From contig JBOEGF010000014.1 in NCBI GenBank assembly GCA_050633305.1, forward strand, positions 1-64,000: a stretch of 64,000 bases of DNA, in the 5' to 3' direction. Of this stretch, positions 1 through 64,000 are shown piece after piece (position 1 is the stretch's first letter; each line of letters opens with the position of its first letter). The translations under genes and the position numbers were made by a program. Source of the stretch: Nannocystales bacterium (lineage in GTDB: Bacteria; Myxococcota_A; Polyangia; Nannocystales; Nannocystaceae). Below the pieces are notes generated by a model. The model was not told where the DNA came from and did no database searches. It saw only the letters and a program-made list of their open reading frames with translations.

Positions 1-118
1 CGAATTGAGGACACCCCCTAGACCAACAGCCGCCGCGACATCGCGGTTGGGGAATCCAGATTTCGCCGGGAACTGAGGCTCGGCCCAAACAAAAGCCTCG
101 AACGAAAGAGACACGACC

Positions 119-739
119 ATGCGCGAGATCAAGAACAGGTTTCCCACCCGAAACGCCGGACTCGGCGGCTGCGGAGGCAGTTGCAACACCCAAAGCCACG
201 CAGAGGCTCGGCACGAGAAGAAGTGCCGGTCGCAGCGGATCCCGCTGTACCTCGACCTTCCTCTCCCTACCGTGGACGGGGCGGGAGCCGTCACCTCTGC
301 TGCGATCGAGAACCTGGTCCCCGATCACGACGGAGATTGCTTCGACCCTGACACGATCTTCCTCACCGCGGAGTACATCAACGAAGACGGGAACCTGACG
401 GACGCCAACGAGGTGTACGTCCGGTTCGTCAAGATCGGGAAGAAGAGCTTCGACTGCTTGTCGCAAGACGAGGAGCGCGGCGTTCAGGTCCTGGCGTACT
501 CGCAGCCGGATTGTTGCGACGGCATCGAGTTCTGCGTGCCGCCGTTCTCGAACAAGGACAAGTCCAAGGACTTGCTGACGATCGAGATCGTCAACCGCCA
601 GACCGAGACTCTCAACGACGGCTCCACCGTGGGTCGGCCCGTGCGGATCCGGGGGTTCCTCAAGGGCGCCTGTATCAACAGCGGCTACCAGTCCGCGTGT
701 CCGGAGCCGCCCGCGGTCCCAGCCACCCCCGCCGCTTGA
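119..739 (+). CDS. Cys-rich beta-sandwich protein, candidate single jelly-roll capsid protein
   Basis: 206 aa, 10 Cys; alternating beta-strand pattern (FDPDTIFLTA, VYVRFVKIG, LLTIEIVN, VRIRGFLKG); first gene of the visible structural operon. Fold is inference. Confidence 0.45.
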   Translation: MREIKNRFPTRNAGLGGCGGSCNTQSHAEARHEKKCRSQRIPLYLDLPLPTVDGAGAVTSAAIENLVPDHDGDCFDPDTIFLTAEYINEDGNLTDANEVYVRFVKIGKKSFDCLSQDEERGVQVLAYSQPDCCDGIEFCVPPFSNKDKSKDLLTIEIVNRQTETLNDGSTVGRPVRIRGFLKGACINSGYQSACPEPPAVPATPAA

Positions 740-780
740 GCGCGGCAGTCTGCTCAATCCTGCAACCGAACAGGTAGCGA

Positions 781-1494
781 ATGACCACGTGTGCACAGCC
801 GGTGATCTCTGCCGGGCAGCCCGTCTGCACCTCCGATTCAGGAGAGAGTGCTGTGCACGCGTTCGGGGCGTTCTCGCCGTTTGGCGCCACGTGGCGGCCG
901 ATCGGTCATTGGGACTTCGGTGACAAGTGCAAAGAGGAGCGGCTCTTCTCGCTCCGCTTCGACGTGTCCTCCCAGCTACGCGCCGCGGGGCCCCATACGC
1001 CGGTGGAGTACCCGCTCCGCGAACTCGCCACGGCCTCGTCGCAGGGACATCTTCGACTTCTCGTCTCTGCCTCGCGGCGCGACGGGCGATCCCTCACCGA
1101 GTTCTTCTGCGACGCTTCCGGCGTCGACATCTACGCGGATCACGTTCACGTCGAGCTCTGGGCGCCCGAGGCGATGGGCTCGGCCCGAGGAGACTCTCAA
1201 GCATCGCAAGGGGCGAGCCTGGGCGTGCTCGATGAGGTCTTCGCCCCGTCCGTGACCCGGATCGGCTCTGCACTCCGCGGGACTGCAACCCTTCACACCT
1301 ACGCGCAGGCAGCGGAGCCGCACCCGGTTCCACCCTGCGCGATTCGCTACGCCGTCCTCAGCGGTGAGCAACCCGACTTCCTGATCTCCGGGGCAACCGT
1401 CGCCGCCGGAGCTCCCGCTTCGGGGGCCGTTGGTGGCGTCACCGGACTCCGCCTGACGGCCGACAGCGTGATCGCATGGGAGGTGGCACCGTGA
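781..1494 (+). CDS. Hypothetical beta-rich protein (possible minor capsid/vertex protein)
   Basis: 237 aa ORF whose stop overlaps the next start (TGATG); function inferred from position only. Confidence 0.5.
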   Translation: MTTCAQPVISAGQPVCTSDSGESAVHAFGAFSPFGATWRPIGHWDFGDKCKEERLFSLRFDVSSQLRAAGPHTPVEYPLRELATASSQGHLRLLVSASRRDGRSLTEFFCDASGVDIYADHVHVELWAPEAMGSARGDSQASQGASLGVLDEVFAPSVTRIGSALRGTATLHTYAQAAEPHPVPPCAIRYAVLSGEQPDFLISGATVAAGAPASGAVGGVTGLRLTADSVIAWEVAP

Positions 1495-1937
1495 TGACCC
1501 TCGGCTTCGTCACCCAGCGGGCCTCGGACTCGCAGCTTCGGGCATTGCTTGAGCTGGTGACGCGGGAGAACACCGCGTTCTTCCTCGACCGCATCCGCCA
1601 GGGCCAGGAGACGCCCAGCACCTCCGAGGCCGCCGTTCGCTACTGCCCGGACCAGGCGGCGCACGAGGTGATGCTCCTCGACGCGGCGACGCTACTCGAC
1701 CAGGGCGTCGGGAGCTGCGGGTCGCTGGCTGTCTACGAGGCAGGCCTGCGCCGCGCGCTTGCCCAGTCCAACGGCACGCCAGCCGCGGTGGCCAGCGGAC
1801 GCTTCGGCCCCGTCGTGATTCCTCGTCCAAACCACCAGGGCGTGGACTACTGGCACGCCGTCGTACGAACGCCGAGCGGACTCTTCGACCCTAGCCGCCA
1901 CCTTCAGCAGGTGTGCGTGACCCCGAGCTACGCATGA
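1494..1937 (+). CDS. Transglutaminase-like (papain-fold) protein
   Basis: Putative Cys-His-Asp triad in GSCGSLA...YWHAVV...FDPS; coupled to neighbours. Confidence 0.6.
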   Translation: MTLGFVTQRASDSQLRALLELVTRENTAFFLDRIRQGQETPSTSEAAVRYCPDQAAHEVMLLDAATLLDQGVGSCGSLAVYEAGLRRALAQSNGTPAAVASGRFGPVVIPRPNHQGVDYWHAVVRTPSGLFDPSRHLQQVCVTPSYA

Positions 1938-3019
1938 GCGCCGAGACCAGCATCGCCAAGGGCTCGAAAGCCGACCTGGAGAAGGCTCGCAAGCGGAAGA
2001 TCGCGTGGCGCATTGGTGGCGTCGTGGGTGCGACTGCACTTGTCGCCGGGATCCTGCTGTTCTCGGGGAACGCGAAGGCGGACGAGGGGAAGCGCCTCAA
2101 GGCACCCCCACGGAAGACGCCCGAGAAAACCCCGAAGAAGAAACTGCCGAAGACGCCGAAGCCCCCCAAGACGCCCAAAGGCGGAGGTGGCGGAAAGAAC
2201 AACGGCGGCACCGAAGGCCCCGGCGGCGGTGGTGGAGGCAAGGACGGCGCGAACCGGACGAACCCCGACGGTGGGAACGACGGCGCAAACCGGACGAACC
2301 CCGACGACGGAAGCAAGGACGGTTCGAACCGAACGAATCCGAAGCCCGTGGGCCCCGACCCCGGTCCAGAAGACCTGCCGGACTACTACAACGACGAGAA
2401 CCCCGACCCAGGAGGGTTCTATCAGGTCACCCACGGCGGAGAGGATGCCAAGGGTCTCCTCAACATCGCGAACCGATACGCGCTGACCAGCCTGTTTCTC
2501 GCGGCGCGGAACGTCGGCGGCCTGTCCCGAGACGAGGCCATCGCGTGGGCACAAGCCAACGCTCCGGGCCCCGCGAAGCTCCGCGAGTGGGCGGACTACA
2601 TTCTCTGTGTCGCCTGGAACGACGTGCACTACGGAAGCTTCCGGGTCACATCGAACAACCGCCGGGGCCCGCACGGGCGAGGCATTCCGTTCTCGCCGAT
2701 GCATGCCGACAACTGGCGACGCATCCGCGAGGGCCGGAGCACACTGCGGAACGTACGCCTGCACTCGGCAAACGAGTCCGGCACCCCATCCAACCTCGGA
2801 CAGGGCGACCAGAAGCTCCCGTTGATGTGGATGCCACAGCTCGACGAGCGGGTGCTGTGGGAGTCGGGCGGCAAAGTTCTTCGCGCCGGGGGGAACTGGG
2901 CCAACGGATACAGCTACTACTTCCCGCCTCCGATCGTGATGCGGTTGAGCATCGAGGACCCGACGGACGCGAACCTGGGGATCTGGGGATGCGGCGAAGG
3001 CGAGGCCGACTATGGCTGA
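1934..3019 (+). CDS. N-terminally membrane-anchored protein with Lys/Pro/Gly linker, DG(A/S)NRTNP repeats and a possible degenerate LysM-like segment
   Basis: TM IGGVVGATALVAGILLF then AKADEG; FYQVTHGG...LLNIANRY resembles a LysM start; ATGA overlap with previous gene. Confidence 0.7.
   Translation: MSAETSIAKGSKADLEKARKRKIAWRIGGVVGATALVAGILLFSGNAKADEGKRLKAPPRKTPEKTPKKKLPKTPKPPKTPKGGGGGKNNGGTEGPGGGGGGKDGANRTNPDGGNDGANRTNPDDGSKDGSNRTNPKPVGPDPGPEDLPDYYNDENPDPGGFYQVTHGGEDAKGLLNIANRYALTSLFLAARNVGGLSRDEAIAWAQANAPGPAKLREWADYILCVAWNDVHYGSFRVTSNNRRGPHGRGIPFSPMHADNWRRIREGRSTLRNVRLHSANESGTPSNLGQGDQKLPLMWMPQLDERVLWESGGKVLRAGGNWANGYSYYFPPPIVMRLSIEDPTDANLGIWGCGEGEADYG
2243..2341 (+). repeat. Three in-frame copies of a DG(A/S)NRTNP coding repeat
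   Basis: Copies start at 2243, 2279 and 2318. Confidence 0.85.
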
Positions 3020-3803
3020 GCCACTCGTACAACGTGGCCTCGATTGGCTGTCGGACTTCGGGGACTTCATCTCCGACGCTGGCGACGCGTTGCCCTTCGA
3101 TACCAGCGTGCCACCGCGCCGGGAGGAAGTCCCGCCGGGAATGTACGACGTGGGCACGATCGTTCGCGGGTACCAGCTCGAGTGGCTCGGAGAGGCGCCC
3201 AACCACGCGACGCCGTTGGAGCTCCACGAGCTTCTCCTGACGCTCGACAAGCTGACCCGGCAGCTCGAGGCATCGATCTCGGACCATGCCGAGACATCGG
3301 TGGAGCGCGTCGTGAAGTTGGGCCTGATGGGCGCGGGGCTGTGGATCGTGACCGACAAGGCACGGCGCGGCGAGCAGCGGAGCCTCCAGCAAGTCGAGAC
3401 GGACTTGAAGCGATGGCGGGCGCGGCTCGACGACTACATTGCGAAGGTCGAGGCGGTCATGCCCGAGCGCGAGCAGGACCGACGATCGGTGCTGTGGGGC
3501 GTGACGGCCCCCCTCTTCCTCGGTTGGTACGGCGGACCCAGTGGCGTCGAGATCCCGGTCGTCGGTCAGTCCGAGACCTTCGACCCGGCTCGGAAGGCAC
3601 CGCATCTCATCGACCTCGGTACGCCGTACCGGATCGCCAACCAGCTCGGGGTTTGGCTCGACTGGAACCGTCGGCGCCCGGAGCTGCTCAAGGAAGACCT
3701 CAAGAACGACAGCAAGGACCTCGGGCTGGCGTTCGGGCTGGGCCTGCTCGGACTCGGTGTCGGGGCAGCAGGTGTCCATTTGGCGACAAGGAAACGCTCG
3801 TGA
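3012..3803 (+). CDS. Hypothetical protein with C-terminal membrane anchor
   Basis: 263 aa ending LGLAFGLGLLGLGVGAAGVHLATRKRS. Confidence 0.75.
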   Translation: MAEPLVQRGLDWLSDFGDFISDAGDALPFDTSVPPRREEVPPGMYDVGTIVRGYQLEWLGEAPNHATPLELHELLLTLDKLTRQLEASISDHAETSVERVVKLGLMGAGLWIVTDKARRGEQRSLQQVETDLKRWRARLDDYIAKVEAVMPEREQDRRSVLWGVTAPLFLGWYGGPSGVEIPVVGQSETFDPARKAPHLIDLGTPYRIANQLGVWLDWNRRRPELLKEDLKNDSKDLGLAFGLGLLGLGVGAAGVHLATRKRS

Positions 3804-4657
3804 CGACGACCAAGACAACGAAGAAAGACCTGCCTGGAAAGTCGAAGAAGGGCCTGTGGGCTCTGGCGATTGGCGGTGGTGCCGTCGCGGCAGGGCTGGG
3901 CGCCTTCTTCTTCACACGTGACGCCAAGGCCGACGAAGGCAGCGGGAAGAAGTCCAAGGGAGCTGGCACCGGCGGCGGGAAGAAGTCGGCCGGGAAGAGG
4001 TCCGGCGGCGGCGGCAAGAAGAAGTCCGGTGGCTCCAGCGGGCCCGGCGGAAACGACCGGGGCGGCTCCGGCAGTGGGGACTCGAGCGAGCCGACCGAAG
4101 ACACCGACGAAACGCCCGAGGTGAAGAGCGATCGGGAAGGCTACTTCTGGGGAGACCCGCAGAAGATTCCCGAGGACTTCGACTACGGGAGCAACCAGAT
4201 CTACGTGTCCCCGGATTGCTCGACGGTCGCCGTCGGCTACTGGTTCTTCGCCGAGGGCACCGATACCAAGACCGGGAAGTCCACCCGGGTTTCGATGTCG
4301 AAGCTGGTCGACGCGATCAGCAAGGACAGCGACCCGAAGGTGCGACCACCGCGGCCGGACTTCAACGGGATCGGCGCCCAAGCGGACCTGCTGGGCATTC
4401 TGACAGAGCACCCGAAGCGGACGGCGTTCACGTGGGTCGGCGAGTACTACGGCGGTGTCGTCAGTGCGCCGAACCACTCGAGCACACAACTCGCCGAGGA
4501 CCTGTTGCGGCAGGCGTCGATGCGCACGGGAGGCAACGACTGCGTAGCACGGCGCGACCTGTGGTCCCCGGGCATGTGGGACTTCATCGGCTTCGCCGCG
4601 ACCCGTCTCGACGAGTTCCGCATGGCGGCCTACGGCCCGCAGGCGTTCGGAGGATGA
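3800..4657 (+). CDS. N-terminally membrane-anchored protein with Gly/Lys/Ser linker
   Basis: GTG start overlapping previous stop; TM LWALAIGGGAVAAGLGAFFF followed by AKADEG as in 1934..3019. Confidence 0.75.
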   Translation: MTTTKTTKKDLPGKSKKGLWALAIGGGAVAAGLGAFFFTRDAKADEGSGKKSKGAGTGGGKKSAGKRSGGGGKKKSGGSSGPGGNDRGGSGSGDSSEPTEDTDETPEVKSDREGYFWGDPQKIPEDFDYGSNQIYVSPDCSTVAVGYWFFAEGTDTKTGKSTRVSMSKLVDAISKDSDPKVRPPRPDFNGIGAQADLLGILTEHPKRTAFTWVGEYYGGVVSAPNHSSTQLAEDLLRQASMRTGGNDCVARRDLWSPGMWDFIGFAATRLDEFRMAAYGPQAFGG

Positions 4658-5247
4658 CCCCGATGAGCAAGAAAGCATGGATCTGGGGTGGTGTGGCCGT
4701 GGCCGGCGTGGGGGCGACCATTGCGATCGTCGCGGTCTCGCGGCGTGAAAAGCCGAAGAAGGGCGACAAGCGCGTCGACGCGAAGCCCCCCGGCAACGCG
4801 ACGCCGGAGGGAAGCGGCGACGCGGACGGCGTCTTTCGACTCAGCGGGGCAGGCCTGCGCCAGGTCGCCTGCGACGCGCGGAAGGCAAAGAGTGGTGCGG
4901 AGCTCGCTCGTGTGCTCCGTGGCGTTCAGGATGCCGTGCGGATCTCCGGCGCCAGCAAAGTCGACGCGAGAAACACCGGCTTGGTCACCGAAGTGATGAC
5001 CGCCGAGGCCTTCGACGCCGAGCTCGCGAAGGGCATCCGAGAGGTCGAAGGGATCTCCGGTTTCGCCTGGCTACCGGCGAGCCTCATCGTGAAGAGCAAG
5101 CTATCCGGGCTACCGGAGTGTGACGCTTCTGCGCAGACCTGGGAGGCGGTCGCAGCGGGTGTGGTCCAACAGGCCATGACCATGGAGAGTGTTCCGGAAC
5201 CCATCTGGGGACTTCCGCGGGCGCTCGAGGAGGCCCGAGCCGCGTGA
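4654..5247 (+). CDS. N-terminally membrane-anchored hypothetical protein
   Basis: ATGA overlap; KKAWIWGGVAVAGVGATIAIVAVSRR. Confidence 0.75.
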   Translation: MTPMSKKAWIWGGVAVAGVGATIAIVAVSRREKPKKGDKRVDAKPPGNATPEGSGDADGVFRLSGAGLRQVACDARKAKSGAELARVLRGVQDAVRISGASKVDARNTGLVTEVMTAEAFDAELAKGIREVEGISGFAWLPASLIVKSKLSGLPECDASAQTWEAVAAGVVQQAMTMESVPEPIWGLPRALEEARAA

Positions 5248-5468
5248 GCGACTTCGCAACGACAGCGACGGAACCCCCGGTTCCGGCCACGCCTGCGCAG
5301 ACTCGCGGGGATGGCATCGGGGCTACGATCGGCAAGGCCGTCGTGACCGGCGCCGCGATCTGGGGAACGTATCGTTTCCTCGACTACCTCTTCGCGAAGC
5401 CACCGGAGCCCATCTTCCTGGTTCTCCAAGAGCCGGACGGCTGCACCCCCGAAGAGGTGGACGCGTGA
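5244..5468 (+). CDS. Small membrane protein
   Basis: 74 aa, GTGA overlaps at both ends, central hydrophobic segment. Confidence 0.65.
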   Translation: MSDFATTATEPPVPATPAQTRGDGIGATIGKAVVTGAAIWGTYRFLDYLFAKPPEPIFLVLQEPDGCTPEEVDA

Positions 5469-6073
5469 TCGGTGCACTGACTGTCGGGGCGGGTCTCGGC
5501 GTGTTCGGAGTGACGATGCTCGGGCGAGCGGCGAACCGCACCCTCGAAGGTCGTGAAGTCGCCTCCGTGGACCGTGACCGGTCCGTCGCGGTGCTCCTGA
5601 TCGGTGCTGACCACAGCAGCCGCGTGGAGAAGAGCGTCGACGAGCGGACCGGGGGACGAGGCTTCTCGCACGTGGTCGTCGATGCTTCGGAGCGCGACGA
5701 GACGGGCGCTCGCCTTGTCTACGAATGCTTCCCTCGAGAGGGGGTCCGCCGGATCCGCTTTTCTGAGCGGTACGGCAGCGACGGCACCGAGCGCATGCGT
5801 CCGATGGTGCGGGCGGTGATCCCCCGAGCTTGGGGCGAGAGTGTCCGGGCCAGCCTGAGCGCGCTCGTAGGCCAGGTCTACGACGTGTGGACCGCCTTCC
5901 TTCCTTCGCGGAAGGGGCTGGTGTGCTCGCGCATGGTGCTGCGGGCTCTGCCTCCGGCGCTGACGGCCAACGTGCGGCCGCACAGCGACCGGCACCCGAT
6001 CTCCCCGAACGACTTGGCGCGCGCCTTCGGCGTGTCGTCCCCCCTCTCGCACGACGTGATGGTGACTGCATGA
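5465..6073 (+). CDS. Membrane-anchored permuted papain-like NlpC/P60 enzyme (YiiX/YebB-like)
   Basis: FSHVVVD (His) precedes GQVYD and LVCSRMV (Cys), then PISPNDL; N-terminal TM. Confidence 0.7.
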   Translation: MIGALTVGAGLGVFGVTMLGRAANRTLEGREVASVDRDRSVAVLLIGADHSSRVEKSVDERTGGRGFSHVVVDASERDETGARLVYECFPREGVRRIRFSERYGSDGTERMRPMVRAVIPRAWGESVRASLSALVGQVYDVWTAFLPSRKGLVCSRMVLRALPPALTANVRPHSDRHPISPNDLARAFGVSSPLSHDVMVTA

Positions 6074-6432
6074 GCGAACCCCTCGACAACAAGACCAAGT
6101 GGATCATCGGAGGCGTCCTCGGCGTGGCCGTCATCGGAGGCGGCACCGCGCTGGCGATGTCTCGGAAGCCGAAGTCCACCGAATGGTTCGGATACGAGAT
6201 CCGAATCGAAGAGCGCGAGATCGACGACGCGACGAAACCGTATCGGTGGACCGTTGCGAAGGACGACGAGCTGATCGGTAGCGGCCTGGCGGAGACCCAC
6301 GAGATCGGCGTCGACCTGGCGAAGTCTGCCATCGAAGCGGTCCAGGAGACGAAGGCGTCGGCTCGAGCCGCGGCAAGTGCCGCGAGAGAAGTGTTCGACG
6401 CGGCCTCGGGTGTCACGGGAGGCCTGGGATGA
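6070..6432 (+). CDS. Membrane-anchored small protein with a shared beta3-alpha-like domain
   Basis: TM WIIGGVLGVAVIGGGTALAM; ATGA overlap. Confidence 0.75.
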   Translation: MSEPLDNKTKWIIGGVLGVAVIGGGTALAMSRKPKSTEWFGYEIRIEEREIDDATKPYRWTVAKDDELIGSGLAETHEIGVDLAKSAIEAVQETKASARAAASAAREVFDAASGVTGGLG

Positions 6433-6770
6433 AGGGCGGCTGGATTGCAGCGGGCGTGGGGCTGACGGCGTTGGTCGTCGGCGGAGTCGTCTTCGCGGTC
6501 CGCTCGTCGGGTCCCGACGTGCCGCCGAAGCCCGACGGACTCACGAAGTTCGACTCGGAGGCGTTCGAGTACCGAGGGCTGATCATCGTGCTCGACCGCC
6601 GGGACCCGGAGAAGAAGCCGAAGAAGTGGCGGTGGCGGGTGTTCGACCGCGATGCGTACGGCGACGGCCGGGAGGTCGACGGAAAACAGCGGGCGGCGAT
6701 GTTTGGACAGCGCTCCCGCGCGGTTGCCTACACGAAAGCCGTCGAGTTCATCGACACGAAGATCCTCTGA
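6429..6770 (+). CDS. Membrane-anchored small protein with a shared beta3-alpha-like domain
   Basis: 113 aa; TM WIAAGVGLTALVVGGVVFAV. Confidence 0.75.
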   Translation: MKGGWIAAGVGLTALVVGGVVFAVRSSGPDVPPKPDGLTKFDSEAFEYRGLIIVLDRRDPEKKPKKWRWRVFDRDAYGDGREVDGKQRAAMFGQRSRAVAYTKAVEFIDTKIL

Positions 6771-6781
6771 AAGAAACAAGT

Positions 6782-7714
6782 ATGCCCCTGCCAATCATCA
6801 TTCCTATCGCTGCCCTCGCCATCGGCGGTTCCTTGGGCTTTGCGTTCGGGTCTCGCTCGTGTGCAGCCCGCAACGGCCTGGCGTTCGCCGACCGGGGATG
6901 GTCGGTGCTCGTCGAGCCTGAAGACGGCGCGTGGTCCTGGCAGGCAACGAAAGAGGGGTCGACGCCGGGCGAAGGCGTCGCCAGCTCGAAGATCGAGGCT
7001 CTGGACCAGGCCCGAGCGTGGCTTGCGACGCAGCAGCTCGCGAAGCTCCCGCGGCCCAAGCCGACTCCTGAGAAGACGGCGCCGCCTCCCGTCGGTCCTG
7101 TGGTGGAGCCGCCGAGGCCGCCTGCGCCGGCACCGGTGGGCGGAGGTGCACCGCCGCGGACCATGCCCGCGCCTCCACCGAAGCTCTCGGAGCTCGTGGG
7201 CGGGGGCATCCGGTGGACTGCCTCCAACAACAGCGTCCTCATTGAGGACCTGCAGGAGTTCATCATCGCGGCCTACGGCGCGTCGAACCCTTGGAAGACG
7301 GCGCCGGTCAAGATCGTCCTGTCGGCGATTCAGGCCGCGCTCCCGCAGCTCGACATCGGGACGTACGGGCCGACGTTGACGGTTGTCACGGCCCAGGGGA
7401 ACCCGATGACCGTCGCCGAGGCCGCCAAGCCCGTCGACGAACGGCAGTTCCAGCTCAACAGCCCCGACGTGCCCAAAGAGGCGATCCCATTCGCGGCGGA
7501 CCTCGTGCACGAGGGGGTCTTCGACATCGAGCAGCAGCAGTCGAAGTCTCCGTTCGCGTTCCGTGGTCGACTCCTCGTCGCACGGCCGGTCGCCGGTGGC
7601 TACATCTCGACCATCGTCCTCGATGGGACGGCGTCCAACGGTGATGTCGTGGTGCCGACGGTGGCGGAGGCCATCCAGCTCGGGATCAAGACGGTCATTG
7701 GGGAGGACGAATGA
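6782..7714 (+). CDS. Membrane-anchored Pro-rich protein with two copies of the shared small domain
   Basis: TM IIIPIAALAIGGSLGFAF; A-rich leader; Pro-rich linker. Confidence 0.75.
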   Translation: MPLPIIIPIAALAIGGSLGFAFGSRSCAARNGLAFADRGWSVLVEPEDGAWSWQATKEGSTPGEGVASSKIEALDQARAWLATQQLAKLPRPKPTPEKTAPPPVGPVVEPPRPPAPAPVGGGAPPRTMPAPPPKLSELVGGGIRWTASNNSVLIEDLQEFIIAAYGASNPWKTAPVKIVLSAIQAALPQLDIGTYGPTLTVVTAQGNPMTVAEAAKPVDERQFQLNSPDVPKEAIPFAADLVHEGVFDIEQQQSKSPFAFRGRLLVARPVAGGYISTIVLDGTASNGDVVVPTVAEAIQLGIKTVIGEDE

Positions 7715-8166
7715 TCTCCCGGTCGGAGGTTGAAGGGCTCGTCCGGAATGAGGTGAGCCAGCAGCTTGCCGTCCGCCCGGTGCGGCGCGGCTTCCGGCTG
7801 CCCAAGACCTGGCGCGGCAACGTCCAGGTCAACGTCCGTGCGGCGTCGCTGCTCGGGATCCGGACGCTGTCGGGATTCGTCACCTACGTGCTGGCCAACA
7901 TCGGCGGTGGTGGTGGTGGCTCGTCGGCACCGACCGAGTGCCCTCCATGCGTTGGGCCCGCGACGCGGACCTACAACGCTGCGGGCGTTGTCACGCAGAT
8001 CGAGTACGGAGCTCCAGTCCAGGTCACCGAAGTGATCTCTCGAGACGGCGTCGGACGAATCACCGAGACCGCGACGACGTGGGCCGCTGGGACTCGGACC
8101 TGCACGTTCACCCGCGACGCGCAGGGACGCGTGACGACCACCAACTGCGCCTTCGTGGCGGCCTGA
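7711..8166 (+). CDS. Small protein with YD/RHS-like beta-hairpin repeats
   Basis: TRTYNAAGVVTQI, ISRDGVGRITET and FTRDAQGRVTT after a poly-Gly linker. Confidence 0.6.
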   Translation: MISRSEVEGLVRNEVSQQLAVRPVRRGFRLPKTWRGNVQVNVRAASLLGIRTLSGFVTYVLANIGGGGGGSSAPTECPPCVGPATRTYNAAGVVTQIEYGAPVQVTEVISRDGVGRITETATTWAAGTRTCTFTRDAQGRVTTTNCAFVAA

Positions 8167-8173
8167 GAACCCG

Positions 8174-9256
8174 ATGCGTACCGCAGCCCCAGGACCGACG
8201 GTTCTTCCGTTCGCGACCCGAAGCGTCCGCCGCTTCGTGGACGCGGACGTGTTGCCCGTCGTGACCGCGTTGCGAGTCGACCACGCCGACGCGCTGGGAA
8301 CGGTCCCCAACTCCGTCGCACCGGCACTCGACGCATTGGGAGACCCGATCCCCGGCGTCTATCGGGTCAGCGTAGACACGGCTGCCGTGGCGCTGGGTGC
8401 TCGGGTCGATGTGACCGTGCGCGCGTCGGTGGCTGGGCGGGTTCGGGACACGCCCTGGGAGTGGGTCGTGGGGGAGGGCGAGTTCGTCGACACCCAGCCC
8501 TCGGCGCCCACCAACACGCTCGCTGGGCTCGACGACGACTTCGCCGACAGCTCGATCGATGCGTCTTGGCTGGTCGACCTCGAGGGCGCGACGTTCACCG
8601 AGGGGGCAGGGTTCCTCGACATCTTCCCGGGCGACGGTCCGGGGAGCGGAAACAGCTGGTACGGCAACAACGAGGGCCCGTCGATGACCAAGGAGGTCAC
8701 GGGCGACTTCTCGATGACGGCCGACATCGTCGTCACCAACGACGCTGGCGACGACCTGTACCCGGTCCAAAACAACCGTTTCTTCGTCGGAGGTCTCATC
8801 CTCATCGACCCGACGGGCCCGGACATCAACACCTTCGACCTCTCGGTCGGAATGATCGCGAACGCGTACTCGCTCCGCGTGCAGTCCACCGACGACGGCT
8901 TCAGCACCTACTGGTCGTCTCCAGGCGGACTCGACCAGGGCGGAGTGGCCAACGCCGTCGACGTGCCCGCATACGAGATTGTCCCTGGCGGCGGAGACAC
9001 CGAGATCTCCGCGCGTCTACGGGTCAGCCGGGTGGGTCAGGTTCTGCAGGCCGAGGTCAGCTTCGACGCAGGTGCGACGTGGCCACTCAGCCAGAGCGTC
9101 AACCGTGGCCAGGTTGCCGCCTACGACTCCGGACTCGGCGTACCCGTCGCGATGGGAGCGACCCTTCGCGCTGGCCTGCAGGCCAACTCCGGGTTCGCCA
9201 ACCCCACAGACTTCCGCGCACGGTTCCCGACCGGCGTTTCCTTCCAATCGCTCTGA
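8174..9256 (+). CDS. Adaptor domain plus concanavalin-like lectin/glucanase domain (DUF1349-like); candidate receptor-binding spike
   Basis: DDFADSSIDASW...VTGDFSMTADI...GGLIL...RLRVSRVGQVLQAEVSFDAGATW. Confidence 0.6.
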   Translation: MRTAAPGPTVLPFATRSVRRFVDADVLPVVTALRVDHADALGTVPNSVAPALDALGDPIPGVYRVSVDTAAVALGARVDVTVRASVAGRVRDTPWEWVVGEGEFVDTQPSAPTNTLAGLDDDFADSSIDASWLVDLEGATFTEGAGFLDIFPGDGPGSGNSWYGNNEGPSMTKEVTGDFSMTADIVVTNDAGDDLYPVQNNRFFVGGLILIDPTGPDINTFDLSVGMIANAYSLRVQSTDDGFSTYWSSPGGLDQGGVANAVDVPAYEIVPGGGDTEISARLRVSRVGQVLQAEVSFDAGATWPLSQSVNRGQVAAYDSGLGVPVAMGATLRAGLQANSGFANPTDFRARFPTGVSFQSL

Positions 9257-9265
9257 GAGGACCCC

Positions 9266-9676
9266 ATGAGCTGCTGTTGTCTCGATCCCGGCTTTCCCAC
9301 GTACACCTTTCGGATCTCGCTGACCAACGCGAGCGGCCAACACACGACTCCGCTCGACGACCTGGGCGATCCGCTGTTGCCCGTCTTCGTCGTGCTGATC
9401 GGCGCCGACGGTCAGGAGGTCGCACCGCAGAGTGCACCGACCGTTGTGCAGGTGCTCGACACCGGCGGAGCGGCGATCCCCGGTCAGTTTGCGATGACGG
9501 TTCCGGGCCCGGATGACGGCGGCGGGAGCCCGCTGTACGCCGACGCTGGCACCTACCAGGTGATCTGGAGCTGGCAGGAGAACGAAGCTGCCGCCGCCAA
9601 CGAAGAGATGGAGTGCTTCGAGGTGTGTAGCCCGGGCGAGTCCTTCGAGGTTGTGACGTGCGGAGGTGGGTGCTGA
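9266..9676 (+). CDS. Cys-rich beta-sandwich adaptor protein
   Basis: 136 aa, starts MSCCC, ends VTCGGGC; GAGG RBS; IPGQF motif shared with paralogs. Confidence 0.7.
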   Translation: MSCCCLDPGFPTYTFRISLTNASGQHTTPLDDLGDPLLPVFVVLIGADGQEVAPQSAPTVVQVLDTGGAAIPGQFAMTVPGPDDGGGSPLYADAGTYQVIWSWQENEAAAANEEMECFEVCSPGESFEVVTCGGGC

Positions 9677-10086
9677 TGCCCTCTCCTGGCCAAACCTGGC
9701 GGGCTCTCTTTGTCCCGCGACTCGACGGAACGCCCGTGGCGCTCGACGCAGGCGCTCGGGCGGAAGTCGTGCATGCCAACAGTGCACCGACGACCTTCGC
9801 GGTGCTCGACAACAGCGACGCGGCCGGAGGCCTCGACGGAAACGTGACGCTCGAGGCTGCGGCCGCACCCAACCACGAGATGATGGTGGGTTGGGATGTG
9901 CCTGCCTCGCTCGCGGTCGGAGACCTGTTGGTGTTCCGGCTTTCCGGGACCTACCAGAGCGGCGGCGCGGCGGTGCCGTTCTCGGCGACGGTCTGCACCG
10001 CACTGGGGCAGGACGCGGAGGTCCTCATCGAGCTCCGGAACATCATCCCGTCGCCCTGCTGTGGCGACGGTGGAGGTGGCGCGTGA
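9676..10086 (+). CDS. Beta-sandwich adaptor protein
   Basis: TGATG overlap; SLAVGDLLVFR...TVC motif; ends PCCGDGGGGA. Confidence 0.7.
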   Translation: MPSPGQTWRALFVPRLDGTPVALDAGARAEVVHANSAPTTFAVLDNSDAAGGLDGNVTLEAAAAPNHEMMVGWDVPASLAVGDLLVFRLSGTYQSGGAAVPFSATVCTALGQDAEVLIELRNIIPSPCCGDGGGGA

Positions 10087-10898
10087 GCGGGTCGTGGTGG
10101 TCCAGCCCCTGGGCACTCGGAGGCATCGTCGCCGCCGCCGGAGCGGGCATTGGAGCCGTCGCAGGCGTCCTCAGCGGACGCAAGAAGTTCAACTCGGAGG
10201 ACTTCGGCGGTTTCGACGACCGCGAGGACGGCGACGCGGATCTCGACCCGAGCATCAAGCGTGGTCGGGAGCTGATCCCCGGACTCATTGCCCAAGCGGG
10301 TCTCCCCGAGGATGTTGGGACGTTCCTCAACTTCGTGGCTCGAGGGGAGTCGGGGTGGGTACCCACGGTCGGCCGAGGTGACCCGTCTCTGGCTCCTGAG
10401 GGCGTCAAGATCAACCTCGACATGAGCGAGTCCCGAGCGGCAGCGACGGCCTACCGGCGCCGAGCAGACATCTTCGAGGCCTGTCCGCACCCTCCAGAGG
10501 ACTATCAGTTTGGGAGTGGGGGCTTGTTTGCGGCGCTCCCGACCTACTGGCTCTACCACGTGCGGAACACGCCGCTGCGGTGCGCGTCGCCCTTCGAAGT
10601 GTTCGACCCGGCTTTCGCGATCGCTGGGGCCTACTCCTTCGCGCGAGGCGTGTCCCAGCACCCCGCATTCGAGGGCAACGTTCGTTCGCTCCGGGCGGGC
10701 TGGGGCTCCCTCAACCGCATGGTGAAGCGGAGCTACGACCAAAAGCTTCCGAAGTGGCGAAAGCACGCCAATGACCTCGGGCTGCCCGCGTCCTACATCG
10801 ACGGCCCGGCGCCCCAGTTCCCGAAGCTCGACCTCCTCGAGCTGTATCACTCGATGGGAGGCGAGCTCGCGCTCCCCGGATCGGCGGCGGTGGCCTGA
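10083..10898 (+). CDS. Membrane-anchored lytic transglycosylase (SLT/lysozyme-like)
   Basis: VARGESGW (catalytic Glu-Ser), GSGGLFA (GLMQ-like), FDPAFAIAGAYSF; N-terminal TM. Confidence 0.65.
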   Translation: MSGSWWSSPWALGGIVAAAGAGIGAVAGVLSGRKKFNSEDFGGFDDREDGDADLDPSIKRGRELIPGLIAQAGLPEDVGTFLNFVARGESGWVPTVGRGDPSLAPEGVKINLDMSESRAAATAYRRRADIFEACPHPPEDYQFGSGGLFAALPTYWLYHVRNTPLRCASPFEVFDPAFAIAGAYSFARGVSQHPAFEGNVRSLRAGWGSLNRMVKRSYDQKLPKWRKHANDLGLPASYIDGPAPQFPKLDLLELYHSMGGELALPGSAAVA

Positions 10899-11227
10899 TG
10901 CTCTCGTCGACCGCCAACCAATCCATGCGGGTCGAGAACAAGGACGGCGACCTGTTCGCCGACTTTGCGAACGCGCCCTCGGTTCTTCGAGTCCTCGTGA
11001 ACGACGAGGACACTGCGATCGTCGCGACGATCCACCGAATCGTCGACGCGGGAAACGTCGCGATCGCTGGGCTGTACGTTTTCCGATTCGACGGCTCGAC
11101 GCTGAGCTTCGATGACCGCGTGACGATCCAGTACCGGCACACCGACGCGCTCGGCAACATCCAGGACCGCGAAGTTGAAGACACGGTCTGCGCCCGCGCG
11201 GACATCGGCCGCGTCGTCGGCGTCTGA
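10898..11227 (+). CDS. Stand-alone beta-sandwich adaptor protein
   Basis: 109 aa; IAGLYVFRFDGSTLSFDDRVTIQYR closely matches the N-terminus of 15231..16634. Confidence 0.75.
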   Translation: MLSSTANQSMRVENKDGDLFADFANAPSVLRVLVNDEDTAIVATIHRIVDAGNVAIAGLYVFRFDGSTLSFDDRVTIQYRHTDALGNIQDREVEDTVCARADIGRVVGV

Positions 11228-11254
11228 CCTCCTCACCCCTCTCAGGACGACACC

Positions 11255-12400
11255 ATGGCTCGACCCAACTCCGACTACCCTACCGAACGCCCCGGCTCGA
11301 CCTGCGGCGCCTCCTGGCCCGACCCCATGCGCGTCTCGGGGCGACTGAGCGCCACGAACAGCTTCGGCACGCAGATCTACGTCGACCTCCCCGAGGTCGC
11401 GGACGCGACTTCGTTACGACGAACCCCGGGCCTGCTGTCGTGGAACGGCCCGCGGGAGAAGGCCGTGGTCGAGGCATTCGAGGCCCGGATCCGGGAAACG
11501 CTCGACGAGCTGGTCAAGTTCAAGGATGAGTTGGGCGAAGAGAACCGAGAGGCGGTTGAAGGCCTGCTCTCGATGGCGGTCGACAACCTGCGGCACGTCG
11601 AGGCGATTCATGAGCGGTGGGAGAACGTCGCCCGTTGGCCGCTGTCGAAGACGTACTACAACGATGAGCACTGCACCCGGGAAGTGGACATGGGGACGGT
11701 GTTCGGCGCCGGCTTCGACCGATGCCCGACCTACGGCCAGCACCTCGAGCGCGACGCCGATCGGGACAGGATCGTCAAACTGTTCATCGACAGCGCCCAC
11801 GCGATCCGGTGCGCCGAGTTCGGACTGTGGCGCGTGGTCCTGTACCGACGCGCGCTGAGAGAGTGGCGGGAAACCCCGCAGGGTGGCGCGCCCAAGGGGC
11901 TTGCGACCCCTCCGAAGCCGAAGCGGCCGCTTCTCGGCGGGTCGATGACCCTCGGCACGCCCCCACCGGCGCCTCCACCCCCACCGACGCCGCCAGAGCC
12001 ACCGAACCCGGTCTTGCCCGAGTTCCCACCCGACCTGGGCGGGGACGCGTTGCCGCCACCCCCACCGCCCGAGCCTCCTCCCGAGCCACCGCCAAGCCTC
12101 GGGGAGCCTATCAGACCCCCTGCGCCCGATGTCGATCCTGTCGGCGGAGCAGTGGACCTCGGGCCGTTCGCTCCGGAGACGGAAGAGGAGCGGGAGCGTC
12201 GGCGTGAAGAAGCTCGAGCCGACCGCGACGCCAGCTTCCGAGAGGCCGAAGAGGTCGCGGAAGAGTTCACGGACACAGCGAAGTTCGGTGTTGGCGCCAT
12301 CGTGGTGGGCAGCGTTCTGACGACAGCCGTTGTTGGGGCCAGCGTCGTCGGCGTTGCCTACATGATCTGGGGCAAGAAGAAGGACAGCAAGAAGAAGTGA
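11255..12400 (+). CDS. Pro-rich protein with C-terminal membrane anchor and Lys tail
   Basis: 381 aa; helical N-domain, poly-Pro stalk, TM followed by KKKDSKKK; AGGA RBS. Confidence 0.8.
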   Translation: MARPNSDYPTERPGSTCGASWPDPMRVSGRLSATNSFGTQIYVDLPEVADATSLRRTPGLLSWNGPREKAVVEAFEARIRETLDELVKFKDELGEENREAVEGLLSMAVDNLRHVEAIHERWENVARWPLSKTYYNDEHCTREVDMGTVFGAGFDRCPTYGQHLERDADRDRIVKLFIDSAHAIRCAEFGLWRVVLYRRALREWRETPQGGAPKGLATPPKPKRPLLGGSMTLGTPPPAPPPPPTPPEPPNPVLPEFPPDLGGDALPPPPPPEPPPEPPPSLGEPIRPPAPDVDPVGGAVDLGPFAPETEEERERRREEARADRDASFREAEEVAEEFTDTAKFGVGAIVVGSVLTTAVVGASVVGVAYMIWGKKKDSKKK

Positions 12401-12933
12401 GCGCCCGTCCACACTCGTTGGGCGTTCGCATCGGTGCGGTGCTGCTCGGGCTGCTCTATGCGGCCGTGGTTGGGTTCGCGGTCTGGGTCATGGTCCGCGG
12501 GGCGCTCGATCGCGAGGAGGCGGAGCGTTCAGTCTCGGCACCCGTAGCAGAAGACCGGGAACGTTCCGAGCGCGGCCTGGCAGTCGTAGTTGTAGCCAAC
12601 GATGACCCCTTTGGCGGCGGAATGGGTGCTGTAGCCTACGCCGTTTGGCCAGTCGTGCTTCTCCTGCAGGTTCTCGCGTTGAACGATACTCGAACCGCAC
12701 TCTGTGAAGGACGCCACGGTCGAAAGGGAGCACGCAAACTCGACGCGCTCCGTCTCGTCTTGCGGGTCGATGTCGCAAAGGTAGGCGCACTCGTCGACGA
12801 TCATCTCGCAGACCTCAACGCCTGGCTGCGCCGAGAACTCAGGGCTCTCGTCGCAGGCGGCGAGCAGAAGGGCGGCAGCTGTGGCGAGGGTCCAGTGCTT
12901 CATGGCCCGGGAAGGCTAGCACTGTGCGCATAG
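12397..12933 (+). CDS. Possible membrane protein; only the first ~45 codons look genuine, the rest is antisense to a lipoprotein gene
   Basis: GTGA coupling and TM IGAVLLGLLYAAVVGFAVWVMV. Confidence 0.35.
   Translation: MSARPHSLGVRIGAVLLGLLYAAVVGFAVWVMVRGALDREEAERSVSAPVAEDRERSERGLAVVVVANDDPFGGGMGAVAYAVWPVVLLLQVLALNDTRTALCEGRHGRKGARKLDALRLVLRVDVAKVGALVDDHLADLNAWLRRELRALVAGGEQKGGSCGEGPVLHGPGRLALCA
12529..12903 (-). CDS. Cys-rich lipoprotein (moron-like, opposite strand)
   Basis: MKHWTLATAAALLLAAC lipobox; TAGCCT -10-like hexamer at 12913-12918. Confidence 0.75.
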   Translation of the reverse strand: MKHWTLATAAALLLAACDESPEFSAQPGVEVCEMIVDECAYLCDIDPQDETERVEFACSLSTVASFTECGSSIVQRENLQEKHDWPNGVGYSTHSAAKGVIVGYNYDCQAALGTFPVFCYGCRD

Positions 12934-14633
12934 GTGAATCATCCCTGAGCCAGGCAGCAAAGAACATTGTTCTGGATGCCAACCAGTTCGAGTCGGGGTT
13001 GCTCGACGAGAAATCTCTGCAGAATCTTGCCCTGGACCCAACGAGTATTAAATCCAGGGACGTACTGGGCACAAAGGACAATCCGCTCGTCGCCGGCACG
13101 CTTCAGCGAAACGCCGTCGCGCTGGCTCAGTCGACGCATGCACTCGCCGCGGACCTGCAGCTCACGGGTTTCGACAGCCTGGGTCAAGGTGCGCTGGAAT
13201 CGATCCTCAAGATCGTAGGTCAGGAGACGTTTCTGAACGACTCGGACGTTCGGGCGCTCGCAATCGAAGGTGTCGAGAGCATCATCGACTTTGTTGTGGA
13301 CGGCCCGCTTTCGGCGATCCCGTTCGTGGGCGCGGCTGCGCGGGTGGTCTGGAGCACGGTCCAGCTGGTCTTCGAGTCGACGAAGCTCGAGCCAGGGAGT
13401 CTCCCGCCGATGTTCCGGATGAGTCCCGCCGCGGACGACCGCGACACGAACATCGCGATCAACCGTCTCAAGGGCCAAAGCGGGGACGACTGGACCCCGA
13501 TCTTCCTGCCTCGAACCCGGGGCCGCTGGGGGATGGTGGTGGAGAGCGGGCCCGAGGGCAGGGCGAGCGGCTCCGCAAAGTTCGCACGTGACCCGGCGCC
13601 GTACTACGACAAGCACATCCCGCGGCTGGGGTGCGCGCCTGGCGACCTGTTCTACGTCGACGGTGGAGTCCAGGCGAGGGTCACGACGGGGGATGTCACG
13701 ATCCCGAGCAAGTCGAGGGAGCCCCAGTACCAGACCATCATGGGGACCGGGAACAACCCGCGTGCTCTTCACTCGCTCGTCTTCGGGCTGAGCAGTTGGT
13801 ACCCGAGTCTGAGTTCGCTTGGCCGCTCGGTCTGGTCGCTCATCGGGGTCCGGGAGAGCACCGCGATGTTCCAAGTCGACGCCGACCAGATTGCGGACGA
13901 GTGGGCGCAGTTCGCCGGCGCGACCGGCATCTTCCGTGCGCACATCGACGAGCATCTGACGCGCAGGATCCCGAAGGGCAGCAAGGACTTCAAACGCCCG
14001 CTCATCGCGAACTACCTGGCCAACGTTGGGGCGGCCATGCACACCCTCCGCACCCGCGACGAGAAGGGAAAGCTCCGCGAGCTCAACCAGGACCAACTGC
14101 TCGCCGCAGCCCTCGACCCTGGCAAGCGCGCCGGTGCGGACTCTGTTGGACGCCGCGCCGTCGTACACGCCAACAACCTGCTGAAGCGGCAGCGGCAGAC
14201 GATCCAGACTCCGCTCAACGCTCTCGTGAGCGCCAACGCTCCCGCGTTCCGCACGAACCCCGCGCTCCGAGAGTTCCTCCTGGCCGAGCGGACCAAGATG
14301 CTCAACGCCGGCCGGTTCGACGACCTGGTGCTTGAGGAAGTGCCAGACCCCCACCTCCGGAAGCGGATCTCGACCCGTGGCAGGCCGCCGGGCGGCAGCA
14401 TGTCGACCAACTTCGTCGACCCGGCGTCGGCCGAGCGCCAGCGCAAACACGCGGCCGAGCTGAGCGAGGTGCTGAAGAAGGTTGACAAGCCTGTGGGCTT
14501 CGGTGGCTACGGAGCCGAACACGACCCTGAAGACGAGAGCGGTGGAGGCTTCGGCCTCGCGATCGCTGGGCTCGTCGCGACCGCCGGTCTTGCTGCCGGT
14601 GGTGTTGCCTTGGCGCGTCGCCGCCGCCGTTGA
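12924..14633 (+). CDS. Large hypothetical protein with C-terminal TM and poly-Arg tail (candidate virion entry protein)
   Basis: 569 aa; ends GFGLAIAGLVATAGLAAGGVALARRRRR; amphipathic segment LSAIPFVGAAARVVW. Confidence 0.75.
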   Translation: MRIGESSLSQAAKNIVLDANQFESGLLDEKSLQNLALDPTSIKSRDVLGTKDNPLVAGTLQRNAVALAQSTHALAADLQLTGFDSLGQGALESILKIVGQETFLNDSDVRALAIEGVESIIDFVVDGPLSAIPFVGAAARVVWSTVQLVFESTKLEPGSLPPMFRMSPAADDRDTNIAINRLKGQSGDDWTPIFLPRTRGRWGMVVESGPEGRASGSAKFARDPAPYYDKHIPRLGCAPGDLFYVDGGVQARVTTGDVTIPSKSREPQYQTIMGTGNNPRALHSLVFGLSSWYPSLSSLGRSVWSLIGVRESTAMFQVDADQIADEWAQFAGATGIFRAHIDEHLTRRIPKGSKDFKRPLIANYLANVGAAMHTLRTRDEKGKLRELNQDQLLAAALDPGKRAGADSVGRRAVVHANNLLKRQRQTIQTPLNALVSANAPAFRTNPALREFLLAERTKMLNAGRFDDLVLEEVPDPHLRKRISTRGRPPGGSMSTNFVDPASAERQRKHAAELSEVLKKVDKPVGFGGYGAEHDPEDESGGGFGLAIAGLVATAGLAAGGVALARRRRR

Positions 14634-14661
14634 ACCCCGAACCCGAAAGGAACCGCACCCC

Positions 14662-15234
14662 ATGCCCCTCTCCACCCCAGCCAAAGTCACGATCGGCGTC
14701 CTCGCAGGCGTCGCCACAATCACCGGAGTCGTTGCCGTTGCTCGAGCGCGAGACAAGGACGACGAGGACACGAGCAAATCCAAGGGTGCTAAGCCCGAGG
14801 GCGGCGGCATGCGACGCGACGACGGGACTCGTCCGGCGAACTCGGAGCGCCCGGTCGTGGAGCTCGACATGGATGCCCTTGTTCAGGTCACGGAGTCCGA
14901 GATGGGCTTCCCGGTGTCGGTTGGCGACAGGAACGAGATCCCGTTCCCGAAGGACACAATCGCGGAGTTCGCCGCGGGCCGCCGAATCGAAACCGTGGTG
15001 CTGGGCAAGGTGGTCGCGGGCGAGTTCACTCAAAGTAAGACCTGGAGTTTGGTGACCCCGTCGTTTGAGGTCTCCCACAACGACGCGACGGCGGCGTTCG
15101 ACGCCGCCGCGGTCCGCCTCTCGTTCACCGCCGACCGTGCGGGGATCTACTTCCTCGGCCTCAAGGACCAGGACGGGGCCGAGATCGCTGACGGGTTCCT
15201 CTTCTCGGCAACGTCCAAGGCAGTCGCGGCATGA
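14662..15234 (+). CDS. N-terminally membrane-anchored beta-rich protein
   Basis: AAAGGA RBS; TM VTIGVLAGVATITGVVAVA. Confidence 0.75.
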   Translation: MPLSTPAKVTIGVLAGVATITGVVAVARARDKDDEDTSKSKGAKPEGGGMRRDDGTRPANSERPVVELDMDALVQVTESEMGFPVSVGDRNEIPFPKDTIAEFAAGRRIETVVLGKVVAGEFTQSKTWSLVTPSFEVSHNDATAAFDAAAVRLSFTADRAGIYFLGLKDQDGAEIADGFLFSATSKAVAA

Positions 15235-16634
15235 CATCGCTGAGCCGCACCCCGAACCAGCTCTTGCGCGTCGCCACGCGCCTCGCACGTGTATTCGCCG
15301 AGGGCGACATCGCGCCGACGGCGACGGCCGTGCTGGTCAACGGACAAGCGCGGGGCATTCCCGTGACGCGGCTGCGGCTCGACGACGGCAACCTCTTTCC
15401 ATCGACCGAGATCCCAGGTCAGTACGGATTCCTCTTTGACGGTAGCTCTCTGGCCCTCGGGGACCGCGTCGATATTCTGTACCGCACCCGGTCGAACGGT
15501 CGCATCCTCGACGGCTGCGTGAGCGGCCGCGTGTGCTCCCGCGGCGACATGGGCGTCGACTTCCGGGTTCCGCCCACGCTGCCCGGCGGCGGGGATGAGG
15601 GGCCGTTCCCATCGGCGCTCGCCGACTTCTCTGCGTCGATAGTCTTCGGCGGCAACAGTCAGACCTTCAACTACCCATGGGATGCGAACCCGGTTCAAGG
15701 TGGCCTACCGTCGATGATCGCGTACATCCTCGAGCAGCACCTGGGCGGCGCTGCAGCTCCAACTCTCGGGCCCCCACCGCCCACAAGCATCTCTGATGCC
15801 GAGGGGTATTACCCGGGCCAGTCGCTCTCACAGATGGCGTTTGGTGGCGCCCCAGACGACATGATCGATGCCATCGCCGGAGGGCCCGCCGGGACATACG
15901 ACCACGCCGTCTTCACCTCCGGGTTCCGCCAAGACGGTGGATTCCCGGAGGAGCTTCCGCCCTACAACGTGCTCCTCGGCAACCACCGGCAGGCGCTGCT
16001 GGAGCTCGCGGTCGGAGGCATCGACTCGGCATACATCCGGATGTCGTCGGAGGGGTTCCAGATCGATAACGAGTCCGACAACACCGACTTTGCCTTCTTT
16101 GTTGAGCGCCTGATCCGTGGTGCGCGGCAACTCGAAGGTGAGGGGATCGGAAACCTGACGGCCGTCGTGCCAGACCTCTATGTCTGGTACCTGCTTCAGA
16201 TCGCGGATCCCGTCCCGGGCTTCTCGTCGCTGACGCACCCCGCGAGCCTCCACCCCGGCAACCGTCGGTATGGGTGGCTTCAGCGGACCCAGGCCAGCGG
16301 CGCGACATTCGTTCTGAACGCGCACCAGAACTATCTCGGGACGATCGTCAATGCGTACACGTGGTGCTACGCGCTGTGGGGCGTTGATCCGACGGGTGGG
16401 CCGGACCTCTTCGCCGCCCCATTTGGAACCAGGCCTAATGACCGCTGGATCTCCGCCGCGGGCGACCAGATCTACCTCGGAGACAGCAACGGCACCGGCT
16501 TCCTTGGCGGGGCGACGCCTCCCGACACTCCGAGCATCGCTCCGTGGAACGCGACGATCCGCGCGGACATCCGCGTGCGGATCCGGAACGCGGTTGACCA
16601 GTACTACTCGGGGGCGACGGTCTTCGGGATCTGA
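15231..16634 (+). CDS. Adaptor domain plus SGNH/GDSL-like hydrolase (DUF4886-like)
   Basis: IVFGGNSQTF (block I), PGQSL, YDHAVF, NAHQNYLGT...YALWGVDP (block V-like). Confidence 0.6.
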   Translation: MTSLSRTPNQLLRVATRLARVFAEGDIAPTATAVLVNGQARGIPVTRLRLDDGNLFPSTEIPGQYGFLFDGSSLALGDRVDILYRTRSNGRILDGCVSGRVCSRGDMGVDFRVPPTLPGGGDEGPFPSALADFSASIVFGGNSQTFNYPWDANPVQGGLPSMIAYILEQHLGGAAAPTLGPPPPTSISDAEGYYPGQSLSQMAFGGAPDDMIDAIAGGPAGTYDHAVFTSGFRQDGGFPEELPPYNVLLGNHRQALLELAVGGIDSAYIRMSSEGFQIDNESDNTDFAFFVERLIRGARQLEGEGIGNLTAVVPDLYVWYLLQIADPVPGFSSLTHPASLHPGNRRYGWLQRTQASGATFVLNAHQNYLGTIVNAYTWCYALWGVDPTGGPDLFAAPFGTRPNDRWISAAGDQIYLGDSNGTGFLGGATPPDTPSIAPWNATIRADIRVRIRNAVDQYYSGATVFGI

Positions 16635-16699
16635 CCCCGCCGCCGCGATCCACCACCGACTTCGATTGCCCCCCCCAACACACAAAAGGACCCCCACTC

Positions 16700-17083
16700 A
16701 TGACGAAGATCCTCCCCCTTCTCCTCACAATCGCGGTCGGCTTCGCCGGATGCGACCAGGCCTCCTGCCAGGCTGCCTCCGCGGCCGCCAAGCCCACGCT
16801 CGACGCTGTGCTCGCGCGGGCCGACGTGCCTCGGCTGCTCGAGTGCGCTTCGCTCCCAACCCCCAAGGACGCCGCGACCTGCCTCGGCGCCGAAGCCCTG
16901 ACCCAGGGCCTGGAGGTCGCACTCGAGCGGGCGACGAAGCTTGCCGAAGACGCTCGCGACGCAGCCAACCCCACCGCCGGCGCCGCTGACATGGACGCCG
17001 GGCAGCGTGAAGTACTCGCGGCCGAACTCGACGCTGCGCTTGACGACTTGGCCCGGGAAGTCGCAGCCGCCAACGCCGCCTGA
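16700..17083 (+). CDS. Helical lipoprotein, paralog A
   Basis: Lipobox FAGC; AAGGA RBS; paralog of 17822..18229. Confidence 0.8.
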   Translation: MTKILPLLLTIAVGFAGCDQASCQAASAAAKPTLDAVLARADVPRLLECASLPTPKDAATCLGAEALTQGLEVALERATKLAEDARDAANPTAGAADMDAGQREVLAAELDAALDDLAREVAAANAA

Positions 17084-17094
17084 GGAGGCCTCCC

Positions 17095-17523
17095 GTGACA
17101 CCCGCTGACGCCGATACCCTCGTAGCAATCGCGAAGCTCGAAGCGCGCTTTGAGTCCTTCGACGAGCGGCTCGACGAAGCTCTCCGGCTCATGCGGTCCA
17201 ACGCCGAGAAGGAAGCTGAGAGGACCGAGCGGTGGATCCGGGCGGAGACGAAGCTCGAGAGCGAGCTTACCCGCACCACGGAGAGCGGCGAGCGTTGCCT
17301 CAAGCTGCTCGAGGCGCTCGAGGATCGAGTTCGCTCGCTCGAGGCTCAGCGGGACAAGGACGCCGGACGTGCAGACGCGGGCGACGGGGCGGCGAAGCCC
17401 TCACCCCTTGTCGCCGCCCACGCTGAGGAGTCCCGGGCCCGCTCGGGGCTCTGGAAAGTACTCGCGACTGTCTTCGGCGCCGTTGGAGGCGCGTTCACAA
17501 CATGGCTCGCAACGAAGAAGTAG
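17095..17523 (+). CDS. Coiled-coil protein with C-terminal TM (holin/XhlA-like or spanin-like candidate)
   Basis: GAGGAGG RBS; heptad-rich body; ends LWKVLATVFGAVGGAFTTWLATKK. Confidence 0.65.
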   Translation: MTPADADTLVAIAKLEARFESFDERLDEALRLMRSNAEKEAERTERWIRAETKLESELTRTTESGERCLKLLEALEDRVRSLEAQRDKDAGRADAGDGAAKPSPLVAAHAEESRARSGLWKVLATVFGAVGGAFTTWLATKK

Positions 17524-17825
17524 CCGCGGTCGACGAGAGGCAGGCCGCGGTCATCGACCAGCTCGTGCAGCAGCACGAGCCGCTACGGAAGGCCGAGATG
17601 GTCTACGTCCCCCCGTTGCGGGCGTTGGCAGCCGTACTCCGCGACGAAGGCCGCGACGCGTTCGCGCACCGGGTCGATGAACTCGCGGTGCGGATCTCGA
17701 AGACCTCCAGAGACACCCGACTGCTCATCGAGCAGCTCGACACATTCACCGACCCGCGGCTCGAGCAAACCGACCCGCGGATCCCTGCCCCCACGCACGA
17801 ACCCCCGAAAGACCCGACATCATGA
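17502..17825 (+). CDS. Hypothetical helical protein
   Basis: 107 aa, fills the operon gap, ATGA overlap with next gene. Confidence 0.6.
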   Translation: MARNEEVAAVDERQAAVIDQLVQQHEPLRKAEMVYVPPLRALAAVLRDEGRDAFAHRVDELAVRISKTSRDTRLLIEQLDTFTDPRLEQTDPRIPAPTHEPPKDPTS

Positions 17826-18229
17826 CCACTGCAAAGTCCTTCATTCTGTCCATCGTCGTTACCGTCGCCGCGACCTTTCCCGCTGGCATGACGCTCTCCG
17901 CCTGCGCGAGCTCGCCCGAGCAGCGCGCCGACCGTCAACAGAGCCTGGCTGCCGTCATCTCGCGGGTCGATGTGCCGCGCTTGCTGGAGTGCGCCCACTA
18001 CGGCCCCACAAAGGAGGCTGCGGCCTGTCTTGGGGCGCGGGCGCTGACCGAAGGGCTCGAGGAGGCGATGCACCAGGCCACCATGCTCGCCGAGAACGCG
18101 CAGGAGGCCTCGAACCCGCAGGCGGGTGCGGCCGACATGAGCGCCGAGCAAGAGGCTGTCCTCGCGGCCGACCTCGACGCGGCGCTTGACCACCTTGCCC
18201 TCGAGATCGCGGCAGCCAACGCGGCATGA
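17822..18229 (+). CDS. Helical lipoprotein, paralog B
   Basis: Signal peptide ending LSAC; DVPRLLECA...AAANAA shared with 16700..17083. Confidence 0.8.
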   Translation: MTTAKSFILSIVVTVAATFPAGMTLSACASSPEQRADRQQSLAAVISRVDVPRLLECAHYGPTKEAAACLGARALTEGLEEAMHQATMLAENAQEASNPQAGAADMSAEQEAVLAADLDAALDHLALEIAAANAA

Positions 18230-18964
18230 AGCGTTCGACGAAGATCGGGCTGGGCATCGTCGCCGGCGCGGGAGTCATCGGCGGCGGACTCGGCTTGCGT
18301 CTTCGCTCGAGGCGGGCAGAGAAGGCTGGTGGAGCGCCACAGCCCGGCCGGGACGGCCAGTCGCCTCCGGAGGCTCCCGCAACGCTCCCGGCTGGCGTGG
18401 TGCCGCCCAGGCCGTTCCTGGATACGCCGTTCGCGGAGGGCGTCGCGAACCCCGTCTGGCCGGCGCGCACCCAGCATCCCCGCGGAGATGTGCTCAGCTA
18501 CCGGGACGACAACGGCGACTACCAGGGCAACTGGGCTCGGCGGTTCGGGGCTCCGCGCTCGAGCGGCGAGCGTCGTCACGCCGGCGTCGACCTCTTCGCG
18601 AACGACGGCGACGTGGTTGTTGCGCTCGCGGACGGTGTCGTCGTCGGGTTGCAGAGCTTCCATCTCGGGTCGTGGGGGCTTCTCGTCGACCATGGGCCGT
18701 TCGTCATGCTCTACGGCGAGGTCACCAAGGGCAGCTGGGCCGAGTTCGGTGTTCAGAAGGGCTCCGAGGTTCGGGCCGGAGAGCCCATCGCTCGCGTTGC
18801 GTGTTGCGTGTCTCGTCCATAAGGACGGCGACTGTGCGTCGCACATGCTCCACTTGGAGGCGTATACGCCGGGCACGACGAAGAACGCGCGCTGGTACGC
18901 GGGAGGCAGTCGGCCGGAGAACTTGCTCGACCCCTCCCAATTGCTGCTGCTGGCCCTGGCGTGA
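18226..18964 (+). pseudogene. Membrane-anchored M23 peptidase frameshifted by a 7-bp tandem duplication
   Basis: HAGVD (HxxxD) is in a frame ending at 18822; HMLHLE...LLDP is in another frame ending at 18964. GTTGCGT is duplicated at 18796-18809 and removing one copy joins the frames. Confidence 0.8.
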
Positions 18965-18983
18965 GGCCTCTGGAGACCTGAAG

Positions 18984-19820
18984 ATGAAGCGTTCAACGAA
19001 GATTGGCTTGGGTGTCGCGGCCGGCGTTGTCGGCGTGGGTGTCGGTGCGGGAGTCTGGCTCGGCCGACATCGGTCGCAGCTCGAGCCCGAGGTGTTGCCG
19101 TCCACCCCCGCCCGGGACCGCTGTGGGAGCCTCGATGTGCGCGGCGAAGCGCATGGTGTCGTGTACCGCTCCTACACACCTGCCGAGCCGGGGCCATACC
19201 CGATCGTCTTGATGCACGGACGAGGAGGCACGCACGACGGGATGTTCGATGCGCTCGCGGTCATCGTGTTGCCGGCGGTCCAGATCTACCCGCAGGCGCC
19301 GACCGCCTTCGGGCCCAAGTCGTTCGCGTGGACGCGGGCTCGGTCGACGGATGCGGATTGGCCGGAGAAGCAAGCCGACGCCGTCTGGAGCATGCGTCCG
19401 TTCATCGAGTGGGTGAGCCGATGCTTCGGGCCGCCGGTCGTAGCTGGACACTCCCAGGGGGCCCACATGGCCTTCGGGATCGCGGCGGCCTACCCGGAGC
19501 TCGTGCGTGCAGCGGTGGGCGTGTCAGGGGCGCTGACGCCGGCGCTGTGGGGCGAGCTGAAGGTGCCGGTGGTCGCGGTGCACGGAGTCGAGGATTCGAT
19601 CGTGCCGATTGCGAACGCTCGGCGGATGCGGGACGAGTTGGGGGTGACGCTCGTTGAGGTGCCCGGGCACGGGCATGCGTTCTCAGGGGTGTTGAAGGAG
19701 CAGTTTGAGTCGGCAGTGGACCTGGCTGGCAGTGCCCACATGAAGGCAAGGTCCTCTTGGACGATGTGGACCGATGAAGACATCGAACAGGCGCTGGCTT
19801 CGGCCCAATGGTCTGAGTGA
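18984..19820 (+). CDS. Membrane-anchored alpha/beta-hydrolase (phospholipase/carboxylesterase-like)
   Basis: MHGRGG, GHSQG nucleophile motif, HGVEDSIVP, GHAF; N-terminus MKRSTKIGLG identical to the M23 gene. Confidence 0.8.
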   Translation: MKRSTKIGLGVAAGVVGVGVGAGVWLGRHRSQLEPEVLPSTPARDRCGSLDVRGEAHGVVYRSYTPAEPGPYPIVLMHGRGGTHDGMFDALAVIVLPAVQIYPQAPTAFGPKSFAWTRARSTDADWPEKQADAVWSMRPFIEWVSRCFGPPVVAGHSQGAHMAFGIAAAYPELVRAAVGVSGALTPALWGELKVPVVAVHGVEDSIVPIANARRMRDELGVTLVEVPGHGHAFSGVLKEQFESAVDLAGSAHMKARSSWTMWTDEDIEQALASAQWSE

Positions 19821-20076
19821 CCGCGAGCTCCCGGAGGGGCGGAGACCCTCTACATGGATCACGCGTCATCCTCCGCCAACTCGTCTAGAACAGATGACGT
19901 GCGAAGAGACACGCCCGCGAGACTACCGCGATTGCGGCACTCGCCGATTGGGATTGTGACAGCCGCAGGCCTTCGGCTTGTTGGCTGGGATCCATGCGCA
20001 ACACGCGTCTGGAACCCGTCTCCGTGGAGTGTCCTGGGCAGCGGCCACCTCGCCTTGGATTGTGGACACCTTCGCG

Positions 20077-20298
20077 TCATCGCCTTCGAAGCGCCTGGGC
20101 TTTCGCCCTGTCTCGTTGGGCGCATGCGGATCGCCCAAGGTCGGGGTGCGTCGTCCTGCCCGTGTGGCGGCACTCCCGGCAGATGTAGATCGCGAGTTCG
20201 GTGCCCCCGCGTTCGTACGGGTGCGGCTCGTACCTCTCCACGATGCATTCCTCCGGACCGGCGTCGCAACGCGGACACTTGTGCGGCGGAGGCTTCAC
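20077..20298 (-). CDS. Small Zn-ribbon hypothetical protein
   Basis: CPRC...CREC; GTG start coupled to upstream stop. Confidence 0.45.
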   Translation of the reverse strand: MKPPPHKCPRCDAGPEECIVERYEPHPYERGGTELAIYICRECRHTGRTTHPDLGRSACAQRDRAKAQALRRR

Positions 20299-20819
20299 GA
20301 GACCGCCTCCGTGCCTGATCCGGAGCACATCGGTCGGTAGACGGCGACGCATGTCTCGGCGTGTTGCTCTTCATCGTAGACCTCGCAGAACGTCCGACGG
20401 AGTTCCGGCCGTCGACGCATCTCGCGCTCGAGGTCTGTCGCGTAGACCGAGATCGAGGCCCTGCATCGGCCGAAGAACGCAGCGAGCGGCGAGCTCTGGA
20501 CCCCCAGGCTCCGACAGGCGCGGACGACGAGTCCGCGCGCGGTGTGAAGCCCTGGGCGTCGGGTGCGGCCCTGAATCGCCTCCACGGAACGCTGGGTCCG
20601 GGCGGCGACCCTCGCGGCCACGCGATGGACGATAGCGAGTTCGTACTCGTGCTGGGTGTCGCAGCGCCGCTCTGGGCTTGCCCGAGTCGGCGTTGGCGCT
20701 ACGAAGGCTGCTCGGCGCCGTTTCATGACCTCGCTCGGTCTGGTCTTGGCAGGAAGTCGGTCCCACCCCTCGGCTGTGTGGACGGCCCACTGCTCGGGTC
20801 CGATGTATCGGAACATCAT
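20295..20819 (-). CDS. Protein with DnaA C-terminal (TrpR-like) HTH domain
   Basis: SVEAIQGRTRRPGLHTARGLVV...LAAFFGRCRASIS resembles DnaA domain IV. Confidence 0.6.
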   Translation of the reverse strand: MMFRYIGPEQWAVHTAEGWDRLPAKTRPSEVMKRRRAAFVAPTPTRASPERRCDTQHEYELAIVHRVAARVAARTQRSVEAIQGRTRRPGLHTARGLVVRACRSLGVQSSPLAAFFGRCRASISVYATDLEREMRRRPELRRTFCEVYDEEQHAETCVAVYRPMCSGSGTEAVS

Positions 20820-21037
20820 CGGATACCTCGCAGCGTCTCGACGAAGGCCTCGCCGGCTGGCGTGAGGACGGCGTAGCGCTTCGGGTCGAGGCGCCCGGAC
20901 TTGACCATCTTGAGGACGAACATCCGTCGAGCTCGGGCGATATCCGCCCGCTCGAGGTACAGCCCCGACTTCCCGGAGTCGTAGACCCGCCCCAGGAACT
21001 CGGCTTCCTTGGCGGTGAGGGTTTCGGAGCGCTTCAT
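20816..21037 (-). CDS. Small wHTH-like hypothetical protein
   Basis: 73 aa, coupled at both ends; ends VLTPAGEAFV. Confidence 0.55.
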   Translation of the reverse strand: MKRSETLTAKEAEFLGRVYDSGKSGLYLERADIARARRMFVLKMVKSGRLDPKRYAVLTPAGEAFVETLRGIR

Positions 21038-22539
21038 GCTGCCGCCACCTCCGACCACGTGCGGCCCTCGTTCCGGCGTAGCTGCTCACGGACCCAGATC
21101 GGGTTCGAGTCGAGCGCCCAGACCCCGGCCGCGGCAGCGGCGAGCGTCGCCGCGCAGGACTTGGCGATCGCGTAGGCGGTCGGTGGCGGGACGGCGTTGC
21201 CGATCCTTTCCCTCCATCCGGCGTGGTTCTTGCCGTCGAGTACGAGGGGCTCACCGTCGAGGGTCGTTGGGAAACCCTGCAGCGCGGCGAGTTCGAGTGT
21301 CGTCATGGGTCGGTGCCATGTGCCGTCGGCAGCCGCGATCACGATGTGGCGCGGTTTCTTCGACTTCAGGTCGAGGATGTCTCCGAAGAGGCTGGGCGGG
21401 TCGGCCGAGTCGTCGACCCAGTGCGATGGCTCGACGTTTCTGGGGTCAGCAAGTGACCCGGTGGTGTTGTTGACGTTGTGGGTGCCGCGGACGGTGACGG
21501 TCGGCGCATCCCATTGCGCAACGCCGATGCATCCTCGGTGGGGCTGGTAGTCGATGCGAGGGTCGGCGACCTGGGCGGGGAAGTTGTCGATCGACGGGTG
21601 CCCGATCACCGCCGCGCTTTGCCCGTCCCAGCGGCGCACGCCGTGGCCGCCTTCTCTACGTTTGCAGCCCACCCTGGGGTCAGCGACGCTGCCCCAGGTG
21701 TCGCGGCTCGTGGTGTGGCCCAGGACGGCGTGGGACGGGCTCTCCCAACTCTCGACGCCGTATGGACCGTTGGGCCGCCCCGCGCGGTCTGAGAGCCGGA
21801 CCGCAGCCGGAATGGCCCTCCAATCTTTCCCGGCCGGGATGAGGGCCAGGCGGACCCAGTTGAGCGCGCTCAGGCGGGGCAACCGGTGCATGACCCCGCC
21901 CGCGTCCGAGCCAGGCGCAGGTACGGGGAGCTCGCCGAGTACTTCGCCGATCGACCGGACCCGTTGCTCGATCGGAAGGCGCAGGTATGCGTCGACCTGG
22001 GGCATATGCCGAGCCACCAGCAGGAAGCGCTTGCGATGTTGGGCGAGGCCCCCGAGGACCCCGCAGTCGTGCACCGACGTGTCGACGGCGTAGCCGTACT
22101 TGTGGAGGAGTGCGACCATCCGGGCGAGCCACACGCGCCCGCGGGATTGGATGCGAGGAACGTTCTCGAGGAGCACGAGTCGGGGGCGCTGTTTCCATGC
22201 CTCGAGCGCGAGCCAGATCCCGTGGAGAGCCAGCTTGTTGAGCTCCTGGTATTTCTTCGCCTTCGCGGACTTCTCCGGAAGGCAGCCCGAGAAGCCCTTG
22301 CACGGCGGTGAGGAGAAGACGACATCGGGGCTCTCTGGGCAGAGCGCGGCAAGGTCGGCAGGGGCTTTCATCGCGCCGATGTCGGCGACCGTGGCGGGGT
22401 CTCCGGTGAGGTGCTCGAGGTCGCGGCACGCTGCAGGGCTGAGGTCGAGGGCTCCAACGCCCCGGAAGCCGGCGCGGTGGAAGCCGAGCGCGCCCCCTCC
22501 AGAGCCGGAAAAGAGGTGCAGAACGGTGGGTGCAGTCAC
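21034..22539 (-). CDS. DNA (cytosine-5) methyltransferase, phage type with internal repeats
   Basis: LFSGSGG (motif I), SPPCKGFS (IV), LENV (VI), QHRKR (VIII), IGNAVP (X). Confidence 0.92.
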   Translation of the reverse strand: MTAPTVLHLFSGSGGGALGFHRAGFRGVGALDLSPAACRDLEHLTGDPATVADIGAMKAPADLAALCPESPDVVFSSPPCKGFSGCLPEKSAKAKKYQELNKLALHGIWLALEAWKQRPRLVLLENVPRIQSRGRVWLARMVALLHKYGYAVDTSVHDCGVLGGLAQHRKRFLLVARHMPQVDAYLRLPIEQRVRSIGEVLGELPVPAPGSDAGGVMHRLPRLSALNWVRLALIPAGKDWRAIPAAVRLSDRAGRPNGPYGVESWESPSHAVLGHTTSRDTWGSVADPRVGCKRREGGHGVRRWDGQSAAVIGHPSIDNFPAQVADPRIDYQPHRGCIGVAQWDAPTVTVRGTHNVNNTTGSLADPRNVEPSHWVDDSADPPSLFGDILDLKSKKPRHIVIAAADGTWHRPMTTLELAALQGFPTTLDGEPLVLDGKNHAGWRERIGNAVPPPTAYAIAKSCAATLAAAAAGVWALDSNPIWVREQLRRNEGRTWSEVAAA

Positions 22540-22573
22540 ACGACCCCAACCCCGTCGGCCAAACCGTACGGGG
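22540..22573 (-). promoter_or_regulatory. 34-bp element, copy 1 (inverted repeat containing TACGGT), abutting the MTase start codon
   Basis: 31/34 identical to 30523-30556. Confidence 0.7.
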
Positions 22574-22615
22574 AATCGCGATCTCTCGCGTCTCGATGAG
22601 TCCTCTCAGGCCTGA

Positions 22616-22837
22616 CTAAAAGGGCACGTCGTCGTCGGCAGGGGCCATGATGCTGATCTCGCGCTTGGCGGCCTCCGCGTATGTAGACGCGCGAACAAGA
22701 AGCATCGCCGCGACCTCTGCATGGGCGGCGGTGGCTCCATCGGAGAGGAGGGTTTCTGCGACCTTGGTCAGCTCAAGAGCAACCCTGGAACTCCACGGGG
22801 TGGCCCCGGGCACGTCGACCGCGATGATCCCCTTCAC
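22616..22837 (-). CDS. Small protein ending in an SSB-like acidic tail (DDDVPF)
   Basis: 73 aa; C-terminus APADDDVPF. Confidence 0.6.
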   Translation of the reverse strand: MKGIIAVDVPGATPWSSRVALELTKVAETLLSDGATAAHAEVAAMLLVRASTYAEAAKREISIMAPADDDVPF

Positions 22838-23358
22838 GACGACGCCTCCTCAAATGCCCCGCACTTAGGGCACGTCCCGGTTAGGCAATCGCAGCAGTCC
22901 CCGCAGAGGCTCGGGCTTGGCGTGTTCCCGGTCGGGCAAGTCGGCTCACCGCAGCGAGTACAGGGAGGAGAGGCATGCGCGGTGCCGCCGTCCTTCCGGA
23001 CGAGCCGGTCAGGGATCGGCGGGGCGGAACTTGGTCCGAGGCACCACCTCCTTTGGCCCTCGGCGCTGTTTCCGTGGGAGTAGGTTCGCCAACCATTCTT
23101 CGAACGGTAGACGCGTCGGACCTCGCCGCACCCTGGGCAGGCAGCGAAGCCCTTCGCGAGGTTGAATGTCCCGCGCGGAGCTCTGGTCACAGGTGGTCGG
23201 AATGTGGTGCCCTTGCGTCGCAGCCATGCCGTGGCGACGGCGTGTTCCTTGGAGGCGAGCGCGCGCATGTTCCCTCGCAGGGAATGAGACCAAGGAAGCT
23301 TCCCGGCTCGGTGGAGCCGCTTGATCCGGCGGATCTCTCGGGCGTAGTTCGTGGCCAT
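22834..23358 (-). CDS. Cys-rich Zn-finger hypothetical protein
   Basis: CPGC, CTRC, CGDCCDC and CPKC; coupled to neighbours. Confidence 0.6.
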   Translation of the reverse strand: MATNYAREIRRIKRLHRAGKLPWSHSLRGNMRALASKEHAVATAWLRRKGTTFRPPVTRAPRGTFNLAKGFAACPGCGEVRRVYRSKNGWRTYSHGNSAEGQRRWCLGPSSAPPIPDRLVRKDGGTAHASPPCTRCGEPTCPTGNTPSPSLCGDCCDCLTGTCPKCGAFEEASS

Positions 23359-23870
23359 CAGTCGTTCTCCTCAAGGGCTAGAAGGTCAAAGCGCTCGAGG
23401 TACGCGCCTATCGTATCGATCGTGACCGCCCGCCCTCGGAGTCGGTCCGCGTCCTTGAGCAGCATCCAGGCCTCGGTCGAGAGGGCTTTTGCAACTTGGC
23501 GTAGCTGAACGACAGCCACGGCCTGGGCTCCGTTCTCGATGCGGCTGATCGTGGAGGACGTGACGCCGAGGCTTTTCGCAACGTCGCACTGCTGGAGCCC
23601 ACGCTTCTTTCGGACGTGCCGCAGGACGCAACCGAGAACGGCTGAGTCCCAGCACTCGTCGCAGACGCAATACGATCCCTGGAGCGGCTCATCGGCGTCC
23701 TCGCTGAGGTCAGGCTCGAACTCGCACTCTTGGGTGCACGGTTTCGCCTCGTAGCACCTTGGACAATGGTGGGCGTGCCGCTCTCCTGGTTCGAAGCGGT
23801 ATCGCTGGCGCATACCCAGCTTCACGACATGGACGCCGTCGGTTGCGTGCGGATCGAAGGGAACGGGCAT
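23358..23870 (-). CDS. XRE-family HTH regulator with N-terminal Cys cluster
   Basis: LRHVRKKRGLQQCDVAKSLGVTSSTISRIENG. Confidence 0.85.
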   Translation of the reverse strand: MPVPFDPHATDGVHVVKLGMRQRYRFEPGERHAHHCPRCYEAKPCTQECEFEPDLSEDADEPLQGSYCVCDECWDSAVLGCVLRHVRKKRGLQQCDVAKSLGVTSSTISRIENGAQAVAVVQLRQVAKALSTEAWMLLKDADRLRGRAVTIDTIGAYLERFDLLALEEND

Positions 23871-24082
23871 CACACGCCTCCCTTCGTCCGGATCGGTCTG
23901 TCGCAGACGGGACACTCGCGGTGCCTCGACTCTGCGAGAACCAGGACTCCGCAGGTGCAGCGCCGCGCGTCGAAGACGGCAGACCCGCCGAGTCCGTCGA
24001 GGGCTTGGCGCCCGGAGTTTGTCTCAATGACCAGGCGGGCTCGGGTGGCGTCGCGCAGCTCGAGCCGATTGAGCGGTGCCAT
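23870..24082 (-). CDS. Small Zn-ribbon protein
   Basis: CTC...CPVC; coupled to next gene. Confidence 0.5.
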   Translation of the reverse strand: MAPLNRLELRDATRARLVIETNSGRQALDGLGGSAVFDARRCTCGVLVLAESRHRECPVCDRPIRTKGGV

Positions 24083-24084
24083 GG

Positions 24085-24987
24085 TCAGGCAACTCCTCTC
24101 GGGTTGCGGCAACCGGTTCCGGCTTCGACGACACTCTGCGGGAACTCCCGAACTCGCAGGTATTCGGGCCACGTGGCCATGTCGTTGCCTTTGCCGATCT
24201 GCGTTCCAGACCCGATGCTGTTCGACCCGAGTTGCTTGACGAAGATGGGGACGCCGTCGCGGGCGGCGTGGGTCCTGAGGCTGCGGAGCCACTCCGTGTT
24301 GCAATACCGGGCTCCGCGTCCGGATTCACCGCCGACGACGAGCCAGTTGAGCTTTTCGAGCCAGTGCGGCTCGATGCTCTCGAGCAGGGGCTCAGCGCTC
24401 ACGCCGCGGACCGCGGCGGGCATATCGAGCAGCAGCGGTACTCGTTTGTCCCACGAGTGCTGGTCTTCGGCGGAGACGAGGATGTGGACGTTCGGGAGCG
24501 GCCAGGGGATGGTTCCGAAGTCGGGCGCGGGCCAGCGGTAGTACTCCTGGTACCGCTTGGCGTAGCCCATGGTCGAGTCGTTGGTTTCCTGGGGGCTTCG
24601 CCACGGGATCGCGTTCGGGCCGGGTCGCTTCGTGACGACGATGAAGGTGTGCTGTGGGCACGCGGCCATCACCGAGAAGATCGCGGCTCGATAGGAGAGC
24701 GGGACCCTCTGGTGAAAAAGGTCCGACATGCTGTTCACGAAGACGCGACGGGGCTTCTTCCACTTGAGAGGGTCGATGAGCCGCTCGAGAACGAACCGAA
24801 TCGTCCCGTTCCAGTCCACACCAGATCGAGCGGCTGTTTTCGGCCGGATCTTCGTGAGGCCCTTGTGCTGGTCGCAGAGGTTCCGCGCCGCGACACCGAT
24901 CGCGTAGCAGTTGTCGCAGCCAGGCGAGACGCGAGTGCAGCCGACGACGGGATTCCAGGTGACATCGCACCACTCGATCGCGCTCAC
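24085..24987 (-). CDS. Phage Gp37/Gp68 (DUF5131) family protein
   Basis: IEWCDVTWNPVVGCTRVSPGCDNCYA, VFVNSMSDLFH, SAEPLL, WLVVGGESG, FVKQLG. Confidence 0.9.
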   Translation of the reverse strand: MSAIEWCDVTWNPVVGCTRVSPGCDNCYAIGVAARNLCDQHKGLTKIRPKTAARSGVDWNGTIRFVLERLIDPLKWKKPRRVFVNSMSDLFHQRVPLSYRAAIFSVMAACPQHTFIVVTKRPGPNAIPWRSPQETNDSTMGYAKRYQEYYRWPAPDFGTIPWPLPNVHILVSAEDQHSWDKRVPLLLDMPAAVRGVSAEPLLESIEPHWLEKLNWLVVGGESGRGARYCNTEWLRSLRTHAARDGVPIFVKQLGSNSIGSGTQIGKGNDMATWPEYLRVREFPQSVVEAGTGCRNPRGVA

Positions 24988-25550
24988 GGGGTCACCTCCG
25001 GGAAGAGATCGCGGAACATGCCGAGGAAGCGAGATGCTGCCTCCTGTGATGACCAGCAATGCGGCGTCCATTCGCGGTCTGGAAAGCCGGTGAGCGGAGG
25101 GGACTCGTCTGGCAGGCCGGGCTCTCGGAGTCTCGGTGGAGGCTCGTGGAGCGAGGCGGCCTCCTGGTGAAACAGCACGCGGTCTGTGGCCTTGACGGCT
25201 GGATGTATGCCCCTGGGCAGACCGAATCTGGCCCTCACCGCGACCTCGACGACACCCTCAAGCTTTCGGTATCCCGGGAGGAGCCGCTTTAGAGGGCTTG
25301 GGAGATCGATCATGTAGGCCTCGTGGGAGTCGTGCATGAGTCCCTCTCTCGCGAGAGCACGGCCGCCGGGGAGCAGAAGCGTTGCGCAGTGCACCGAGTG
25401 TTCCGCGACGCTGTAGAACCGAGAACAGTGCCCAGCGAAGCGACACAGAAGCCCCAGGGAGTGGGCGATGTCGCGGATGTCGATCTGTTCGGGCTTCGGG
25501 TCTTCGTAGTCGAAGGCGAGCCCGGATCGCGTTTGGAGCCAGGCGGTCAT
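24984..25550 (-). CDS. HD-domain phosphohydrolase (YfbR-like nucleotidase)
   Basis: DIAHSL...CRFAGH...YSVAEHS...LMHDSHEAY.IDLPSPLK. Confidence 0.88.
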   Translation of the reverse strand: MTAWLQTRSGLAFDYEDPKPEQIDIRDIAHSLGLLCRFAGHCSRFYSVAEHSVHCATLLLPGGRALAREGLMHDSHEAYMIDLPSPLKRLLPGYRKLEGVVEVAVRARFGLPRGIHPAVKATDRVLFHQEAASLHEPPPRLREPGLPDESPPLTGFPDREWTPHCWSSQEAASRFLGMFRDLFPEVTP

Positions 25551-26740
25551 GACCCACACTCGCTCTCGTCGACCGCAAGCTCCTCTGCCAAGTCGGCGGC
25601 GCGCAGCAGGAAGGCGGCGATCTCCCGAACTCTCCACGGAGCGCGAATCCAGCCGTCGAAGAGCACCTTGCCCGGTTCTACGGTCATGTCCTCGCAGAGC
25701 TCGTCGGGCAGCTCCACCAGGCGCGCGCTCGGGGCCCTGGCGCCCGCGTCAGCCATCCTTTGCGCTGCGTCGTGGAGGTTCGTGCCGGCTACCGCTCCGT
25801 CCTGCGCCCTGAGCCACTGGGCGGCCGTGGAGAGGCACCGCGCCAAGTCCGGATCGACGACCGGGGGCGGACTGGGGGTAGCGGGGACCTCCCGTGGATC
25901 GCCTATCTCCGGAGCGACACCAGAGGGCGTCACGTCGACTCCGGGTGAGTTGCCGAGGGTCGTTGGATCATGCGTGAACTCGACGGCCAGGGTGTACGTG
26001 CGCCCTGCACACAGCAGCTCACCGTTCTTCCAGGCATGCCACCAGTCCGAGCTTCCGGATGGGATGACCTCCCATCCCGCTGCGGGCTCGGGAAGTGAGT
26101 CCAACCACCTGCGAACCCATTGGGCTGAGAACACCAGAGTCACGGAGTGCGAGCAGTCGGGGTCCACGAGGCGATAGAAATGGTCGAATCTCGACGAGAC
26201 CTCGGCTCCTGTCTCCGGATGCCGGAGATTCGTTTCACCCTCGAACTCGAGGGTGACGGACCAGGAATGGCGTCGGTCGACCCCATCTTCGTCGTATTCG
26301 CCGTCGAAGTTGCAGTCGCAGAGCCCTGGATGCGCGCCGGGGACCGTTTCCGAGACGAATATCGCGAGGTCCCTCCGCATGTGCTGGTCGAGACTCTCCG
26401 CGGAGCTCGGTTTCGACTCTCGCGAAACCGCCGCGCCATCGGGAGTCACGCCTGGCTCGGGCTCACTGACTTCCAAGGAGGACTCGAGCCCCGCAAGCCG
26501 CAGGACCTCGCGCCCAATGGAGGCCGCCTTCGTCCGAACTCGAACAGCGTCGCCGGGCAGGAATCGCTCGACTCGATACGTGGTCCCGCCGAGTTCGAAG
26601 CTCTGCGTCTCCACAATGGCGGAGTCCAAGCTCTCGGAATCCCTCCGCTTCTGAAGGTGCACCGAGATAGTGACAGCTTCGACTTCAATGGCGGGGCCGT
26701 CCGGGCCGCCGATCTGACTCTTGATATTAGACATTATCAT
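25547..26740 (-). CDS. Hypothetical protein
   Basis: 397 aa acidic ORF coupled to the downstream gene. Confidence 0.7.
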   Translation of the reverse strand: MIMSNIKSQIGGPDGPAIEVEAVTISVHLQKRRDSESLDSAIVETQSFELGGTTYRVERFLPGDAVRVRTKAASIGREVLRLAGLESSLEVSEPEPGVTPDGAAVSRESKPSSAESLDQHMRRDLAIFVSETVPGAHPGLCDCNFDGEYDEDGVDRRHSWSVTLEFEGETNLRHPETGAEVSSRFDHFYRLVDPDCSHSVTLVFSAQWVRRWLDSLPEPAAGWEVIPSGSSDWWHAWKNGELLCAGRTYTLAVEFTHDPTTLGNSPGVDVTPSGVAPEIGDPREVPATPSPPPVVDPDLARCLSTAAQWLRAQDGAVAGTNLHDAAQRMADAGARAPSARLVELPDELCEDMTVEPGKVLFDGWIRAPWRVREIAAFLLRAADLAEELAVDESECGS

Positions 26741-26748
26741 GCTACTAA

Positions 26749-27330
26749 CTAGTTGGAATCGTTGGACTTTACGGCGCTAATCGCGCATTGGGACACCGGC
26801 GCAGGTTTGGCGACGACGAAGACTGCGGCCATGCACTGTGAGCACCGCATGACGGCCCTGTCGGCGAAGACGAAGCACCGAAGTCCCGCGACGGGATGAC
26901 GGCGACAACCGACTTCGACGCAGCGCTCGACGTGGTCCGGGTCCGGGCAAGGGCACACCATCGGTGGCGACACCCACGAGTTCGGACCCTTCGGAACGCT
27001 CTCGTCGTTCTCGAGCGCCCTCACGAGACCGCTTGGGCTGTTGGGCGTCTTGAGTCCGGATTCCTCAGCCCACAGCCTGAAGCTACTCACGGTGTGGTGC
27101 CCCCTGAGGATCACGACCGCGCCGTCCGTATCTTCCATGCTGCGGCCCAGGACGAGCATCGAAACCGCGTCCGTCTCGGCGTTGGCAATGTCGACCATGG
27201 AGCTGAGCTGCCCCTTGAGCCCGTAGCCTTCTGATTCGATCTTGGGGAGTTGAGAGGTGTTGTCGGGTTTGGTGTCCCGGTTGCTTCCGGTGGCGACACG
27301 CGTGGCGATCGGCTTGTCGTTCGTTTTCAC
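26749..27330 (-). CDS. Hypothetical protein with C-terminal Cys cluster
   Basis: GTG start overlapping upstream stop; GGAGG RBS. Confidence 0.6.
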   Translation of the reverse strand: MKTNDKPIATRVATGSNRDTKPDNTSQLPKIESEGYGLKGQLSSMVDIANAETDAVSMLVLGRSMEDTDGAVVILRGHHTVSSFRLWAEESGLKTPNSPSGLVRALENDESVPKGPNSWVSPPMVCPCPDPDHVERCVEVGCRRHPVAGLRCFVFADRAVMRCSQCMAAVFVVAKPAPVSQCAISAVKSNDSN

Positions 27331-27620
27331 AGCAGGCCTCCCCCGTGTTCCCGGTCCCAATCCGCGGCCCGTTGTTCAGCGCTTCTAAGGGCTTCGGCGA
27401 CAGCGTCAACAACGGCGTCCGTCACGTGCTTCGCGGACGGCTCGTCGTCGACGAGCACGCTGACTGCCCGAGTGATCAAGTCGACCCGCCTGGAGTGCCC
27501 GACGAGCGAGAGGGCCGCCTGTATCTCGTCGCGGCAACCCCCTGCGGAGAAGCCGGTGTCCGTGGCCGAAAAGATGCTCACAGACCCGTTGTCGTGAGTG
27601 GTGATGGTTGTGCTCTTCAT
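27327..27620 (-). CDS. Hypothetical protein
   Basis: 97 aa, coupled at both ends. Confidence 0.6.
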   Translation of the reverse strand: MKSTTITTHDNGSVSIFSATDTGFSAGGCRDEIQAALSLVGHSRRVDLITRAVSVLVDDEPSAKHVTDAVVDAVAEALRSAEQRAADWDREHGGGLL

Positions 27621-28036
27621 CGTTTGTTCTCGGTTGTCGTGGAGTGGAGGTGGTGCCAGCACGTGGAGCGCCGGTTGTTCTCGCCGCGGGTTACCGGTTC
27701 GAGGTGCGCCGGGTTCACGCAGAGGCGGTTCCGGCAGCGGTGGTCGAGCTCGCGTCGCTTCCCGCGAAGTGGCCGGCCGTTTCGGATCGCGAGCTCGTAG
27801 ACGACGAGGTGAGCCTGACGGTTGGAGCCGTTGGACCAGACCGAGCCATAGCCGCGCGACGTGACGGCGGCGGTCCACATCCAGCACCGCGTTCCCTCGA
27901 AGCGCGGGCCGTTCGCCACGATCTTGACTCGAATGCGCGGAGGGAGCCGCCCCAGCGCCCGGGAGTCCTGGCGCGGCTCAAGCATCGCGATGCGGTGCAG
28001 GTCGACCGATACGCGGGGTGACTTGCTTCTAGGCAT
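27617..28036 (-). CDS. HNH endonuclease
   Basis: CWMWT...GYG...AHLVVYE...LDHRCRNRLCVNPAHLEPVTRGEN. Confidence 0.9.
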   Translation of the reverse strand: MPRSKSPRVSVDLHRIAMLEPRQDSRALGRLPPRIRVKIVANGPRFEGTRCWMWTAAVTSRGYGSVWSNGSNRQAHLVVYELAIRNGRPLRGKRRELDHRCRNRLCVNPAHLEPVTRGENNRRSTCWHHLHSTTTENKR

Positions 28037-28736
28037 GCCCCACCACCTTCCCGAGCCCGAAGGACTCGTCTCTCCTGCGGATGAGACGAGCAACCTTTTG
28101 GACAGCTCCCTTGGGAAGCGCGGGCCACGACTTGGGGAGCCGGCGCGCTGGCAAGGCCTGCGAGAGTGCGTGGCGGGCGAGATGTCGGTATGCCGCCTCC
28201 GGAGTGGCGAAGGTGCAGTCGCCGACTGTCCAAAAGACCGTCGGGCGGATGGCGGGCCCACGAGCAGCTCGGGCCGCTTGCGAGTCGGAGCCGACGAGCC
28301 ATTGTCGATCGATCTCCTGCTGCCGCCGATCGGACTCCTGCTGCTCGCGTGTGCTCTCGGCCTTGGCCGCCTTCTTCTCTTCGACGTGGGCGTCAACGAG
28401 TCGTTGGAGCCCTTCGAGAAAAGGGTGACGTGTCCCGGACCCGGCGTCCTTCGGAGCCTCGTACATCGCGATGGCCTGGGAGAGTAGGTGGCCCCGGACA
28501 AGTCCCTTGTGGAGCGGATCGTCGTGTTGAAGTGCTCCCGGATGCCGCTTCGCGATGAAGCCGTGGACCGCACCGCGTGCGACTCGCCCGACCTCGTGGA
28601 GCTCCGCGACTGCCGGGTCGTCGTTCGGGTCAGCGTTTGTCGGGTAGCGGTTCGCGAGCCACGCAACGAAGGCCACGGCGTCAGGGTTCGCGTCGAGCAC
28701 GTCCTTGACCGTTTGGGGGATGTCGGACGCCTTCAC
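28029..28736 (-). CDS. Hypothetical protein
   Basis: 235 aa coupled ORF. Confidence 0.65.
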   Translation of the reverse strand: MKASDIPQTVKDVLDANPDAVAFVAWLANRYPTNADPNDDPAVAELHEVGRVARGAVHGFIAKRHPGALQHDDPLHKGLVRGHLLSQAIAMYEAPKDAGSGTRHPFLEGLQRLVDAHVEEKKAAKAESTREQQESDRRQQEIDRQWLVGSDSQAARAARGPAIRPTVFWTVGDCTFATPEAAYRHLARHALSQALPARRLPKSWPALPKGAVQKVARLIRRRDESFGLGKVVGHA

Positions 28737-29287
28737 GACCCTTCTCCTCCGGACGACGACTCGAGGAGCCCGGCATGCTCGTCGGTGAGCAGTTCGATAA
28801 GTCGGTCGGCCGCGACTTCATCGAGACCGATCCGCGGGTTCGTTTGGACGAAGCGATGCCGGACGAAGGGCATGTCCGGGTCGTCGTCGACGACGGCCCA
28901 GCACGGCGGGGCTTCTGCCTGAGACGCGAGCCAGGCGGCGATCTCAAGCCCGCGAGGCTCTCCCTTGAGGTCGGGTGTCGCGCCGATGAACGACGGCCCG
29001 TCGTACCCGAAGCGCTTCCGCATGAGTTGCTCCGCTCGGTTGTGGTCGACGACGCCCACACCGCCGGCGCCGAGGATGAGCCGCCACATGCTGCTCAGCA
29101 CGATTTCGCAGCCCGTGGTCTCCACGACGCGATGGAGCTGGTCTAGGGACTCTCGCGCCTTCTCCATCCTGCGATCGCTTGCGGGAGGCAGGAGTACGCC
29201 GTCCACGTCGAGAAAGAGGACCGGTGCCCGGCGCGGTGGCGCGGAATGGCTAGAGCCGCCGTCGCCGGTGTGGACGGTCCGGCTCAC
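28733..29287 (-). CDS. HAD-family protein (Swiss Army Knife RNA repair-like HAD domain)
   Basis: FLDVDGVL, IVLSSMWR, RGLEIAAWL, WAVVDDD. Confidence 0.85.
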   Translation of the reverse strand: MSRTVHTGDGGSSHSAPPRRAPVLFLDVDGVLLPPASDRRMEKARESLDQLHRVVETTGCEIVLSSMWRLILGAGGVGVVDHNRAEQLMRKRFGYDGPSFIGATPDLKGEPRGLEIAAWLASQAEAPPCWAVVDDDPDMPFVRHRFVQTNPRIGLDEVAADRLIELLTDEHAGLLESSSGGEGS

Positions 29288-30522
29288 TGTGCAGCCGCCT
29301 CTCGCTCGCTGGTCTCCAGCTCGAGGCACTGGTCGGGCGAGAGCGGGCGGACAGAGGACTCTCCTCGCGGTGCCATGCGGTTGCCGGCATCGATTGCCTC
29401 GCTCCTGGTCTCGTATGGCCCGACCAGGCCCTCGTCCGGGTACTCGGTGAGGTAGGCCGCGAACCCTCCCTGGGACCATGTGGTGTCGCAGACGAAGGCC
29501 TCGACCTTGAGGAGCTGCGGTAGTTGCTCGGAAAGCATCGTCTCGTCGACGACCGCCATCTCGTCGTCCCACACTGCCCACGTCTCTTCGGGGACATTGG
29601 CCCCCGGCAGGACGAGCGCCGAGACGGCCTCCCGGATGGAGTCGCCGAGCGTCTCGGTCAGAGTCGGTTGGAGCTCGGTGACGGAGACTCGACGACAGCG
29701 ACGAATACGAGCCGTCTCAGGAACCGGAGAGTCCTCTTCCGACCGGATGTCGTTGAGCAGCTCGAGGGCGCTGGATTCACTCTGGCCCGCGATGTAGTAG
29801 CGGCTCTCCGAGTCCGCGACTCCGGTGTCGACACACCACAGGTCGAACTTGGCCTGCGCGCCATCGGCTGCCCCTGCCGGCGGGCACTTGCCCTGGGACA
29901 TGAGCCTCGCGACCTTGTCTCCGTAGCTCCGGAGTGCGACCGCTTCGCCGTCGAAGACCTCGGAGTACTTGTGCTGTTCGATCTCCACGAGCCGGTCCTT
30001 GATGATGTTCATGAGGGCGAGCGCCTCGTTCTCTTCGGGCCCGGGAAAGTGGCTCCCGGGGCTACGGGGCTCGATGGCCTCGATCCACCCCTCGGGACCG
30101 AACTCGCCGATCTGTTCGAAGGTGAAGCCGCCTTTGCGGGCTACGTCCTCGGCCGAGCGAGGACTGTCGTGGTGCTTCGCCCATGCGGCGTGGACCTCGA
30201 GGTGGAGGCTTTCGGGGATCTGCCGGACCAGGGGGAAGTCGTAGCCGTCGGCGCGGTCCTGCTCCGATAGGCGGACCGGGGCGTAGGCCTCGATCTTGGC
30301 GATGTTGCCGGTCGTGGGACCAGGCTCGACGGGCGCCCCCCAGCTGTGAATCTCGTCCCACGTCAGCGGGAGCGCGCGGTCGATCGCGTACAGGTCGCAG
30401 ACTCCTTCGCCTCGGCGGTGGACGTAGAGGATCTCGGCGCGTTGGTGTCGCTTCTCGCGTCGCTGGGTCGTGGCCCAGTGGTAGCCTTCTTCGGGCAGGT
30501 TCTCGGGAGCTGGGGTGTCCAT
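29284..30522 (-). CDS. Hypothetical multi-domain protein
   Basis: 412 aa acidic ORF preceded by the 34-bp repeated element. Confidence 0.7.
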   Translation of the reverse strand: MDTPAPENLPEEGYHWATTQRREKRHQRAEILYVHRRGEGVCDLYAIDRALPLTWDEIHSWGAPVEPGPTTGNIAKIEAYAPVRLSEQDRADGYDFPLVRQIPESLHLEVHAAWAKHHDSPRSAEDVARKGGFTFEQIGEFGPEGWIEAIEPRSPGSHFPGPEENEALALMNIIKDRLVEIEQHKYSEVFDGEAVALRSYGDKVARLMSQGKCPPAGAADGAQAKFDLWCVDTGVADSESRYYIAGQSESSALELLNDIRSEEDSPVPETARIRRCRRVSVTELQPTLTETLGDSIREAVSALVLPGANVPEETWAVWDDEMAVVDETMLSEQLPQLLKVEAFVCDTTWSQGGFAAYLTEYPDEGLVGPYETRSEAIDAGNRMAPRGESSVRPLSPDQCLELETSEREAAAQ

Positions 30523-30556
30523 ACGACCCCCGCCCCGTCGGCCGAACCGTACGGGG
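30523..30556 (-). promoter_or_regulatory. 34-bp element, copy 2, abutting the start codon
   Basis: 31/34 identical to 22540-22573. Confidence 0.7.
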
Positions 30557-30585
30557 TTACGCGTCAGCGGGTTGCTGCGCGAGAG

Positions 30586-30990
30586 TCAGGTTGTCCGGAA
30601 CCGCTCGGCCGTATTGGCCGAAGCGAGGTCCAGTTGGAAGCCGCCCGGCTCCGGAGAACCGCGGGCGCTTTCCTGGGTCTCGGCGTCGCGCTCGAGGGCC
30701 TTGTTCCTCTCGATGAGGCGGTTGAGCCGTCGGCTCTCGTTGTCCACCGACCTCTTGGTCCGCAGCAGGATCTTGCGTTGCTCCTCGACCTCTTTGTGGA
30801 GGTGTGCGAGTTGCCCCCGGGTCCGGGCGAGGAAGCCCTCTTGCTTCTCGTTCCTCTCGGCCTCGCGGAGAAGGACTTCGAATGCGTCGAAGACGAAACC
30901 GCATGTCGAGCAGTGCACGGAGCGCTCCTCGGCGTCGAGGATGAACCGCGGGTGTTGGCAAGGCGTGCCTTCGACCTTGAGCGGGTTCAT
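30586..30990 (-). CDS. Zn-ribbon/coiled-coil protein
   Basis: CQH...CSTC followed by a coiled coil. Confidence 0.6.
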   Translation of the reverse strand: MNPLKVEGTPCQHPRFILDAEERSVHCSTCGFVFDAFEVLLREAERNEKQEGFLARTRGQLAHLHKEVEEQRKILLRTKRSVDNESRRLNRLIERNKALERDAETQESARGSPEPGGFQLDLASANTAERFRTT

Positions 30991-31172
30991 GAGGACTCAT
31001 CCTCCGGCGTGAAGGTGAACTCCCCGGATGCGGCCATGCGGGCTCGCGCTAGGAGGTGGCGTTGGCGAGCTCGGCGAACCATGCCGGCGATCCGCACATC
31101 GGACGTACCGGCAGGGATCTGGATACGACGCCCGGCGTACCAGTTGAGTTGGTCGTGAAGGCTGTCGAACAT
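30987..31172 (-). CDS. Small hypothetical protein
   Basis: 61 aa, coupled at both ends. Confidence 0.5.
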   Translation of the reverse strand: MFDSLHDQLNWYAGRRIQIPAGTSDVRIAGMVRRARQRHLLARARMAASGEFTFTPEDESS

Positions 31173-31705
31173 CACGCCGCACCTCCGAAGAGTGAGAGCT
31201 GGCTGCACGGGGCCTCACCGGCCAACATGACGCGTCCACGCACGGGGTCGGGGTCCTCAGCCAGGTCTGCATCGACAGCGAGAGCCGGGCGGACAGGCGC
31301 AGTCTCAACGGCCCGCGGTACCTTCCACCACGAATCGGAGACGACGTTGTCCTGGCGGTCGAGCTCGACCCGTCGCCCGCCTTCGAGAAACAGCACGACG
31401 TGCCACTTCCCGACGTTGGCCCACGACTTGATCGGGAAGTCTTCTCCGTCGATGTGGAAGGCGGTCCGGCCTCGGCCGAATCGCTTCGCATGCCACGCCC
31501 GAGCCTCCGTCAGACCCATCTCCGATGTGGAGAGCCAGCCCCAGCAATACTGGGCGATCGCGTCCCAGCACCAGTGGACCATCCGGAGCCCATGCCGACC
31601 CCGCACCTCGTAGAGGGGCATCCGCTCGCCGCGGTCTATGGCGGTGACGGTCTCTCCGCATACCAGGGCTGTGGTCCCTGCCGGCGGTGGGACTGGGCGA
31701 CTCAT
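31172..31705 (-). CDS. Hypothetical protein
   Basis: 177 aa Trp-rich coupled ORF. Confidence 0.6.
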   Translation of the reverse strand: MSRPVPPPAGTTALVCGETVTAIDRGERMPLYEVRGRHGLRMVHWCWDAIAQYCWGWLSTSEMGLTEARAWHAKRFGRGRTAFHIDGEDFPIKSWANVGKWHVVLFLEGGRRVELDRQDNVVSDSWWKVPRAVETAPVRPALAVDADLAEDPDPVRGRVMLAGEAPCSQLSLFGGAA

Positions 31706-32067
31706 CGAGCCTCCGGGTTGTCGAGGTGCCGAAACTCAATGCGGGTCACGGTGTCGGTGGGCTTGCCGCCGAACAGTCGGAAGAACTCGCAGGGGCTCAT
31801 CCCTGGGAAGCCCTCACGGGCAAGGTCCGAGGCATCAATGAGGCCCAGGGCTTCGCGTCGAATGCTAACGATCTCGATCGGGTGGAGGACTTTCTGTCGC
31901 TCCCCCTTGGCGAGCCCCATACCCTTCTCGATCGCCAACACGATGTCGCCCGGGCGAACTCGCGGTTGATCCGCTTCTCGGTCCCACCAGCCGAAGCGTC
32001 GCGTGACGGTCTTGGTTCGGCCGCGCATCTGCGGGATCGTCATGGAGAACGCCATGCGCTTAGTCAT
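31702..32067 (-). CDS. ASCH-domain protein
   Basis: RTKTVTRR.GW...RPGD...IEIVSIRRE.L..I...DLAREGF...VTRIEF. Confidence 0.8.
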   Translation of the reverse strand: MTKRMAFSMTIPQMRGRTKTVTRRFGWWDREADQPRVRPGDIVLAIEKGMGLAKGERQKVLHPIEIVSIRREALGLIDASDLAREGFPGMSPCEFFRLFGGKPTDTVTRIEFRHLDNPEAR

Positions 32068-32344
32068 CGGTGGCTCCCTTCATGGCGTCGCGGAACTCTT
32101 CGAGAGCGCGATCCTTCGGCTCGACCGAAAGAGTCGCTCCCGGTTCGTGCTTCCGAAGGTCGTCGAGCTCGACGGGACGCCCGTAGTCCATCGAGACGGA
32201 GAGGACGAGCCCATTGGAGCTCCGGACGACGAAGACAGGTTTGGCCCCCTCCCCGGGGACAAGGCAGGCGTGGCATGGGGGTCGGAAGTAGAGGACCCGG
32301 TCTCCCTCAACGGGGCGCCCACAGGAGTGGCAGCGAAGCGTCAT
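32060..32344 (-). CDS. Small Zn-finger protein
   Basis: CHSC...CHAC. Confidence 0.55.
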   Translation of the reverse strand: MTLRCHSCGRPVEGDRVLYFRPPCHACLVPGEGAKPVFVVRSSNGLVLSVSMDYGRPVELDDLRKHEPGATLSVEPKDRALEEFRDAMKGATDD

Positions 32345-32976
32345 CGTGAACCCTCGTTCCCGAAGAGGGCGTCGGACAGGTGCAGCGTCGCGGGGTGTTT
32401 CTCTAGACTGCTCAGGGGCTGTTCCGGGGTCTCCCCGGACACCATGCCCCGCGACGTTGCTGGGCTCGGGCGTTCCACCCGCTCTCCGCCGGGCTCCCGA
32501 CCGACGGTGGAGGGCGTCTCACCCTCCTGGAAGTCACACACCGTTTGCGGGGTCGATTCGACTTCTAGGGGCACTCCCCACAAAGGCGGGCCCTGGCGCA
32601 CATGCTCGCCTCCCCCGCTCGGGTTCGTCTCCGTGTCCGACCTGCCAAACCCATGACCAGCGATGCCGGTCTCTTGGCGCGGGTGCTCGGTTGCCCGGCG
32701 ACATTCGCCGGTCCCTCCACTCGCTTTCAGGCTCGGAGCACGTTCGTTGCCGTTCTCCTCTTTCTGTTCGGGGCATTTTGTTGCGTGGAGTTCTTCCACG
32801 GCTTGCTTCGCGTGCTTGAGGAGGCGCGCTTCTCCGAGCGTGGGACAGACCTCTCGCGGAGCCCGATACGACCAACGCCAGGCGGAGGCGCTCAGGCGTA
32901 CGAGGCGGGCGACCTTGCGCTCTTCGAAGAATCCGCCGTAGTGGCCTGTCTTCTTGTCGCGCTTCCAGACGATCAT
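32341..32976 (-). CDS. Hypothetical protein
   Basis: Starts MIVWKRDKK with ATGA coupling; low-complexity C-terminal half. Confidence 0.55.
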   Translation of the reverse strand: MIVWKRDKKTGHYGGFFEERKVARLVRLSASAWRWSYRAPREVCPTLGEARLLKHAKQAVEELHATKCPEQKEENGNERAPSLKASGGTGECRRATEHPRQETGIAGHGFGRSDTETNPSGGGEHVRQGPPLWGVPLEVESTPQTVCDFQEGETPSTVGREPGGERVERPSPATSRGMVSGETPEQPLSSLEKHPATLHLSDALFGNEGSR

Positions 32977-33437
32977 GCCGCACCTCCGGATTTGGTCGAC
33001 CGACTCAGGGGCGCTCGCGCACCCTCGAACGCTCCGGCAAGCTCCAGCGCCTGGGTTGTCTCCGACGCTTCGAGCTTGGTCTCGATGGCGGCGAGGTTGC
33101 TGGCAGCAAGTATCCGGAGTCGCAATGACGCGTTCTCGAACGGCGTGGAGGCGATCGCCCTCGGGCCGTTCGTCCATGTATCGATGAGGAACGCCCAGCC
33201 CTTCTCGCGTCGCCGGAACTCGAGCGTGAGGTGTTTGCTCCCATCCTCGCGGACAGCGATGGTCACCCGACCCGGAACTGCGAAGCGCTGGGCCCAGAGT
33301 TCGGCGGTGCGTTCGAAGATCGCGTTGAGTCCATCGGCGAGAATCGCGACCTCGCGCCGCGTCGCTGGGGTCCCGGTCCGGACCTGCTCTGAGACGCAGA
33401 TCGCTCGGTCGATGGCTTCCTGGGTCGCGTCGTTCAT
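32973..33437 (-). CDS. Hypothetical protein
   Basis: 154 aa coupled ORF. Confidence 0.6.
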   Translation of the reverse strand: MNDATQEAIDRAICVSEQVRTGTPATRREVAILADGLNAIFERTAELWAQRFAVPGRVTIAVREDGSKHLTLEFRRREKGWAFLIDTWTNGPRAIASTPFENASLRLRILAASNLAAIETKLEASETTQALELAGAFEGARAPLSRSTKSGGAA

Positions 33438-34456
33438 GATGACCTCTTTCTGTTCGCGATCAGCATCGTGGCCTCTTCAGCCGAGTGGCCTTGTTTGTCG
33501 AAGTAGCTGCGAGTCGTCGCCGGGTTGGAGTGTCCGAGGAGGTCGCAGGCCTGCTTGAGGTTCCCGTTGCTTTCTTCGAAGACGACGGTCGCGGCCGTGT
33601 GCCGGAAACCGTGGGGGCCGGAGAGTCCATGCACGTACTTGGTCCGCTTGTAGACCGAGTCGGGGTGAAGGCTCCCACCCTTCCCACGTCCCGATGTCCC
33701 GCAGAACACGGTGGCGTCGCTGGCGATGTGGCCGAGATGCAGGACCCTGAGCTGTTGCCAGCGCTGCAGGGCGGACACGGCCTGGGGCGAGAGTGGGAAT
33801 CGGCGCGTTGAGCCGCCCTTCACGATGGCTCTTGCGTGTGGACGCGTGGCGTCGAGATGCGTCTCGCTCCAGAGCATCGTGACCAGCGACTCCCGCCGCA
33901 TCGCTGTGTGATAGAGGGTCACGAACATCGCGTAGTCGCGGGCGTGGATCAGCGTCTTGGACTTGTCGTCATCGCCGTCCGCGAGTCTTTCGAGTTCGTC
34001 GATCTTCGCTTCGAGGTCTTGGACATCGGGACCCTCGGCGCGGTCGTAGGGTCGATAGGAGGGCCCGCGGACGGCGGTGAGGTCCCAGGTGAGTCCGAAG
34101 CGCCGCAGCGTGGCTGTGAGGCTGCGGAGGGAAGCGATCCGCCGGGCGATCGATGTGGGCTGAAGCTCGCGCTCCACCATCTCGGTCCACCAGTCGGCGA
34201 TGGAAGACTCGGCCACCAGCTGGCCGCCTTCGATGAGCACCAGAGTGCCGTCGACGGGGTCGGAGATGACCTCGCCCCGGACAAAGGTGGCGAACAGCCG
34301 CAGGTCGCTGAGTCGGGCGCGCACAGTGTGCTCGGACTTGCCGGAGAGCCACGCCTTGATGGCGTTCTGCAGACTCTCGCGTACGGCGTCGGCGTCGGCG
34401 TAAGTGACCGCACTGGCGGCGGGTGCCATGACCGCGAGCGTGTTCTCGGCGCTCAT
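33434..34456 (-). CDS. Second tyrosine recombinase (XerC/D-like)
   Basis: TAMRRES (R), VKGG (K), PHGFRH (HxxR), LLGHS (H), TTRSY (Y); N-terminal SAM-like domain. Confidence 0.9.
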   Translation of the reverse strand: MSAENTLAVMAPAASAVTYADADAVRESLQNAIKAWLSGKSEHTVRARLSDLRLFATFVRGEVISDPVDGTLVLIEGGQLVAESSIADWWTEMVERELQPTSIARRIASLRSLTATLRRFGLTWDLTAVRGPSYRPYDRAEGPDVQDLEAKIDELERLADGDDDKSKTLIHARDYAMFVTLYHTAMRRESLVTMLWSETHLDATRPHARAIVKGGSTRRFPLSPQAVSALQRWQQLRVLHLGHIASDATVFCGTSGRGKGGSLHPDSVYKRTKYVHGLSGPHGFRHTAATVVFEESNGNLKQACDLLGHSNPATTRSYFDKQGHSAEEATMLIANRKRSS

Positions 34457-34959
34457 GTCGAGGCTCCTGTCTCGCTGTCGTTGTAGAGGGCCTCTGGGTT
34501 TTCCCGGAGTAGGCAGCCGTGACACTCGCCGCACATCTGCTCGGAGAACACCTCACAGAGGCGCTCATCATCGAATCGTCGATCCGCGGCGTCCTTCCTC
34601 AGGCGCTCCACCTCTCTCTGCAGGCGCTGGTTGTGGAGCGCATAGGCCTCCGCGACTCCGACTGACGATTCCCTCATCCCGGGAAGCGTCCCTTCTCCCC
34701 GAAACGCCCGAGCCGCTTCGGAGTCGGATCCGGTTGCCCAGATGCACATGAGCGCCTTCTCCTGCCAGCTGGCGTGGCGCTTTGATTCGGAGACACTGAT
34801 GAAAAAGACCCGGACTCGCTCCTCCGCGCCCTCCTCGGGAAACGAGCTTGGGTGCACCCTCGCTTCATCCGCGGTCAACTCTGGGCCCCAGGCTGCGCAG
34901 TCCTCCGATTCCGGGTCGAAGCCGTACCAGCCTTGCGCCCATGACTCGTATGCGCTCAC
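34453..34959 (-). CDS. Hypothetical protein
   Basis: 168 aa; CGECHGC near the C-terminus. Confidence 0.55.
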   Translation of the reverse strand: MSAYESWAQGWYGFDPESEDCAAWGPELTADEARVHPSSFPEEGAEERVRVFFISVSESKRHASWQEKALMCIWATGSDSEAARAFRGEGTLPGMRESSVGVAEAYALHNQRLQREVERLRKDAADRRFDDERLCEVFSEQMCGECHGCLLRENPEALYNDSETGAST

Positions 34960-35780
34960 GCGTCCACCGTCCTGCACTCTGCGTAGAACTTGCTGCGCCA
35001 CGCGGCGGGGATCGGCAGCCCGCCGATCTGATAGTCGTCGCCCGGGACAGGGACATTGCACACCGCGGCCACCGACTCTGCGATCTTCCACTGCGCGGAG
35101 CCGCAACAGATCTGTCGGTTCGGGTTGCCGTCCTGGTCGCGTCCCGCCACCCGATGCGGAGCGATCATGAAGGGCTCGATGCCCCGCCGCCGCAGCTCTC
35201 CGATCTTGTCCGTGAGCCGGCTGGATGTCGCCTGCGCCCAGGCGGCGCTCATCCTCGAGCGGCCGAGCTGCTCGGGCTTGAAGAACCGGCCGCTGCCGGC
35301 AACACCTTCGAAGTTGCCCGCAAACTCGAAGTTGATCGAGTGGTACGGCTCCCGGTCAAATCGGTTGGAGGCGATGAGGTGGGTCTCGTCGGGGTGGACG
35401 ATGTAGACCGCGCCGTCTCCCCAGACCTCCTGCGCGGTCACGAGCTTCGCTCTGCGACGAAGTTGTGCCGGAGTCCGGACGACGCCCATCTGGTGGATGA
35501 CCAAGACGACCCGACGCTTCGAGAGATCAACAGGCGGGTACGCGGTCCGCTTGATGCGACCTGGGAGTCCCAGTGCCCGACGGCGCTTGCTCGGCCGATA
35601 CCGGCTGCGCTTCGCTTGGTCCCGAACGTCGACGAGGTGATAGTCGACTCCTTCACCGGCCGGGTCGGTCTCGGCCTGCTCGAGCTCGGCGGCGTCGAGC
35701 TTGCCGATCGCGTCTTGCCACCGCGTCGAGGCGTCGGAGATCGCGGGCCAGAGCGCGGACAATGTGGAGAACGGGTTCAT
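34956..35780 (-). CDS. N-acetylmuramoyl-L-alanine amidase-like protein (Amidase_2/T7-lysozyme type)
   Basis: LVIHQMG, SINFEFAGNF, IAPHR and RQICCG correspond to the His/His/Cys zinc-ligand pattern. Confidence 0.65.
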   Translation of the reverse strand: MNPFSTLSALWPAISDASTRWQDAIGKLDAAELEQAETDPAGEGVDYHLVDVRDQAKRSRYRPSKRRRALGLPGRIKRTAYPPVDLSKRRVVLVIHQMGVVRTPAQLRRRAKLVTAQEVWGDGAVYIVHPDETHLIASNRFDREPYHSINFEFAGNFEGVAGSGRFFKPEQLGRSRMSAAWAQATSSRLTDKIGELRRRGIEPFMIAPHRVAGRDQDGNPNRQICCGSAQWKIAESVAAVCNVPVPGDDYQIGGLPIPAAWRSKFYAECRTVDA

Positions 35781-36568
35781 AGCGAGAGAGCCTCCTGTCG
35801 GGCTTTCGGGGTGGTGGTGAGAGGGAGAGACCGCTGTTCGCGTGTGGACTCAAGCCGCCGGCGAGCGGGGCCAAACATGTCGGGGTCGAGCTCCCAGCCG
35901 AGCCACCGGCGACCAGTACGGATCGCCGCGACGCCGGAGCTCGCCGACCCGGCGAAGGGGTCGAGGATCAAGTCGCCCGGGTCGGTGAACTGCTCGATCA
36001 TCCGCTCGAGCAACGGAATCGGCTTCTGCGTCTGGTGGATACGCTTCGTTCCGTCCCTCGCGGGGTAGCTCCAGAACGCCGGCAGTCCGCCCCCGTTCCA
36101 CTTCATTCGACCAGGGGGGTGACCGATCACGACACTCTCCGTCGCTTGGCCCGGGCGGTCTCCCGTGAGCTGCGGGCAGCAGCCCGGTTTGTGCCAAGTA
36201 CCGGTTCGGATGGGGCGGAGCGATTCTCGCTTGCCGTTCTTGCCAGGGATCACCCGCGCGAACTCCAAGGCGTCGTTCCACTCACGAACGGTTTCAGCGT
36301 CGGTGAAGAGCAACACCCAGCGGCGCACCACCTGGGCCGTCTTGATTGCCGTCATCGCTCGGTCGAAGGTGTCGAACGGTCGGAACCCGATCTGGACGTT
36401 CGAGCGGCCGTTGTCGACCTTCGATGTCCGATGGTTCGAGTGCACGTGCTTGCAGTACGGCGTGTCGGTGAAGACGTGGTCGCACTCGGGCCATGCGTCG
36501 AGAAGCGAGTTGCCGAGACGAAGCTCCCAGCCGGGTCCCGTCGCGGTGTCGAGGATCGCGGAGGTCAT
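35777..36568 (-). CDS. DNA amino-methyltransferase (N4C/N6A, beta class)
   Basis: FTDTPY (variant motif IV), HQTQKPIPL, ILDPFAGSAS (motif I), GWELD. Confidence 0.88.
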   Translation of the reverse strand: MTSAILDTATGPGWELRLGNSLLDAWPECDHVFTDTPYCKHVHSNHRTSKVDNGRSNVQIGFRPFDTFDRAMTAIKTAQVVRRWVLLFTDAETVREWNDALEFARVIPGKNGKRESLRPIRTGTWHKPGCCPQLTGDRPGQATESVVIGHPPGRMKWNGGGLPAFWSYPARDGTKRIHQTQKPIPLLERMIEQFTDPGDLILDPFAGSASSGVAAIRTGRRWLGWELDPDMFGPARRRLESTREQRSLPLTTTPKARQEALSL

Positions 36569-36939
36569 GAGAGCACCCCTCCGGTCGGCCAGTTGCACGG
36601 AGGCTCCGGGTCCCGCCCGGTGCCCGAGCAATGCGCGCAGGCGTTCGGGGTCTTCCCGCCGCACTCGAGGCACACGGCATTCCCGGTGTCGTCGACAGCG
36701 ACGGAGTCGAGGTCCCCAAGTTTGCCGGCGGCGAGGAGGGCCAGCTCGAGCGTGGGGGCCGCGGCGTAGCAGCATCGATCGCTACCGAAGACTTCAACCT
36801 CGTAGCGCTCCGACTTTGCGTCCCAGTTGATCTCGACCTTTCGCGAAGTCGCGCCGGGGTGGACGGATTGGCGGATGGCATCGATCGCACGCTCCAGGAG
36901 CGGCTGCGGTTCGGCGCGGGTGGGGTTGCTGCCGCTCAC
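36565..36939 (-). CDS. Hypothetical Zn-finger protein
   Basis: CLECGG...CAHCSGTG. Confidence 0.55.
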   Translation of the reverse strand: MSGSNPTRAEPQPLLERAIDAIRQSVHPGATSRKVEINWDAKSERYEVEVFGSDRCCYAAAPTLELALLAAGKLGDLDSVAVDDTGNAVCLECGGKTPNACAHCSGTGRDPEPPCNWPTGGVLS

Positions 36940-37196
36940 AGGTCCGCACCGCCGTTTTTCTCCGTCAGAAGCTCGACAACTTCGAAAAACACGAACGTTC
37001 CAGCGGCAAGAAACGCGAGACAAAACCCGGCGAATGCCGCTGTTGCCAGCGTGGCAACGATGCTCATCACCAGGACACTGGCTGCGTTCTCTAGCCCTGA
37101 CGATGCGGCGTTGAACCCGAACAGGGTGACGTTGACCCCGAGCGCAACCCCGAGCACGAAGGCCTCGATTTTCCGTCTGTTGGTGGTCTCGGTCAT
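36936..37196 (-). CDS. Small membrane protein
   Basis: 86 aa with two hydrophobic segments. Confidence 0.6.
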   Translation of the reverse strand: MTETTNRRKIEAFVLGVALGVNVTLFGFNAASSGLENAASVLVMSIVATLATAAFAGFCLAFLAAGTFVFFEVVELLTEKNGGADL

Positions 37197-38158
37197 GTCG
37201 TTACCCCGCGGGCCTGGGCCTGAAGGTGGGCCCGTCGACGACCGTCTTCGGCGTCCTCGTCGCGCGCAGTCTTCCGGGGGTCGTTCACGCGGATTTTGTC
37301 GAGGAAGCGCTGGAGCATTCCGTCGACCTGTTCCCGGCGTCCGGGTGCCTCATCTCGGATCCGAATGAGGTCCTCGTCCTTGCATCCGAGTGACTCCTGG
37401 AGGCTCTTGAGCACGAAGCTGCGGATGTCTCCGGATTCGGTGGCGCGCAGGAGCTTGAGTGCCCGAGACGCGTCCTCGTAGCGGTTCTTGGTGTAGTCGC
37501 ATCCGCCTGAGACGCGGTAGCTCCCTTGCTCCCGTGCGCGCTTGCAGGACACCCACGACCCGCCGTCATTGACTCTGTCGACCAGGCGGGACTCGTCCGG
37601 CTTCACGCCGTCGTAGACCTGGGCGAAACGGGACTCGGGGAGGTTCGTCGTGACGACGGTGGGGCGCTCCGCGGCGTGTCGGGCGGAGAGGATCGCGCTG
37701 ATCCGTGCGACGGCCATGCCCGATGTGGTGCCAGGTCCACCGATCTCGTCGATGACCAGGTGTTGCGCCTCGAGCATGGACTGGACGCGCTTGGCCGCAG
37801 ATGCCCATTCGTCGAGCGCGAGGAGTGGGGCGTGACACCAGGCCGCCGTGGTGGTGAGCGCGTACCGGGCCGCGGCGGTCGTCTTCCCGAGTCCCACGGA
37901 GCTCGACAGGATGAGCATCCCGGTCCGCTGTTCCTTCGCCCAGCCGATCGCGGCGTCGAGCGCGTCGCACGACTCGAGATCGTAGGCCCATGCCGCAGCC
38001 AGTTCGCGGCGGGGGGCGCCAGCATTGGCAAGGGCCTCGAACCTCGAGACGCGTCCCTCCCAGCTGTCGCGAGGTGACAGACCCTTGGGTCCGGGGGTGT
38101 CTCCGAACGTGACCAGGGCGCTTGCGCGGTCTTCAGGGGACAGTGTTTCGGCGGCCAT
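37193..38158 (-). CDS. DnaC/IstB-like AAA+ ATPase (helicase loader)
   Basis: Walker A SSVGLGKT, Walker B LVIDEIG, VVTTN, SRLVDR; directly downstream of the initiator. Confidence 0.85.
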   Translation of the reverse strand: MAAETLSPEDRASALVTFGDTPGPKGLSPRDSWEGRVSRFEALANAGAPRRELAAAWAYDLESCDALDAAIGWAKEQRTGMLILSSSVGLGKTTAAARYALTTTAAWCHAPLLALDEWASAAKRVQSMLEAQHLVIDEIGGPGTTSGMAVARISAILSARHAAERPTVVTTNLPESRFAQVYDGVKPDESRLVDRVNDGGSWVSCKRAREQGSYRVSGGCDYTKNRYEDASRALKLLRATESGDIRSFVLKSLQESLGCKDEDLIRIRDEAPGRREQVDGMLQRFLDKIRVNDPRKTARDEDAEDGRRRAHLQAQARGVTT

Positions 38159-39219
38159 CAGAGCGTCTCCTCCGCGTTGGGGTCGATGGGTTTGTCGGGG
38201 AGGGGGATCCCTCGGTTGGTGCAGTTCTCGGGTTTCGAGAAGTCGCCAGGTGCGTAGCTGGGGCTGCCACCACCGCTGCCGCTGCCACCACCGCCGTTCG
38301 ATCCTCGTCGCGGGGCGGGAATCGAGCTCGCGTGCTCCCACTTCTCCCAGTTCTTGGCCCAGTGCAGATATTGGAGCGTCAGGTGCTGAATCCAGAACTC
38401 GTCGCGTGAGGCCGCCTCGGCGAGGTGACCGATCCGGAGCTTCCAGTCCTCGAACGATGCGCCTTCTCGCTTCGTCGCCTTCTCGACCCACCTGCGTTGG
38501 GACTTACTGTCAGTTCGGAACCCGACGGCGTTCTCGATGAGGCGCGCGCGGTGTTCGTTGATCAGGGCGATGACGCGGTCGACGAGTGTTGCGTCGACCG
38601 ACGACCTCGACTTCGAGCCAGACCGAGAGCGCGGCCCAGTCGCGGAGTCGCGACTTGGCTTATTCTCTCTCTCTTGATCTCGATCTAATTCTTCATCTAA
38701 TTCTCTATCTTGGTTCCCCCAAATCGGAATCTGGTGGAGATCAGGTCCTGATCTTTTTTCGACAACCCCGTCATTGCTCGGGTTCTTGGAAATCAGGTGA
38801 GGGTACCGGTCACAGATCAGGCGCCTGATCTGATTAACCAACTTGACTACGACTTGATCTCGAATCTGATTCCAAAACTTGACCTGATCTTCGGTCCCCG
38901 GCGGCTTCTGTTCGTCGGCCATTTCGACCCACCACAGGACCTCGAACTCGCGGAACCAGACGACATGGCCCGCGCTGGCGAGGCGGGAAATCGACTCTTC
39001 GATGTCGCCGGCTGTCACAGTCACCGTCCGCCCGTCGCCCGATGCGATCCGCGCCATGGATGCGAGGGAGCGCTCGAGCAAGCCGAGTTGGTTCTCGCAT
39101 TGGCACTGCAGTCGGAGCCCGTGCTCTCGATCGGAGAACCAGTGGGTGCTCCGGTGATTCAGCACATCGACGCGAGTCTTGGTCCAGAACACGTCTGCGC
39201 TTCCAGACTTCTTAGGCAC
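38158..39219 (-). CDS. Phage replication initiator protein (lambda O/DnaD-like organisation)
   Basis: Upstream of the DnaC-like gene; central charged linker encoded by AT-rich repetitive DNA. Confidence 0.65.
   Translation of the reverse strand: MPKKSGSADVFWTKTRVDVLNHRSTHWFSDREHGLRLQCQCENQLGLLERSLASMARIASGDGRTVTVTAGDIEESISRLASAGHVVWFREFEVLWWVEMADEQKPPGTEDQVKFWNQIRDQVVVKLVNQIRRLICDRYPHLISKNPSNDGVVEKRSGPDLHQIPIWGNQDRELDEELDRDQERENKPSRDSATGPRSRSGSKSRSSVDATLVDRVIALINEHRARLIENAVGFRTDSKSQRRWVEKATKREGASFEDWKLRIGHLAEAASRDEFWIQHLTLQYLHWAKNWEKWEHASSIPAPRRGSNGGGGSGSGGGSPSYAPGDFSKPENCTNRGIPLPDKPIDPNAEETL
38660..38890. promoter_or_regulatory. Candidate replication origin inside the initiator gene
   Basis: AT-rich; AGATCAGG-T-CCTGATCT (38738-38754), CAGATCAGGCGCCTGATCTG (38813-38832), extra half-site 38883-38890. 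Confidence 0.6.
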
Positions 39220-39634
39220 GAGACGCCCCCTCCGAGGCCTTCACGCCAGCCTGAGTGGCCTGGTAGACCTTGGCCCGCCGCCCCGAGGGAGCTTTGCGGT
39301 AGTTGCCCGCGTGCTCGATGAAGCGGAGCGTCTCGAGTTCCCGGATCCGTGGGCGGATCGTGTTGCCGGGGACGCCGAGGCGCTGCTCGAGCTGTTGAGC
39401 GGTGGCATCCTGCGCGACGATGGATGCCAGGACCTGCCGCTGGACCTTGCCCGCGAGTCCGGTCTTGGCGACGTGGGACGCCGCCTCCCGGGACGTGTCG
39501 TGGTCAGAGGCAGGGGTCCATGGCGACCTGTTCCGCGACCTTCGGCGGGCCGGCGGTCGCGATGCCGGCCCAGGCGAAGGGTCGAGCGCGAGAGCCATCT
39601 GCTGGTCCTCGGGAGGTTTGGGGGACTGGGTCAA
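39212..39634 (-). CDS. Winged-helix DNA-binding protein
   Basis: ATAQQLEQRLGVPGNTIRPRIRELETLRFIE...SGRRAKVY. Confidence 0.75.
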   Translation of the reverse strand: MTQSPKPPEDQQMALALDPSPGPASRPPARRRSRNRSPWTPASDHDTSREAASHVAKTGLAGKVQRQVLASIVAQDATAQQLEQRLGVPGNTIRPRIRELETLRFIEHAGNYRKAPSGRRAKVYQATQAGVKASEGASRA

Positions 39635-39915
39635 CGTGCGCCCCCCATGGTGAGACGGTCGAGCGTGCCGGGGGCCCAGGACCGCTGAGGTGCCGTGTGG
39701 CGAGGGGGACGCCGATCGTGGGCCCTAGACCGCTTCGCGGCGGTCTGACGGGCGTGCTGGAGAGCCTCAAGGGCGGTGCCGAACGTTCCGGCAGAGATCA
39801 CGCTGCCATCGGTCAACTTCAGCCGGTACCGGACTCGACCCCGGGACCCTCGAACTCGGACCCACTTCACGCCGAAGCGGGTCCACTTTGAGTGGTGGAG
39901 GTCGCTACCAAACAT
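39631..39915 (-). CDS. Small basic protein
   Basis: 94 aa between the integrase and wHTH genes, coupled. Confidence 0.5.
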   Translation of the reverse strand: MFGSDLHHSKWTRFGVKWVRVRGSRGRVRYRLKLTDGSVISAGTFGTALEALQHARQTAAKRSRAHDRRPPRHTAPQRSWAPGTLDRLTMGGAR

Positions 39916-41095
39916 TGGACACCCCCCGGAGTTCCTCTCCGTCCGGCGTTCTCTCGTAGGCTCCCTGTCGGAGTTCGACGAAGAGGCCGCGACGCACGAG
40001 AGCCTTGGCTGCCTGAGCCTGGCCTGCGCCACGCGGAAAAACCTCCGAGCCTGGACAACACAGCAAGCTGAACTGCGCGGGCGTCAGTTGGTCCAGCGTC
40101 ACCGACTTGGGCTCCGGGATCCGGAGCTCGAGCTGGTACTGGAGCGAGCCGAGGAGCAGCCGCTCGACGCGGGTCGCCACATCTTCCATCCGATCGTCGC
40201 CCAGGTGGGCGTAGCGAGCGGTCATGTGTTCGGTGGTGTGCCCAAGCGAGATACGAAGGGCCCCCATCTTCTCGCCGCTGTCGAGCGCGAGCGATGCCCA
40301 GGTTCTGCGGAGGTCATGCAGCCAAACATCGTTGAGCCCGACCGAGTCGGCGAGCTTTCGCCACGCGTGCGAGAGACTGGTCTGCTGCAGGTGGCTCTGA
40401 GTGCGTCCGGGGAAGAGGTGTTTGAAGCGGCCGCCGGACTGAGTGGCTTGGCTGCGACGGCGGCGGACGATCTCCTGCGCCCGAGGGCCGAGCCAGACCT
40501 TGCGATCCCCGGTCTTGGCGTCTCGTAGGAAGATGTAGTCCCCCATCGGAGAGACCTCGCCGGCCACGAGGGTGACAACCTCGCCGGAGCGAAACGGGGT
40601 GGTCAGGGAGAGCCAGAGCGCGTCGACGGTGACCGCGTGCGCTCGAGGACGCTTCGAGTAGACCGACAATGCGGTCGCAATCCGAGAGAACTCCTCGTAG
40701 GTCAGGTATCGGTCCCGCTCCTGGGATCCACGCCTGAAGGCGAACGGCTTGGCGGCAGCGGCGTCCGGCCAGCCGTTCTGAGACGCCCAGGTCAGGAACG
40801 GGCTGAGAACAGTGCGTACGTTGTGGCGGCTCCCAACCGGGAATGAGTCGAGCCAGAGCTGGGAGTCCTCGGCGCAAAGGTCTGCCAGCGGCAGTTCGCC
40901 AATGGCGTCGGTAAACCGGCCGAGGTAGTAGGTGCGGTTCTCCTCGGTCTTAGGCTTGTTACGCCCAGCCTTGGCGGCGATGTACTCGTCGACCGCTTCG
41001 GCGATGGTCTCGGAGCGGGGCTCTGGGTTGGCGAGGGCGTGAAGCTCGAGGGCCTGCTTGGCGATGGCCGCCATCCTGGCGGTAGCGTCGGACAT
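39905..41095 (-). CDS. int: Tyrosine integrase
   Basis: PFRSGE (R), DAKTG (K), LHDLRR (HxxR), LGHT (H), TARY (Y); adjacent to the tRNA fragment. Confidence 0.93.
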   Translation of the reverse strand: MSDATARMAAIAKQALELHALANPEPRSETIAEAVDEYIAAKAGRNKPKTEENRTYYLGRFTDAIGELPLADLCAEDSQLWLDSFPVGSRHNVRTVLSPFLTWASQNGWPDAAAAKPFAFRRGSQERDRYLTYEEFSRIATALSVYSKRPRAHAVTVDALWLSLTTPFRSGEVVTLVAGEVSPMGDYIFLRDAKTGDRKVWLGPRAQEIVRRRRSQATQSGGRFKHLFPGRTQSHLQQTSLSHAWRKLADSVGLNDVWLHDLRRTWASLALDSGEKMGALRISLGHTTEHMTARYAHLGDDRMEDVATRVERLLLGSLQYQLELRIPEPKSVTLDQLTPAQFSLLCCPGSEVFPRGAGQAQAAKALVRRGLFVELRQGAYERTPDGEELRGVSNVW

Positions 41096-41243
41096 CCCCC
41101 GAGTTCGCCACGGACTGGCGTGAGGGGGAAGTCGGCGCTCGGTGTCACGGACACCTGTCTGCCGGGCCGGCGTGGGAGCGACGTTTTTCGCGCGCTCACC
41201 ACATGCGGCAATGTTCAGTTTTTTCGGAGGACCGCGCCTATCT

Positions 41244-41302
41244 CTCGTAGCTTTGAGAGCATCTGGTTCGAAGCCAGATGCTCTATCCAGCTGAGCTACG
41301 AG
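41244..41302. repeat. Extended inverted repeat at the att junction
   Basis: CTCGTAGCT (41244-52)/AGCTACGAG (41294-302) and AGAGCATCTGG (41256-66)/CCAGATGCTCT (41274-84) flank the 7-nt anticodon loop. Confidence 0.9.
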
Positions 41303-41305
41303 TGC
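41262..41305 (-). tRNA. tRNA-Arg(TCG), 5' half only (acceptor 5' strand, D-arm, anticodon arm; no T-arm or 3' acceptor strand)
   Basis: GCACTCG TA GCTC AGCTGGATA GAGC A TCTGG CT-TCG-AA CCAGA, then non-tRNA sequence with no GTTCRA T-arm. Confidence 0.88.
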
Positions 41306-41317
41306 AGAACGGCGGCC

Positions 41318-41346
41318 AGGTTGCCCAAGCGTCGGGGATCCGTCAA
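41318..41346 (-). promoter_or_regulatory. Sigma70-like promoter of the tRNA gene
   Basis: TTGACG-N17-CAACCT, ending 12 nt before the tRNA 5' end. Confidence 0.6.
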
Positions 41347-41601
41347 GTCGGAACCCTGGGCCTGGCGCAGCGGACGTTTTAGGCGCTCAGAAGGCGTGCA
41401 CGGGGCCTGGGCGATCGGCCCCGTTCGGTCTCGGTCGCCTTGATATGGGCCGACGGGCGGTTGTTCGGGGCGCTTGGGGAGGCCCAAGGCAAGGCTGTCG
41501 TGGGCTCGGGTTCCGCGCGACAGGGGTGTCGCGGAAAGGGGGTTGGTCGGGACGCTTCAAAGGCGAGTTTCGTTGGTACATGGATTGCACCATCCGCCGG
41601 C

Positions 41602-42372
41602 ATGCGCTGGCTTGACCTTTCCGTACACGCTCTTGTGGCTGCAACCCTTCTTGGCGGCTGCGGCTCGGACTCGACCGCTGCCTCGGATGGTGGCGGTGGA
41701 GGAGGCTCGACGGGGACACCAGCGGACGGAAGCTCGTCGTCGCCCTCCGCGGACACGGACGCCGAGGGGGACACGGATGCGGTGGAGGAGGGCAGCTCGT
41801 CCACGGGTGGTGACGAGGCCGATCCCTTGGCAGACGAGGGCTGCGAGGTCCTGCTTTCAGGAGACCAAACACCGGAGGCGGATGCGATCGCGGAGTCGAT
41901 CGAAGCGGAGATTGCGGACGTCGGGCGTGCCGACGATATCGCGCTGCTGGACTACGGGATCGAGCTTGGTGGGGGAGCAGGAGGCGTGGACATCTTCTGT
42001 TTGTCGTTGGCCCTGCACGCGGACTGGTTCGTCTCGCAAGAGTCGATCTGCGTCCAGGACACGGACCCGGACGTGGTGCTGGCCGAGGTCTCGGAGGCAC
42101 TTGCGGACGCCCCTTCACTGCCGTCACTCGCGACGCTTGCTGACATCGAGGCGGCCGCCGGAGAGTGTCTTGGAGACTTCTCGTACATTCCCTGCCGAGG
42201 TTCGCAAGGGTTCCTCGACCCGACGTTTGACCCGAGCCTTCTCTCGTTCTCCGAGGGAGGGGATGACGGGAAGTGCACCTTCACATCGACGCGCGTGAAC
42301 CTGGATGCGGGGAGCGCAGAGGTGCTCGACTGCACCACGGACTCCAACGACCTCTGCGACACGGAGGGATAG
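41602..42372 (+). CDS. Cys-containing lipoprotein with Ser/Gly/Asp linker
   Basis: MRWLDLSVHALVAATLLGGC lipobox. Confidence 0.75.
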   Translation: MRWLDLSVHALVAATLLGGCGSDSTAASDGGGGGGSTGTPADGSSSSPSADTDAEGDTDAVEEGSSSTGGDEADPLADEGCEVLLSGDQTPEADAIAESIEAEIADVGRADDIALLDYGIELGGGAGGVDIFCLSLALHADWFVSQESICVQDTDPDVVLAEVSEALADAPSLPSLATLADIEAAAGECLGDFSYIPCRGSQGFLDPTFDPSLLSFSEGGDDGKCTFTSTRVNLDAGSAEVLDCTTDSNDLCDTEG

Positions 42373-42379
42373 AAGCGCC

Positions 42380-42883
42380 TCAGAAGGCGCACTCGGTGGG
42401 CTGAGGGTCGGCGGCCTCGATGCTTGCGGCGATCTGGGGGGCGGCCCTGGCCTCCGAGAAGCCTTCAGCGGCCGTCCCGGTCAACATTCGCCCGAAGCCG
42501 CCGTTGCTCATGTGGGCCCGAACGAACACGACCTGCTCCGCATCGACAGGGACGGGGCCGCCGGTACGTGTGAAGGGCTGCTCGTCGACGTGGCTATGTC
42601 CGAGAATGCGGCGGTACAGCAGGGCGCCATCGGCATCGAGGACCTCCCACCAGTTGGCATACTGATCGCACCCGGTGTCGGGGCTCGAGAGTGTCACGGC
42701 AAACGTATACGCGCCTGCATCTCCGCTGGCCGCGACGGTGGTGACGTTGGCGACGCTCGCCTCTCCGGTGTCCGGCGTCGTGCTCTCGCCGGCCTCTGGA
42801 GCGTCGGGGTTGGCGGTGCTGTCCTCGGGCGCGTTGCTGCTACACGCGGACAGGACAAGCGCGGCGACGAGGAAGCGAGTCAT
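42380..42883 (-). CDS. Lipoprotein with a beta-rich domain
   Basis: LVLSAC lipobox; DTGCDQYANWWEV...RILGHSHVDEQPFTR. Confidence 0.8.
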   Translation of the reverse strand: MTRFLVAALVLSACSSNAPEDSTANPDAPEAGESTTPDTGEASVANVTTVAASGDAGAYTFAVTLSSPDTGCDQYANWWEVLDADGALLYRRILGHSHVDEQPFTRTGGPVPVDAEQVVFVRAHMSNGGFGRMLTGTAAEGFSEARAAPQIAASIEAADPQPTECAF

Positions 42884-42930
42884 CGACCAGAGCTTGGCAC
42901 GATGTTGCCGCGCTTGCTGCGTCGTATCGG

Positions 42931-44208
42931 TCAGGCGACGACTTGGTAGCGCTTGCTACGGCCAGGAAGACTCTCGACGACGCCGCGTCCCACGAGGCTC
43001 TCGAGGGCCATGCGTGCCTGGTAGTCGCTCAGTCCTGTTTCGCGACGGAGTGCGGCGAGCGTTTGCGGGCCCGTCTGTCGCAGCACGGCTTCAACCCGGG
43101 AGACGCGGTCATCTCCGGTGGCGGTGCCGGGATTGTCGACACGTGCGGCGAAGCTCCCCAACCGTTCGGCGGCGGCCGGGACAAGCTCGGAGAGGCCGGG
43201 CCGCGCGACGAGGTAGATGTACTCCTCGTTGCGCAGGTGGCTGATGTCGCCGACCTTATTGCCACTGGGATTGTAGATGCCGATCTGCGCGCCGACGTAT
43301 CGCTTGAAGTCCTTGGCGATCACGAAGACGTCACCGAGGGCGGACAGCGTCGCTTCGAGTTGTTCGCGGCTTTGGTAGCCCTCGTTGTTGAACGAGACGA
43401 CGAGCAGCGGCGCCTGGAGCTGCTGCATGACCTGCGTGAACGCGTTGGCGTGGCGGGGTTTCGAGTTGAAGTCGCTCTTGCGCTCTCGGCAATCCACCCG
43501 CTTGCACGCGATGCCGTAGACCTCGGGCTTGTCCCAAAGAACGAGGCTCTCCCAAATGTGATAGTTGGAGAGATAGCTGTGCTGGTTGTACGGGGGGTCG
43601 ACGTACGCGACGTGGGTCTGCACCTCGCGGGCAAAGTCGAGGGCGTCGCTGCGATGGGCACGACATGGCCCGTTGGGGACGGCGCGTTGCAGGTCGGGGA
43701 CGCGGAGCTGGATGTTGTTGTAGGCCCGTTTTGCCCACTTCTTGACGTAGGCCATCTGCAAGCCGCAGGTGGAGTCGACGCGGTCGGCGGCCTCCATGAG
43801 TGAGACCAACACGACGGCGTGAAGTTCGGGCGGGAGGTCCTTGGACGCGATGGCCTCTCGGATGGCATCGACGCGTGCGCCGTTGTGTGGCTGGAAGAAC
43901 CTCGAACGCTCGCAGAACGTTTCGGTGAAGTAGCCCGGGGTGCCCGGGAGTCGGTTGAACTCCTCCACGAGCTTCGCTGCTTCATCGTGCCAGCGTTCGC
44001 AGTCGGCCTGCACGTAGCAGGTTGCGAGGCAGTGGGCGTAGCCGTTGTGGTCATTGGCCTCGACGCGCCAGCCAGCCCCCTTGAACGCGTGCCCCACTCG
44101 GGAGGTTCCGGAGAACACGTCGCTCACGCTGCTGAGCTCGGGAAACTCACCGAGCAGGTCCACGAGCGTGGGCAGCAGCGTGCGCTTGGAGCCGAGGTAC
44201 TTGATCAT
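42931..44208 (-). CDS. DNA adenine methyltransferase (D12/Dam-like class) with C-terminal wHTH extension
   Basis: KYLGSK, DVFSGTSRVG, YVDPPYN; no restriction partner visible nearby. Confidence 0.88.
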   Translation of the reverse strand: MIKYLGSKRTLLPTLVDLLGEFPELSSVSDVFSGTSRVGHAFKGAGWRVEANDHNGYAHCLATCYVQADCERWHDEAAKLVEEFNRLPGTPGYFTETFCERSRFFQPHNGARVDAIREAIASKDLPPELHAVVLVSLMEAADRVDSTCGLQMAYVKKWAKRAYNNIQLRVPDLQRAVPNGPCRAHRSDALDFAREVQTHVAYVDPPYNQHSYLSNYHIWESLVLWDKPEVYGIACKRVDCRERKSDFNSKPRHANAFTQVMQQLQAPLLVVSFNNEGYQSREQLEATLSALGDVFVIAKDFKRYVGAQIGIYNPSGNKVGDISHLRNEEYIYLVARPGLSELVPAAAERLGSFAARVDNPGTATGDDRVSRVEAVLRQTGPQTLAALRRETGLSDYQARMALESLVGRGVVESLPGRSKRYQVVA

Positions 44209-44250
44209 CCTGCGCCGGGGGGCTCCAGGACCATAACAAAGCCGGGGCTG

Positions 44251-44952
44251 CTAGCGACGTCGGCGGCGCTTGAGGCCGAGCGCGACCCCGAACAAGCTGA
44301 AGAGGAGGCCGCCCGAGCGACCACGACCCTCGACACTGCAGCCGGAGGGATCTTCGTTGTCTTCGCCGGCGCCGCTGCTGCTGCTGCCGTCACCGCTCTC
44401 CTCGCCGCTGGGTGCGGGTCCGGTCGTGGTCGCGGGGCCGCTGTCGCCTCCGGAGGCGGTGCCGTTGGAGTCGGTATCCGAGGGGGTGGTGCTCGGGCCT
44501 GAGCCGCCCGGCGTGTCCCCAGTGCTCGAACTTCCCTCTCCGGCGGTTCCGCCGCCAGTGCTGCCCGGTCCCCCTGTGGAGCCGCTGCCAGCGCCCGAGT
44601 CGTCCCCGGTGTCCATGGCTTCGGTGGGATCGACTGTTGTGGCACCGGTCGTCGTCGTCATCCCGCCCGTGCCACCATCGGTATCCGCGAACGCGCAGAT
44701 GTCGAGCTCCGAGAGGCAGATCTCGAGGAGCTGTTCTTCGTCGAAGTCCTCCCACTCGTTCCCGCCGCCGCCCACGGTGCCGGACTCGTCGGCGCAGGCG
44801 CAGCTGGAGAAATCATTGGGGTCGTTCCGGACCGTGCAGGTGCTGCCATCTTTGAGCTCGCACTCAACCTCGATCGCTCGCGCGGTGAGTGGGGCGAGAG
44901 ACACGGCTGCGAACACGCTCGCAGTGAGGAAAATAGTCTTCAAGAAAGCCAT
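44251..44952 (-). CDS. MYXO-CTERM sorted surface protein
   Basis: Signal peptide, Cys-rich domain, Thr/Gly/Ser linker, C-terminal SGCSV...LLFSLFGVALGLKRRRRR. Confidence 0.85.
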   Translation of the reverse strand: MAFLKTIFLTASVFAAVSLAPLTARAIEVECELKDGSTCTVRNDPNDFSSCACADESGTVGGGGNEWEDFDEEQLLEICLSELDICAFADTDGGTGGMTTTTGATTVDPTEAMDTGDDSGAGSGSTGGPGSTGGGTAGEGSSSTGDTPGGSGPSTTPSDTDSNGTASGGDSGPATTTGPAPSGEESGDGSSSSGAGEDNEDPSGCSVEGRGRSGGLLFSLFGVALGLKRRRRR

Positions 44953-45009
44953 GCGGACGAGCCTACATTGCTCCCGGCGACCGGCGCAAAGCTTGGAGCG
45001 TCCGGCGAC

Positions 45010-45801
45010 TCAAGCGGGGATCCACTCGGCCAGAACAACACCGGCGCCGGCATCGACGACCTCGAGCTGTGTGAACTCATCGGTCTCGGAGTCGAAAACG
45101 ATGGTGAGCTCGAGGGCCTCGGGTTCCAGGGGTTCGCCAGCGAGGTCGACGTAGTCCTGCTCCAAGAAGGCGGCGGTCAGATTCTTGATGGTGAACTCGC
45201 TGCCCATCCGGGAGACTGGTGAGGAGTTGTCGTCCTGTAAGACTCCCTCGACGTTGCCGACCAACGCGCTGTCCGTGGTCTCCATCCTGATCTCGAGCCC
45301 AAGGTGAAGCCCTCCGAGGCAACCCGGGGTGAACGGGCAGGGCTCCCCCGTTTCATAGACGATGTCCTCGGGTTGGGGAATGAACTCGAAGGCGAGGACG
45401 GTCGCTGGCGTCCCAACCACACCGACCCAGGTGATCGGGACTTCGGTGGGGAACGCGGTCAGTCGCTCGGCGGGCGTTGACCCGCCCACGACCGTGTCCA
45501 AGTTCGGGTGCTCGGTCACGCAGCCGCACCGAGCTGGTCCCGTCGATGCGGAGCTTTCGCTCGCTGTACCGGTCTCGGACCCGGAGGTCCCGACCTTGTC
45601 TGTGGTTGAGTCCGGCTCGCCGGACGTGACGGTTGTGTCGTCGGCTGTGGACGTGGCGCTCGACGACGAGGAGGGGGTGGCTTGCCCCGAGGAAGGGTCG
45701 GCTTGCCCCGATGACGTTGTGGGTTGCCCGCCTGTGTTCGTGGCCACGGCGGACCCGCATGCTGTCACGAATGAGACGCTGATCAACATGCTGCGGATCA
45801 T
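45010..45801 (-). CDS. Lipoprotein with Ser/Thr linker
   Basis: MIRSMLISVSFVTAC; TACACT 8 nt upstream. Confidence 0.7.
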   Translation of the reverse strand: MIRSMLISVSFVTACGSAVATNTGGQPTTSSGQADPSSGQATPSSSSSATSTADDTTVTSGEPDSTTDKVGTSGSETGTASESSASTGPARCGCVTEHPNLDTVVGGSTPAERLTAFPTEVPITWVGVVGTPATVLAFEFIPQPEDIVYETGEPCPFTPGCLGGLHLGLEIRMETTDSALVGNVEGVLQDDNSSPVSRMGSEFTIKNLTAAFLEQDYVDLAGEPLEPEALELTIVFDSETDEFTQLEVVDAGAGVVLAEWIPA

Positions 45802-45883
45802 GGGCTCGGAGTGTACTGTGCGTTGAAGGCACCTTGGGGGTTCTGCCACTCGTCGCGGTCGATCCTGGTACGGTCCGCGCTTG

Positions 45884-48169
45884 ATGCGACGTGCCGCGCT
45901 GCTCTCCACAATGCTCCTGGGGGCCTGTCGTCCCGCTCCGAATCTGGAGCCGCCCAGGGAACCGCCCCCGCCGACCGACACGCCGATCGGAGCCGACGCC
46001 CGAGACGAAGGGCCGACGTCGGTGTCGACCTCGATGCCCTCCGACCGAGCGGCCGAGATCCGCGAGTCCGCATACGATCCTTCGGCCGACCCTCGCAACA
46101 CCGGTGGATGGGTGTTCTCCGACGACCGAGACCCCGCAGCGCGCGATGACGCGAAACGGAAGCCGTTTTCGATCGATGCGCTGTACCAGCTGAAGAGCGT
46201 GGGAAGCCCTGTCGCTTCGCCGGATGGACAGTCGATCTTGTTCACGGTCACGCGGCACAACCTCGCGAAGGGAAAGTCGAACACGGACATCCATGTGGTG
46301 CGTCGCGACGGGTCGGGCATGCGCCGGCTCACCCGAAACGCGGCAAGCGATGGGTCCCCGGCGTGGCTACCCGACGGGAAGTCGTTCGTATTCGTGTCGA
46401 GCCGGGAGGGCGGGGCTCAGCTGTGGCGTATGTCCGTGGACGGAGGCGAGCCCGAGCAGCTCACCCACCTCTCGACCGGTGTGGGTGGTCCGAAGGTCTC
46501 CCCCGATGGGTCGAGGGTCGCGTTCACCTCGAGCGTTTTTCCCGAACACGGGGCGGATGACGAAGCGAACGCCAAAGCGCTGGAGGCCCGGGAGGACAAC
46601 CAGATCAAGGCCCACGTAGCCGACGACCTCCTCTACCGGCACTGGACCTCCTACGACGACGGTCGCCGGACCCACATCCTGTCACTGGACCTTGCGACCG
46701 AGAAGGTCATCGACCTGACGCCCGGCGATTTTCACAGCCCGTCGTTTGGGGCCGGCGCTCATGGCTTTGCATGGTCGCCCGACAGTGCAGAGGTGTGTTT
46801 CGTCAGCAATCGCGACGTCCCGTCGAAGCGCAGCTGGTCAACCAACAAGGACCTGTTCGTCGTCTCGGCGAAAGGGGGCCGCGCAGCCAACATCACCGAC
46901 TCGAACGAGGCGTACGACGGTGACCCGGTCTACTCGCCGGACGGGCGCTACATTGCGTTTCGGCGACAGAACGAGCCTGGCTACGAGGCCGACCGTTTTC
47001 GGCTCGCGCTGTACGATCGCAAGAGCGGGGATGTCTCGGTGCTGACCGAGTCGTTTGACAACTGGGTGACCGGGATCGCGTGGGCGGATGCAGGCACGTC
47101 TGTGGTGTTCCAAGCGGCGCAGAAGGGCCGCACGCCACTGTTCCGCGTGGGGGTCGACGGCGGTGACATCAAGAAGCTCTCTTTGCCGGCTGTACGGGCA
47201 TGGGACGTCGCAGCAGATGGCAGCCTGGCGTTCACGTTCACCAGCATCGGGAAGCCGGTCGAGCTGTTTACGGCGGACAAAGACGGCGACGGAGCGCGAC
47301 GTCTGACCGGTCTCAACGACGCCGTCGCTCAGGAGTTCGACATTCGCCCACCGGAAGAAGTCTGGGTCGAAGGGAAGAACGGTCGCAAGATCCACATGTT
47401 TGTGGTCAAGCCTCACGGCTTCCGCAAGGGCAAGCGCTACCCGTTGATCCTCAACGTGCACGGCGGTCCTCAGTCGCAGTGGCAGGACTCTCTGCGTGGC
47501 GACTGGCAGGTCTACCCCGGCGCTGGCTACGTCGTCGCGTTTCCGAACCCGACCGGCTCAACCGGATACGGTCAAGCCACGACAGCGGGGATCTCGGAGG
47601 ATTGGGGAGGTAAGGTCTACGAGGACGTCATGGCAGCGGCCGACTTCTTGGAGAAGCAGCCCTATGTCGACCCCAAACGCATGGGTGCGATGGGCTGGTC
47701 GTACGGCGGCTACATGATGAACTGGTTGCTCGGCCACACCGACCGCTTCAAAGCGATTGCCTCGATGATGGGCATCTACGAGTTGGAGTCGTTCTACGGC
47801 GCCACCGAGGAACTGTGGTTCCCCGAGAAAGACTTTGGCGGCCCTTCGTGGAAAGGCGGCGAGAGCTACACCAAGTTCTCTCCGTCAGCGTTCGCAAAGA
47901 ACTTCAAGACCCCCACGTTGATCGTCACCGGGGAACTCGACTACCGGGTGCCATACACCCAGAGCTTGCAGCTGTTTACCGCGCTGCGACGACAGGACGT
48001 GCCCTCGCGGTTGGTGGTGTTCCCGAATGACGGGCACTGGCCCAGTCACGTGCGTTCGATGCCGCTGTACTACGCCTCGCACCTAGACTGGTTCCACCGG
48101 TACCTCGGCGGGAAGGCCAGCCCCTACGAGATCGAGGCGCTCGTCGAAGGCACCGCGTTCTCCGAATAG
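45884..48169 (+). CDS. S9 family peptidase (dipeptidyl/acylaminoacyl peptidase), lipoprotein
   Basis: LLGAC lipobox, PD40 propeller repeats, HGGP, GWSYGG, DYRVP, DGHW. Confidence 0.93.
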   Translation: MRRAALLSTMLLGACRPAPNLEPPREPPPPTDTPIGADARDEGPTSVSTSMPSDRAAEIRESAYDPSADPRNTGGWVFSDDRDPAARDDAKRKPFSIDALYQLKSVGSPVASPDGQSILFTVTRHNLAKGKSNTDIHVVRRDGSGMRRLTRNAASDGSPAWLPDGKSFVFVSSREGGAQLWRMSVDGGEPEQLTHLSTGVGGPKVSPDGSRVAFTSSVFPEHGADDEANAKALEAREDNQIKAHVADDLLYRHWTSYDDGRRTHILSLDLATEKVIDLTPGDFHSPSFGAGAHGFAWSPDSAEVCFVSNRDVPSKRSWSTNKDLFVVSAKGGRAANITDSNEAYDGDPVYSPDGRYIAFRRQNEPGYEADRFRLALYDRKSGDVSVLTESFDNWVTGIAWADAGTSVVFQAAQKGRTPLFRVGVDGGDIKKLSLPAVRAWDVAADGSLAFTFTSIGKPVELFTADKDGDGARRLTGLNDAVAQEFDIRPPEEVWVEGKNGRKIHMFVVKPHGFRKGKRYPLILNVHGGPQSQWQDSLRGDWQVYPGAGYVVAFPNPTGSTGYGQATTAGISEDWGGKVYEDVMAAADFLEKQPYVDPKRMGAMGWSYGGYMMNWLLGHTDRFKAIASMMGIYELESFYGATEELWFPEKDFGGPSWKGGESYTKFSPSAFAKNFKTPTLIVTGELDYRVPYTQSLQLFTALRRQDVPSRLVVFPNDGHWPSHVRSMPLYYASHLDWFHRYLGGKASPYEIEALVEGTAFSE

Positions 48170-48255
48170 GTCGCGCTGGACCGTGTTGACCGGGCCTCCG
48201 TCGCGATCCCCTTCGCGGATACGGCGGCGAGCTCTGTCCGCGATACACTCCGGGG

Positions 48256-49734
48256 GTGGTGCACTTGCCTGTCCTCGATTCCGCGCCTGCCGAGGCAGCG
48301 GAGCTCGTGGAGATCCAGCTGGGGCACATGTGCAACAACCGCTGCGTCTTCTGTAGCAGCGGTCAGGCCACAGAGATGGGTCAAGCCCTCCCGATGGAGC
48401 TGGCTCCGGTCCTGGGAGCGTTGGAGCGGGCGAAGAAGCAGCGCGCCCGCAAGGTGACGTTTCTCGGGGGGGAGCCGACCTTGCAGCGAGCCTTCCTACC
48501 GGCGCTACGGCGTGCGACGGACCTTGGCTTCGAGGAGATCGAGATCTTCACCAACGGGGTGAAGGCCGCGCGTCGAAGCTTCGTGGACGAGGTGGCTGCG
48601 ATCGGCCCGTTCTCGTGGAGGTTCTCGATCCAAGGGGGAAACCAGCAGGCGCACGACGAGGCGGTGGTGAAGCCGGGGGCGTTCGTTCGGATCTGTCGGG
48701 CGATGGACAACGTCCGAGCGCGCGGCCACCGCATCACGGCAAACGCCTGCATCAACGAGCTGAGCTATCGGTCGCTGCCCGACTACGTTGCGCTCGTGAA
48801 ACGACATGGCATCGAGCAGTTGCACATCGACGTGGTGCGACCGTCTTCGGCTGGGCAACGCACGGACGCGTACCTCGGTGAGGTGATGCCACGCCATGTC
48901 GACATGGCGCCGTACTTCGATGAGATGCTCAGCGCCTTCGAGGCATGGGACCCGTCGTTTGACGTGAACGTGGGCAACTTCCCGTACTGTCTGCTGCCCA
49001 AGTGGTCCCACCGGATTCACCACGGCGGCATGGAGACGCTCACCCTCGCGGCCGATCTGGAGAACGACCTCACCGAGAAGGACAAGTACGAGGCGCAGCA
49101 CAGCGACAAGCTGCACGGGCCGCGCTGCCGCGCCTGCGCGTTTGAGAACCGGTGCTCAGGGGTGTTTGATGCATACGCTCGCATCCATGGGACGCAGGAG
49201 CTTCGACCCGTCACGGCCGCGGCCTGGGCTGCGCTCGAGCCCGTGGGTGAACGCTCGGCCTTGGTGGATGCGGCGCGTTCTGTTGCGAGCGTGCTGGGGG
49301 TCGGGGCGGAGGCCTTGCGGGTTGTGGATCCGGGGCTCCGCTTCCACGCCCGTGGGGTGGATGTGACGCTTGCACCTCGCGGACGAGCAGGACTTGCGGT
49401 CGGTCGGACCGCTGGGGTGGACATGGTCATCGACGCCGCGGGGGCGCTGAGCCAAGCCGAGGCCGAAACCTGGGTCGACGAGGCGCGAGTGGTGGTGCCG
49501 TTGGAGGTCGCGCCTCGGGCTGTGTGGATCGCCGCGTTGATGGGTGCCGAGCACGTCGCACGGGGCAGAGCTGCAATCGCGAAGCTGGCAGGCCGAGCTC
49601 GAGCGGGCAGCCGAACCGAGCCAAACTCGACCTGGCCGGGGGTGCGGATGGTCGGCCAGGACGGCGGGCCCATGAGCCTGTTGATCGCGTGGCCGGGCGC
49701 CTCAGCGCTGCTTGTGCGCGACACGGAAGCGTGA
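48256..49734 (+). CDS. Radical SAM protein, HxsC-like, with C-terminal Cys cluster
   Basis: CNNRCVFC, GGEPT, FPYC, CRAC...RCSG. Confidence 0.85.
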   Translation: MVHLPVLDSAPAEAAELVEIQLGHMCNNRCVFCSSGQATEMGQALPMELAPVLGALERAKKQRARKVTFLGGEPTLQRAFLPALRRATDLGFEEIEIFTNGVKAARRSFVDEVAAIGPFSWRFSIQGGNQQAHDEAVVKPGAFVRICRAMDNVRARGHRITANACINELSYRSLPDYVALVKRHGIEQLHIDVVRPSSAGQRTDAYLGEVMPRHVDMAPYFDEMLSAFEAWDPSFDVNVGNFPYCLLPKWSHRIHHGGMETLTLAADLENDLTEKDKYEAQHSDKLHGPRCRACAFENRCSGVFDAYARIHGTQELRPVTAAAWAALEPVGERSALVDAARSVASVLGVGAEALRVVDPGLRFHARGVDVTLAPRGRAGLAVGRTAGVDMVIDAAGALSQAEAETWVDEARVVVPLEVAPRAVWIAALMGAEHVARGRAAIAKLAGRARAGSRTEPNSTWPGVRMVGQDGGPMSLLIAWPGASALLVRDTEA

Positions 49735-49857
49735 GCCCGAAAATCGTGCGGCAGTGTTCCGCGGTGCGACGCAACAAGATCGGCCGGCCACAAGGTGGAA
49801 GCCGCATACATCGACATGTCGGCCCACACGGGGCAGTGAGGCCCCCAGGGACGCCCG

Positions 49858-50538
49858 CTAGAGCTCGACCCGACGAAACAGCAACGTGGCACCGACCATC
49901 ATGCCCATCGCGACGACGACGGTGCCCGCCATGAACGGCCAGAAGTATTCCTCGAGCCCGAAGTAGTTGGGGATCATGGGGATGACTGCGAGGTTCTGAC
50001 CCGCGTAGAGGACCACGATGACGGCCACCAACGTTGATGTGGTGATCGATCCGACGAACACGCCAATGGCGGTGGAGATCGCGATCACACCCGCGGTCGA
50101 GACTAGGGAGCGGGCAAGCTCGCTCCAGGCCTCGGCAGGCAGCGGCGTCCCTCGAACGAGATCGACTGCGACCCCAGTGCCCAGGGCGATCAGGCACGCC
50201 AGCGTGACGCACGTGAAGACCGCGATGTACTTGGCCCACAGGATCGCGTCGCGGGGGAGCGGGCGGATGACGAGAAGCTGGTAGACACCGCTCTTGCGCT
50301 CACTGCCGATGTCGACTGCGACCATGATCGCAGACACCGTGCCCGCGAGGCTCGACACCAGAAGCGCCGCGAGGGCGGCCATCGAGCGCTGCGAGTCGGC
50401 GGGCTCCTTGTTCAGAAGAATCGGCAGCACGAAGATGAGCAGCGCCAGGATCGGCAGGCCAATCCACAGGATGAGCATGACCTTGGACTTGGCGAATCCA
50501 AGCAGCTCGTCTCGGGTCAGTAGCTTCAGGTTACGCAT
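49858..50538 (-). CDS. ABC-2 type transporter permease
   Basis: Six TM segments; ERKSGVYQLLVIRPLPRDAILWAK. Confidence 0.88.
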   Translation of the reverse strand: MRNLKLLTRDELLGFAKSKVMLILWIGLPILALLIFVLPILLNKEPADSQRSMAALAALLVSSLAGTVSAIMVAVDIGSERKSGVYQLLVIRPLPRDAILWAKYIAVFTCVTLACLIALGTGVAVDLVRGTPLPAEAWSELARSLVSTAGVIAISTAIGVFVGSITTSTLVAVIVVLYAGQNLAVIPMIPNYFGLEEYFWPFMAGTVVVAMGMMVGATLLFRRVEL

Positions 50539-51490
50539 GTCCGTGACCCTCCCCGTGGGCGTCAACGTAGCGGACGTAGAGTTCGTCCAGGTCGGGGTCG
50601 AACGGGCCGATGCTTCGGATTCGACCTCCCGCAGCGAGGGCCCCCTCGACGATGTGGTGCACCGCCGCGTCGAGGCCTTGGCCCTCTCGCAGCCGTACTC
50701 GCCAGGCTTTTCCAGTTCGCTCGCGTCCCACGAAGAGCTCCGGCGTGTCGAGAAATGCGTCGTCGTCCGGAGGCTCGGAGAACTCGACCGCAACAATCAT
50801 GGGCGCACCGAACTGTCGCTTGAGCTCGTCGAGCGTGCCGGTGGCCACCATGGAGCCCTGACGCACGACTCCAATACGGTCCGCGACGTCTTCGACATCG
50901 CTGAGAATGTGTGATGAGAAGATCACCGTGGTCCCCTCAGCCCGAACCTCGCGAATCACGTCCTTCACCACGTTGCGGCTGGCGGGATCGAGCCCCGAGA
51001 GCGGCTCGTCCAACACGAGGAGCTTGGGTCGATGCAGCATTGCCTGGACGAACCCCAGTTTTTGCTGCATCCCGCCGGAGAGCTGCTTGACCTTCTTGTG
51101 ACGCGAGTCGTTGAGTGAGAACCGCGTCAGTAGCCGGTCAAGTTCTGGGGCGATCGCCTCTCGCGTCATCCCGCTGAGCTCTCCGAGCGCGAACAATGCA
51201 CCCTCGGCGGTCCGCCAGGCGTGAAAACCAACCGCCTGTGGAAGGAAGCCGATCAGGTGGTGGGACTCGTCGCGCTGCGCCCCAACCTCGTGTCCTGCAA
51301 TGCGGAGCGTTCCCGTGAAGTCTCTGATGAGCCCGACGAGGACTCGGAGGGTTGTTGTCTTCCCTGCTCCGTTGGGGCCGATGTAGCCGAAAACCTCGCC
51401 GGGTTGCAGGGCAAACGTGATGTCGCTCAGCGCATGGACGGGCCCAAACCTCTTCCCGACGCCCTCGAACTCGACCAACGCTTCGCTCAT
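50531..51490 (-). CDS. ABC transporter ATP-binding protein
   Basis: GPNGAGKT, LSGGM, LVLDEP, SSH. Confidence 0.95.
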   Translation of the reverse strand: MSEALVEFEGVGKRFGPVHALSDITFALQPGEVFGYIGPNGAGKTTTLRVLVGLIRDFTGTLRIAGHEVGAQRDESHHLIGFLPQAVGFHAWRTAEGALFALGELSGMTREAIAPELDRLLTRFSLNDSRHKKVKQLSGGMQQKLGFVQAMLHRPKLLVLDEPLSGLDPASRNVVKDVIREVRAEGTTVIFSSHILSDVEDVADRIGVVRQGSMVATGTLDELKRQFGAPMIVAVEFSEPPDDDAFLDTPELFVGRERTGKAWRVRLREGQGLDAAVHHIVEGALAAGGRIRSIGPFDPDLDELYVRYVDAHGEGHGHA

Positions 51491-51597
51491 CGCGGTCCCC
51501 GAATACCACGGCCTACGACACGCGCTCATGAGTCTTCTGCGGATGCACGCACCCGCGGTAAGGCTGGGCCCGCTCGGAAGGCGCTACGGTCGGCAGC

Positions 51598-52647
51598 ATG
51601 CGCTACGCCACTATTGGACTCTCCGCCGTATGGACCGCTGTCGCAGTTTTGGGCGGATGCGGAGCCGATGAATCGACGGAGCCTGGCATCGAGGCCACCG
51701 CCACTTCGACCTCCGGAGGCGCCGAGACCTTGACTAGCACGTCGAGCGGTCAGGGCACGAGGGCGAGTACGGGTGAAGCGGGTCCGGCTTCGACCTCCGG
51801 CGAGGAGACCACGGTGGCCGAGACCATGGGTGCAGAGACGGGTGAGGTTGTTGTGGGCTATTCGCCGTGCTTGGCCGCTGGGTTTGACCAGGGGACGGAT
51901 CAAAGTGCGGCTGTCGGCCCCGGAGCCTTTCCGCAGGAGAACTCGGAGGTCTTCTCCAGGACGATCCACGACCACGCCCGAGCCTTCGACGGGACAGGGT
52001 CTGCGCAACTCGGGGTGGCCGAAGGCGCACAGGGATTTGGGCAGTTCGGCGGCATCCTCTACGTCGGCCAGGCGTGCGCGCCGACCGGGCGACTCGAGGC
52101 AGGAAGCGAGGTTTGGATCCGAGGACGCTATTTCGTTCCCTCCGACTGGGAATGGCTGGAGCCGGGCCACTCGAACAAGTTTTTGCGCCTACGGACCTTC
52201 ACCGCGAAGGGACCCTCGGCGGGCTACGACGACCTCTACGTCCAGCCCCACCCCGGGGATAATCTCGGCTTCCGGTTCATCTACGAGGGTGTTCAACAGT
52301 GGCGCGACATTCCGACTCCGGCCCCGTTCGCGGTCGATGAGTGGACCACGATCGAGTACTACGTCGCGTTCGACCACGTTACGGCGGCGGACGGTGGACA
52401 GGCCCGGGTTCGGGTGTGGCGCGACGGAGCGCTGCTGGCGGATATCGATGACCGGGCCACGCTGACCGAGGGCGGGTACGCGGACGACTTCCTGCTGTTC
52501 ACCTACTTTGGCAACGACGGGGCGCCCAAGGACCAACACTTGTGGGTCGACGACCTGGTCATCGCGACCGACCAAGACCCGCCCACGGCGGTCGACGCCG
52601 CGGGCAATGCGATGGTCGGTGCGGAGATCGTCGCCGCCGACTTCTAG
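51598..52647 (+). CDS. Lipoprotein with polysaccharide lyase/ConA-like domain
   Basis: LGGC lipobox; KFLR, WTTIEYYV, RVWRDG, LWVDDLVIA. Confidence 0.7.
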   Translation: MRYATIGLSAVWTAVAVLGGCGADESTEPGIEATATSTSGGAETLTSTSSGQGTRASTGEAGPASTSGEETTVAETMGAETGEVVVGYSPCLAAGFDQGTDQSAAVGPGAFPQENSEVFSRTIHDHARAFDGTGSAQLGVAEGAQGFGQFGGILYVGQACAPTGRLEAGSEVWIRGRYFVPSDWEWLEPGHSNKFLRLRTFTAKGPSAGYDDLYVQPHPGDNLGFRFIYEGVQQWRDIPTPAPFAVDEWTTIEYYVAFDHVTAADGGQARVRVWRDGALLADIDDRATLTEGGYADDFLLFTYFGNDGAPKDQHLWVDDLVIATDQDPPTAVDAAGNAMVGAEIVAADF

Positions 52648-52672
52648 CACGGTCGGTTGCCGCTCGGCTCGC

Positions 52673-54109
52673 TCAAGCGTCTTCAAACAACGCGTCGAGC
52701 GTGCCCTCGATCTCTCCGAGATTCTCGTTCACACCCACCGCTCGCATGGCGGTGTTCATCACCATGGCCGGGTGCAGGTCCTGTCCGCTGAGGTCGAGGT
52801 GCTGTCCGGGGACCAGCCCGCCGGAGCGTCCGGCCAGCATCATCACGGCATTGTCGACCGAGTGGTTGGAGTCGCCGCCGCCATCGCCCGACCGCATCGG
52901 GTCGGCGGACAGGCCTTTGCCTCCCTCCATCATGTACATCGCGGCGACGTTGTCGAGCATGGTCCCTGCGCCCTCGGGGATCTCCGCGAAGCTCGCGAGC
53001 ACGCGGGCATAGACATCCACGAACCAGCGGTTGGCAGCGTCGAGCTCGGCCTGTGGGGAAGCGTGCTGCACCTCGCCGTGCAGTCCTCCCACGTGGTTCC
53101 ATTGCTCGTGGCGCATCCCGGTACCGGTGAGTGCCGAGGCCCCACCGAGGGTCATCACCCGGGTCATGTCGCACGCGAAGGCCATCTGAATGAGGTCGAC
53201 GAAGAGCGCTGCACGAGCGTCTTGGTCGGGGAGGTCTTGTCCGAGGTCGGCTGGGTCGTCGGCGGGAAGCATCGGGTCTGCACAGCCCTCGCCCGTGGGC
53301 ACCGTATCCGCGAGGAGCCGCATCTCGAGCTCCCGTACCCGGGTGAGGTGCTGGTCCATCAGCTGCCGATCGGCGGCGCCCAGCTCGTTTTGGAGCATGG
53401 AGATCTGGTCTCCTGCGTAGGATAGGCTGCTGACCCGCAACCGTCGTTCCAGCTCGGCGGTGGGGTCGGGTTCGGCGTCCGGCGGCTGGAAGTTGGTGAA
53501 CAGGCTGAGGTACGCGAGCGCGGGCGAGACTTGCGGTGTGATGCCTCGGAAGACGATCGGGTCCTCGCCCTCGAATCCCTTCGTCTCCTCGTAGCAGAGC
53601 TTGTGCCCCTCCGGCTGGGAGTCGAGCTGATAGTAGAGATACGGGTGCACGGTTTGCCGGCCGATCGCAGCGGCGACGAGCTGGTCCGGGGACAAGCCCT
53701 GAGGGCGCCACGTGGTCCCCGAGAAGCCCGAGCGCAGACCCGTCAACAGCGCGAATGTGGCCTGCCCGTGATAGTCGACATTGTAGCCGCCGGGTACGTC
53801 CAATGGCGCCACGAACAAGCCCGAGATGACGCTGACCTCGTCCTTGATCCCGTGGTCCAGCAACGGTTGCAGCACGGGGCGGACGTCGTAGTCGAACCCC
53901 GGTTGGGTCGGCGTGAGTCCTTCCTCGGTCGAGCCGCTGACCACCAGCGCGGTGGGTGACTGACTGAGGAAGTAGCGACACGGGAGCTCGCCACCGTCGG
54001 CGAGCGCCTCCCCGTGGGAGTCGAGCATCAGCTCGAGCATCGGGAGGCCGAGCACGGTGCCGGCGGCTCCCCGCAAGAAGCGTCGACGACTGGATTTCGT
54101 GCGGCTCAT
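52673..54109 (-). CDS. DUF1552 family protein (Tat-like signal)
   Basis: SRRRFLRGAAG..LGLPMLE; MDQHLTRVRELE; AFACDMTRV. Confidence 0.85.
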   Translation of the reverse strand: MSRTKSSRRRFLRGAAGTVLGLPMLELMLDSHGEALADGGELPCRYFLSQSPTALVVSGSTEEGLTPTQPGFDYDVRPVLQPLLDHGIKDEVSVISGLFVAPLDVPGGYNVDYHGQATFALLTGLRSGFSGTTWRPQGLSPDQLVAAAIGRQTVHPYLYYQLDSQPEGHKLCYEETKGFEGEDPIVFRGITPQVSPALAYLSLFTNFQPPDAEPDPTAELERRLRVSSLSYAGDQISMLQNELGAADRQLMDQHLTRVRELEMRLLADTVPTGEGCADPMLPADDPADLGQDLPDQDARAALFVDLIQMAFACDMTRVMTLGGASALTGTGMRHEQWNHVGGLHGEVQHASPQAELDAANRWFVDVYARVLASFAEIPEGAGTMLDNVAAMYMMEGGKGLSADPMRSGDGGGDSNHSVDNAVMMLAGRSGGLVPGQHLDLSGQDLHPAMVMNTAMRAVGVNENLGEIEGTLDALFEDA

Positions 54110-55815
54110 CAGAGTGCCTCCTTGCGATAGCGGAACGCGGGATCTGTGACCGCCGCAACCATCAGGGCGCGGAAGTCCTGTTCATCGGATTCGAATGCCT
54201 CGACCAGTCGCTCGACCACGTCGTCTCGATCGCTCGAACTGCGGGTCGCGAACCGGCTGAGTTGGCGGACGCCGCACTGGGCGGCGAGCCCCGCCTCGTC
54301 CAACGCGCTCGCAAACTCTCGGGGGCCGGAGAAGGGCTGTCCCGCCACCGTTCCTTGAGCGGCGATGTTGCACTGCGGCTTGTCTGGCTCGGACTCCCGA
54401 TACTGGCCTAGCCCGTTGTAGCGTTCGAAGCCGAAGCCCAGCGGGTCGAGCTGTACGTGGCATCCGTTGCAGGAGCTGCCAGCGTTGCTATGCACCGCGT
54501 ACGCGTCGATCTTGCACTCGTCGTCCCCGACCTCGACGCCATCATCGACATCGACGTCGGGCGGAGGGGGCGGGATCGAGATGCACAGGATCCTCTGCGC
54601 GAGCATTGAGCCGCGCCGACTGGGGAGGGTCTTGGAGCCTTGCGTCGAACTCAGCGACAGGAAGCTCCCGTGCGAGAGCAAGCCCGCCCGGCCGTCGTCT
54701 CCATAGGTCACCCAGCCCGCTTCGGAGGGGACCTCGTCCAACCCATAGTGTTCCGCGAGTGAGGGGGTTACGAACGTCTCGGAGGAGGTGAGCAGGGTCG
54801 ACCACCGGGTGCCCGAACCGGAGAGCACCCTGTCGACGAGAGCATCGCTCTCCATTCGCATGTCGGTCGCCAATGCTTCATCGGTGACCAACAGCTCGTC
54901 ATAGCGCAGCCACAACGCGTGGAATGCCCGCATCTGTTCCTCGGCGCGAGGATCATCGATCGCCGCAAGCGCGAGTTCCTCGAGTGCGTCGTCGTCGATA
55001 TCGGGGCCCCCGGCGCGCTCCAGCATCTCGACGCTGGGACCTTGGCCCCACAGGAGAAACGACATCCGGCTGACGAGTTCGTAGTTGTCCAGGAATCGAA
55101 GGCCGTCCCCGGCATCCACACCCAACTCGTGGTGGTAGGCGAAGTACGGGCTCTGCAGCAGACCCTGTGTCACCATCCGGACCGCGAACTCGTGCCCGCC
55201 TTCTTCGCCGAACTCGGTCGCGGTGGCGAGCAGGACATCGACCTCTTCGGCCGTCAGTGGCCGCCGCCAAAGTCGTAGCCCCAGCCCGTCGATCAAGTTG
55301 CGCAGGCAGTCGGGGTCCCATGCTCCCTGCGGGGTGCAGCCTGCCATCGTCTCGACGCGGGTTGTGTCCGCCGCGAACTCCCTCGCGACATCGCCGGCCA
55401 TCGACTCCAGACCCTCGACGAACACCACACTTGGGTCCTTGGAAGCTGCGTGGGTGTCGTAGGCCTCAATCTCAGCGCCCGTGAGGGGGTCGACGACGGT
55501 CCGTGGGTCCTCGGGTAGGAAGCGCTCTGCTGCGCCTTCGATCCCGAAGAGGTCCTCCAAAGTCGCGTCGATCTCGCGTCGGGAGAGTCGCGGAAGCGCG
55601 GTCGTCTCCGGGATATCCAGCGCCTCGTCGGGGGTCTCGGGAATGCCACCGCTGTCGTCCGAGCCACTGTCAGACTGGCCGTCGCTCGTGCCTTCGCCGG
55701 AATCGGTCTCACCGCTGCCTGAGGCCTCAGTCGCGCCGCTGTAGCAGCCCCCACCCAGGGCTAGCAGGGTCGCGAGCGCCGTTTTCGCCCCTCTTGTCCT
55801 CGATCGAACCCCCAT
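54109..55815 (-). CDS. DUF1592/DUF1588 (PSD-domain) protein
   Basis: RLSRREI..TL.DL, LWRRPLT.EE, YELVSRMSFLLW, RAGLL, CNGCH..LDPLGFGFERY. Confidence 0.88.
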   Translation of the reverse strand: MGVRSRTRGAKTALATLLALGGGCYSGATEASGSGETDSGEGTSDGQSDSGSDDSGGIPETPDEALDIPETTALPRLSRREIDATLEDLFGIEGAAERFLPEDPRTVVDPLTGAEIEAYDTHAASKDPSVVFVEGLESMAGDVAREFAADTTRVETMAGCTPQGAWDPDCLRNLIDGLGLRLWRRPLTAEEVDVLLATATEFGEEGGHEFAVRMVTQGLLQSPYFAYHHELGVDAGDGLRFLDNYELVSRMSFLLWGQGPSVEMLERAGGPDIDDDALEELALAAIDDPRAEEQMRAFHALWLRYDELLVTDEALATDMRMESDALVDRVLSGSGTRWSTLLTSSETFVTPSLAEHYGLDEVPSEAGWVTYGDDGRAGLLSHGSFLSLSSTQGSKTLPSRRGSMLAQRILCISIPPPPPDVDVDDGVEVGDDECKIDAYAVHSNAGSSCNGCHVQLDPLGFGFERYNGLGQYRESEPDKPQCNIAAQGTVAGQPFSGPREFASALDEAGLAAQCGVRQLSRFATRSSSDRDDVVERLVEAFESDEQDFRALMVAAVTDPAFRYRKEAL

Positions 55816-56024
55816 TCAGGAACTCTAGACTGGGCGGTGGGCTTGCGGTTCACCACTTTCTTCGATTTCGAAACGCACCGCCATTTGCGTGGCGACGATG
55901 GTCGATCCTGAACGGCGTCGTGGGAGGGAATTGTGCGTGCCCCACCTACGCGCGACGCGTTCGTGCCCCGTATCGTGCCGTCGATGTTGGGGGAGCTGTT
56001 GTCTCCGTCTGGTAGCGTGGATCG

Positions 56025-57317
56025 ATGGATCGTCGGCTGAGGATTTCGTGGGTCCTTTGGTTGGCCGCGTGCACCCCTGCTGAAACCCAAACTGCCTCGA
56101 AGTCGGATGATGTCCCCCAGAAGGTCGCGAAGGCTGGGACCCCCTCCGAGCGGAGTCCTGACGCACGGACGGTGGTCCCTCCCTCGCCAGAGCCCGAATC
56201 CGAGCTTGCCGAGTTGCCGACCGACCAGCCACCTCAGCGAGAACTGGAGGGGCTTCCGGAGCCCGTCGATCCGCAGGAGCCGAGTGAACCTGTCGCCGCA
56301 CCTGAGCCTGCCGAGCCCGTGGAGGTTCCGGTCTCTGACCCGTCTCGGAGCCCGAAGGCTGTCTCTTGGCGGACCGTGACCAACACCGCGGAGACCGTCT
56401 CCATGCTCTCGATCTCGCGAGGCGTTCTTGGGCAGGGGAAGAGCGGGTATTACGACGTCGACGCGAACGCGGCCTTTGTGCTTCGCCCTGAGATCAACGC
56501 GCCCAACGGGACGATTCTCGGACGCTGGCCCCGCAACGCCTGGGTCATCGAGGAACGCATCAAGAAGGTCCCCGGTGATCGGATGGACGAGGAGATCCGC
56601 CAGCTTCGACTGATGCGTCTTCGAGGAGAACGGCGCTGGGTGCCCCAGATGTACGAGGGCGAGCAGCGGTTCGAGGACGAAGGGCAGGCGTTTGTCGTCG
56701 GTACGAAGGGCGGAATGCTCGCCGAGGATGGCGGGTACATCGTGCGCGTCGCGGGGAACGCTGGTGACCCGGAGGTGGGCGTCGGGCGCTCGGGGGAACT
56801 TCTCGCGTTCTTCGAGACTGGGTCGGGGAGAATCTACACCGTGCGGCGCGATGGTGAAGCCGCCTACGTGCAGCGGAACTGCGAGGACACCGAATGTCGC
56901 GACCAAAACGCGATGAAGCTGCCGATCACGAAGTACTGGCAGTTTCCGATGTCAGCCGCACGCGGCAAGCACAGCATCAGTGTCGTTGCCAAGGTACGAG
57001 AGGATGGCGAAGACAAGCCGATGCTGCTCCACTACGGCGGCGGGAGCTGGAAGCTCGAGCGAATCGCGGCCGCGCCGGCTGGCCTTTGGGGCGCACGAGA
57101 TGGCGGACTGTGGGTAAACGTCGAGGGGGCGCTGGAATATCGTGCTCCCGATGGCCTCTGGCATTCCGTCGAGCTCCCCGAAGGTGCGACGACGATGACC
57201 GCAGCGGTCCGCGACGACTTGTCGGAGCTCTGGATCGCGACAGCCAGCGGGGAGGGAAGCACCATCTATGCGACGTCTGCCGTCCCCGAGCTGCCCCCCG
57301 CCGCACAGACGCCATGA
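56025..57317 (+). CDS. Lipoprotein, Pro/Glu linker plus probable beta-propeller
   Basis: LWLAAC lipobox; HYGGGSWK and GGLWV repeats. Confidence 0.75.
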   Translation: MDRRLRISWVLWLAACTPAETQTASKSDDVPQKVAKAGTPSERSPDARTVVPPSPEPESELAELPTDQPPQRELEGLPEPVDPQEPSEPVAAPEPAEPVEVPVSDPSRSPKAVSWRTVTNTAETVSMLSISRGVLGQGKSGYYDVDANAAFVLRPEINAPNGTILGRWPRNAWVIEERIKKVPGDRMDEEIRQLRLMRLRGERRWVPQMYEGEQRFEDEGQAFVVGTKGGMLAEDGGYIVRVAGNAGDPEVGVGRSGELLAFFETGSGRIYTVRRDGEAAYVQRNCEDTECRDQNAMKLPITKYWQFPMSAARGKHSISVVAKVREDGEDKPMLLHYGGGSWKLERIAAAPAGLWGARDGGLWVNVEGALEYRAPDGLWHSVELPEGATTMTAAVRDDLSELWIATASGEGSTIYATSAVPELPPAAQTP

Positions 57318-58348
57318 GGAGGTTCGTGTGGGCAACGCTTGTCTGCCTCGGGTGTGATGCGAACGAGCCCCACATCGGTGCCTCGCCCGCTGCGCGATCG
57401 GGAGTTCACTCCCCGGACCAGGAGTGCGGCGCGTGTCACCGAGTCGCAAGGGCACAGTGGGCTCGATCGCGTCACCGTCACGCATTCACAAACCCCGACT
57501 TTCAGCGGTCCTATGCGCGCGAGCCCGAGCCGTTCTGCCGCGAGTGCCACGCCCCAGGGACGAAAGAGGTGGGCTCCGAGCATGCGGCCGCGGCCGAGCG
57601 CAGGGGCATCGGCTGTCGCGACTGCCATGGCGCAGGGCCTGCCGTTCTGACGGGCCCGGGTGCTGGGGTCGATGCACCACACGAGGTCGTTCGCTTGGAC
57701 GGCTTCGGAACGCAGAGCTGTGCACGCTGTCACGAGTTCGCCTTTCCGGAGTCGAGTCGACGCCCGGCGGGCCTGCTGATGCAGAGCACGATGCTCGAGC
57801 ACGCGCAGTCCCAGTTCGCTGAGCAGTCGTGCGCGTCGTGTCATCTTCGGTCGGGCAAGCTCGCCGCCGTCGATCACTCGCTCGCGTCGACGCGAAACCC
57901 CGATGCATGGCGCCGCGCGCTCGAGGTCGAAACACGGGCTGAGGGCGATGGCGTCGCCTTCACGCTTCGGCCGATCGGGGTTGGCCACGCTCTGCCGACG
58001 GGGGACCTCTTTCGTAGGCTCGCGCTCCACGTTGAATGGTGGGTCGACGAACAGCACGTCACTTCGGTGACCCGGTATCTCGCCCGCCATTTCGAACCCT
58101 GGCGTCACGACAACGGCCAGCTCAACCCCGCCTACGCATGGCCGGTCCGCGACGACCGGGTGTTCGCAGAGACGGAGGTCTTCGTCGAGATCGAGCCGGA
58201 GACCTCTGCCGACGGGGAATGGCGGTGGTGGGTCGACATTCAGCGTGTCGACGCCCGCGAAGACGACCGACCTGAAGACGCGACGATCGCGAGCGCGGTA
58301 CGGATCGCTGAGGGACGGATCGCTGCCTCCGCCGACGACGGGACCTGA
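57314..58348 (+). CDS. Pentaheme c-type cytochrome lipoprotein (c554-like N-terminus)
   Basis: CGACH, CRECH, CRDCH, CARCH, CASCH; GHALPTGD. Confidence 0.88.
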   Translation: MRRFVWATLVCLGCDANEPHIGASPAARSGVHSPDQECGACHRVARAQWARSRHRHAFTNPDFQRSYAREPEPFCRECHAPGTKEVGSEHAAAAERRGIGCRDCHGAGPAVLTGPGAGVDAPHEVVRLDGFGTQSCARCHEFAFPESSRRPAGLLMQSTMLEHAQSQFAEQSCASCHLRSGKLAAVDHSLASTRNPDAWRRALEVETRAEGDGVAFTLRPIGVGHALPTGDLFRRLALHVEWWVDEQHVTSVTRYLARHFEPWRHDNGQLNPAYAWPVRDDRVFAETEVFVEIEPETSADGEWRWWVDIQRVDAREDDRPEDATIASAVRIAEGRIAASADDGT

Positions 58349-58351
58349 GGC

Positions 58352-58897
58352 CTACTTGCTCTGCGCGGAGATCTCGGCGCTTGCGGAGAACTTCAGCTTT
58401 GAGCCAAAGACGCGCCGCAGGTGGTCCTCGTCGCCCTCGTCCTTCCGATGATGAAAGAAGTAGATCTGCACGCGCCGGTTTTGCGCTTTGCCGTCTTCAT
58501 CTTCGTTGTTGGCCAGTGGTCGTTCTTCGCCGTAGTAGGCAAGGCGCGTTCTGTCGGAGACCTCGAGTTCGGAGAGTTCCTCGAGTTGGACCTGAATCTC
58601 TGCAGCGCGGCGGAACGCCAGGTCTCGATTGTACTCCGGGTCGCCGTCGGAGTCGGTATGTCCGACGATCACGGCGCGCAGCCAGGGGTCCGCATCGAGA
58701 GCGGCTGCAGCCGAGGCCAACGTGTCAGTTTGTCCCTTGAGAGGTTGCTCCGCGGCCGATGCGAAGTAGACATAGGAGGCACTCGGTTCTGGATTCGCAC
58801 CTGTCGTTCCCTGTGTCGCGCACGCCACACTGCTCCACAGCGCCAGCACAAAAAAGCAGTTTCGTATCCCGGTACGTTTCGACGTCGTCATCTGCAT
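58352..58897 (-). CDS. OmpA-family peptidoglycan-binding lipoprotein
   Basis: VGHTDSDG..YN..LAFRRA, YGEERP, QNRRV; SVAC lipobox; GGAGG RBS. Confidence 0.9.
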   Translation of the reverse strand: MQMTTSKRTGIRNCFFVLALWSSVACATQGTTGANPEPSASYVYFASAAEQPLKGQTDTLASAAAALDADPWLRAVIVGHTDSDGDPEYNRDLAFRRAAEIQVQLEELSELEVSDRTRLAYYGEERPLANNEDEDGKAQNRRVQIYFFHHRKDEGDEDHLRRVFGSKLKFSASAEISAQSK

Positions 58898-59128
58898 CCC
58901 TCCTGGAATCTCGTCGGAGGTCCTATCACGGGGAAGACACCTACGCTGTACCTCGCGCGTACTCCGAGGCACGGTAGCGTGAACGTCGTTTCTGTCGTAA
59001 GTGCCGGCGCCTCATGAGAGAGAACGGCGTGTCCTTCTCGAACATTGTGGCCCAGAGCCAACGTCCGCGGCCCCGATCGATAGTGGAGAACCGAGCACAC
59101 ACGGGCCGCCCAATGGGCCCGAGGTGAC

Positions 59129-60610
59129 TCACCCGTCTTCGTGGACGAAATGCTCGCGGGGTCGAATCGTCGTCCACCGTTCGAACGCCTTGTCCGTATC
59201 CGCGTTCTTCTCGCCGAGCTTTTCGAACAGGTAGTCCTGGATGCCCTTGTGCACCATGCAGATGTTGTTGTCGGGCATGTGCCCGTAGATCGAGCCCTGC
59301 GTCTTGAGGTTGTGGGCGGGAACCGTGCCGCAGTACGGGTTGTAGGCGCACTGCTCGCAGTCTGGTTGACCGTCGAGGTTGGACGCCAAGGCCACCGCGC
59401 GCACGGTCTCGTGCCCCATCAGTTCTCGGTAGCTGCTGTCGTTGACGTGTCCGAGCTTGAGCGCGTCGTCCCCCATCGCGGCGAGCATCCGGCCTTCGTC
59501 GCAGGTGTAGATGCTTCCGTCGTAGTTGTAGGCGAGCGCTCCGATTCCGGTCCCCGATGGGCTACGCAAGTCGAGGAAGTTGGGGTCGGTACCCTGAAGG
59601 ATCTTGGTCAGGAAGATACTCGCGTAGCGTTCGAGAATCTCGACTCCCTGGGCATTGAGTTCGAGGATGTAGTCGACAGCACGCCGATAAAACTCGAGGT
59701 AGTCACTGCGCGGATACTCGATCTTCAGCCGAGTCCGTTCGGCAAACCCAAACGGGTCGACGGGACGCAGGAAGATCGTCTTGCAACCCAAGGCCACGTA
59801 GGTGTCGATGATCTCCTTGTGCTGGGCGAGCGAACTCTTGGTGAGCGTGAGCAGGGCCTCGACGTGATAGAGGGTCTTGTCGAGACCCATTTCGCCGTAG
59901 CGCTCGTTGATGCGGCGGATCCAGTACCGCGCCTTCTGAAAGGCATCGAGGGTATTGAGCTTGCGTTGCGAGTTGTGGAGCTTCTCGGGCCCGTCGATGC
60001 TCGTGCACATCTGGACCTTGTGCTCGAGCAAGAAGTCGAGCTTGTCCTCGGTCATCAGCGACATGTTGCTGACCATCGTGAACTCGAGACGCTTGCCCAC
60101 GTCTGCGTTCTTCTTCAGCGCGTACTCCACGACGTGCTTGACGACCTCGAAGTTGACCAACGGCTCACCCCCCTGGAACTCGATCGTGACGAAGGAGTTG
60201 GTGCTGGCGAGGATGATGTCGACCGCCTTCTCGGCGGTCTCCTTGGACATGTCCGTCTGGACCTGGTCCATGTTGGCGCGCGATGCATGGCAGTACAGGC
60301 ACGTCTCGTTGCAGCGCAGGGTGACGACCAGCATGTGCAGCAGGGGACCCTGGTCGAGGAAGTGCTTGCGCTCGCGCAGCGCGGCGGCTGCCTCGTGAAC
60401 CCGGTAGGTCTCGCGCAGGAAGTTGCGTTGTTCCAGCCGCGTCCACAGTTCGCTGTCGCGAGGAACGGTGCCTTCGACAAAGTCGCGGAACTCGCCAGGG
60501 GGGAGGATGAGGTGGTTGCCCTCGAAGTTGGTCAGCACCACCTTGCCCGCCACCGTGCGGTGACGGAAGTAGGCCGGGAATCCGATGTTGGGTCGCAGCG
60601 GGGCGTTCAC
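59129..60610 (-). CDS. hxsB: His-Xaa-Ser system radical SAM maturase HxsB-like protein
   Basis: LHMLVVTLRCNETCLYCHAS, IEFQGGEP, DLRSPSGTGIG.LAYNYDG.IYTCDEGRML, SPASM-type Cys. Confidence 0.85.
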   Translation of the reverse strand: MNAPLRPNIGFPAYFRHRTVAGKVVLTNFEGNHLILPPGEFRDFVEGTVPRDSELWTRLEQRNFLRETYRVHEAAAALRERKHFLDQGPLLHMLVVTLRCNETCLYCHASRANMDQVQTDMSKETAEKAVDIILASTNSFVTIEFQGGEPLVNFEVVKHVVEYALKKNADVGKRLEFTMVSNMSLMTEDKLDFLLEHKVQMCTSIDGPEKLHNSQRKLNTLDAFQKARYWIRRINERYGEMGLDKTLYHVEALLTLTKSSLAQHKEIIDTYVALGCKTIFLRPVDPFGFAERTRLKIEYPRSDYLEFYRRAVDYILELNAQGVEILERYASIFLTKILQGTDPNFLDLRSPSGTGIGALAYNYDGSIYTCDEGRMLAAMGDDALKLGHVNDSSYRELMGHETVRAVALASNLDGQPDCEQCAYNPYCGTVPAHNLKTQGSIYGHMPDNNICMVHKGIQDYLFEKLGEKNADTDKAFERWTTIRPREHFVHEDG

Positions 60611-61092
60611 TTGGAGTCCTCCTCTTTCGTTTCGGTGGCAGCGGTGGGCGCCTCGGGGGCGGGGCGCCCGTGCTTCTCTTCCCAGGTCTGGGCGATCCCC
60701 AGCGGGTCGTCGAACGCGTCCTCCGAGAAGTCGAACGCCTCGAGATCCTCGAGTCCGGGGGAACTCGCAGGCACCTCGCCAAACCCAAATGCTTGGGCAA
60801 CGACGGCGTCGGTGAGCACCTGGTTGTCCGCGGCGACGCGGTGGTAGAGGTCGCTGCTCAGCAGGCGAGCCTCGAAAGCATCGGCGATCTTGGCCAGCGT
60901 GCCTTCGTCTTCGACGGCCTCTTTCGCCGAGAGGGTCACACGAATCTCGGACGCGCTGGGGCGGTCCATCAGCACGTAGCAGCGGTCGATGAAGCTGACC
61001 GCGGCGCCCTGCACGACGTGGGGAGGGTGAGAGTCGGCGGGGAGCGTGACCGAGACGCTCAGGGGGTCGAACTTTCGTTGCGGTGCGTTCAT
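60607..61092 (-). CDS. hxsD: His-Xaa-Ser system HxsD-like protein
   Basis: AAVSFIDRCYV...AFEARLL...LYHRV...AVVAQAF; coupled to hxsB; acidic tail DDPLGIAQTWEEK. Confidence 0.7.
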   Translation of the reverse strand: MNAPQRKFDPLSVSVTLPADSHPPHVVQGAAVSFIDRCYVLMDRPSASEIRVTLSAKEAVEDEGTLAKIADAFEARLLSSDLYHRVAADNQVLTDAVVAQAFGFGEVPASSPGLEDLEAFDFSEDAFDDPLGIAQTWEEKHGRPAPEAPTAATETKEEDSK

Positions 61093-63422
61093 GAGGTCTC
61101 CGAGTCTTCGGCCAGCCGCTGCGCGACGCGGCCTTGAAATCCGGTGGGCACGGATTCGTGCCGCCTGGGGTCGTCCAGAGGGCGCACGAGGTCGGACGCT
61201 TCGATGAGCCAGGGCGGCTCGGGCACGTTGTCCAGCTCGTAGAACCCGCCGCAGAAACACGCGTGCGGGCAGGTTGTGCACTGCGGCTTGCGGGTGCGTC
61301 GCTCGGCCAGGTACCCGGCCAGGTTCACGGTCTCGTTGTTGACGAACACCATGTGCCGCTCGAGCTTGAGCAGGTCGCCCTGGAGGTACTGCTCGTAGCC
61401 CGGCATGAAGCAGTACGGCAGGTTGATCACCTGGATCTTCATGCGGTCGCCATACGCGTCGATGACCGACCGCGTTTGGTCCGCAGCCGCCTGCGTATCG
61501 GGGGCGACGTAGTGGGTTGCGCGCCCGAAGGGGGTGAGAAACTGGATGTTGAGCCACTTCAGGCCCAACGACCACGCGAGCTCGGTCAGCTCGTGCTGCT
61601 TGTCGTGGTTGCCCTTGGTGATCGTGACGTTCATGCCGAGCTCCACGCTTGCAGGTCGCAGACGGACACAGTTCCGAATGCCTTGTGTGGTCTGCTCGAA
61701 CGCTTCGGCCACACCGACTTGCTGGGCGTGGGTCCTGGCGTCGTGCCCATGCACGGAGAACAGGAGGGTGGTCAGCCCGCTCTGCACGAGTTTGGACGCA
61801 TAGCCCTCGTAGGCGCACATGCGGCCGTTGGTCGTGACGTTGACCATGCGATAGCCGATCTGTCGGCTGTATCGGATGAGCCCTACGAGTTCGGGGTTGA
61901 GCGTGGGCTCGCCCCCGTCGAAGTCGACCATCTCCACGCCTTGCGCCCGGTAGCGGTCGAGTTGCTCTCGTTGTCGCGGCGGGTGCCCGTCGATCTGCGT
62001 CCGCGTACCCACCGCGCAGAACGTGCAGTGGTTGTTGCACGCGTAGGTGACGTTCATGATCAGCTTCTTCGGCCCGCTCGAGGCATCGAGCCGGCTCTGG
62101 AACGTGTCCATGAACGCGGTGAGGAGCTCCGGAGGAACGTCGCACCCGGTGATCGAGGCCGCCTTCTGAAATCGAGGGCCCCAGTCTTCGACGATCGGAA
62201 GCTTGGTATGGGCCGCAAGTTCCGTCCCCGGAAGAGGTGTTGCGAACTGGACCGCGGGGTACGCCCCGAACTCGTCCCACTGGCGCAGGGCGAACGCCAA
62301 CGTCTCGTTGATCTGCTCGGCGGTCTCCCCGGGGAGCCCGATCATGTAGTGGATCAGCAGCGAGACGCCGGCCTGGTGGGCGTGCTTGGCCGCGTCCTCG
62401 ATGTGCGAGAGGTCGAGCTTCTTTTGCACGACTTCGCGCACCACGTCGGCGCTGCCGCTCTCTGCACTCACGCTGATCGTCGTGACGCGTTCACGGAGCC
62501 GGACGAAGTCCTCGGCGCGTAGGTAGTCCGCGCGCATTCCGTTGGGAACCTCGAGCAACAAGTCCGCACTCTCGACCGCATCGAGCACGGTCTCGAAGTG
62601 GGAGCGGTGCACGTTGACCATCTCGTCGAGTACCGCGACCCGGCCGGCCCCGAGTGCGGACATCGTACCGAGCGCTTGCTGCACAGAGTGGGCGGGAAGG
62701 CGCCGCTGCGTCTTGGGTTCGTTCGGGCGGCGGTCGGGGTTGCTCGAGCAATGGATGCACGTGAACGGGCACCCGCGACTGGTGACCATTGGAAGCGTGC
62801 GCTGGGTGATCGGGAATGCCCATGCGGCGCGTCCGAGGTCCGCGACGATGCGTTCGTGAAAGCGCCAGTACGCCTGTACGTCGACCAGGCTCCAGTCCGG
62901 CGGGGGAAGCTCGGCGAGGTCGGGTTGCTCGCCCCGAATCACCCCCGACGCGGTCCCGGCCCCCAGGACCTCGGGGACCGTTCGCTCGCCTTCGTATTGA
63001 ACGTATGCGGAGAGTTCTGGGTAGGAGGCGAGCACCGAGGCGCCGGGCACTTGCACATAGTGCTGCCCCGACTGATAGAGGTCGGCGAGGATGAGCGGTC
63101 CGCGCAGTCCTTGAAGCAGCCTGGCCAGCACGTCGTCGCGGTGTGGTGGGCGGTGGAACGGGGTGTACGAGATGACGGTTGCGTCAACCTCGCTCTGGGC
63201 GGCGGACAGCGTCGCCTCGACCGATGCGCCCAGAAGCAAGCGCCCATCACTTCGACGTTGGAGCCCTGCCCCGGGAAGCGCAAACGCATCTACGAGGCTG
63301 ACCTCGTGCCCGCGCTCTCGCAGAACGGTCGCCAGCTGGACGGCCCCGAGGTCGGAGAAGTACGGGTAGTCGATGAAGTCCTCGGCCACACTGACCGGGG
63401 GAGACACGACGCGCAACCGCAC
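61089..63422 (-). CDS. B12-binding radical SAM domain fused to a second, HxsC-like radical SAM domain
   Basis: N-terminal B12-binding-like region, SRGCPFTCIHC, then YACNNHCTFC, GGEPT, LPYC, CTTC...FCGG; GTG start 6 nt after TATCGT. Confidence 0.85.
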   Translation of the reverse strand: MRLRVVSPPVSVAEDFIDYPYFSDLGAVQLATVLRERGHEVSLVDAFALPGAGLQRRSDGRLLLGASVEATLSAAQSEVDATVISYTPFHRPPHRDDVLARLLQGLRGPLILADLYQSGQHYVQVPGASVLASYPELSAYVQYEGERTVPEVLGAGTASGVIRGEQPDLAELPPPDWSLVDVQAYWRFHERIVADLGRAAWAFPITQRTLPMVTSRGCPFTCIHCSSNPDRRPNEPKTQRRLPAHSVQQALGTMSALGAGRVAVLDEMVNVHRSHFETVLDAVESADLLLEVPNGMRADYLRAEDFVRLRERVTTISVSAESGSADVVREVVQKKLDLSHIEDAAKHAHQAGVSLLIHYMIGLPGETAEQINETLAFALRQWDEFGAYPAVQFATPLPGTELAAHTKLPIVEDWGPRFQKAASITGCDVPPELLTAFMDTFQSRLDASSGPKKLIMNVTYACNNHCTFCAVGTRTQIDGHPPRQREQLDRYRAQGVEMVDFDGGEPTLNPELVGLIRYSRQIGYRMVNVTTNGRMCAYEGYASKLVQSGLTTLLFSVHGHDARTHAQQVGVAEAFEQTTQGIRNCVRLRPASVELGMNVTITKGNHDKQHELTELAWSLGLKWLNIQFLTPFGRATHYVAPDTQAAADQTRSVIDAYGDRMKIQVINLPYCFMPGYEQYLQGDLLKLERHMVFVNNETVNLAGYLAERRTRKPQCTTCPHACFCGGFYELDNVPEPPWLIEASDLVRPLDDPRRHESVPTGFQGRVAQRLAEDSETS

Positions 63423-63470
63423 CTCGTGACGATACCAGCATGTGCGCGCCGCTGGGCCTATACTGCGGCC

Positions 63471-64000
63471 ATGGCTTTGATGGAGGCTTCTCGGTGGGCT
63501 GCGAACGCGGCCGTCGCGGTGATCTTGTGCGGATGCTTCACCCCGGGCGATCCACCCGCGGGTGCGGAAACGGACGATGCATCGAGCTCTGGCAGTGATG
63601 GATCGGGCCAACCCAGCGGTCCGGGCGAGGACACCAGTGGGTCAACCTCTAGCGACCCTGGCACCACGAGCCCCACGGCAACGGACCCTACGGACACGAA
63701 TCCGACCGATCCCAGCGACACCGACCCGACCGACCCCACCACCAGCGGCCCCACCACCACGGACCCCACGGAGACAACCGGGCCCGCGCCTGCGTGTGGC
63801 GACGGGTCCGCGACCGCCGGTGAGCTGTGCCTCGACGTGACGCCCAACTCGCTCATGACCCCTCCGGGTCCGATTGACGTCGCTTTGGGGGACATCTCCT
63901 CCAACGGGTTGCTCGACATCGCACTCATCGCGGGCGGCGACACGCCCAGTGACGAGAACCGGTTCGTCGTGCTCGAGGCCGATGGCGTGGGGGGCTTCAT
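63471..64000 (+). CDS. Lipoprotein with Thr/Asp/Pro linker, myxobacterial CGDG motif and FG-GAP-like repeat (partial, runs off window)
   Basis: Own translation: MALMEASR...ILCGC...ACGDG...GELC...GDISSNGLLDIA; TATACT 6 nt upstream. Confidence 0.75.
   Translation, partial: MALMEASRWAANAAVAVILCGCFTPGDPPAGAETDDASSSGSDGSGQPSGPGEDTSGSTSSDPGTTSPTATDPTDTNPTDPSDTDPTDPTTSGPTTTDPTETTGPAPACGDGSATAGELCLDVTPNSLMTPPGPIDVALGDISSNGLLDIALIAGGDTPSDENRFVVLEADGVGGF

Follow-up and report, generated by a model that had tools for sequence, protein, structure and literature searches.

A tRNA-Arg(TCG) 5' half with a mirrored arm at the probable left junction of a phage-like element in a Nannocystales bacterium

In a 64,000-nt stretch of a Nannocystales genome (GCA_050633305.1, contig JBOEGF010000014.1, positions 1 to 64,000; the window in what follows), a tRNA-Arg(TCG) gene breaks off after its first 44 nt and runs, towards an integrase gene (int), into what looks like a reversed copy of its own 5' half. 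The locus raises the question of what has become of the tRNA and why the mirrored sequence is there. We consider it likely that the site is the left attachment junction (attL) of a temperate phage-like element of the type that integrates at the anticodon and carries a tRNA 5' fragment, by the mechanism proposed below. In this study, G000 denotes the genome that holds the window, G006 a second genome of the same genus, L017 a metagenome contig with a related element and L014 the locus of the closest integrase relative; G001, G003 and G004 are genomes with an intact, element-free copy of the tRNA.

The left junction

No tRNA gene was called by ARAGORN in the whole window, and an Rfam search returned tRNA matches only. 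The features of the junction are listed below in the order in which the minus strand is read.

41341..41346, minus: -35-like box TTGACG of the putative host tRNA promoter; same box and distance at the intact element-free tRNA in G001, G003 and G004
41318..41323, minus: -10-like box CAACCT of the putative host tRNA promoter, after a 17-bp spacer; conserved in G001, G003, G004 and L014
41262..41305, minus: displaced 5' fragment, tRNA-Arg(TCG) positions 1-44, which is the 44-bp att identity block (attL); 100% identical to nt 1-44 of the intact tRNA (C16:177970-177927)
41274..41284, minus: left core arm, 11 bp, made up of the D-stem 3' strand and the anticodon-stem 5' strand
41267..41273, minus: anticodon loop, presumed 7-bp strand-exchange (overlap) region and centre of the dyad
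41256..41266, minus: right core arm (P'), which mirrors the left arm perfectly over 11 bp; 11 of 11 positions, where the 3' side of the tRNA itself has 7 of 11
41244..41252, minus: outer 9-bp mirror of tRNA positions 4-12, exact match to 41302-41294; lineage-specific and probably a relic
41213..41223, minus: AAAA(A/T)CTGAAC motif in the P' arm, a candidate accessory or arm-type site; found in G000, G006, L017 and L016
41142..41154, minus: short palindromic sequence ahead of int, GTGTC-CGT-GACAC; L016, L017 and L018 retain its core TGTCCGTGACA, which is degenerate in G006 and L014

On the minus strand, the 44-nt half (41305-41262) is followed by TGCTCT-CAA-AGCTACGAG, which takes the place of the variable loop and T-arm, just as a first-pass annotation of this DNA had described. 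That annotation had also seen an 11+9 bp dyad centred on the 7-nt loop and proposed the extended dyad as the core site of the integrase. The inner 11 bp (41284-41274 and 41266-41256, flanking the loop at 41273-41267) are a perfect inverted repeat and the role of a core site is supported for them. The outer 9-bp match is exact but asymmetrically placed, its two arms lying 9 nt and 3 nt from the inner arms, and it is absent in G006 and differently placed in L017, which tells against its belonging to the core. At a fixed place, the 6-mer TGCTCT was met at 5 of 20,000 random genome positions, and a match of at least 9 nt to tRNA positions 1-21 in 21 of 20,000 random 25-mers, so that chance is an improbable source of either arm; the fold of the junction has a z of -3.4, and none of 200 shuffles folded equally well. 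The 44-nt att identity stops 5 nt past the anticodon loop, as predicted from the stem dyad, and strand exchange is presumed to take place at the borders of the loop by analogy with known anticodon-site integrases.

About 45 bp around the -35-like box are nearly identical in G001 and in the host flank of the window, and the TTGACG and CAACCT boxes probably function as the host tRNA promoter; a consensus promoter scan scored neither this promoter nor the leader promoter of the element described below. The orientation of the host promoter towards int, also pointed out at first pass, was confirmed, and a consensus scan found no terminator between the two or after the hairpin, which lacks a U-tract.

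The far end, the element and its integrase

The first-pass annotation had held that the tRNA is not restored and that the element either rebuilds it at its far end, with a 5' half and promoter of its own, or destroys it. The former statement is true of the window alone. An intact tRNA-Arg(TCG), with its first 44 nt identical to the half in the window, lies behind a new leader on another contig of G000 (C16, 177970-177896); the tRNA is thus rebuilt at the far end with the element's own 5' half and a promoter-like leader, and its destruction is ruled out by the intact copy. C16 continues for 6.1 kb past the tRNA and then ends, and the contig break inside the element is accounted for by an insertion sequence (IS) with which the window begins.

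1..21, plus: insertion-sequence end, with target site CTAG; C16 also ends in this terminus and CTAG
1..41261, no strand: body of the phage-like element in the window; continues for about 6.1 kb on C16:177971-184088 and is collinear with the 44.5-kb element of G006

The genes that flank the IS in G000, at the end of C16 and at the start of the window's contig (C14), are adjacent genes in G006, and we infer from the IS ends and this synteny that the start of C14 joins the end of C16. The element then amounts to 41,261 + 6,118 bp and an IS (about 47 kb), within the Islander limit of 2-200 kb. In G006, two copies of the 44-mer lie 44,486 bp apart on a single contig, and the interval is collinear with the C16 tail plus C14:1-41261. 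The tRNA and the 5' fragment have the same orientation (minus of the joined C16-C14 order) with the fragment upstream, and in G006 both are found on one contig. A search of 30 genomes with the 44-mer pattern matched seven, G000 and G006 twice and the other five once, as intact tRNAs. The host genes of both flanks surround one intact tRNA in G004, which represents an empty site, and nearly the same sequence precedes the tRNA fragment in the window and the element-free tRNA in G001; therefore, attL, with the host promoter, lies in the window and attR on C16. Leader, 5' half, mirror and int are contiguous in L017, which represents a natural, unintegrated attP, and attB, attL, attR and natural attP are thereby all available from members of the family.

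The 90-nt leader 5' of the restored tRNA has a part common to G000 and G006, TTGACAACCTGATA, with a TAGAGC box 17 nt after TTGACA. It contains two hairpins that differ in sequence (single-sequence folds), with AGG-N7-ATG in the gap between them, 42 nt before the tRNA. The TTGACA box and the leader are conserved in all three elements (G000, G006 and the natural attP L017), and the leader probably acts as the promoter of the restored tRNA.

Several further observations were made around the tRNA. Position 5 of the 5' half differs between the hosts G000 and G006, and the attL and attR copies agree within each genome; since a crossover in the loop would not exchange position 5, conversion or selection may keep the tRNA half of the element matched to its host. 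A second tRNA-Arg(TCG) is present on C47 of G000 together with a tRNA-Arg(GCG) call, and therefore the rebuilt tRNA may not be the sole UCG decoder; divergent extra-tRNA clusters were found at C47:18510-19107, C13:26362-26583 and C27:100925-101282. Past a strong terminator, 70-112 nt 3' of the restored tRNA (C16:177825-177784, L013), 42 nt show 88% identity to the int start of L014 with no int behind them, and this stretch is probably the relic of an earlier element of the conventional type at the same tRNA. Repeats of tRNA T-arm and D-arm pieces in permuted order occur at C18:128200-128800 (L002). The IS with CTAG target interrupts several contigs (window 1-21 and the ends of C37 and C72) and is also met at C2:327790-328460, where two IS ends bracket a stretch of about 600 bp without an obvious transposase. 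Two sequencing runs with small shares yielded only scattered pieces and tRNAs of other organisms, which have no bearing either way.

Pfam and PHROGs matches in the element comprised a DnaC-like loader, DNA methylases, HNH, repressor-like HTH, an M23 endolysin-like family and a second integrase. Terminase, portal and capsid families were found neither in 52 ORFs searched with PHROGs nor in 36 searched with Pfam, the ORFs being hand-picked and some probably in wrong frames, a result that does not amount to their absence. The element is likely to be a prophage. Where the virion module would be expected, a long plus-strand operon (window 119-19820) is 40-80% conserved with the element of G006; it gave no capsid, portal or terminase match (PHROGs, Pfam) and no Walker A motif in its conserved ORFs, and may belong to an unrecognised kind of myxobacterial virus. 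The second tyrosine recombinase lies at window 33434-34534 (58% in G006), and a toxin-antitoxin-like pair of PIN-like and DUF433/HTH genes, as well as a response-regulator gene, lies inside the element near attR (L001:14674-15766). Searches for further members of the family returned G006 only among 40 relatives, G006 and two distant integrases without a tRNA in their loci among 72 family genomes, one locus, that of G006 itself, in a GTDB scan, and remote integrases only in a phage collection; in IMG/VR, none was found by single protein or by the leader promoter pattern, and three distant ones by alignment.

39905..41095, minus: tyrosine integrase, 396 aa, PF00589; core-binding and catalytic domains and a C-terminal winged-helix-like domain

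The integrase was aligned with nine homologues (43-67% identity), which share the C-terminal extension and end at about the same position, the start position being common to seven of the nine; the source name of one of them (P0006) points to Nannocystaceae. An N-terminal arm-binding domain such as that of lambda-type heterobivalent integrases was not detected with Pfam, and the structure model (mean pLDDT 81.5, pTM 0.49) starts with one helix followed by the core-binding domain. Fold search matched residues 27-305 to tyrosine recombinases and residues 334-396 to MarR-like winged helices (Z about 8-9, rmsd 1.4-2.1, about 60 residues), the latter a short match that is not evidence of function. 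The winged-helix-like domain (window 39908-40120, residues about 330-396) is confined to the close clade and, judging from the model, may substitute for the arm-binding domain. Recombinases without an arm-binding domain, such as Cre and Xer, depend on long symmetric core arms. In L014, home of the nearest relative (67%), int follows an intact tRNA that has the same host promoter, as in the conventional layout, and there is no mirror at that junction. In a tree of 11 proteins, the 5'-type elements form a weakly supported cluster (85/88) that has L014 as its sister and leaves P0009 outside, which suggests one switch from 3'-half to 5'-half restoration.

The mirrored arm and competing explanations

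The inner mirror is kept at 11 of 11 positions in G000 and at 10 of 11 both in G006 and in the natural attP L017. The outer 9-bp arm of G000 has no equivalent in G006, and L017 retains another piece in a different place; these lineage remnants would derive from a single inverted copy of the 5' half that decayed in different ways. When 401 genomes of the phylum were searched with the mirror pattern, this site and one match that is not tRNA-like were recovered.

The IMG/VR collection was searched with a generic D-arm carrying a D-stem mirror at the symmetric position, so that the resulting set is selected by the pattern itself. A total of 42 loci were obtained, from which 33 that form one redundant tRNA-like family and three tRNA-array pseudogenes without an anticodon arm were left out. 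The other six are 5' halves of tRNAs (Met/Ile-CAT, Lys, Val and Arg) that break off at the anticodon loop, five of them adjoined by a Pfam integrase; a control with reversed 5-mers gave seven loci, none with an integrase. Two of these records are complete phages with a single D-arm match each, and therefore attP. The anticodon stem is unmirrored in five of the six cases while the D-stem mirror retains its exact spacing, which favours a protein half-site over an RNA hairpin, and position 12, which lies outside the search pattern, is symmetric in four. A scan that excluded exact mirrors by design returned at least 120 loci (full flanks for 80), with at least 11 distinct sites of a tRNA-Arg fragment plus integrase; among the sites listed, symmetry was found mainly at position 8 (8 of 11) and two had a mirror shifted by one base. 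Since many tRNA-Arg 5'-fragment sites do without it, the full mirror is not generally required, and it is a recurring minority solution. Since the inner 11-bp mirror is kept in all three junctions of the family and is met again next to integrases of unrelated phages, at other tRNAs, the best reading of it is that of a symmetric core arm for the integrase.

Two other arrangements were noticed among the viral contigs. In L094, a tRNA-Arg(CCT) half beside an integrase has a 13-bp perfect inverted repeat with an 8-nt spacer, a loxP-like geometry. At the ends of two contigs (L057:1-300 and L085:50-261), an intact tRNA-Arg is preceded, at a distance of only 130-210 nt, by the 5' half of a tRNA-Arg that shares its anticodon.

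According to the explanation that we favour, attP would be made up of a promoter and a structured leader, the 5' half of tRNA-Arg(TCG) and the anticodon loop, along with a right arm in mirror image of the left one. The integrase would bind the two 11-bp arms and exchange strands across the 7-nt loop. Promoters would be swapped on integration: at attR, the element's promoter would drive the rebuilt tRNA, and at attL, the promoter of the host tRNA would be left to face a dead 5' half and int; the geometry is read from the sequence and the expression is what it would predict. The mirror probably goes back to an inverted copy of the entire 5' half, which decayed beyond the bound 11 bp. It would exist because a right arm owned by the element is released from the form of a T-arm and can match the half-site that the integrase meets on the D-stem side. 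This explanation draws on the intact C16 tRNA with its identical 44 bp, the C16-C14 join through the IS and the presence of both ends on one contig in G006, on the leader conserved in G000, G006 and L017 together with an inner mirror of 11, 10 and 10 of 11, and on an integrase that, with no N-terminal arm-binding domain detected, resembles recombinases relying on long core arms. Against it stand the many tRNA-Arg 5'-fragment sites that have no mirror, the closest relative, L014, whose integrase works behind an intact tRNA without a mirror there, the selection of the viral mirror set by the pattern itself, the failure of both promoters to score in the consensus scan, and the inferential nature of the C14-C16 join.

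A second explanation, which we regard as possible but doubtful, accepts the same integration geometry and adds to it a split integrase like that of pTN3. It starts from the reading frame upstream of int.

41096..41386, minus: stop-free frame continuous with int over the junction and lacking a start codon at attL; from the ATG at 41095 it extends upstream for 97 codons, as far as a TGA at 41389-41387

The open frame across the junction had been reported at first pass and was borne out for these 97 codons, none of which is ATG, GTG or TTG at attL, and by itself it is weak evidence; the frame that begins at the element's leader ATG in attP says more. The distance from att to the int ATG downstream of it is 167-210 nt. 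In attP, the ribosome site and ATG of the leader would start a longer Int that reads through the tRNA half and the mirror. Integration would move promoter and start codon to attR and leave int with a weaker, hairpin-flanked internal start, the lowered Int would stabilise lysogeny, and the outer part of the mirror would have been shaped by the open frame. Consistent with this, AGG-N7-ATG-AC(A/T)-CT occurs 42 nt before the tRNA in all three leaders, within an unpaired gap flanked by two hairpins that are kept although their sequences differ. When attP was rebuilt in silico, the leader ATG was in frame into int, giving 480 aa in G000 and 487 aa in G006; these two share one ancestral leader-to-motif spacing, and therefore they are not independent cases. 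The distances from the conserved P'-arm motif to the int start (128, 152, 161 and 167 nt) are in a single phase and free of stops, the phase agreement having a chance of about 1 in 27. The homologue P0009 (43%) is annotated from an upstream Met-Thr and reads through the anticodon arm and 3' half of a tRNA-Arg(TCG), with 21 of 22 residues matching C16 (from the protein sequence alone), and IntpTN3 is described as having the same layout, internal in-frame start included (PMC8371274). However, in the only natural attP, L017, the leader frame is one base out of phase and stops after 43 codons. The extension of int shows no residue conservation and its codon usage is not coding-like (GC3 of 0.60-0.68 against 0.80-0.88, with negative codon scores in four of four); in the window, GC3 is 0.62 from the motif to the ATG and 0.88 in int. 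The spacers are also open in 31-55% of shuffles (31% for the core-to-ATG spacer of the window), and the internal int start, conserved in seven of nine homologues, lies ahead of all folded domains. Translation of an int extension from the leader ATG is thus something that we would put forward only tentatively. Equally conjectural is a broader scenario, in which a clade of bacterial integrases evolved a pTN3-like switch, apparently once and from a 3'-half ancestor, with attP placed in the 5' end of int, promoter and ribosome site ceded to the tRNA and a weak internal int start left behind, the mirrored arm being a long symmetric core and the arm-binding domain having been traded for a winged helix.

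It is also conceivable, though we think it unlikely, that the mirror was selected as RNA, so that the transcript from the host promoter would pair back onto the 5' half, keep processing and synthetases away from the half-tRNA and reduce read-through into int. In each of the three junctions of the family, the 5' half with the following 38 nt does fold to -30.6 to -33.9 kcal/mol, and the unequal spacing of the outer arm suits a bulged hairpin better than a DNA dyad. When the duplex energy of the outer arm was compared with that of shuffles, the tail of L017 paired with tRNA 1-21 better than most (31/1000, which is marginal), but the pairing of G000 (148/1000) and G006 (572/1000) was within the shuffles and the six viral cases were inconsistent (39-854/1000); outer-arm RNA pairing as a conserved trait is unsupported by this comparison. 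Moreover, five of the six viral cases break the anticodon stem with the D-stem mirror spacing exact, and no U-tract follows the hairpin here.

A one-off accident (inverted recombination, fold-back or misassembly) that destroyed this copy of the tRNA is very improbable, for although the loop holds the palindrome TTCGAA and hairpins can mislead assemblers, the same architecture is found with divergent flanks in G006 and the natural attP L017, and the far-end tRNA is intact and in direct orientation. Inverted integration via the palindrome was rejected, the far end being a normal direct-orientation tRNA without a mirrored 3' half, and misassembly at the hairpin, raised at first pass as a possible refutation, is unlikely given that two independent assemblies (G006 and L017) both contain the inner mirror.

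Relation to known systems

The integration had been called atypical in the first-pass annotation; the arrangement is rare but known, and it is not atypical in kind. What distinguishes the present case is the conserved mirrored core arm, the unusual architecture of the integrase and a possible leader-start switch. A literature search, with most subscription papers outside its coverage, found nothing direct on a mirrored arm or on a bacterial split int of this kind. With attB, attL, attR and a natural attP, and with a seemingly conventional sister on the same tRNA, the family is a compact test case for the switch from 3'-half to 5'-half restoration, and likewise for the question of which bases of a tRNA gene are read by an integrase, here apparently those on the D-stem side, 7-12 bp from the loop. 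The housekeeping tRNA-Arg(UCG) of the lysogen would depend on the promoter of the element.

In the Islander survey, 159 of 3919 islands carry a 5' tRNA fragment (Hudson, Lau and Williams, PMC4383910). As here, these islands have a tyrosine integrase within the interval, the tRNA and the 5' fragment in direct orientation with the fragment upstream, and a size near the 40-kb prophage peak (PMC4383910). So far as that paper's account of them extends, 5'-fragment islands are counted only, whereas the mirrored right arm, the leader and the start codon are features of the element described here.

Conventional 3'-fragment integration at the anticodon, with a lambda-like core (Williams 2002, as cited in PMC8371274), shares the 7-bp loop overlap with inverted arms. 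In that type, the 3' half comes from the element and the tRNA stays with the host promoter; in the present element, the assignment of both halves and promoters is the reverse, and the sister L014 is apparently conventional. The Mx8 and Mx9 integrases likewise belong to temperate myxobacterial elements, and attP of Mx8 lies in the 3' part of int and overlaps its frame, so that integration changes the C-terminus of Int (PMC6070905). Unlike in Mx8, the folded protein here lies downstream of att and keeps its C-terminus, which sets the element apart from the Mx8 type.

The closest model is the archaeal 'suicidal' integrase of the pTN3 type. Such integrases use the tRNA 5' half, the restored tRNA is expressed from the integrase promoter, and they are seldom met in bacteria (PMC8371274). 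In both systems att is a tRNA 5' half, the identity block being 41 bp in pTN3 (Cossu et al., PMC5495485) and 44 bp here, and the catalytic part of int is left behind the host tRNA promoter with an internal in-frame start. Unlike in pTN3, the host is a bacterium, the integrase matches only PF00589 and not PF16795 (Phage_integr_3), the domain of the archaeal SSV/pTN3 clade, and all folded domains lie downstream of att; a pTN3-type attP inside the int coding sequence is in frame in two of three cases here, is broken in the natural L017 and shows no coding bias. A 2021 review describes gene-disrupting integrases as exclusively archaeal (PMC8371274), and if the leader start is real, the present element would provide a bacterial counterpart of these split integrases.
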